Shown here piece by piece: positions 1-30,898 of a stretch of DNA of 30,898 nt. The stretch's first letter is position 1, and each line of letters starts with the position of its first letter. A program made the position numbers and the translations under genes. The notes beneath the pieces are model-generated. The model was not told the origin of the DNA. It ran no database searches and saw only the letters and a program-made list of their open reading frames with translations. Location of the stretch: the IMG/VR virus record IMGVR_UViG_3300032234_000816, positions 1 through 30,898 of that record, one strand, 5' to 3'. The stretch comes from a virus (Duplodnaviria > Caudoviricetes).

Positions 1-36
1 AAGAAGGCTGCTGCAAAGAAGCCAGCAAACAAGTAG
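1..36 (+). CDS. 3' end of a gene with a Lys/Ala-rich tail (partial)
   Basis: Frame 1 reads KKAAAKKPANK* and is followed by a terminator-like hairpin. Confidence 0.6.
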   Translation, partial: KKAAAKKPANK

Positions 37-73
37 TGGTATTGGGGGGTGTAAAAGCCCCCCACTATCATTA
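34..73. terminator. GC-rich hairpin, likely intrinsic terminator
   Basis: GGGGGGT-GTAAAA-GCCCCCC core, extended by TAGTGGTA/TATCATTA, directly after the stop codon. Confidence 0.55.
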
Positions 74-103
74 AGGCCATACCAAATAAATACGGAGATA
101 ACA

Positions 104-808
104 ATGGAATATAATTACTTTAGGTCATATTCTTCTTATGGAGAAGATGCAATATTTGATGGAATCTTAAAAAGACTATCTTGGATTATGGAAGAAGATC
201 TTTTTCAGTATAATACTTATATTGACATTGGTTCGTTTCATCCAGTAAAAGAATCAAATACATATTTTTTAAGTCAATGCAATTGGTCTGGCACCTTAGT
301 TGATCCAAACATATATTTTAATATTTTAGTACATGAGTTAAGACCAAATGATATTTTATATAACTATGCTGTTGATGTTGAAAAAGGAACAAAAGAATTT
401 CATATATTTGATAGCAGAGACTCTTCAAATACATTGTCAAAAGAATTTGCTGACAGAAAAACCTTAAGCCAACATACAGAAGTTAGTTGGATTCAAAAAG
501 TAGATACAGTAACAATCAATGATATTATTGATATGCATACTTCTCATTTTGAAAGATTGCCATTCTTTATGAACATAGATATTGAAGGACTTGACCTTGC
601 AGTAATAGAAACATACAACCCTACAGAAAAAATTCCATTCATAATGATAGAAGATGAAAGTATGGACTTTTTTAATAAATCTTCTATCCGAAAAGTAATG
701 GAACAAAAGGGATATGCTCCAATCGCTGCAACTTTTTTGACTACTTTATATTTAGATAAAGACTCTGTATATTTTTTAAATTTAAAGAAAATTGGAATGT
801 TTGAATAA
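104..808 (+). CDS. FkbM-family SAM-dependent methyltransferase
   Basis: YIDIGSFHPVKESNTY, W.GTLVDPN and IDIEGLD motifs; GGAG RBS. Confidence 0.85.
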   Translation: MEYNYFRSYSSYGEDAIFDGILKRLSWIMEEDLFQYNTYIDIGSFHPVKESNTYFLSQCNWSGTLVDPNIYFNILVHELRPNDILYNYAVDVEKGTKEFHIFDSRDSSNTLSKEFADRKTLSQHTEVSWIQKVDTVTINDIIDMHTSHFERLPFFMNIDIEGLDLAVIETYNPTEKIPFIMIEDESMDFFNKSSIRKVMEQKGYAPIAATFLTTLYLDKDSVYFLNLKKIGMFE

Positions 809-1506
809 TGGCTAATTTTGGATCGCTTTGGGTAGGAAAACCATTAACTAAAGTAGAGCAGACAGCTTTATCTTCTTTTATTTACTATGGTCATTCGTTT
901 ACACTTTTTGTTTATGACATGGATATGGTTGTTCCAAATGGTATAGTAAAGAAAGATGCTAATGAAATAATACCAGAATCAGAAATTTTCAAGGTACAGA
1001 ACTCCTATGGACCATTTGCAGATATGTTTAGATATACAATGATACATAAGACTGGTCTTACATGGACAGATACAGACTCAATCTGCTTAAGATCAGACTG
1101 GGATTTTGGAGATTATTTATTTGGGTTTGAAGAAGAGGATAGACTTGCAAATGGTATATTAAGAATGCCACAAGACTCAGAGCTAATTAAGTTTTTAATT
1201 AAGAATTCAGTTAATTATGATAAAAGTAAAATAGTATGGTCTGAGATAGGACCTTTATTAGTTACCAAAGGTGCAAAAAAGTTTAATGTTTTAAAGTATG
1301 CCCAGACACCAGAGGTATTTTATCCAGTTCATTTCTGGCAATGGAAAAAGATTTGGGATAAAGAGTATTTGCAAGAAGTTCTTGATAAGTGTAAAGATGC
1401 ACACACTTTGCAAATTTGGAATCAATTTTTAAACAGAGAAAACATTAATAAAAATATTCTTCCCAAGGGATCTGCAATAGAGTATTTTTACAAAAAATTT
1501 AATTAA
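808..1506 (+). CDS. DXD glycosyltransferase (GT32/alpha-1,4-glycosyltransferase-like)
   Basis: SLWVG, FADMFRY, WTDTD, WSEIGP.L, FYPV and QIWN motifs. Confidence 0.8.
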   Translation: MANFGSLWVGKPLTKVEQTALSSFIYYGHSFTLFVYDMDMVVPNGIVKKDANEIIPESEIFKVQNSYGPFADMFRYTMIHKTGLTWTDTDSICLRSDWDFGDYLFGFEEEDRLANGILRMPQDSELIKFLIKNSVNYDKSKIVWSEIGPLLVTKGAKKFNVLKYAQTPEVFYPVHFWQWKKIWDKEYLQEVLDKCKDAHTLQIWNQFLNRENINKNILPKGSAIEYFYKKFN

Positions 1507-2977
1507 CATATCCAGTAACATCATACCTTAATCCATCTTGAACTGTAGATTTTGTTTGGTATATGTTACAAATATTACCCTTTTCCATCTTAATAGCATA
1601 AACATTTAAGTTAGCATGATAGAAAAGGTAGTTGTCTAAAGGACTTTTGACATAACTTTTAACTTCTTTTAATAATTTTTTTGCACCCTTTTTACTTACA
1701 ACATAGCATAGGCAGGACCAAGACTGATAAACCTTGCATATGTTTTCTTTGTTTATTAGAAGAGACTCTTTATTCTTTTTATATCTTATGTTGCCAGTTG
1801 GGGGAGTGTAAGCAGTAAAAACATCCCAGTCTTCTGGTAATTCTTGAATATATTTAGTTATTCTATTATTAAAATTTTTATTAAGAACAATATCATCTTC
1901 CATTAAAATTAAATATTCATAGTCAGAGTTTACAAAATTTTCCCAAGCAGTATAGTTGCTTGCCCATATTCCAAGCTCTCCAGGCTTCCAACCAGTGCCA
2001 AAGTGTCCAAGTGGATCTATTTTTATATTAGATTCTTTATAAAAATCTTTTACCTGATTTAAGTCTTTTATAATTATTGTTGGAGTTTCTAATTTTTCAA
2101 AACTTTCTTCTAAAATTTTAGAAGCAGATTTAGTTAGTTCGTTTCTTTTTTTCATTATTTTGCTATCTTCTTCTACATGAAATATAGTAAAGCATCCAGG
2201 CTTAATAATTTTTGTTGGTGATATTTTATTATTTAAGTTAACAAGGTCTTCAGGCTTATGTTGTTTTGCAATATTTTTCCACCAGTAATCAATATTATTT
2301 TTTGATACTGTATGAAAGTCGTTGTGGTCTGAGTTAATAGAATTTTTTGGATCAAGTATATGTGTGAATAGTGGCATTACATATGCATTTCCTAAAGAGT
2401 ATAGAACAACATCTGCTGCTTGGTTATCATATCCATGGCTAGGCAATATATATTTACCGTCAGAATAATGCAAAGATACTATTTTTTTGGCATAACTTCT
2501 TTTTATAAGATAGCAAGCAGTTGACCATTCATATGTCATCTTATTATTCTTTGAGTACTTTTCTTTTTTGTGAAGGTTAAAAGATATTGGCTCATTTTTT
2601 ATTATTACTAACTGAACTATGTCAGCACTACTTGGAATATTATTTTTTATATACTCCCAATCAAATGGCCAATAATCAACGGTATCAAAACTAAAATCAT
2701 CTTCCATTATGATTGCATACTCGCTATCAGAAGTATTAAGCCAATGATCTAATGCCTTAATATGTGAGGTTATACAACCAATCTCAGAAGACTTTAGTTT
2801 TGGATATTCTCCATTGATTAGATGAGATAGATCGCTATTTCTTCCATCTACAGCCTCAATTATCTCATAATCCATAACACCATACTTTTTAAACTGAGAG
2901 ATTGCACTAGATAGCCTATGCTTATGATCTTTTAAGTTTATCAAATATACTGGACCAAAATTATTTAGCTTATTCAT
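1499..2977 (-). CDS. Glycosyltransferase with two tandem GT25-like domains
   Basis: YLINL..R, EAVDG, EIGCITSH and IIMEDD in the first half; GELGIWASN, ILMEDD and PLDNY in the second. Confidence 0.85.
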   Translation of the reverse strand: MNKLNNFGPVYLINLKDHKHRLSSAISQFKKYGVMDYEIIEAVDGRNSDLSHLINGEYPKLKSSEIGCITSHIKALDHWLNTSDSEYAIIMEDDFSFDTVDYWPFDWEYIKNNIPSSADIVQLVIIKNEPISFNLHKKEKYSKNNKMTYEWSTACYLIKRSYAKKIVSLHYSDGKYILPSHGYDNQAADVVLYSLGNAYVMPLFTHILDPKNSINSDHNDFHTVSKNNIDYWWKNIAKQHKPEDLVNLNNKISPTKIIKPGCFTIFHVEEDSKIMKKRNELTKSASKILEESFEKLETPTIIIKDLNQVKDFYKESNIKIDPLGHFGTGWKPGELGIWASNYTAWENFVNSDYEYLILMEDDIVLNKNFNNRITKYIQELPEDWDVFTAYTPPTGNIRYKKNKESLLINKENICKVYQSWSCLCYVVSKKGAKKLLKEVKSYVKSPLDNYLFYHANLNVYAIKMEKGNICNIYQTKSTVQDGLRYDVTGYVN

Positions 2978-3037
2978 TATTGTATTTCCAATACCCCATG
3001 CAATCTATTATACCCTATGCTCTGATATAATGTATAT

Positions 3038-3616
3038 ATGACAATTAAAACAATATCTCAAGAGCAACTAAATAATGCTAAGCTATTTAAAAATAAAGAA
3101 GAATATGCAAAGCATATACCAAAAGGATCTAGGATTCTTGAAATAGGCACTTTAGCAGGTGACTACGCAGAAGTACTCATAAAGGAGGTTAAACCAGCCT
3201 CTATTGACCTTATAGACGTGTTTGAAGCCCACGACTGGCCTGACTGCAATAGGTTTAATAAAGCTGGTCACTTTGATTTTGTAAAGAATAGATTTAAGAA
3301 TGTTAAGACTATTACTTATCACAAAGGCTATAGCGATAAGATTATGCCCATACTAGATAAGAAGTTTGACTATATTTATATTGATGCTAACCATGAATAT
3401 GAGCATTGTAAGGCTGATCTTATGAATGCCCTGCCACTTTTGGCGGAAGATGGAATAATTGGATTCAACGACTATATAGTAGACAAAGACTATGGAGTAG
3501 ACTATGGAGTCATAGAGGTAGTATGTGAATTCTTAGATCAAAATAAAGACTGGGAAGTTGTAGGTTTTGCATTACAAGAAAATATGTACGCAGATATATA
3601 CATAAAAAGGATATAA
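3038..3616 (+). CDS. Class I SAM-dependent methyltransferase (Methyltransf_24-like)
   Basis: ILEIGTLAG, FDYIYIDANHEY and GIIGFNDY; leaderless start 7 nt after TATAAT. Confidence 0.85.
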   Translation: MTIKTISQEQLNNAKLFKNKEEYAKHIPKGSRILEIGTLAGDYAEVLIKEVKPASIDLIDVFEAHDWPDCNRFNKAGHFDFVKNRFKNVKTITYHKGYSDKIMPILDKKFDYIYIDANHEYEHCKADLMNALPLLAEDGIIGFNDYIVDKDYGVDYGVIEVVCEFLDQNKDWEVVGFALQENMYADIYIKRI

Positions 3617-4306
3617 ATGGATTTTGTTTATATTTGTAGGTATGGTAAGAATGAAGAGCTAAGGTATTCTATTAGATCTGTTCTTAATAGTTTTCCAGAT
3701 TCTAATATATGGGTTGTAGGAGGCAGGCCAGATTGGTACTGTGGCAACTATATAGAAGTAAGTCAAGATAAAAATACATACACAAATGCTATGAATAATC
3801 TTAAAGCAATATGTAATAGCATGGAAATAGATGAAGATTTTATAATTATGAATGATGATTTTTTTATTGTAAATAAAATAAGTGATATTAAATATTTTTA
3901 TGGAGGAACTCTTCTTGAAAAAATATCCTTATACAAAGAACTAACAGGCTCATCATCATACATAGATAGGCTTGTCACAACTTTTAATAAATTAAAAAGA
4001 TACAATATAGAGCAACCCTTGGACTATGAATTGCATGTGCCTTTTCCAGTAAATAAAAAAAACTTGCATAAGATATTAAACAAAAATGATAAACTACTTT
4101 ATAGATCATTTTATGGCAATATGTTTAATATAGGTGGATTAAAAATTAAAGATGTTAAGATATATGATCGTACTGGATTAACAAAAAAATCTTTTGATTA
4201 TAAAAACATTGACACAGATTTTTTATCTACAACGGACACTTCATTTAATAATATAGAGCCAATGCTTAAGGAAAAATTTCCAAACAAATCACATTGCGAA
4301 AAATAA
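3617..4306 (+). CDS. Stealth-like / nucleotide-sugar phosphotransferase-type protein
   Basis: MDFVY, EELRYSIRS, FIIMNDDFF and H.P.P motifs resemble Stealth CR1-CR3. Confidence 0.65.
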   Translation: MDFVYICRYGKNEELRYSIRSVLNSFPDSNIWVVGGRPDWYCGNYIEVSQDKNTYTNAMNNLKAICNSMEIDEDFIIMNDDFFIVNKISDIKYFYGGTLLEKISLYKELTGSSSYIDRLVTTFNKLKRYNIEQPLDYELHVPFPVNKKNLHKILNKNDKLLYRSFYGNMFNIGGLKIKDVKIYDRTGLTKKSFDYKNIDTDFLSTTDTSFNNIEPMLKEKFPNKSHCEK

Positions 4307-4309
4307 TAG

Positions 4310-4381
4310 TACCCCTGATTGGATTTGAACCAACGACCTGCGGATTAGAAGTCCGTCGCTCTTCCGCTGAGCTACAGGGGT
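4310..4381 (-). tRNA. tRNA-Arg(UCU)
   Basis: Cloverleaf with ACCCCTG/CAGGGGT acceptor, loop CTTCTAA, T-loop TTCAAAT; no encoded CCA. Confidence 0.92.
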
Positions 4382-4385
4382 ATAG

Positions 4386-4459
4386 TACACCAGGCAGGAC
4401 TTGAACCTACGCTCTTCAGTATATAAGACTGATGCCTTAACCAACTTGGCTACTGGTGC
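4386..4459 (-). tRNA. tRNA-Ile(UAU)
   Basis: Acceptor GCACCAG/CTGGTGT, anticodon stem TCAGT/ACTGA, loop CTTATAT, discriminator A. Confidence 0.88.
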
Positions 4460-4463
4460 TTAG

Positions 4464-4537
4464 TGCGACAGGTAGGACTTGAACCTACGATTACCGAATT
4501 ATGAGTTCGGGGCTTTAACCAACTAAGCTACTGTCGC
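4464..4537 (-). tRNA. tRNA with CAU anticodon (elongator Met or lysidine-type Ile2)
   Basis: Acceptor GCGACAG/CTGTCGC, stem CCGAA/TTCGG, loop CTCATAA; lacks initiator features. Confidence 0.88.
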
Positions 4538-5957
4538 CTGTTAATATAGTATACCCGTAATACTTCTGCCAGTCAAGTACATCCTTTGCATCATTTAGAA
4601 GTGGTTGTCCTTTAATATTTAAGCTTGTATTTAATAAAACTGGTACACCAGTTTGTCTATAAAACTTATTAATTGTTTCCCATAATCCAAGATGTTCATC
4701 TCTATTTACTGTTTGTACTCTAGATGTTCCGTCAGCATGTACAACCGAAGGTATTTTTTCTGGTTGCAAACATTTAACTGTGTATTGCATATACGGAGAA
4801 GTAAAGTTCATGTCAAACCACCTATGAGCATGCTCTTCTAGAACAACTGGAGCAAATGGTCTAAATAGTTCTCTCTTTTTAATAAGATTGACCTTATCTT
4901 TAATATTTGGATCTCTAGGGTCAGCCAATATACTTCTATTTCCTAATGCTCTTGGTCCGTATTCTGCTCTACCTGTTGCTACTGCTACTATTTTATCTTT
5001 TAATATGCCATCAACTATTTGTTGAATAGGATAGCTACCACCAAGATCATGGCCAAGATATGGAGATTTCCACTCAATGTGTTTTCCATACAGTGCTGCT
5101 GATGCACCCAATGAACTTCCTGCGTCACCTGGATTTGGCATTATCCAAATATCTTTAAATATATTCCATAGCATTGTATTTGCAGATGAGTTTAGAGCAC
5201 ACCCACCCATAAAAACTAAATTATTCTTACCAGTAATTGCTTTTGCCATACGCATAAAATCATTTAGTCTTTGCTCGTATACCATCTGAACTGCTGCAGC
5301 AATATCAAATTTATCTTGATCTGATATTGGTAAATTCCAGTCTGTTATGCCTTTATGGAAGTTGTATGACTGGGTATTAATTGAGGGGAAATAGTCATCT
5401 ATTTCTTTGTAATATCTTGTCCAGTCTCCATATGCAGCCATACCCATCATAATATATTCTTCTTGATTAGGCATCAATCCTATTAGTTTTGTAAATGCAG
5501 AATAAAATAAACCAAAACTAACTGGATAGTTTTGCTTGTATTTTAGTTTTATCTTTTCACCTTCACCAACCCAAATTGTTGAGGTATTATATTCACCTAT
5601 TGCATCTAGCACTACTATGACTGCATCATTAAATTTACTTGTATAGTATCCAGCGCAGGCATGAGAATAATGATGATTAAAGTATTTAACTGGAAGATTC
5701 ATAGGAATATTAGGCTTCCAATCAGCAGCACCTCCCCTTAAAAATATACGTGATCTTTTAAGCTGAGGATGTTCATAGTATGCTATATGTGTTGGAGTTC
5801 CATAGTTAAGCATATCAAGATAAATTTCCTTGTTGTTGTACCAATCATTCTTTTTTTTACTGTACCTTTCAGAATGTCCAGCAAACAATATCTCACCATC
5901 TTTTATTAAAGATATTGATGCGTCATGAGATGTTTCATTTATTCCAAGTATTATCAT
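4515..5957 (-). CDS. NodU/CmcH-family carbamoyltransferase
   Basis: ILGI..HDAS, HHYSHA, LDAIGE, MGMAAYG, GGCALN, GPRALGNRSILADP, FRPFAP, DGTSRVQT and LLNTSLN. Confidence 0.93.
   Translation of the reverse strand: MIILGINETSHDASISLIKDGEILFAGHSERYSKKKNDWYNNKEIYLDMLNYGTPTHIAYYEHPQLKRSRIFLRGGAADWKPNIPMNLPVKYFNHHYSHACAGYYTSKFNDAVIVVLDAIGEYNTSTIWVGEGEKIKLKYKQNYPVSFGLFYSAFTKLIGLMPNQEEYIMMGMAAYGDWTRYYKEIDDYFPSINTQSYNFHKGITDWNLPISDQDKFDIAAAVQMVYEQRLNDFMRMAKAITGKNNLVFMGGCALNSSANTMLWNIFKDIWIMPNPGDAGSSLGASAALYGKHIEWKSPYLGHDLGGSYPIQQIVDGILKDKIVAVATGRAEYGPRALGNRSILADPRDPNIKDKVNLIKKRELFRPFAPVVLEEHAHRWFDMNFTSPYMQYTVKCLQPEKIPSVVHADGTSRVQTVNRDEHLGLWETINKFYRQTGVPVLLNTSLNIKGQPLLNDAKDVLDWQKYYGYTILTGDSSLVG
4548..4576 (-). 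promoter_or_regulatory. Sigma70/SigA-type promoter of the tRNA cluster
   Basis: TTGACT-17 nt-TATACT ending 10 nt before the first tRNA, inside the carbamoyltransferase CDS. Confidence 0.8.
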
Positions 5958-6888
5958 ATTTTATTTTTTCAGTAAAATATTCTGCAGCATGAGTATGCCA
6001 ATGTATTCCAAGATGTTTGTCATCTGCAGCGACAAGCCACATTTTTTTTATAATTTCATCTTTTATGTTTCCATGATAATCATCACATTCAGCAAAACTT
6101 CCATTAATAGAAATATAATTATCTTTGTTTAATCCACTATTATTATTTTTAAACATAAAATTAAGCAACATGTTTTCTGCAAAATTATGCCATGTACTAT
6201 AATAAAATTTTATATTTAATAAATTACAAATTGACTGAATTACATAAATTCCAGAAATATATTGTTCTATAGCTTGATTTCCAGAAATAAAGTATTCTGC
6301 ATCAGTGGGTGTTTTGATTATTTTGTCAAAATTTTCATGTTCGCCTGTTAAAAAATTTACAGTTAACACTGATGTAATTGCTTTTAAAGGAGCATCTAAA
6401 GATGTAGCATCATAACTTAAATTTTCTTTAATGTGTGAAAATCTAAAACAATCTGGCAATAGTGCAAAAACATATTTTGGCAATCCCACATTATTTAAAT
6501 AATATAAAAATGCATTTAATTGTAAATCTACGGATGCCCCAGCTATTCCTAAATTTGCAACTCTTAAACCAGTTTTATTTTGTAATATGTTTGGCCAAAT
6601 ATAATTTTGATCTAATCCTATTCCAAAGGTATTTGAACATCCTAAAGCAACAATGTCAGCTGGATTATTTTTAGTTAAATCTACAGCATCTCTAAACCCA
6701 AAATTATTAAGGTTATAATCATTAAGACGTTTATCTAAGTGTGTTTTTAATGTTACTGAAGAGTTTTTTATTGATCTGTTGTCATGTCCAAGTACCCTAA
6801 CATTCCATAAAAAAGAATGATCTTGATTAAAGTTATATGCATAATCTATACCATATAAAACATTATTTTTAGTATATGAATCTGCCAT
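5935..6888 (-). CDS. SGNH/GDSL-hydrolase-like protein
   Basis: N..GFR, ALGCSNTFGIG, NLGIAGAS and C-terminal D..HLG...H. Confidence 0.65.
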   Translation of the reverse strand: MADSYTKNNVLYGIDYAYNFNQDHSFLWNVRVLGHDNRSIKNSSVTLKTHLDKRLNDYNLNNFGFRDAVDLTKNNPADIVALGCSNTFGIGLDQNYIWPNILQNKTGLRVANLGIAGASVDLQLNAFLYYLNNVGLPKYVFALLPDCFRFSHIKENLSYDATSLDAPLKAITSVLTVNFLTGEHENFDKIIKTPTDAEYFISGNQAIEQYISGIYVIQSICNLLNIKFYYSTWHNFAENMLLNFMFKNNNSGLNKDNYISINGSFAECDDYHGNIKDEIIKKMWLVAADDKHLGIHWHTHAAEYFTEKIKYDNTWNK

Positions 6889-6958
6889 CTTTTTTCTTTC
6901 TTATTTTTTTTATTTTTCTAAAAAAATTATAAATATAATATTGTATTTTTATCTTCAT

Positions 6959-7168
6959 TTATGCGTCTTTTCTCCAATGCATAAACGATTTAATATAAAC
7001 AGCAGCATATGCTACAGCCATTGCAATAAACCCATACTGGTTAGTTGCTAAAGCATAAGCAATCCAGAGACATTCGTTTACACAAAGAATGAGCCATCCC
7101 CAGATAGTTTTGCGACCTACCAAAAATATTCCAGTTACACCAATAGCTGCAAGAACCCAAGACCACAT
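6959..7168 (-). CDS. Small three-helix membrane protein (PnuC/SemiSWEET-half-like)
   Basis: 69 aa, three hydrophobic segments, WGW and LWIAY motifs. Confidence 0.55.
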   Translation of the reverse strand: MWSWVLAAIGVTGIFLVGRKTIWGWLILCVNECLWIAYALATNQYGFIAMAVAYAAVYIKSFMHWRKDA

Positions 7169-7307
7169 TATTTATCACCTTGCTTAGGTATCATAGATTC
7201 ACATCTTGAGCAATAATCATATACCAACCTAGTATAAGGACAAGATCCAGCATACTCTAGTTTGTGCCCAAATATCTTACATGAAGAATATCTTAATATG
7301 TTATTAA

Positions 7308-7529
7308 TCATTTAATTTCGTTTTGTCCTCTTGCTATAGCAGCACAAACTTTAAAAGCTGCTTTAGTTCTACGGCTTTTCATAAACCCTAGTCTTTGCCA
7401 TACTGGTACAGTAGCCTCAATATCAAGTGCTATTTGTTCTCTAATTTCTTTTACAGTAGTGATGATTAAGTCCATAACATAAGCTTTTTGGTTATCATCA
7501 AGATCTTTAGTCCACCCAGTTTTTCCCAT
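7308..7529 (-). CDS. Hypothetical protein
   Basis: 73 aa ORF with leaderless ATG after TGATATGAT. Confidence 0.65.
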   Translation of the reverse strand: MGKTGWTKDLDDNQKAYVMDLIITTVKEIREQIALDIEATVPVWQRLGFMKSRRTKAAFKVCAAIARGQNEIK

Positions 7530-7582
7530 GTACCTATCATATCATAAAATCAACGGTACTGCAAATATGGTATGATTAGTAT

Positions 7583-7747
7583 ATGTATGAATGCGATCAT
7601 AATTTAGTACCAATAGTTTATGGATATATGTACGGCGATATTATTGATAAGATAAATAATAATGAGATTATTTATGGAGGAATTAGAAAGCTGGCAGGTG
7701 AGGCAGACTGGTTTTGTACTAGATGTCTTGAGGATGTGCATCTTTAG
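7583..7747 (+). CDS. Small Cys-containing protein, 54 aa (not in ORF track)
   Basis: MYECDHNLVPIVYGY...WFCTRC; leaderless after TGGTATGAT; stop overlaps the next start. Confidence 0.65.
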   Translation: MYECDHNLVPIVYGYMYGDIIDKINNNEIIYGGIRKLAGEADWFCTRCLEDVHL

Positions 7748-8754
7748 TGGAATCAATATTTATATCAATAGCTGCATGTAAAGAAGAGTTTTTAGTACAA
7801 ACAATAAAAAGCGCTATTGCAAATTCATCAGACCCAGAACTATTATATTTTGGAATATGTAATATGGTTATAGATGAAGAAGACTATGTTTCAGATCCAA
7901 TATTTGAATTAAATAATATTAACTTAGTAGAAATAAAATATAAAGAGCCTCTTGGAACTGGAGTAGGTAGACTACTTTCTTCTCTTATGGCTGACTATGA
8001 CCATAAATATTTTTTGCAGGTTGATGCCCATACAATTTTTACAAAAAACTGGGACTCTTTATTAAAAAAAAGATATGAACAACTATTAGAGTTATATGAT
8101 AAGCCAATAATAAGTACAAGCCCATCATGGTGGGCTGAAGGTCCTAACAAAGAAGTAATGCTGTTTGATAATCCTAAAGAAATAGTTGACCCATACAACT
8201 TTGAAAGGTATCAAGAGAACTGTACCTTGGAATTTAGAAATAATAAAAATGCATCAAATAAAACCATGAATGATAATGGTGATGATTTATATAGTGTGTA
8301 TGGGTTTGTAGAGGGTTGTGATGCTAAATGGGAAGAAGATGAAATCTTTAAAGAACATGGATTAATACACGCTGCATTTTTATTTTTTAATTTTAGTTTC
8401 TTATCTGATTTATTATCTGACCCATATAATCCTTGGGATGGAGATCAAAACAATATGTCATTTAGAGCTGGTACTAGAGGTTATAGAATGTTCACCATTA
8501 GGGAATCATGTGTATGGTCTAAGAATAAAATAAGAGAAAATAAGTTAATTTCTGAATATGATTGGAGAAACTGTGACAAAGGAAGTATCTTTAATTATTA
8601 TTACGAAAAAGCAAAAACTCACCAAATTAACATGTTCACTGGAGAATATCTAGGATACTGGGGAGCACCAACAAAAGAATCAATAGTAAGTTATGAATCT
8701 TTATTAGGATTTAAATTTATAGATAGCTTCATTAGCAACAAGAACAATAGATAA
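7747..8754 (+). CDS. GT60-like (Skp1 GlcNAc-transferase-like) glycosyltransferase
   Basis: SIFISIA, G.GVGR, FLQVDAHT.F..NWD and SFRAGTRGY motifs. Confidence 0.75.
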   Translation: MESIFISIAACKEEFLVQTIKSAIANSSDPELLYFGICNMVIDEEDYVSDPIFELNNINLVEIKYKEPLGTGVGRLLSSLMADYDHKYFLQVDAHTIFTKNWDSLLKKRYEQLLELYDKPIISTSPSWWAEGPNKEVMLFDNPKEIVDPYNFERYQENCTLEFRNNKNASNKTMNDNGDDLYSVYGFVEGCDAKWEEDEIFKEHGLIHAAFLFFNFSFLSDLLSDPYNPWDGDQNNMSFRAGTRGYRMFTIRESCVWSKNKIRENKLISEYDWRNCDKGSIFNYYYEKAKTHQINMFTGEYLGYWGAPTKESIVSYESLLGFKFIDSFISNKNNR

Positions 8755-8879
8755 TTGGTTTGACTTATTACTGTCTATGCCGTTTTTTATTTCCATACTT
8801 TAGCTTTACATCAGACTTAATCTTATCAACTATTTCTTTTGTTTTAGCATCAAGATTAAACTCATTATCAAACTGTTGT

Positions 8880-9083
8880 TCAGTATCCATTTAAGCACTC
8901 ATTTCTTGTGTGATATAGTCTAACCTTTACCATAATTTTGCGGGATGGGGCAGAAAGAACCTCGTCACATACACATCTATAAGACCACTCCCCAGTAAAG
9001 AAATCATACATAGATCCTTTAAAGTTAGCATATTTGTTAGCTACAAATACAGTAAATGGATCAGGAATCTCGTATTGATTCAT
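8880..9083 (-). CDS. Hypothetical protein
   Basis: 67 aa ORF in a run of coupled small minus-strand ORFs. Confidence 0.6.
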   Translation of the reverse strand: MNQYEIPDPFTVFVANKYANFKGSMYDFFTGEWSYRCVCDEVLSAPSRKIMVKVRLYHTRNECLNGY

Positions 9084-9408
9084 CTTTTTCCCATGTTAGT
9101 TTGCCTTCTTTATAGACAGGCCAATAGCCAAGGCTACGCCAGTCCATCTTCATAATGCTTGGCTCTTTAATCTTGGTCTACCTTATACGTCATTGCTACA
9201 TAGCATGCCACATACCCCATAAAAAATGCTGGAATAAGAAATAGTACATTAATCATATAGTTCCTTTCTTTTACTATTGACACACCATATATGTCCGTTA
9301 CTCATTGTTTGATGATTTTCCCAAAAACTATCTGATTCTTTGAGTAAGCCACAAACTTTACATTTCATAATTACAGTATACCCCAAGTAGCAGGGTACCG
9401 TCAAGTGG

Positions 9409-9534
9409 CTAAGAAGATAATCCCATTACTAAATGCCCATTGCACACATCTGCAATAATATAGGAAGAATCCTTCTGTACCACATCAAAATAGGCAGCTT
9501 GTTTGTCGCAAAAAAAGCATTTAGATTCTTTCAT
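9409..9534 (-). CDS. Small Cys/His protein, 41 aa (not in ORF track)
   Basis: MKESKCFFCDK...DVCNGH; leaderless after TGTTATAAT. Confidence 0.6.
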   Translation of the reverse strand: MKESKCFFCDKQAAYFDVVQKDSSYIIADVCNGHLVMGLSS

Positions 9535-9741
9535 ATTTCCATTATAACATATTGTCTTTAAGTTCGGCGGCGAAATAGAGAAACAATACCGCCTTATGAG
9601 TCTGACGACTCACCATCGGTTTCCATACTCATATCCCACACTATAAAGCATTTAACACATTGAATGCCTGGCTCACGCATATACCATTTGTGCTTACACA
9701 TGTATCAAGCATACCCTATTTTGACGGGTAAGTCAATAAGA

Positions 9742-9975
9742 TTAAGGGTTTCCGCCATCCCATACTATCTCCCAAGAAGATGTATTGTATAGACCTGCAT
9801 CTGCAATTGCACCTTGGTTTGCAAATGTACCACCATCTATATATGGTACTGGTGGCTCTATATATTTATCATCATAGGATAGTACTCTAGGAACCTTCTG
9901 CTTTACAACTATTACATCTCTAACAGGATAAGCTATAGTTCTAGGTATTTTTTTACGAACCACCACACGTGGCAT
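9742..9975 (-). CDS. Hypothetical protein, possibly virion-associated
   Basis: Coupled to the upstream gene (TAATG); IDGG/DAG/WDGG repeats. Confidence 0.6.
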   Translation of the reverse strand: MPRVVVRKKIPRTIAYPVRDVIVVKQKVPRVLSYDDKYIEPPVPYIDGGTFANQGAIADAGLYNTSSWEIVWDGGNP

Positions 9976-10328
9976 TAGCCTGCCCCAGTTATATCATCTA
10001 CCACATTCATTATGCCTGTTAAAACTGTGTTAATTGTATGTGGTGTTGTTCCTGTATCTGTGATCTGGACATCATAAAAATATTGACCTGCAGCTAATCC
10101 TCTTCCTACTGTTGAGGTAATGGTGCATCTTACAGTAGATGGCAAAACCTCTGTAGCAAGAGCAGTGGTCTTTGTTCCACCTGCACCTCTTTGTGTGCCA
10201 ATGGTAAATGCAAGGGTTTCGTAGGCATCTAAATCAAAATCAGAGCCATCGCTATTTTTTAATACTACATCAAATTCATATGTATCACCACGATAATAGT
10301 CAAAGTTACGAGTTGCTGGAAATGCCAT
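9975..10328 (-). CDS. BppU-like/Ig-like virion structural protein
   Basis: RGDT and YFYDVQ pattern in a beta-rich sequence; GAGGA RBS before ATG 10328. Confidence 0.6.
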   Translation of the reverse strand: MAFPATRNFDYYRGDTYEFDVVLKNSDGSDFDLDAYETLAFTIGTQRGAGGTKTTALATEVLPSTVRCTITSTVGRGLAAGQYFYDVQITDTGTTPHTINTVLTGIMNVVDDITGAG

Positions 10329-10496
10329 GTTGTCCTCTTTTCTCAAATGATTATATCATCATTTAAAATTTGGCGGGAATGATATTATTCACCCTTAATA
10401 AGATAATATATAGCCTGAAGTATTAACAAACCAGATATACCTAGCATGCCATATATCCAGTATAAGAAAAGATCCATGGTTTGATGATATCATTCT

Positions 10497-10667
10497 TTAT
10501 GGCTCAGGAGCAGTACATTTACGAACATCATCTGGGCCATAGTGATCTATCATAAATAATACAATCTCAGTCTTGTCATCTGTGACAATGAGATCACCAC
10601 ATCTATGGCATTCATCTAGGTGCTTTTCAGGGAGCTTTTTGTCCCAATCTACAGGGTTTTTATCCAT
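10497..10667 (-). CDS. Hypothetical protein, 56 aa (not in ORF track)
   Basis: MDKNPVDWDK...ECHRCGD; directly after promoter TTGACC-17-GATAAT (10673-10701). Confidence 0.6.
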   Translation of the reverse strand: MDKNPVDWDKKLPEKHLDECHRCGDLIVTDDKTEIVLFMIDHYGPDDVRKCTAPEP

Positions 10668-10783
10668 AGTCTATTATCTCAAATCTTGCTGGTAAGGTCA
10701 AGCCGAAAATTGGTTTTAAGTTCGGCGGCGATATAGAAGTAACAAACCACCCCCTGCCCTACACGGGCACTATTGGTTAATAT

Positions 10784-11482
10784 TTAAATGGTTGCGCCTT
10801 TGTCTATATTACATCTTCCATGTGCTGGCCTAACATTTTCTAAAGTATCTGGACCACCTTTGGATATAGGAATCAAGTGATCAATATGAAGTCCCTTTTC
10901 CCAACCTGGTTTTCCAACTTGGCGGGGTAAGGATAAATCAATCTTTAACCCACAGATATGGCAGTTAATGCCATAAGTAGATATAACATTATTTTCTGTG
11001 TACGGTGAGGTAGGAGAACCTTTTATGACAGCCCTACGCTTTCTACCTGCTCTTAGCTTAGCTTCACGATGTTGATCTGGGTTATTCTTTGCCCATTCTT
11101 TTACTCTTTGACGATTACGCTCAGCATTCTTTTTGTGATATTCTCTGCTCTTTTGCCTGTATCTTTCCTTATTGTTTTGATACTCAATGGCTTTTCTTTT
11201 CTTAATCTCTTCACGATATTTCTGAGCATAGATACGGCTTCGCTCTTTAATAATATCTTTATTCTTTTGACGATATATTTTTTTCTTCTTCTTAATATCA
11301 GCATCATTGACCATACGCCATTTCTTTGAGTATTCACGCATATAGTCAGCATTGGCTTTTCTACGTTCAGACAGGCAAGGCTTACATCTAGCATTAAGCT
11401 TACCTTTAGACTTACTCTCCCAGCAAAAGAATTCACTTGTAGCAGGAAAGATTTGCTTACATTGAGTGCATGCTTTAGTCAT
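10784..11482 (-). CDS. HNH endonuclease (homing-type)
   Basis: N-terminal CxxC..CxxC, basic helical repeats, CHIC, HIDHLIPISKGG, NVRPAHGRCN; promoter TTGACT-17-GATAAT (11489-11517) gives a leaderless ATG at 11482. Confidence 0.9.
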   Translation of the reverse strand: MTKACTQCKQIFPATSEFFCWESKSKGKLNARCKPCLSERRKANADYMREYSKKWRMVNDADIKKKKKIYRQKNKDIIKERSRIYAQKYREEIKKRKAIEYQNNKERYRQKSREYHKKNAERNRQRVKEWAKNNPDQHREAKLRAGRKRRAVIKGSPTSPYTENNVISTYGINCHICGLKIDLSLPRQVGKPGWEKGLHIDHLIPISKGGPDTLENVRPAHGRCNIDKGATI

Positions 11483-12093
11483 CAAACCATTATCTCAAAT
11501 TTTGCGGGGGAAGTCAAGAATGATCGTAATCCCTATAGTAAATAACCCTTATAGAACATAGCCCAGATAGCCCAAAAGCCCATAGCCAGATGTATAAATA
11601 ACCTGGTTTTATAGCAAATAAAATGTCCGAATTGGGTGGTTTGATAGGGTTTGATAGGAAAATAAATCTTACTGATATTTTTTAGATGTGGTTTTCGTGG
11701 AGTAAAGTGGAGGAAAGTGGGTGATTGGCCCCTTAGACAAATGGCGTCGTAATGTCCAGGGTTTTTAAGAGGCCCATGCCAAACCTCCAAACCTTTACTT
11801 AACAAACCTTAGCCTTTACTTAAGCCCTGCATTATATACCCAAACCTTGCTTTTGTCAAACCTTTATAGCCTAAAAACCATATAAAAACCATAGACATTT
11901 TGACCAAATTTGTCCAGAAATATATATAAAATAAAAGAAAAGGTTTGATAAATAAAAGAAAACCAGAAGAAATGGTTTGTTATTCTATAGGGGATAATTT
12001 GTATGGTTTGTATAGCTCCCCCGTCAAAAACGGGGACCCCTAGCGGGGTTCGTAATGTCTGACAGGATAATTTAACACGTTGTGGCGGGGGAA

Positions 12094-12264
12094 TTAAAGA
12101 AGATAAAGAAAAGTACCTATAGTAGATAAACCAATAACAAACCCTGCTACTATAAAGTAAAAGAAACCTTTATCTGGTTTGATATAAGGTTTGTCAGAAT
12201 GTCTAGTGAAACCATCATTAATGAAGTAAGGTCCTCCATGCTTTGAAAAATAGTTTCTTCCCAT
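12094..12264 (-). CDS. Small membrane-anchored protein
   Basis: Leaderless MGRNYFSK after TGTTATAAT; C-terminal TM helix; longer start in the ORF track is unlikely. Confidence 0.6.
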   Translation of the reverse strand: MGRNYFSKHGGPYFINDGFTRHSDKPYIKPDKGFFYFIVAGFVIGLSTIGTFLYLL

Positions 12265-12317
12265 ATAGAGATTATAACATGGATTAATATAAGGTTTGAC
12301 AAGTAAGGTTTGATAGG

Positions 12318-12422
12318 CTAGAATAGGAGAATTTTTTTGGTGCCTCGTAATGTCTAGAATAGGAGAAAAAATTTGGTGTCTCGTAATGCCAAAAAATGGG
12401 AAAAATATAGACATATCGTAAT
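12318..12422. repeat. 36-bp tandem repeat (two good copies, one degenerate)
   Basis: CTAGAATAGGAGA.....TTTGGTG.CTCGTAATG at 12318 and 12354; third copy from 12390. Confidence 0.8.
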
Positions 12423-12471
12423 AAGGTTTGATAGAATGGTTTGATACCTCGGGGCCCCACAGGGGCTTTTG

Positions 12472-12732
12472 TCAAGTTTTTACAATTTCCTTTAGGGATG
12501 CAAACCCAGTGTCTTCAACATCAAAAAGCTCTAGCAGATCAGCAAATGTATTATCTATGATCTCTGTAGCAAGTGGTGTTGTCTCTACGATACCGTTGGA
12601 AATAAAATATGCAAGTGGCAAACCTAAATCATTTATCTCAATAAAATCGGCAAACCATTCATTATCATAGTGGACTGTCCAAAGTTCTGTTAGTACATCA
12701 CACTTAGTGGCGAGATCTGTAGTTGTAGTCAT
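12472..12732 (-). CDS. Hypothetical acidic phage protein
   Basis: 86 aa ORF, NDLGLPLAY motif, GAAGGAAG leader. Confidence 0.75.
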   Translation of the reverse strand: MTTTTDLATKCDVLTELWTVHYDNEWFADFIEINDLGLPLAYFISNGIVETTPLATEIIDNTFADLLELFDVEDTGFASLKEIVKT

Positions 12733-12916
12733 GGTGTTGGTCTTCCTTCTCTGCTTGTGCTGAATCTGTTAGTGTGATCAGGCGATTGTAAATTACATTA
12801 GGTGATAACTGTACCAAATACTTGCCAATCATGTCAAGGTCAAGGCGTAGGTCTGCAAGTATGTTGGTGAGTTGTAGTGCTACCTTTTCTTCCTTGGTGA
12901 TTAGTTTTTTTCTCAT
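12704..12916 (-). CDS. Hypothetical protein
   Basis: GAGGAG RBS before MRKKLITK; promoter TTGCGC-17-TACAAT (12933-12961). Confidence 0.7.
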   Translation of the reverse strand: MRKKLITKEEKVALQLTNILADLRLDLDMIGKYLVQLSPNVIYNRLITLTDSAQAEKEDQHHDYNYRSRH

Positions 12917-12940
12917 GGTTCTCCTCATATAGATTGTATC

Positions 12941-12985
12941 AAAAAAAGGGGAGGGGCGCAACCCACCACAAATTGCGCTCCCTCC
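12941..12985 (-). terminator. Intrinsic terminator overlapping the next promoter
   Basis: GGAGGGAGCGCAA...TTGCGCCCCTCC stem followed by T7, just after the 12998 stop. Confidence 0.8.
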
Positions 12986-12997
12986 AATGCAACCTGA

Positions 12998-13384
12998 TTA
13001 TACGGTTGCCTTCTCAGTCAAAGCGGTTGGCAAGTAGGCCTCAATAAATAGTTGCCAGTCAAGGGCATTGCCTTGTGGATCAATGATAGTTTCTTTAGAG
13101 ATATCAATGATTACCGTCGTATCTCCTAGGTCCTCGTGAATATCATTAATAGCATAGATACCAAAACCTGTGTCACTGAATACAGAGTCTTGAATAAGAT
13201 AACTAATGATCATACGAGTAAAGTAACTAGCATCACTCCATCTAGGCTTTGCATGTAGCAGCGCTTGTGCTATATCCCGCTGCCATTCTGTCTCACCCCA
13301 GTGGCTATATAGGACCACGTGGGAAGCTGGTTCGCCTACTGCAGCCTCTACATCTTTAAATACATAGTGAATACGTGCTCCCAT
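12998..13384 (-). CDS. Hypothetical phage protein
   Basis: 128 aa, MGARI...LYSHWG...RW.D.SY..R; GGAG RBS. Confidence 0.75.
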   Translation of the reverse strand: MGARIHYVFKDVEAAVGEPASHVVLYSHWGETEWQRDIAQALLHAKPRWSDASYFTRMIISYLIQDSVFSDTGFGIYAINDIHEDLGDTTVIIDISKETIIDPQGNALDWQLFIEAYLPTALTEKATV

Positions 13385-13475
13385 TATTTCATCTCCCCAG
13401 TATATCCAGTTAGTCCGCCTGCGATAGCGCCTAAAGCAATTATAACAATAAACATTGAAATTAGAAATCCTAGCA

Positions 13476-13655
13476 TTAGTCTTCCTTTTCTTCGTCTGAA
13501 ACTACTTGTAGTGGTGCCCAGTTATAGGCATAGTCCTCAGCATTTTCAAATAAGTCAATGCGTTGCATTTCTTGAATTGCTTCCTCTTTGCTATCTGCAA
13601 TGATGTCAAATTCATAAAAGACTTCTCTGCTTGCGGTTATGGTGTATTTTGGCAT
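13476..13655 (-). CDS. Hypothetical protein, 59 aa (not in ORF track)
   Basis: MPKYTITASREVFYEFDIIADSKEEA; AAAGGA RBS; followed by a coupled 30 aa hydrophobic ORF (13384-13476). Confidence 0.7.
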   Translation of the reverse strand: MPKYTITASREVFYEFDIIADSKEEAIQEMQRIDLFENAEDYAYNWAPLQVVSDEEKED

Positions 13656-13689
13656 GGTGTTTCCTTTCGTGTAGTGTTATTTAATTGTA

Positions 13690-13989
13690 TCAAATGTCAT
13701 CGTTGATGTCAACAGGGTCCAAGATGTATCCGCTTTCTAACATCCACTCTACTACATCGTCATAGTGTTGCTCTGAACCATACTCTAGGCTAAAGCCCTT
13801 ACCTGCGGCAACTGCCTCAACTAGACCTGTCCATACAGTGTCAAGATTTACATCTGCGTGATATGACTCATCATCTAGTACATCTACAATGGTGTTCCAT
13901 GTCCATAGCCAGACCATAGGTAGGCCTAGTTCTGTGCCACGTAAGATCTCTAGACATTTGTGTAGTTTATCTCTATCTGCCGTTTTCAT
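13690..13989 (-). CDS. Hypothetical acidic protein
   Basis: Start MKTADRDK with GAGG RBS and ATGA overlap with the upstream stop. Confidence 0.7.
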   Translation of the reverse strand: MKTADRDKLHKCLEILRGTELGLPMVWLWTWNTIVDVLDDESYHADVNLDTVWTGLVEAVAAGKGFSLEYGSEQHYDDVVEWMLESGYILDPVDINDDI

Positions 13990-14612
13990 TTTGCCTCTTC
14001 CTTTGGTGTGTTCATCAATTCTAGCACTGGCCACTGACATTTAGGGCAGACCAACTCATTGTGCTCTTCCATGTATAAGTCATTAGGGTCCTCTGCATGC
14101 ATGTAGTCGCACTCTTGACATTTCCAATTGTATTCCATGCCGTCAAGTTGTTCACCTCTGAGGAACTCACATTCCCCACCCCAACCTGTTTCTTCTTCAT
14201 ATGTTAAAGTAAATAACAAATCAGGGTACTGAGATGATAGATTAATTAAAGCCTCATCTGGAATTCCCCAAGGGGATTCAAATGTGTAATGAATTGCGTA
14301 AGACTCACCATTAGGAGCCTCATCTTGTAAATTAACACTGCTTGCATCCCACTTAACACCCCAGTTAAAGTTATTCCATTTGTACCAGTCATTGCCATTA
14401 TCAGACTGTTGAAGTGGATATGTATCTAGATCAGTAGGCGCTATGATATTCCAGTAAGAGAAGATAGGGTTCTCAGTTAGTTTGACCTCTACCTCGTTTG
14501 TCTCCCAATCAAGGACGGGAACATAGATAGGCTTACCTACCTCATACTTTAATTTAAGTACAGATGACTTTGGACCTTCTACAGTTAGTCCGTTATATAC
14601 CCAGTTTGGCAT
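13986..14612 (-). CDS. DUF1281/YubB ferredoxin-like-domain protein with C-terminal zinc ribbon
   Basis: MPNWVYN, WY.W...NWGVKWD, FESPW; CQEC...CPKC. Confidence 0.7.
   Translation of the reverse strand: MPNWVYNGLTVEGPKSSVLKLKYEVGKPIYVPVLDWETNEVEVKLTENPIFSYWNIIAPTDLDTYPLQQSDNGNDWYKWNNFNWGVKWDASSVNLQDEAPNGESYAIHYTFESPWGIPDEALINLSSQYPDLLFTLTYEEETGWGGECEFLRGEQLDGMEYNWKCQECDYMHAEDPNDLYMEEHNELVCPKCQWPVLELMNTPKEEAK
14018..14039 (-). promoter_or_regulatory. PafBC/RecA-NDp-type promoter (inside CDS)
   Basis: TGTCAG-N10-TAGAAT upstream of ATG 13989. Confidence 0.7.
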
Positions 14613-14661
14613 GGTGTTTTCTTTCTACTTGGTGGTTTATATTAATAATACAGGAATGCTA

Positions 14662-14904
14662 TTAGTTTGTCAACTTAGCACGATCAGCAATAGCAAATGC
14701 TAACTGGTATGTTAATTCATATACCTTGGCATAAGCGTCAAGCTGACCTTCATGGTACTTACCTTCTGGGTTATAGCGATTGTTACCCCAGGCCTCCTCA
14801 GCCTCTAGCATTAGGCCTTTAAGTTTGCCATGCAAGATGTCTGTGCCTGACTCTCCAATATCCACAAGGTACTGTAGGTGAGGTGGTAGTTTAGTTGTGT
14901 TCAT
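14662..14904 (-). CDS. Hypothetical protein
   Basis: 80 aa ORF with GGAG RBS, in operon. Confidence 0.7.
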   Translation of the reverse strand: MNTTKLPPHLQYLVDIGESGTDILHGKLKGLMLEAEEAWGNNRYNPEGKYHEGQLDAYAKVYELTYQLAFAIADRAKLTN

Positions 14905-15073
14905 CTATATACTCCAATAGGTGTTCGCAGGTAGCGATTGCTCCCTCGTAATAGGCGTCTGATTCAAAGTACTCATCATCAGGAATTTCAACTCCTTCAC
15001 GTGCGTCCTCTAGATCTTGCTCCAATGAGATTCTGTGAATTTTTATGTATTCTCTTAATGTATTTAGGTCCAT
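14891..15073 (-). CDS. Hypothetical protein
   Basis: Leaderless after TTGATA-17-TATACT (15080-15108); YYEGAI resembles YHEGQL of the next gene. Confidence 0.7.
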   Translation of the reverse strand: MDLNTLREYIKIHRISLEQDLEDAREGVEIPDDEYFESDAYYEGAIATCEHLLEYIDEHN

Positions 15074-15076
15074 ATA

Positions 15077-15265
15077 TCAAGTATAGTGGCTCTCACCAAT
15101 AATATCAAGGTGATGTTCTGTGACTTCCGTCACATCATATCTGTTTATCCTAATAATCTTAGGCTGGTCACAGATACAGTTGGGTTGAATCACCAGGCTA
15201 TTAGTAGTTGTGATTTCAAAAAGGGTATCACAATTAGTACAAATATATTCATGCTTAGTCCACAT
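15077..15265 (-). CDS. Small zinc-ribbon-like protein
   Basis: HEYICTNCD..FE and CIC; coupled to upstream 52 aa ORF 15265-15423. Confidence 0.65.
   Translation of the reverse strand: MWTKHEYICTNCDTLFEITTTNSLVIQPNCICDQPKIIRINRYDVTEVTEHHLDIIGESHYT
15119..15134. promoter_or_regulatory. CRP-family box
   Basis: TGTGA-CTTCCG-TCACA centred 53.5 bp upstream of the leaderless ATG at 15073. Confidence 0.7.
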
Positions 15266-15422
15266 TAGTCAAAGTACCCTTCTGCCCATAGGCCTTGCAA
15301 GAATGTAACTGTGTTATGAAGGTTTGTATGTAGCCATGGATCATCGTCAAAGTTGACGGTAGTTAGAGCAGACTCAACTGCTAGAGTCATAGCATCTAAC
15401 TCTTCTTTATCATAACCTAACA

Positions 15423-15584
15423 TTACTCTCCCCAATATTGCATAATAGTATTCATAGTGATATGGAGATTACAATCGCAAGGGTCTCCCCCCATGTTCTC
15501 CTCAAATTCAAAGTGCGATAGGTTGTCCTCATAAATTTCCATTACGAGTTCTGATATTGTGTATGGTTTGTAGGTGGTAGTCAT
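15423..15584 (-). CDS. Hypothetical protein
   Basis: MTTTYKPY start directly after TTGCTT-17-TAAAAT (15592-15620). Confidence 0.65.
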   Translation of the reverse strand: MTTTYKPYTISELVMEIYEDNLSHFEFEENMGGDPCDCNLHITMNTIMQYWGE

Positions 15585-15709
15585 GATATTAATTTTACAG
15601 GAATCTGCGAAAAAAAGCAAGTCCTCTTAATAAAAGAATCTGTGAGTATTTATCTTAGTTCTTAAATGTCCAATTTGTCCAATTTTGCTCGGGGCCCCAT
15701 TTACGCTTG

Positions 15710-15783
15710 CGATCTGTATGGGACTTGAACCCACGACCTCTACCGTGACAGGGTAGCGCTCTAACCAACTGAGCTAACAGACC
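15710..15783 (-). tRNA. tRNA-Asp(GUC)
   Basis: GGTCTGT/ACAGATC acceptor, CTACC/GGTAG stem, loop CTGTCAC, discriminator G. Confidence 0.93.
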
Positions 15784-15786
15784 AGA

Positions 15787-15813
15787 GAGCAGTTTTACAT
15801 CATGCTCAGGATT
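15787..15813 (-). ncRNA. Small H-type pseudoknot repeat, copy 1
   Basis: ATC-CT-GAGCA-T-GAT-GTAAAAC-TGCTC between the DUF932 stop and tRNA-Asp. Confidence 0.6.
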
Positions 15814-15819
15814 ATTTTA

Positions 15820-16836
15820 TTATACCAGTTGCAAGGTATTCTGTACAACCTTTAGCAAGCGATTTTTTTCTGCGTTGATAGCAGGATCAAATCCACTTGC
15901 ACTTGCCAACATGCTTTCATTGTTACCACCACGTGATGTGCGGTACCAATCAAGACGTTCTGTAAGAGCGTTAAATGCTCCCCACGCATTACCAGCGATC
16001 ATGCCATTGAATTCGCCAGTGTAAATATCGTTGATGATATCTACCTTGTTCTCCCACTTCTTGATTGAACCCTTAGAATCCTTTTCAGGCTTAGGATAAG
16101 CAGCAAGAATGATATCGTAGAAAGTCTTAGCGCTGACTTCCTTCTCAATCATAGCCTTAGCCATGAGATCAAATTCATCCATGTAAGCATTAGCAAGACC
16201 AAGAGTCTCACGTGCGATCTGCACCTTGCCATTGGCAGTCTGCGTGTGACGAATCTTGAATGATTGCTTAACGCCACCCTTGCGCTTCTTCTGATTAAGT
16301 GCAAGATTGAGAGTGTTAGCGCACACTACACGCACTGGTGTTATGCTTGCTTGAATTGCGATTGAGCCATCGTGTGATGTGTTGATGAGCAAATAAGTCT
16401 TTACCTTATCTGCAACACCGTTAGGGTCAAGAACGGTCTCACGCTCTAGTGCTAGGGCACCAAAGACAACACGTCCACCCTTGATTGAGCCAGCAGTCTC
16501 CCAACGGCCTCCACCGTCTAGAATGTTATCGCCAAATGAGAATAGATCCTCATTCTGCAATACGTGATAGCGCTCACCTACGACACCAAGAATATCTGTC
16601 TGTGTGTTTTCTGTAGGATTGGTACGTACTACGTACTGATATTCCTTATCTGATGTAAGGTGTGATGGAATTGGCATATCTTCAAGACGAACATTCCAAC
16701 CGTTGAGGTTTGCAGCCTCTAACATTTCTGTGGTGGTTTTTTCTTCTGTAAAGACGGTACCCAATCCATGCCAAGCAGGTTCACGGAAAGATGCGAAAGA
16801 GGTCTTACCGTTTTGTATTTCTAGGTCATGTGCCAT
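15820..16836 (-). CDS. DUF932/DUF945 (TIGR03299-like) phage/plasmid protein
   Basis: MAH, PAWHGLG, ETAGS..GG, NTSHDGS, TPVRVVCANTL, IRHT and WGAFNA.TE. Confidence 0.9.
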   Translation of the reverse strand: MAHDLEIQNGKTSFASFREPAWHGLGTVFTEEKTTTEMLEAANLNGWNVRLEDMPIPSHLTSDKEYQYVVRTNPTENTQTDILGVVGERYHVLQNEDLFSFGDNILDGGGRWETAGSIKGGRVVFGALALERETVLDPNGVADKVKTYLLINTSHDGSIAIQASITPVRVVCANTLNLALNQKKRKGGVKQSFKIRHTQTANGKVQIARETLGLANAYMDEFDLMAKAMIEKEVSAKTFYDIILAAYPKPEKDSKGSIKKWENKVDIINDIYTGEFNGMIAGNAWGAFNALTERLDWYRTSRGGNNESMLASASGFDPAINAEKNRLLKVVQNTLQLV

Positions 16837-16868
16837 GAGTTTTCTCCTTATTGTTTGTTGATATTTTA

Positions 16869-16890
16869 AGTGTACCAGTATGGACTGACA
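16869..16890 (-). promoter_or_regulatory. PafBC/RecA-NDp-type promoter
   Basis: TGTCAG-N10-TACACT upstream of the DUF932 gene. Confidence 0.78.
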
Positions 16891-16956
16891 AATGCAAATC
16901 AGGATAAGTAAAAATGGGAAAAATTGGACATTATTTTAATCCCTCGTAAAGACACG

Positions 16957-16972
16957 TGTGATCTTGGTCACA
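16957..16972. promoter_or_regulatory. CRP-family box
   Basis: TGTGA-TCTTGG-TCACA. Confidence 0.75.
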
Positions 16973-17007
16973 TGGGCTCGGGGCCCCATTTGTGCGGGGA
17001 GCTGGAT

Positions 17008-17036
17008 GAGCAGTTTATAGATATGCTCAGATCTAT
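17008..17036 (-). ncRNA. Small H-type pseudoknot repeat, copy 2
   Basis: TAGAT-CT-GAGCA-T-ATCTA-TAAAC-TGCTC. Confidence 0.7.
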
Positions 17037-17055
17037 TAGTAGCCCCCTACTAAAT

Positions 17056-17226
17056 TTACTTAGAGGTCTTCACCATTGCAAAACGATGTGCACCGTTTGC
17101 AAGTTTCAATGAAACTCTAGTTAGTTTGTTGTTGATTGGTGTGAAGTTAGTGATTCGTCCAGTGACACCTGTCTTGCTTGTTGTGAATAGATCGCCTAGT
17201 TGATATGTGTATCCGTTTAGTGACAT
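17056..17226 (-). CDS. Small SH3-like beta protein, 56 aa (not in ORF track)
   Basis: MSLNGYTYQLGDLFTTSKTGVTGRI; paralogue of 17896-18060; AAGGA RBS. Confidence 0.8.
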   Translation of the reverse strand: MSLNGYTYQLGDLFTTSKTGVTGRITNFTPINNKLTRVSLKLANGAHRFAMVKTSK

Positions 17227-17266
17227 TTGTTTTATTTCCTTTTCTGTAGTGGTGGTTTAATTGTGT

Positions 17267-17294
17267 GAGCAGTTTTACGACTTACTCAGGTCGT
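17267..17294 (-). ncRNA. Small H-type pseudoknot repeat, copy 3
   Basis: ACGAC-CT-GAGTA-A-GTCGT-AAAAC-TGCTC. Confidence 0.7.
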
Positions 17295-17328
17295 TTGGGT
17301 TCAGGACTTTAAGTTGCCCCCCAAAGTT

Positions 17329-17757
17329 TTAGAGATAGCGGGCTACTGCGTTGTATGTAGAAGTATTTACAACTTCTTCATCTGTCATCTTTAGAATACG
17401 AATTGCGTTTGCAATTTCGTTTTTCTGTTCTAAGTATGAGTGTTGGTGCATAACTACATAGTCCTTAGTTGGCTCTTTTGGCAAGTCTGACTCTGTAAGA
17501 CCTGTTAGGTCAAAGTCAATGTTAAGTGTTCCGTTCCATGAACGAAAGTTTGTACGGAAGTTTTCTGCCTTCTTGACATTTGCAATAGCATAAGCAATAA
17601 CTTCCTTCTGATACTTCTCATAAGCCTTCTTATACTTTGCTTCGTTGGCTTCTTGTGATGCGTAGTCTGACTCTAGTTTAGCAAGTGAGCCTTCTAGTGC
17701 CTTGATTACCTTTGGTGTTGCGATCTTTACTGAGATTGCTTTTCCTCTTGTTGCCAT
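17329..17757 (-). CDS. Hypothetical protein
   Basis: 142 aa ORF with its own promoter. Confidence 0.8.
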   Translation of the reverse strand: MATRGKAISVKIATPKVIKALEGSLAKLESDYASQEANEAKYKKAYEKYQKEVIAYAIANVKKAENFRTNFRSWNGTLNIDFDLTGLTESDLPKEPTKDYVVMHQHSYLEQKNEIANAIRILKMTDEEVVNTSTYNAVARYL

Positions 17758-17792
17758 GTGGTGTTCTCGTTTCTGTAGTGGTTGATATTTAT

Positions 17793-17814
17793 ATTATAGT
17801 AGATGGGACTGACA
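17793..17814 (-). promoter_or_regulatory. PafBC/RecA-NDp-type promoter
   Basis: TGTCAG-N10-TATAAT. Confidence 0.78.
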
Positions 17815-17895
17815 TTTACCCCGTAGGGTGAGAGTTCTTACTTACGACATTGGGCGAGAACACTCTCTAAACTGCCCCTGTTTCGTTGGACTAGA

Positions 17896-18060
17896 TTACT
17901 GCGCCTTCCAAGTTGTCCAGCGCACCTGACCATTTACATCTAACTTAACACGAACTGTGTCCTTAGCGGTAGGGGCGATCTCCAAGATTGTGCCTGTGAC
18001 CTTTGACTTCTGTGAAGTATAGAGGTCGCCTACCTTGTAAGTTGATACTGCTACTGTCAT
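17896..18060 (-). CDS. Small SH3-like beta protein
   Basis: MTVAVSTYKVGDLYTSQKSKVTGTI; AAGGAG RBS; promoter TTGATA-17-TACACT (18092-18120). Confidence 0.8.
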   Translation of the reverse strand: MTVAVSTYKVGDLYTSQKSKVTGTILEIAPTAKDTVRVKLDVNGQVRWTTWKAQ

Positions 18061-18151
18061 TTCTTTCTCCTTTGTTTTTGTTGATATATTAAGTGTAGCA
18101 AAAAATCTAAGAAATATCAAATCCATTTCCTAGAAATCTCACTATTTGGAC

Positions 18152-18167
18152 TGTGATCTAGGTCACA
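18152..18167. promoter_or_regulatory. CRP-family box
   Basis: TGTGA-TCTAGG-TCACA. Confidence 0.75.
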
Positions 18168-18240
18168 CTATTTATTTTTTAGGATGAACAATAATAGCCC
18201 TATTAAGGATAAGACTACATATATGTCCATAGTTATCCCC

Positions 18241-18963
18241 TCACTTTTTCGTGGCTGAGAATACAATGTCGCTCTTTGAGTATACACACAATGAGCAAGA
18301 TACGCAAGCGGAGCCCTGTTGAGAGATAAGGGGAATAGCCTTCTTGTTCTCAGGGCACTTAGCACCAGGGCGCCCAATCATCTCTTTCATGTCTGCCTGC
18401 CCTACGGCAAAATTCTTAGCAAGATATGCAAGCTTTACGCCATGATCTTTTTTCAGGGTAAGGCCAATAGACTTATTCTCGCTATCTGTAGAATAGTATA
18501 AAGATAGATTAGCAATATCCTTAAGAATAAGCGCTGCAGAGTTAACACGTGTATATACCCAGAATTGAATATCTGGCTGTTCTTCAATAACTAGTCGCCA
18601 TGCCTGTGCATAGTCATCGCTAAAGAAATCTCCGTCCCAGTGGATACGAAATAGCATAGGTGCCTCACGCTTTACGCATTCTGATTTGAACTCTGCTACC
18701 ATTTCTGAAAGTAGAGTATACATACCCTGCAGATCTTCATCCTTGAGCAATGCCCAGTTGTGCAATAGATTTTTCTTTACACTAGGAAATACCTTTTCTA
18801 ACTTTCCTGCATAGCATACACTTTCACACACACTAGTAGCGCCAGGGCATGAGTAAGCTTTTCCTGCGGGAAGACCAAAGGTATTAGCCATGCTAGCCTG
18901 CTTACCATTAGGGGTAACAATATTTGCTACTTTACGATCTTTACTTCTAATTAACTTAGTCAT
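18241..18963 (-). CDS. GP88-family Cys-rich protein (possible Fe-S)
   Basis: FGLPAG, CPGAT..C...CYA, FRIHWDGDFFS, FWVYTR and CP...C..C..C. Confidence 0.75.
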   Translation of the reverse strand: MTKLIRSKDRKVANIVTPNGKQASMANTFGLPAGKAYSCPGATSVCESVCYAGKLEKVFPSVKKNLLHNWALLKDEDLQGMYTLLSEMVAEFKSECVKREAPMLFRIHWDGDFFSDDYAQAWRLVIEEQPDIQFWVYTRVNSAALILKDIANLSLYYSTDSENKSIGLTLKKDHGVKLAYLAKNFAVGQADMKEMIGRPGAKCPENKKAIPLISQQGSACVSCSLCVYSKSDIVFSATKK

Positions 18964-19114
18964 TAAGGGGGCCTCTTTCTTTCTTTAATTGTAACATGTA
19001 GGACTGACATTTCTTTCTGTCATATTTCTTTTTATTTGGAATAGCGGAGGCAGCATTAGATCTACGTAACTCCATAAGGATACGTAACTCTTCAGGGGTC
19101 TTTTTCTGGCTCAT
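18956..19114 (-). CDS. Small basic protein, 52 aa (not in ORF track)
   Basis: MSQKKTPEELRILMELRRSNAASAIPNKKKYDRK; leaderless after TTGATA-17-TAAGAT (19121-19149). Confidence 0.7.
   Translation of the reverse strand: MSQKKTPEELRILMELRRSNAASAIPNKKKYDRKKCQSYMLQLKKERGPLND
18988..19009 (-). promoter_or_regulatory. PafBC/RecA-NDp-type promoter (inside CDS)
   Basis: TGTCAG-N10-TACAAT upstream of the GP88-like gene. Confidence 0.75.
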
Positions 19115-19159
19115 ATAATAATCTTAGCAGATATGGGGAAAAATATCAAATCTCTTAAT

Positions 19160-19175
19160 TGTGAGGTAGATCACA
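19160..19175. promoter_or_regulatory. CRP-family box
   Basis: TGTGA-GGTAGA-TCACA centred 53.5 bp upstream of the leaderless ATG at 19114. Confidence 0.75.
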
Positions 19176-19196
19176 TGGGCCTCGGGCCCCAGACTT

Positions 19197-19430
19197 TTAG
19201 TCTAAGTAAACGTACCAGTCAACTTCTTCATCAAATGCAAAGTCAACTGTTGTTGTTTCACCAAAGTCGTTGCTAACTTCAATACTGTACACGTCACCAG
19301 TAGAATCAACGTCAATAGAAATTACTTCAACGATATCATCGTCAAAAGAAATAAGATCACCAATCTCTAATGCATCTGCAGTTAGTACGTCAGCTTTTAT
19401 GAGTTCCATAACTTTTATTGTATCACTCAT
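19197..19430 (-). CDS. Small acidic beta-barrel-like protein
   Basis: MSDTIK start with GAGGAGG RBS; ADALEIGDLI motif. Confidence 0.75.
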   Translation of the reverse strand: MSDTIKVMELIKADVLTADALEIGDLISFDDDIVEVISIDVDSTGDVYSIEVSNDFGETTTVDFAFDEEVDWYVYLD

Positions 19431-19431
19431 T

Positions 19432-19716
19432 TTAGTATTCCTCCTCTGGCAGCCAAAAGTGTAGGTGGTGTTGCTGAATAATTGCTCTTGCAGGTGCCTG
19501 TGTTGAGCCACGATAGGTAATCTGAAAGTCACCAACCATAGGCATATCAATCATGCGATCATAGTCCTCTTCATAGTAAGCGTCAATAGCCTCAATACAT
19601 GGTGCGACCATTTCTGCAGGTACTGGAGGATAGTGATTACCCTTTAGGTGATAAAGAATCTGTGTTTCCAAATCCAATACTGTATCCTGGATACCTAACG
19701 CTGTTACTGATCCCAT
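19432..19716 (-). CDS. Hypothetical phage protein
   Basis: HL.GNHYPPVP motif; coupled to upstream 45 aa ORF 19716-19853. Confidence 0.75.
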   Translation of the reverse strand: MGSVTALGIQDTVLDLETQILYHLKGNHYPPVPAEMVAPCIEAIDAYYEEDYDRMIDMPMVGDFQITYRGSTQAPARAIIQQHHLHFWLPEEEY

Positions 19717-19852
19717 TACTTATTTCCCCAATCTTCCATTACTCCGTCAATAGCATCCTGTATATCTGCATTAAGCAAATCTATTTCATCTTCCGTTAAG
19801 TCTGCAATAAAACTTCTTGTAGGGTTATGCTCCCAGAGAATTAAGCCTTCCA

Positions 19853-20062
19853 TTATTTTACACTTACCTTTCCGTCACGAAAAAATACCTTGGTGTACAT
19901 TTTACCCATAGGGTCTGACATATTGTAGGTTGCATAGTCTTTAGCATCGCCAAAGTCTACACACTTATTCCATGCATTTACAACTTCTAGCATATTTGCA
20001 CTTCGCAGGGTATTGACAAGGTTGCCGTCATATGAAGTGGTGAGTGAGTAGTTATATTCCAT
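19853..20062 (-). CDS. Hypothetical protein
   Basis: 69 aa ORF in a coupled operon. Confidence 0.7.
   Translation of the reverse strand: MEYNYSLTTSYDGNLVNTLRSANMLEVVNAWNKCVDFGDAKDYATYNMSDPMGKMYTKVFFRDGKVSVK
19899..19920 (-). promoter_or_regulatory. PafBC/RecA-NDp-type promoter (inside CDS)
   Basis: TGTCAG-N10-TAAAAT upstream of ATG 19853. Confidence 0.7.
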
Positions 20063-20327
20063 TTATTCTGTCCAATCTAAAGTAAGTTCTGAGTCTAACA
20101 TCTCTGAGTAGTGAACGTCAATTCCACAACTCCAGCAATAGAATCCATCTATATGTATATTTTCATTACAAGCCACGCATAGGGCTTCAATCATATTACC
20201 CAAAGTATTCACCCATATTCTTTTCGTCTGCCCAATCACGATAGTGTGGGTCGCATAGTTCACTAGGCTTAATAGATATTGCTGAGATACTCATACGCTG
20301 AGCAAAACACACTTTACATTCGTTCAT
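20063..20327 (-). CDS. Two small Cys-rich ORFs (20196-20327 and 20063-20194)
   Basis: MNECKVC...LCDPHY with GAGG RBS; MIEALCVAC...YCWSCG. Confidence 0.6.
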
Positions 20328-20358
20328 AGGGGCTACCTCTTTCTGTTGATATATTTTA

Positions 20359-20487
20359 ATCCTACACTATGGGGCTGACAAGGGCAACTCTTAAAGTACT
20401 TTAATCTCAAAATATGAGAAAATTTAGGTGTGAGTAATATCACAACGTAAAGCCCTGTGGATAACCTGTGGATAAAGCCTCGGCCCC
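20359..20487 (-). promoter_or_regulatory. Regulatory module: PafBC-type promoter, CRP box, two DnaA boxes, GGGGCCGAGG
   Basis: TGTCAG-N10-TAGGAT 20359-20380; TGTGA-N6-TCACA 20429-20444; TGTGGATAA 20456-20464 and 20467-20475; motif 20478-20487. Confidence 0.8.
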
Positions 20488-20506
20488 AAAATTTAGTTGA
20501 AATTTC

Positions 20507-20534
20507 AAGCAGTTTTAAATCATGCTCAGGATTT
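20507..20534 (-). ncRNA. Small H-type pseudoknot repeat, copy 4
   Basis: AAATC-CT-GAGCA-T-GATTT-AAAAC-TGCTT. Confidence 0.7.
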
Positions 20535-20552
20535 CCCGTTAGCCATGGTTGA

Positions 20553-20684
20553 CTATTTTTTATTTAGTAAATCATTTTTCATTTCACGCAGATCAGCTTT
20601 TAAATCTTGCCACATTAAACTTAAGCAAGCAAGCACTCCAAGAAATAAAATTACTTGTACAACTGTTGTGATAATTCTGCTCAT
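20553..20684 (-). CDS. Small membrane protein, 43 aa (not in ORF track)
   Basis: MSRIITTVVQVILFLGVLACLSLMW; AAGGAG RBS. Confidence 0.7.
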   Translation of the reverse strand: MSRIITTVVQVILFLGVLACLSLMWQDLKADLREMKNDLLNKK

Positions 20685-20694
20685 TGTTTTCTCC

Positions 20695-20922
20695 TTATAG
20701 ATTCTTATTGTATCGTGTGCCAGATTGCATGAGTTCTAACTCTTGTGCTTCTGTCTTTGTGCAGGCTGCATAAAATTTATCAAATTTGAAATTTGGATTA
20801 TCAGCCTTGAACATGTCTGAAAATTCATCTATTAAATCTTCAAAAGTTACCGTTTCAATTTCATCTTTGAAAGTGTTTAGAATTTCTGCAATAACTACAT
20901 AGTCTTTTCTAGTCATTGGCAT
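20695..20922 (-). CDS. Hypothetical phage protein
   Basis: MTRKDY..IA...DNPNF..DKF..AC pattern; AGGTGG RBS. Confidence 0.75.
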   Translation of the reverse strand: MPMTRKDYVVIAEILNTFKDEIETVTFEDLIDEFSDMFKADNPNFKFDKFYAACTKTEAQELELMQSGTRYNKNL

Positions 20923-21128
20923 TATTCTGCCACCTTTAGCGTTGCATATGAATTGCCTTCATTGAGTGTGTCAAGCATTGGCTGAATTCGTGGAGCAAGC
21001 AATTCTTTTAGCATTGACTCAAGCATAGTAACTTGGTCAATTGTTGGCAGTGCAAGCAATTGCTGAGCGATTGGATGAGTTTCATCTAACTCAGTTACGA
21101 ATTGGAGAGAGTGGTAGATCTTTGTCAT
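20922..21128 (-). CDS. Hypothetical protein
   Basis: MTKIYHSL start coupled to the upstream stop (TAATG). Confidence 0.7.
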   Translation of the reverse strand: MTKIYHSLQFVTELDETHPIAQQLLALPTIDQVTMLESMLKELLAPRIQPMLDTLNEGNSYATLKVAE

Positions 21129-21310
21129 TATAGTGTAGCCTTTCCTCTTAGTGTTCCAGTAATTCCTAAAGTGTCGCAAGCGACTTTGACTGATACGCCA
21201 ACTGGTAAAGTGTTGGGGTATTCATTGACGAATTGTGCAACTGCACCTTTTGACGGTAGAGAGATTGTTTTAACTTCTCCGCTGAAAGTTTCTAGTTTGA
21301 TCTTGTACAT
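21128..21310 (-). CDS. Small protein, paralogue of 23574-23753
   Basis: MYKIKLETFSG...VKVACDTLGITG.L.G; AGGTG RBS. Confidence 0.75.
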   Translation of the reverse strand: MYKIKLETFSGEVKTISLPSKGAVAQFVNEYPNTLPVGVSVKVACDTLGITGTLRGKATL

Positions 21311-21311
21311 A

Positions 21312-21515
21312 TTATGCACCTACCTTTACTGCAACGGTACGAAACGAATTAGTGAATCCAGTAGCAGGCTTAACCTCTACAAGATAAGACTCACAACCCT
21401 CATACCATACGGCTTTTGGGTGTGGCTCTGCACTTACGATTTTACCCTTAAGCGTTGCAGAATTGTATTCTGTTCCCACTAGTAGGGTCTGGACATTGTA
21501 TACATTGGCTGACAT
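21312..21515 (-). CDS. Small beta-rich hypothetical protein
   Basis: AAGGTGG RBS; first gene after a promoter. Confidence 0.75.
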   Translation of the reverse strand: MSANVYNVQTLLVGTEYNSATLKGKIVSAEPHPKAVWYEGCESYLVEVKPATGFTNSFRTVAVKVGA

Positions 21516-21549
21516 ATTGCCACCTTCTTTTCTTTTTGGTTATATATTT

Positions 21550-21625
21550 ATTTTAGCAGATTGGACTGACATTAGCCAATCCAAATTTGGACATTTAGGA
21601 CATTCTAAGTGTGACCTTGGTCACT
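21550..21625 (-). promoter_or_regulatory. Regulatory module: PafBC-type promoter, GGACATT direct repeat, CRP-like box
   Basis: TGTCAG-N10-TAAAAT 21550-21571; GGACATT at 21589 and 21598; TGTGA-N6-TCACT 21610-21625. Confidence 0.78.
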
Positions 21626-21801
21626 TACTTAGTTAAGTACCAATCAGTCCACATTGGCAGACGCTCAGGATCATGATCGCCATAATAGCGAGAGATATTG
21701 TTTTCACATTCCATGCAGAATGTAAATTGCTCATCTCCAACTTCTGAGATAGCAGGGACGAATGGCTTATGCTCTTGGCATATTGTGTTTAGTGAGTTCA
21801 T
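21625..21801 (-). CDS. Small Cys-containing protein, 58 aa (not in ORF track)
   Basis: MNSLNTICQEH...FCMECE; only gene behind the 21856 promoter. Confidence 0.65.
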   Translation of the reverse strand: MNSLNTICQEHKPFVPAISEVGDEQFTFCMECENNISRYYGDHDPERLPMWTDWYLTK

Positions 21802-21855
21802 GAGAACTACTTTCTTTGCGGATTTCTTTACCGCTTGTTTTTCTTTATACCTAGA

Positions 21856-22047
21856 ATTATAGCAGGGGGGTCTGACATTGACTCATATTATGTCAAGTAG
21901 ATTATCACCATAAACTAGGGCAAAACGGACATTTGGGAAATGTGAAGTGCGTCACATATATGACTGGTCCTAGGTTGGGGGGTCTAAGACTGGTCATCTT
22001 AACCCTGTGGATAAGCCTGTGTATACTTTAAGTCTAAAGGCCCGAGG
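21856..22047 (-). promoter_or_regulatory. Regulatory module: PafBC-type promoter, GGACATTT, CRP box, DnaA box(es), GGCCCGAGG
   Basis: TGTCAG-N10-TATAAT 21856-21877; TGTGA-N6-TCACA 21941-21956; TGTGGATAA 22006-22014; TGTGTATAC 22018-22026; motif 22039-22047. Confidence 0.8.
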
Positions 22048-22064
22048 TTTTTTAGACCTTTAGT

Positions 22065-22631
22065 TTATTTTATTTTGTCTAGAATTTTTTCTAATTCTTT
22101 TAGTTGTTCTAGATTAAGGTGATCTAGTTGAATAGCTTTTTCAAATTCAAAAACATCTTTCATTGTTCTAACATCTCACTTTCTTTTTCATTTAGCATTT
22201 CAAGAATTATTGTTAAGTCTTTCTCAGAAAGAAAAGTTCTAGCAGCACCCCATAGAAAAGTTCTAGAGTGTTCACCATATTGCTTTTCAGCAAGGGCATT
22301 AATTGTTTTGATCATTTCATATTTTTTATCCATTACTTTACCTCCTTATATAGGTAGTCCCACGCCTGACGGCAGATTAAAATTGAATTGCAATTGTCGC
22401 AACAAATAGCCCCTTCAGGGTTAAAGTTTACGTCAAACGCATCTACATAGAAAGTGTTTTTTCCGCATACGGAATTAAGTGCATAAATAGCGCTCATTAG
22501 TTGTCCTCATTTTCTTTTTGAGAATGGATAAGTTCATTTTGCTTTTTAGCATTTGCAAGAATTGCCATAGCGTCAATGCGTGAGAATGCACGCTTATCAT
22601 TTACGAATTTTTGGTATTCTTTCATGTTCAT
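22065..22631 (-). CDS. Four translationally coupled small ORFs (22497-22631, 22333-22497, 22160-22333, 22065-22163)
   Basis: Each start overlaps the previous stop (TAATG/ATGA) with purine-rich RBS-like leaders. Confidence 0.65.
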
Positions 22632-22813
22632 TAGTTTACCTCCTTGATTGAAGTTTCAAGAACAACCCAACCATCTGAAACTTTTTCTTCAAGATAGTCG
22701 TTAATTTCTTTTTCTGATAGGAAAAGTCCACCTAGGTTAGTAGATGAATAATTATATTTAGGAAATTCTCCAGACCAACGGAGATTGTACATTTTATTAT
22801 TTAGTGAATTCAT
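22631..22813 (-). CDS. Hypothetical protein, first gene of the leftward arm
   Basis: 60 aa ORF with AAAGGA RBS. Confidence 0.7.
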   Translation of the reverse strand: MNSLNNKMYNLRWSGEFPKYNYSSTNLGGLFLSEKEINDYLEEKVSDGWVVLETSIKEVN

Positions 22814-22866
22814 TTGAATTCCTTTCTTTAAGAGGCTTACTTCTTTTTCAACCTTCTATACCTAGA

Positions 22867-23092
22867 AGTGTAACACAGGGGTCTGACATCTACTAGCCAG
22901 TAATCATACCAAAACGGACATTTTGATTTGTGACCTACGTCATGTGGATAACTTGAGCGTAAAATGGGATGTGACGTACATCACGTGGATAAGCCTGTGG
23001 ATAACTTTTGGGGCCCGAGGTTTTTGTGTGGTGTAGATCACATGCGACACGCCGTGTTTGGACTTGACTTTTTGGGTTTTGTGTGCTAGTAT
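22867..23092. promoter_or_regulatory. Divergent control region
   Basis: Leftward TGTCAG-N10-TACACT 22867-22888; CRP-like boxes 22929, 22970, 23027; DnaA boxes 22943, 22984, 22996; GGGGCCCGAGG 23010; GACAC 23046; rightward TTGACT-17-TAGTAT 23064-23092. Confidence 0.8.
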
Positions 23093-23147
23093 TCTACTAT
23101 ACAAAATTAAATAAGATTAAATAACTACTAAAGAAAGGTGGTCTCAA

Positions 23148-23345
23148 ATGACTACACTATATAACTCAATCAAGATAGGTGACACAATCACCATGTCTAA
23201 CTATTCTAACCTTGTTAAGTCAGGTATCGTTTCATCTATTAAGAAATGGAACGGATCTGCAATGCAGGTCACTTGCACCAATGGTGCGGTATTCCAATTA
23301 AATCGTTATACCTCAGACTTCTCACTATCAAGCGAGGTTAAATAA
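23148..23345 (+). CDS. Small SH3-like hypothetical protein
   Basis: AAAGGTGG RBS; IKIGD.I...GIV..I; followed by small ORFs 23347-23472 and 23469-23573. Confidence 0.75.
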   Translation: MTTLYNSIKIGDTITMSNYSNLVKSGIVSSIKKWNGSAMQVTCTNGAVFQLNRYTSDFSLSSEVK

Positions 23346-23573
23346 CATGCTAAATAGAATTATCTCAGAGATAGAATATATCTTTACAGAAGAGTTAGAG
23401 GGCTTGCTAACCGCCCTATGCTTGATCATCTTGCCAGTAGGCCTACTATTGCTAGTAGGTGCTACTCAATGAATCTATACCTATGCGACTCATGCAATAC
23501 GCTTGCAACCGTTATCCGTCAGGGTAACACAATAACAATATCACCATGTCTATGCACTACTAAAGGAAATTAA

Positions 23574-23753
23574 ATGAAAGTAACTATCACATCTATGTCA
23601 GGTAACACTCGCAACATTAACCTCATGACTAAGCAAGAGGTCTATGACTTTATAGAATTGTTTGGATCAACACTACTACCTAACCAGCGTGTAAAAATTA
23701 CATGCGACATCTTGTCAATAGATGGATACCTGCAAGGGGTACCCACTAGGTAG
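23574..23753 (+). CDS. Small protein, 59 aa, paralogue of 21128-21310 (not in ORF track)
   Basis: MKVTITSMSG...VKITCDILSIDGYLQG; AAGGA RBS. Confidence 0.8.
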   Translation: MKVTITSMSGNTRNINLMTKQEVYDFIELFGSTLLPNQRVKITCDILSIDGYLQGVPTR

Positions 23754-23774
23754 GTACTACCCACATGGTAGGGG

Positions 23775-23830
23775 GTGGCACTACTATCTCAAAACAAATA
23801 GGATAGTGGGTGCCACTAGTATTTATTTTA
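23775..23830 (+). terminator. Long hairpin closing the rightward early operon
   Basis: GTGGCACTACTATC...GATAGTGGGTGCCAC followed by an AT/T-rich tract. Confidence 0.55.
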
Positions 23831-23972
23831 TTGCTGGCACTACTGCAGTGTGCTCACTATTGTTTTTATATTTATTTTCTCATTATATGCATCATACACA
23901 TTTAAAAAATATTCAGATTTTTGCCATTTTGGTTTTTACAAAATTTTTCAGATTTCGTGTATAATAGAAATC

Positions 23973-24155
23973 ATGGGTATATTAGACAACTTTGAAAACT
24001 GGCTTGAGGTAGATGAGCAAGCATGGGCAAACCTCTCAACAAAAACTTTTTCAGAAACGGTATGTAAGGATTGCGAAGCTAAGACCGAATCAACTCCTAT
24101 TGTAGAAACAGACAATATGGGTAGAGACATTCTCTGGCAGGACAAAGAATTTTAA
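23973..24155 (+). CDS. Hypothetical protein
   Basis: MGILDNFENW start 8 nt after TATAAT; longer start in the ORF track is unlikely. Confidence 0.6.
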   Translation: MGILDNFENWLEVDEQAWANLSTKTFSETVCKDCEAKTESTPIVETDNMGRDILWQDKEF

Positions 24156-24754
24156 GGAGCTTCAAACCGTGAGTACCACTTATAGGTACCATAAGGGATA
24201 ACTGTAGAGTCAACCCACCAGTCTTCATGTGGTAATCTACAAACTAGCGAGTATCCAAGATTATTAAGGATCTCTCTTTGTGCATCACGTAAGCTCGCAT
24301 TCTTATAATGAATAAGATATTCGTGCTCAAATGAAATAACACTAAATCTATATTGTGACAATGGCAATGCAATCAATCCATTTAGTGGCTGACCAATTGG
24401 TGCTCTAGGACGACCACCTTGATCCATAGGACTTTCAATATCAATTTGAAGATAGTCTATCTGCTTTGGAAAGTTATTTTCTTCAAAATACTTTAGGTAG
24501 TTAAATTTGGTCGCATCTTCAAGTAGGCATGGATTCTTTCTTACACTATTGTAACTGTCTGCAAGCTCTTGATCAAGATCAAAGCCTATGCCTTTCCAGT
24601 CATACTCTGTTTCCATCTTATATGTAGTGTTGTTGATAATTGGATCTGCTGACCCCATCTCTACATAGTATCCATTTTTCTTGTATCCTAGAATGTCAAG
24701 TGCAAATGCATCTGATGAATGAATAAAGTCTCTTTTATCTATAAATTGTTCCAT
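24152..24754 (-). CDS. FkbM-like methyltransferase
   Basis: YYVEMGSADP..NNT, WKGI, IDYLQIDIE, ISFEH and EDWWV. Confidence 0.8.
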   Translation of the reverse strand: MEQFIDKRDFIHSSDAFALDILGYKKNGYYVEMGSADPIINNTTYKMETEYDWKGIGFDLDQELADSYNSVRKNPCLLEDATKFNYLKYFEENNFPKQIDYLQIDIESPMDQGGRPRAPIGQPLNGLIALPLSQYRFSVISFEHEYLIHYKNASLRDAQREILNNLGYSLVCRLPHEDWWVDSTVIPYGTYKWYSRFEAP

Positions 24755-25325
24755 CTGTCTCTTCCACTTCTCTAAATAAATCTTGGTTTAGTATTACTGG
24801 GCTTTCTTTTGAACCTTGAACAAAGCATGTAGAAAAATATCTTTCATCATTGCTAGTAACTGGAAGATTTGAATGAAGTATGTTTCCACCATGCATAACT
24901 AAAGATCTTGCCTTTGGCTTATGGACTATATTCAACTCAGGGTATTCAAGCTCTCCACCTTCGTATTCATCGTTATAATAAATACATATTCCAAAACGAA
25001 TATGATATGGTTCTTCATAGAGCCAGTAGTCTCTGTGAGTTTGCATCTTTGCTTCTTTTTTATATCTTTGAAGTGCAACGTTACCAACATAAAGCAAATT
25101 CTCAAAAAGGTCTTTAACCTTCTTATCTATTTCATTAAAGACTAAAGGTCTTTCTCCGTTATATTGTTTGCCATAGAAAAATCCATTTTTATAATCTTCA
25201 GAGATGGATATCCACCAATCTTCTTCTTTTAATGATTTTGCAAACTCTAGAACCTGCTGCTGTTCTTCTTCGGTAATAAAGTCTTCAACTTCATAAATGT
25301 CAGGGGATATCTTATTGACTTTCAT
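24735..25325 (-). CDS. 2OG-Fe(II) oxygenase (prolyl-4-hydroxylase-like)
   Basis: HRD, YYND.YEGGEL, distal H and RY motifs. Confidence 0.85.
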   Translation of the reverse strand: MKVNKISPDIYEVEDFITEEEQQQVLEFAKSLKEEDWWISISEDYKNGFFYGKQYNGERPLVFNEIDKKVKDLFENLLYVGNVALQRYKKEAKMQTHRDYWLYEEPYHIRFGICIYYNDEYEGGELEYPELNIVHKPKARSLVMHGGNILHSNLPVTSNDERYFSTCFVQGSKESPVILNQDLFREVEETDGTIYR

Positions 25326-25532
25326 TTATTCCTCTGACTCTAGATCCCACATACGAATATCTGTAACACCTTTGCGAACAGCTTCTGCTTCGTATATATC
25401 TTTTGCATCAACTACAACCTTAACCTTATCAAAATCCACATTGCCTAAAGCTTCATAAACATTTATGCCAGTATGCTGCATATATGATTCTTCAACTACA
25501 GGCTTAACTGCTTTATATGTGTATTTAGGCAA
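25326..25532 (-). CDS. Hypothetical protein
   Basis: 68 aa ORF with GAGG RBS, in operon. Confidence 0.7.
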   Translation of the reverse strand: MPKYTYKAVKPVVEESYMQHTGINVYEALGNVDFDKVKVVVDAKDIYEAEAVRKGVTDIRMWDLESEE

Positions 25533-26424
25533 GTAGGTTCGCCTCTTTCATCTTTGCATAAAGTCCAGATACGATTAGTGTCATAGAAGGCTTGCTCTGC
25601 TCAATCTGCTGATCAATCTGTGCCTTATCCATTCCAGCTTGCTCACAAAGCAAACGGTTTGTTTCATTAATTGTTTCTACCATAAAGTTAATTACTTCTT
25701 GCTCGCTCATTTTTATATCCTTTTCTATTTCTTTTATTATATCATTAACTCTCATCTTGGCCAATTCAAATTGTTCTGAAGATGAATCATTATATATTGC
25801 TTTTCTATTATACCTTAAAGCAGATACAGCAGTGGTACCCGTTCCACCAAATATGTCTGCAACGGTATCTCCTTCTTTGGAAAAAAACGGTATAAGAAAA
25901 TCAGACAAGGCTATAGGAAAAGCATCGGCTACAAACAGCCCTGCATTATGATATTTGAGCAAATCATCATCTATGATGTTCCATGGTATGTCAACTACTA
26001 AACTTTTTAAGCCTTTTATTGGATATTTAAAATTTGTATTTTTACGTATTTGAAGGATGAGGTTTGTTTGTCTTCCATCATGTACTAAATGATAATCTCT
26101 TTCATATGTCCAGAAAAGAGTTTTAAAGATTATAAGGTTTGGACTGTTTGTAATTTGTGAAATAATATTAAAAGAGTTCTCAGTGTTGGGAAGCAAAAGT
26201 AAAATATTGCCATCTTCAGAAAGAGCTCTACCCATAGACTCTACAGACTTAATTATTGCATTATGGTATTCTTCTTCATCTGCTGTATTATTGAGCTGCA
26301 AAGTGATTTCTCCACCATACTTTTTAGGTGTATAAAAAAATGGGGGATGAACCAAAAATAGATCTACGCTATTAGGCTCTAAAAAATCTTCTCTAGCATC
26401 TTCACAATAAAACTTAACATACAT
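25525..26424 (-). CDS. N4/N6 DNA methyltransferase (beta class) with C-terminal extension
   Basis: SVDL...HPPF (motif IV) precedes FP..L and DIFGGTGTT (motif I). Confidence 0.8.
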   Translation of the reverse strand: MYVKFYCEDAREDFLEPNSVDLFLVHPPFFYTPKKYGGEITLQLNNTADEEEYHNAIIKSVESMGRALSEDGNILLLLPNTENSFNIISQITNSPNLIIFKTLFWTYERDYHLVHDGRQTNLILQIRKNTNFKYPIKGLKSLVVDIPWNIIDDDLLKYHNAGLFVADAFPIALSDFLIPFFSKEGDTVADIFGGTGTTAVSALRYNRKAIYNDSSSEQFELAKMRVNDIIKEIEKDIKMSEQEVINFMVETINETNRLLCEQAGMDKAQIDQQIEQSKPSMTLIVSGLYAKMKEANLLA

Positions 26425-26427
26425 AGA

Positions 26428-26622
26428 CTACCACTTTCCCACTGGACACTTAGCTTTTTCAATTTTTGTCTTAAGCTTCATAAAGCAGCCACACTTCTTA
26501 CATGTTTGCTGTTTTGGACGAAACCATTCACAGCTTCTGCATATTTCTAAACGATATTTTTCAAGCTCTTCTGGACTGCGAGGTGAACCGTTAACTAAAT
26601 CCCAAGGCTTAGCATCACTCAT
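26428..26622 (-). CDS. Small Cys-rich protein (DUF6171-like)
   Basis: RLEICRSC...CKKCGCFM..K.....CPVGKW. Confidence 0.7.
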   Translation of the reverse strand: MSDAKPWDLVNGSPRSPEELEKYRLEICRSCEWFRPKQQTCKKCGCFMKLKTKIEKAKCPVGKW

Positions 26623-27224
26623 ACTATCTCCAATTTGGACGGTATATCAATGATATCACAAGAGACAGTAGTCCACAATTGATGAGACATAGTAGGACGT
26701 ATAGTAGCAGACATTCCTGGTATCTCCATTACATATTTGTATCCAGATCCATGCTTTGAATCTTTTCTAGACCAATGCTCAATAGAGTAATCTAGTTTGG
26801 TAGCATCAAAGACAAATAGGTAATAGGTTTTTACGTCATTTTTTGACGGGATATGAGACCAATCCTGGTCTGCTTTTGCTAAACACACATAATAATCAGC
26901 ATGTGTAGAAGCAACAGACTCTACCATTTTCTCTAATGTTTCATGTTTGCCCAAGCGGGAACCGCTAATAACTAGAGTATGCTTAATTGGATCATATCTT
27001 CCTGATTTGACGCTAATGGACGTTCCTGACTCTAAAGTCATGTCTATACTGACGCTATGGCTTCTATCAGGCTTCCAGTCGTTTTCCATACCGTTTTCGC
27101 TTAGGGCATCAGAAACCAACTCTTCTAGAAATTCGGAGGTACACGGAAGTCTATAGACAGAGTGATGGATTTTTAATTTTTCTAGCAAGCTGCCAATTAG
27201 AATATTTTTGAGTTGATCACGCAT
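26619..27224 (-). CDS. Putative PD-(D/E)xK-like endonuclease
   Basis: LEE helix, ID and ISVKS pattern; co-oriented with the methyltransferase. Confidence 0.45.
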   Translation of the reverse strand: MRDQLKNILIGSLLEKLKIHHSVYRLPCTSEFLEELVSDALSENGMENDWKPDRSHSVSIDMTLESGTSISVKSGRYDPIKHTLVISGSRLGKHETLEKMVESVASTHADYYVCLAKADQDWSHIPSKNDVKTYYLFVFDATKLDYSIEHWSRKDSKHGSGYKYVMEIPGMSATIRPTMSHQLWTTVSCDIIDIPSKLEIV

Positions 27225-27372
27225 AGTAAATCCATTGTATCAGACATGCTTGGATTGGTCAATCCATATGTGTCTAGGGGATGGTTTGTATATCTTCTAT
27301 TTCGGCGACGGCTTAAAGGCCCCGCCCGAACTTAAAAGATAATTTAGTTTAGAATACTGGTATAATACAAAT

Positions 27373-27654
27373 ATGACACAACACTCACTCACCACGCTTA
27401 GCAGTTCTTCTGCTACATTACTAACACCAAGCGGAACACACTCTGGTTTGGATATTACTATTCAAAATACCGACTCTACAGCCATTGTTTATATTGGCGG
27501 AGAAGGTGTTACAACCTTAAGTTACGGATATCGTATTTCACCAAATAATGCTTGGTCAATTGAGTTGTCAGGCAAGGATGCACTTTATGCAATCTCCAAT
27601 ACAAATGGATCAAAGATAGCAGTTCTTAAGACAAGCCTAGAGTCAGGAAACTAA
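27373..27654 (+). CDS. Small beta-rich virion-type protein
   Basis: IQN..VYIGG..VT...G pattern; leaderless after TGGTATAAT; precedes the tail fibre. Confidence 0.7.
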   Translation: MTQHSLTTLSSSSATLLTPSGTHSGLDITIQNTDSTAIVYIGGEGVTTLSYGYRISPNNAWSIELSGKDALYAISNTNGSKIAVLKTSLESGN

Positions 27655-27655
27655 T

Positions 27656-30418
27656 ATGGCACGGTTTACCCAAGGTGGTGGATCATCAAATAATGGTGGC
27701 GCAGCCCTTAATTATGTACAAGTAGCAGGCTCACAGCAGACAATCTCATCTGCACCAAATTCAATTATTGATCTTAATATTACTACAACTGGTGCTCCTG
27801 TACAAATTTCTGTAACTGGTGAAGGTGCGAATGCTGCTGGTGGTTCTTGGTTAAGACTTAATCTATTCCGTGGAAATACAGCAATTGGAAACCCCATTCA
27901 ACTTGAATCATCTAGTGCATCTGAGAATGTTCCTTTTGCAATTAATTTTATTGACGATGTAGAAGCAGGTACATATAACTACTCTGCTCGTGTTACATCT
28001 ATTACTGGTGGTAACTGGACATTTGGTGAAGCAGCAGGTCCTGTTATGAATGCCGTTGAACTTACAGGCTTCAAGGGTGATACAGGTGCTGCAGGAACTA
28101 ACGGTACTAATGGTACAAACGGAACTAATGGAACCAACGGTACAAATGGTACTAATGGAGCAGACGGAGCCGATGGTGCAGATGGAGCAGACGCTCTTTG
28201 GAATTATACTGGAGAATACAATGGTGGAGCATCATATGCCGTTGGAGATCTTGCAACATATGGTGGACAACTTTGGTATCGTGCTAATGCAAATGGTGGA
28301 AATGTTGGAGACACACCTTCACAAGGATTCATTTGGAATTTACTAGCAGCAAAGGGTGCCGATGGTGCCGATGGTGCAGACGGTGCTGACGGAGCAGATG
28401 GCTCTGGCGGACTTGTATATCTAGGAGACTATGTTTCAGGAAATGGATATGTTACAGATCTTGCGGTTGTAAGAGGAAGTGATAATAATTTATACATTGC
28501 AAAATCAAGTGGTGGTTTAGCAGATCCAGTTGGTAATACTGAAGAGTGGGATATATTTTCTACTAACACTGGTGGCGGAACAGATAACCACGGCAACTTT
28601 GAGTTTTCAGGTGACACATTAGAAGTTCGTGACAGTGCTATGAGACTTAAGGCTTATGGTGGAGATGAAGTAACACTTCGTGGAGAAATTGAACTACACC
28701 CAGGCAATGACAGTGGAATGTTTAGATTATATGACGATCAAACTGATCAAACATTTGGTGATTCCGTTTGGGCTACCGCTACTTGGACATCAACAGGAGA
28801 TAATTCTAGCCAACTTGCTTTAACTGGAGCATCTCAGGTTGTAAATTATCTTAATGACGATCTAAGAGATTATAATCGTAGAATATCAATCAATAGTAAT
28901 ACACCAGGAATAATTGATGGCTGGGGTACTAACGGAACAGACATAACAATATACATTCTTGATATGCCAGTTGGCGAAGATACAACAGTTTCTAATATTG
29001 ATATTTATTCTGCTCATGCTTCTACAATCAAGATGGACTATGATGATAATGAGATGAACTTTGATGCTCAGAACATGGACATCAACCTAACAACCACAGG
29101 TACTAGAGATATCAACCTTACATCTGCTGATGAAATCAATCTTTATGCTAATGATACTCTTACCCAAAGATCAACCGCTAGCATTAGATTTACCTCTAAT
29201 TATGACACTATAAATAGAAACTGGTCAATGGATACAGAAGGTAGGTTTAACCTTCCTGCAGATGGATATATATCAAACCCTCAAGGATCTGTTGGGGACG
29301 GTACTAGTGACACAATTCACATTGTTCCAGACAGCACTTTAGATTCAGACCAATATATAATTATTGATCCTACTGGTCCAAACCATATTCATATTCGTCC
29401 AGGTGGAGACATTGATAGTTCTAGTGCTGATTTAATTATTGGTGGAGAAATGAACAATGTAACCGTCTCTGACTACACTAGAGATGTTTCTATAAACACT
29501 AGAAAAGCAACTGTTACAAATACATACCTAAATACCAATAGCGCAAGTTCTGTAGATTTTATAACAAGTGATTCAGCAGATATATCTTATGGTGCTATTG
29601 TAAATGTTGACGGTACTGATTTTGTTGTTAACTATATGATGTTCAATTCTCCAGAACCAGGATTACTTACAGTTAGAGCAAGTGGAGCAGTCTTTGAACC
29701 ATCAACACAATACACGTTTATATTTGAGCCAACTTCTACAAACGAATGGCGATTTGAAACCGATGGAAAGATTTATGGTCCAGGTGAAGATGGTGCTCTA
29801 GTACTTGGTGGAGAACTTGTAACTGAAGACGTAAATATGTCTATTAAGTCTAATGGGCAGTCAGTTGTTCTTAATGGAGCAATTGGAGAATTCCTTGGAA
29901 GTTCAGATGACGCAGATAGTCAAATTGCAACTATTGGAGATATAACAACAGCAATAGGTGTTGGCGGTAATGGAGAAGTCACAAGATGGACTCCAAACTT
30001 TACAGCAACTGGTTTAGCATTTACTGGAACAGACTCTACACATCCAACATATAATTCACATTATGTTAAGAATGGTCGTATGGTATCCTTCTTCATTGAA
30101 ATTGATATGGCTACCGTTACAAATTTTGGTACTGGACAATATAAGACAGCGCTTCCATTTGCACCACTTTCTGGAACAATGAATCATTTCCAGTCATGGT
30201 GTCTTTTTGATGAAACTGCTAACCCAGACAATGTAGGACACGCTATTTTGCAAGCAGATCATTTAGCAAATACATCAGTACTTGACTTGCATTACATTAA
30301 ACAATCTGGTGGAGCAAACTCTCCAGTTATGGAAGCAATTTTTAAGCAGGGTAGCCCAGTAACACTAACAACTGCAACCCATGTTTATATCAACGGTACT
30401 TACATAACTGCTGAGTAG
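27656..30418 (+). CDS. Tail fibre/virion protein with collagen repeats and carbohydrate-binding-like modules
   Basis: G-X-Y runs (GTN)n and (GAD)n, Y.VGD..TYGG..W module, Gly/Thr/Asp-rich beta repeats. Confidence 0.8.
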   Translation: MARFTQGGGSSNNGGAALNYVQVAGSQQTISSAPNSIIDLNITTTGAPVQISVTGEGANAAGGSWLRLNLFRGNTAIGNPIQLESSSASENVPFAINFIDDVEAGTYNYSARVTSITGGNWTFGEAAGPVMNAVELTGFKGDTGAAGTNGTNGTNGTNGTNGTNGTNGADGADGADGADALWNYTGEYNGGASYAVGDLATYGGQLWYRANANGGNVGDTPSQGFIWNLLAAKGADGADGADGADGADGSGGLVYLGDYVSGNGYVTDLAVVRGSDNNLYIAKSSGGLADPVGNTEEWDIFSTNTGGGTDNHGNFEFSGDTLEVRDSAMRLKAYGGDEVTLRGEIELHPGNDSGMFRLYDDQTDQTFGDSVWATATWTSTGDNSSQLALTGASQVVNYLNDDLRDYNRRISINSNTPGIIDGWGTNGTDITIYILDMPVGEDTTVSNIDIYSAHASTIKMDYDDNEMNFDAQNMDINLTTTGTRDINLTSADEINLYANDTLTQRSTASIRFTSNYDTINRNWSMDTEGRFNLPADGYISNPQGSVGDGTSDTIHIVPDSTLDSDQYIIIDPTGPNHIHIRPGGDIDSSSADLIIGGEMNNVTVSDYTRDVSINTRKATVTNTYLNTNSASSVDFITSDSADISYGAIVNVDGTDFVVNYMMFNSPEPGLLTVRASGAVFEPSTQYTFIFEPTSTNEWRFETDGKIYGPGEDGALVLGGELVTEDVNMSIKSNGQSVVLNGAIGEFLGSSDDADSQIATIGDITTAIGVGGNGEVTRWTPNFTATGLAFTGTDSTHPTYNSHYVKNGRMVSFFIEIDMATVTNFGTGQYKTALPFAPLSGTMNHFQSWCLFDETANPDNVGHAILQADHLANTSVLDLHYIKQSGGANSPVMEAIFKQGSPVTLTTATHVYINGTYITAE

Positions 30419-30447
30419 TCTTAAATAATGATATAATTAATCTCATT

Positions 30448-30714
30448 ATGACAATTCAAGATTGGGCTTCGTTAATTGTTGCAATCCTTACGATTGTTTC
30501 ATCTATTGCTTTTGCAATTAAGTGGCTTGTAAAACACTACCTAAGCGAGCTTAAGCCAAATTCTGGATCAAGTTTAAGAGACCAGGTTGATAGATTAGAG
30601 GCTGCTTTAGATGAGCAAAGAATTGACTCTCTTGAATACAGAAATCGTCAAGAGTCAAAGCTTGATGAGATGTATAAAATTTTAATTGAGCATATTGCTA
30701 AAACCAACAAATAA
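30448..30714 (+). CDS. Membrane protein of actinophage lysis-cassette type
   Basis: N-terminal TM helix followed by ELKPNSGSSLRD and a coiled coil. Confidence 0.65.
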   Translation: MTIQDWASLIVAILTIVSSIAFAIKWLVKHYLSELKPNSGSSLRDQVDRLEAALDEQRIDSLEYRNRQESKLDEMYKILIEHIAKTNK

Positions 30715-30898
30715 TCTAATTTTCCCATTTTCCTTTATATATAATATATAGGATATCTTTTAAAAACCTTTATTCAGTATATTCTTTTCTTTATATATTT
30801 TAAGTATACACTATCAATAATTTATTGAATAGGTATAATTCGGACATTTGGGTATATTACTAATTATAACTTTTTGATAACAGTTCCAAATACCCTGG

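Follow-up and report, generated by a model that had tools for sequence, protein, structure and literature searches.

The question raised by this locus is which protein reads a short box, TGTCAG, that recurs at a fixed distance from the -10 hexamer of predicted promoters in an uncultured, freshwater-type phage, probably one that infects actinobacteria. In the window, that is, the whole 30,898-nt stretch of DNA that was analysed, a scan for TGTCAG-N10-TANNNT returned nine matches on the minus (coding) strand, at exactly the coordinates listed in a preliminary description of this DNA, against a mean of 0.41 and a maximum of 2 in 100 dinucleotide shuffles. TGTCAG by itself is present in 18 copies, with a shuffle mean of 14.9 and at least 18 copies in 25/100 shuffles, so that the signal resides not in the hexamer but in its pairing with TANNNT. 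The spacer, described as always 10 nt, is confirmed as such: among spacers of 5-21 nt this one alone stands out, with all other spacer/strand combinations giving 0-2 matches. Each copy precedes a gene start, as had been claimed, the ATG lying 24-54 nt after the -10 hexamer on the coding strand at 9/9 sites, and seven of the nine downstream starts pass a simple ribosome-binding-site filter; the three copies said to be embedded in coding sequence (14018-14039, 18988-19009, and 19899-19920) are found there. The sites, the two genes behind them that have a family, and other boxes of the same arm are listed below; "dual" denotes a -26 box together with a TTG -35, and the orthologue counts were made with the 13989-gene query minus its first residue and with the 20327 gene left out.

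22867..22888, minus strand: -26/-10 site with extended -10, before the 60-aa ORF 22631-22813 (ATG 22813)
21856..21877, minus strand: -26/-10 site with extended -10 and perfect TATAAT, before ORF 21625-21801 (ATG 21801); motif in 30/39 orthologues
21550..21571, minus strand: dual site, TTG at 18 nt and extended -10, before ORF 21312-21515 (ATG 21515); motif in 47/58 orthologues
20359..20380, minus strand: dual site, TTGCCC at 17 nt, before the 43-aa ORF 20196-20327 (ATG 20327)
19899..19920, minus strand: -26-only site inside ORF 19853-20062, before the 45-aa ORF 19716-19853 (ATG 19853); motif in 6/8 orthologues
18988..19009, minus strand: -26 site with extended -10 inside ORF 18956-19114, before gp88 (ATG 18963)
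17793..17814, minus strand: -26-only site with perfect TATAAT, before the 142-aa ORF 17329-17757 (ATG 17757); motif in 38/76 orthologues
16869..16890, minus strand: dual site, TTGCAT at 17 nt and extended -10, before DUF932 (ATG 16836); strict motif in 72/80 orthologues
14018..14039, minus strand: -26 site with extended -10 inside ORF 13986-14612, before the 99-aa ORF 13690-13989 (ATG 13989); motif in 3/16 orthologues, the least conserved
18241..18963, minus strand: GP88-family gene (PF17338, E 7e-52)
15820..16836, minus strand: DUF932 / TIGR03299 gene (Pfam)
19121..19149, minus strand: canonical -35/-10 promoter-like site without a GTC box, representing a second promoter class
Starts 18120, 15620, 15108, 13712, 11859, 9736, and 9404: further promoter-like sites of this second class, without a GTC box
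Range 15119..21956, plus-strand starts 15119, 16957, 18152, 19160, 20429, 21610, and 21941: seven CRP/GlxR-like palindromes
Range 20456..23004, minus strand, starts 23004, 22951, 22014, 20475, and 20464: five DnaA-box-like 9-mers

The arm is dense in CRP-like and DnaA-like boxes as well. A TTG 17-18 nt from the -10 accompanies 3/9 of the sites and is missing from 6/9, an extended -10 TG is present in 6/9, and 2/9 have neither; these elements did not figure in the preliminary description.

Pfam agrees with the identities given earlier to the DUF932 and gp88 genes. The predicted structure of the DUF932 protein is confident (pLDDT 91.5), with no Foldseek match at E ≤ 0.001 and a best VIA structural match of Z 7.3 that covers the helical part only; no solved structural relative was found by sequence, and its Atlas annotation is DUF932 only. 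The idea that this protein makes the activating ssDNA received no support from the structure or sequence searches. The 142-aa ORF 17329-17757 matches unnamed viral clusters only, and most small ORFs of the arm have no family assigned. Rfam at the gathering score returned tRNAs only. Two runs consulted for expression consist of contigs flagged as probable DNA and give no molecule starts, and they were set aside as evidence.

The layout had been likened to RecA-NDp promoters, and it does equal the published PafBC consensus, tGTCgg(N10)tA(N3)T (PMC8635444), a GTC-containing -26 element standing 10 nt before TANNNT at 9/9 sites. The motif is present in 79/80 related phage loci, which share ancestry, so that the counts are not independent; 596 copies lie on the gene strand versus 68 on the opposite strand, other spacers give 0-54 copies, and single-base variants of the hexamer give 1-24 on the gene strand. 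In complete relatives (111-117 kb) it is confined to the approximately 10-kb small-gene arm. A 109,519-bp contig encodes proteins identical to those of the window. At the gp88-promoter site, the Cys-Gln of the overlapping ORF is written TGT CAG in 29/30 distinct sequences, the background codon use being approximately 0.19, and in one orthologue the box is retained in a different reading frame; the box inside coding sequence is under DNA-level (synonymous) constraint. No strong site was found in the phage recA, dnaE, and helicase regions, and with these recA and polymerase genes box-free the set is unlike a damage regulon.

The reading that we consider probable is that the nine sites are predicted SigA promoters whose TGTCAG at approximately -26 is likely read by the PafBC of the host, which would supply the small genes of the takeover arm with an additional input, triggered by ssDNA, alongside the usual recognition of the -35 and the extended -10. 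The probable hosts are small rhodopsin-bearing actinomycetes, presumably Nanopelagicaceae, with a weak link between phage and host: the tRNA-Asp match to the family is 83-85%, larger genomes tie at 74.3 bits, and of the eight genome bins with the DUF932 of this phage six are non-actinobacterial, so that the binning was treated as noise and served only as an entry to the genome family. WYL genes, mostly in tandem pairs, are present in 61/61 genomes of this family. The GTC is read by the R46/R50 pair of PafB (PMC8635444); one host-family PafB matches the M. smegmatis PafB in 7P5X with E 4e-39 and an intact RMFERDK, and R-x-FERDK is retained in 12/12 host-family genomes examined. GTC-N12-TANNNT stands upstream of recA in 29/30 genomes. 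The proposed check of candidate hosts for pafBC and for the same box at recA thus came out positive in the probable host family, to which the phage is weakly linked. Genes after strict host sites include dnaN, a DEDD exonuclease, DUF6504, DUF3263, and a LysM protein, and 7/23 strict host sites lie 6-8 nt before the start codon, as expected of leaderless promoters.

A phage activator, MotA/AsiA-like or a phage WhiB, could instead read TGTCAG at middle promoters that merely resemble PafBC sites, an explanation with a precedent in T4 MotA/AsiA (PMC8635444) that we regard as unlikely. The motif is stricter in the phage than in the host: strict TGTCRG is found at 11/30 host recA genes, most of which have CGTC(A/G)G, unlike the phage, where the first base is almost always T. 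This difference at recA speaks against the host-PafBC reading, as does the strict motif being barely enriched in five host genomes (61 versus 50 for a reversed control). Nonetheless, box, spacing, and following bases agree with the sites of the host itself, the three bases after the box being ACC, TGG, TCC, or CCC in 260/388 phage sites and in 23/61 host sites (hand count; approximately 4 expected). A phage-encoded activator had been named in advance as evidence against host PafBC, and no WYL, PafB-like, or sigma gene was detected: WYL, HTH_11, and sigma-70 region 2 are absent from 5/5 complete relatives, and the best hit of the PafB and PafC profiles among 27,862 phage six-frame segments has E 0.96. 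This absence covers the complete relatives, the window being a 31-kb fragment, and a divergent small protein would escape such searches, most arm ORFs being family-less. WhiB is encoded by 5/5 complete relatives, but also by 3/3 Stanwilliamsviridae that have no such array; ORF 22631-22813 has an HTH_17 match, but a weak one (20.1 bits, cut-off 27), with scorable orthologues in 8/80 loci (some loci being truncated), and is itself behind such a site.

The suggestion that supposedly early genes may be wired to PafBC is partly supported, by the layout, by pafBC and the recA box in the probable host family, and by the lack of a detected phage-encoded reader in relatives, but plain wiring is too strong a picture, since many sites carry a -35 or an extended -10. 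Among 388 distinct sites of the relatives, 144 (37%) have a canonical -35 (TTG at 17-18 nt), 233 have an extended -10, and 87 have neither, which means that most could fire without PafBC. Orthologous promoters switch between -26 and -35 types: that of gene 18060 is -35-only in 41/77 relatives, as it is in the window, whereas the DUF932 promoter has the -26 and a TTG -35 within the same upstream 90 nt in 73/80 relatives and the -35 only in 6, so that it would probably be active without PafBC, and the gp88 promoter, with a -26 and no -35 in 38/70, is predicted to belong to a class that fits PafBC dependence better than DUF932. These same numbers, with the loss of the box in orthologues such as gene 18060, speak for strong constitutive SigA promoters, with a near-consensus, extended -10 and often a -35, at which the box adds little or has another host reader. 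We hold this to be improbable, as the hexamer hardly varies, stands at a single spacing, and is held at synonymous positions, 87/388 sites lack both other elements, and PafBC is the sole GTC reader at this position named in the literature searched. Given the abundance of -35 and extended -10 elements and the type swaps, an additional input through PafBC is likelier than control by PafBC alone. As for other readers, the reverse of the WhiA box, GACAC, fits poorly, G preceding the hexamer in 1% of sites.

In the proposed host-PafBC mechanism, ssDNA from host damage or from the infection itself would be the trigger. The published structure shows the GTC triplet recognised by PafB, and PafC sitting on those residues of SigA region 4 to which the -35 would otherwise bind. 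The -26-only promoters (gp88, 17757 type) would then show the strongest PafBC dependence, and the dual promoters (DUF932 type) would fire via the -35, or via the -26 once PafBC is active; with two firing routes, the arm is proposed to keep a high level of transcription whether or not the cell is damaged. Some host sites (L177, L180) are dual too.

One could also suppose that the sites are mainly decoys, their many copies on the replicating DNA of the phage drawing active PafBC-RNA polymerase away from host repair and defence genes. One arm carries 9-13 strict sites, about the number of a whole host genome (8-18, chance matches included), CRP-like and DnaA-like boxes are dense in the same arm, and a passage of PMC12848934 (citing Rafique 2025) mentions PafBC as affecting mycobacterial phage resistance. 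This is very unlikely as the main role, as 9/9 sites face genes 24-54 nt before their starts, which decoys would not need, and PafBC alone did not bind DNA specifically in vitro (PMC6789036), which ties occupancy to promoter firing; titration could be a side effect.

The preliminary description knew of no earlier account of such promoters in a phage, and likewise our literature searches turned up no paper on a PafBC box in a phage; recA, pafB, and DNA damage go unmentioned in the main text of an RNA-seq preprint on D29. At least one strict site is found in 10/26 cultured phage records, at most three in each, with a chance expectation of 0.16-2.1 for six of them, and none in D29, TM4, Omega, Cjw1, ReqiPepy6, SparkleGoddess, SaltySpitoon, Terij, and others. 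Cultured Microbacterium and Mycobacterium phages offer weak leads: the sites at the recE-recT and ssb genes of Microbacterium phage Dropshot and at DUF932 in Nicole72, where the same device may be used at a few genes. More tentatively, perhaps a little short of even chances, an abundant, non-integrating clade of lake phages would place its takeover arm under the ssDNA alarm of the host, with infection or sunlight acting through PafBC and promoters tuned by gain and loss of -26 and -35 elements, and some cultured actinophages would do alike, making this a general strategy. WYL-domain ssDNA sensors are a means by which bacteria switch on DNA repair and anti-phage defence. If the reading is true, the host alarm becomes a lytic booster for the phage, and UV damage could be connected to viral output in lakes, the probable hosts being among the most abundant freshwater bacteria; if it is true for cultured phages too, hijack of a WYL damage sensor would be a general, lab-testable strategy. 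Because one and the same gene can have the -26 alone, the -35 alone, or both, these promoters would make a natural test set for the competition between sigma adaptation and -35 recognition on a single promoter.

With the PafBC/RecA-NDp promoters of mycobacteria and other actinobacteria, which are read through sigma adaptation (PMC8635444, PMC11804915, PMC8223512), the phage sites share the GTC hexamer, the 10-nt spacer, and the TANNNT -10. They differ in preceding small genes without known function rather than repair genes, in a stronger -10, and in the TTG -35 of 37% of sites, no -35 consensus having been reported for mycobacterial PafBC promoters; moreover, they belong to a phage in which no integrase was detected. 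Among the phages compared, the Stanwilliamsviridae (Streptomyces cluster BE/BK, e.g. Jay2Jay) also have a small-gene arm, WhiB, and a large genome, the two arm proteins compared being 54-55% (DUF932) and approximately 50% (GP88) identical; their arm has TTG-type promoters and no TGTCRG-N10 array, although the recA box is present in their Streptomyces host (PMC8635444), which speaks against the host-PafBC reading. The middle promoters of T4 (PMC8635444) likewise form a class of phage promoters, one where a box further upstream stands in for the -35 normally recognised by the housekeeping sigma. The activator of T4 is a phage product, whereas here no such gene was detected in the complete relatives and the box is a copy of the site of a host regulator. 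Bacillus phage GIL01, the CTX phage, and coliphage 186 (tum) have genes controlled by the LexA repressor of their host. The proposed coupling to the DNA-damage sensor of the host through copied host sites is similar to that of those phages, but here no LexA box (CGAAC-N4-GTTCG) is found in the window, and no tyrosine or serine integrase in 5/5 complete relatives. In the LexA-controlled phages release of a repressor induces the prophage, whereas here an activator would act at many promoters, which, if true, would make this system their activator-based counterpart.

Nine copies of TGTCAG-N10-TANNNT are present on the minus strand of the window, the coding strand of a ~10-kb small-gene arm, starting at 14018, 16869, 17793, 18988, 19899, 20359, 21550, 21856 and 22867 as the preliminary description had claimed, where shuffled sequence gives 0.41. 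The window, a virus record of 30,898 bases, has a G+C content of 36%, and the TGTCAG hexamer (the -26 box) taken alone occurs in it at chance-level frequency. Among the spacers compared, 10 nt is the only one enriched, consistent with the claimed constant spacing, and the claims on position were likewise borne out, in that an ATG lies 24-54 nt beyond the end of all nine sites and three of them fall within coding sequence.

With the DUF932 protein of the window (ORF 15820-16836) as query, IMG/VR yielded 424 related loci; the top 80 (86-94% identity, several on complete genomes of 111-117 kb) formed the conservation set. The DUF932 strand carries at least one site in 79 of the 80 loci and at least three in 71, with totals of 596 on that strand vs 68 on the opposite one, 0-54 copies for other spacers and 1-24 gene-strand copies for single-base hexamer variants, although these counts, like the orthologue counts that follow, overstate independence because the loci are kin. 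The 68 opposite-strand sites perhaps include a conserved divergent promoter. Sites that have a strong -10 are confined, in three complete relatives, to one ~10-kb arm, with none near recA, dnaE or structural genes. At the embedded site upstream of gp88 (ORF 18241-18963), Cys-Gln is written TGT CAG in 29 of 30 distinct sequences (~0.19 by background codon use), and in one orthologue the box before gp88 is kept in another reading frame. The 14018 site is the weakest (motif in 3/16 orthologues), and for five other arm genes no orthologue has a strict site.

One complete relative (140 ORFs of at least 70 aa scanned) encodes WhiB, RecA, DnaE, primase, helicase, Cas4, portal, capsid and tape measure. 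WhiB, described as an actinophage marker (PMC6802176, PMC10202952), is present in all five complete relatives; a search of these for tyrosine and serine integrases found none. The nearest cultured DUF932 proteins (54-55% identity) belong to Streptomyces phages of the Stanwilliamsviridae, which carry DUF932 and gp88 in two copies near the genome ends. Because of this placement, the small genes and the reported position of gene 88 in cluster A mycobacteriophages, next to the early promoter Pleft (PMC5712189), the arm is probably an early region, as judged from gene context. The DUF932 fold is predicted confidently (pLDDT 91.5) and has no clear structural match; its conserved residues W22, H155-D156-G157, R169, C172, N174, H197 and E293 could form a site. 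Elsewhere in the window, 104-8754 and 24152-26424 hold glycosyltransferase and methyltransferase blocks with a carbamoyltransferase, a 2OG-Fe(II) oxygenase and a DNA methylase, amid which tRNA-Arg, -Ile and -Met lie at 4309-4537.

Genome bins holding DUF932 give no evidence of the host, since only two of eight are actinomycetes and the other six are unrelated taxa; the two served as entry to a candidate family, which we infer to be the Nanopelagicaceae; its genomes measure 1.1-2.2 Mb, and 35/41 have rhodopsin. The phage tRNA-Asp finds its best matches among 301 Actinomycetes in 1.3-1.5-Mb genomes; the match is only 83-85%, however, and larger genomes come nearly level. In this tentatively assigned family the pafBC genes looked for in candidate hosts were found: WYL genes occur in 61/61 genomes, mostly in tandem, one tandem pair being pafB-pafC ahead of tatC, and the PafB arginine pair is kept in 12/12 genomes examined. 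The expectation of the same motif at recA was borne out in a relaxed form, GTC-N12-TANNNT lying within 260 nt of the gene at 29 of 30 loci (taken from 34 full-length hits), with strict TGTCRG in 11 of the 29 and CGTC(A/G)G in most others. Genome-wide, the strict motif occurs 61 times in five family genomes vs 50 for the reversed control. Among 23 host sites (all 12 of genome G022 and 11/18 of G037), seven lie 6-8 nt before a start codon; the ORFs behind host sites (16/18 scanned, two left out as orthologues) encode dnaN, an adenine methylase, DUF6504 twice, a DEDD exonuclease, a LysM protein and DUF3263, plus unrelated genes.

The PafBC promoter consensus is given as tGTCgg(N10)tA(N3)T, with the GTC triplet read by PafB R46 and R50 and with PafC binding SigA region-4 residues that otherwise bind the -35 element (PMC8635444). 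The motif is equated with RecA-NDp (PMC8223512), ssDNA is described as the activator (PMC11804915), and the PafBC promoter literature cites Gamulin 2004 and Muller 2018. The triplet following the box is ACC, TGG, TCC or CCC in 260/388 distinct phage sites and in 23/61 host sites, the latter counted by hand. Could the phage instead supply its own reader? A divergent small activator might conceivably recognize TGTCAG, and ORF 22631-22813 has an HTH match, albeit below threshold; WhiB, however, is shared by three Streptomyces relatives that have no array, and WYL, sigma-70 region 2 and HTH_11 are each found in 0/5 complete relatives. Run against 27,862 segments, drawn from the window, the 80 loci and three complete genomes, PafB and PafC profiles had no match below E 0.96; the sole control in that run was a distant helicase-WYL protein (E 5e-4 for PafB, 3 for PafC).

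What the motif appears to mark is a strongly conserved promoter class on an actinophage clade; judging from sequence, host PafBC probably recognizes it, as one input among several. The proposed use of PafBC is likely, but probably not as sole control: TTG stands 17 or 18 nt from the -10 in 144/388 sites (at 13-16 nt in none), an extended-10 TG in 233/388, and only 87/388 have neither. Orthologous promoters switch class between relatives.

Promoter classes among orthologues (-26 only; -35 only; dual, -26 plus TTG -35)
DUF932: 73 dual, 6 -35 only, 1 -26 only (n=80)
Gene 18060: 35 dual, 41 -35 only (n=77)
Gene 17757 (ORF 17329-17757): 38 -26 only, 5 -35 only, 33 none (n=76)
gp88: 38 -26 only, 9 -35 only, 23 none (n=70)

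Since the -35-binding residues are covered by PafC, only one route at a time should be open to a dual promoter; such an either-or design would keep the arm transcribed in calm cells and boost it once PafBC is active, with the strongest PafBC dependence expected at -26-only promoters. Dual promoters occur in the host family also, since G022 sites before a LysM gene (locus L180) and a DUF6504 gene (L177) bear TTG at 17-nt spacing. Seven CRP/GlxR-like palindromes lie in window 15119-21956, and in relatives their centres cluster at distances of 52, 62 and 72-73 nt upstream of the -10 in -26-type promoters. This spacing follows the helical turn, which suggests co-activation. Five DnaA-box-like 9-mers (window 20456-23004, minus strand) share intergenic blocks with repeated GGGCCCGAG and AATGTCC words. 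A ~29-nt repeat, NNNC-CTGAGYA-x-GNNN..AAACTGCTC, lies on the minus strand near 20535, 17295, 17036 and 15815, one copy being directly followed by tRNA-Asp. It is present in 80/80 loci (340 gene-strand vs 8 opposite copies), has no Rfam match and fits an H-type RNA pseudoknot; covariation is seen at three stem pairs, which are paired in 207, 212 and 169 of 213 vs 120, 92 and 98 in shuffles.

Among 26 cultured-phage records scanned, none has the array and ten have 1-3 sites, which is near chance, and a few of these sites stand in fitting positions. The Microbacterium phage Dropshot has two sites vs 0.16 expected, preceding recE-recT (this first site within ruvC) and ssb, both retained in the closely related Phonegingi. 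In Nicole72 one site precedes the DUF932 gene, with two looser siblings before other genes, and Bxz1 has one 31 nt ahead of an ORF; in two of these Dropshot, Nicole72 and Bxz1 cases the TA of the -10 belongs to the TAA stop codon of the upstream gene. Terij, a Microbacterium phage with similar DUF932 gene order, has no site. These sites are candidate PafBC promoters, to be taken as leads only.

PafBC-like sites in the Dropshot, Phonegingi, Nicole72, Bxz1, PegLeg and Patience set (locus, position)
L168: 4786, 10295
L171: 1085, 6603
L169: 8922, 12363, 17180
L200: 1501
L170: 6307
L202 and L204: 1501

In agreement with the preliminary description, whose author was aware of no phage precedent, PafBC-type promoters on a phage were not found described in literature listings and the starts of abstracts; PMC12848934 cites a 2025 study of pafBC in resistance to mycobacteriophages, which could bear on this. 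The promoter type itself is already known from bacteria, and it is the use of PafBC by a phage that was not found in print. Phage control coupled to DNA damage is known via LexA.
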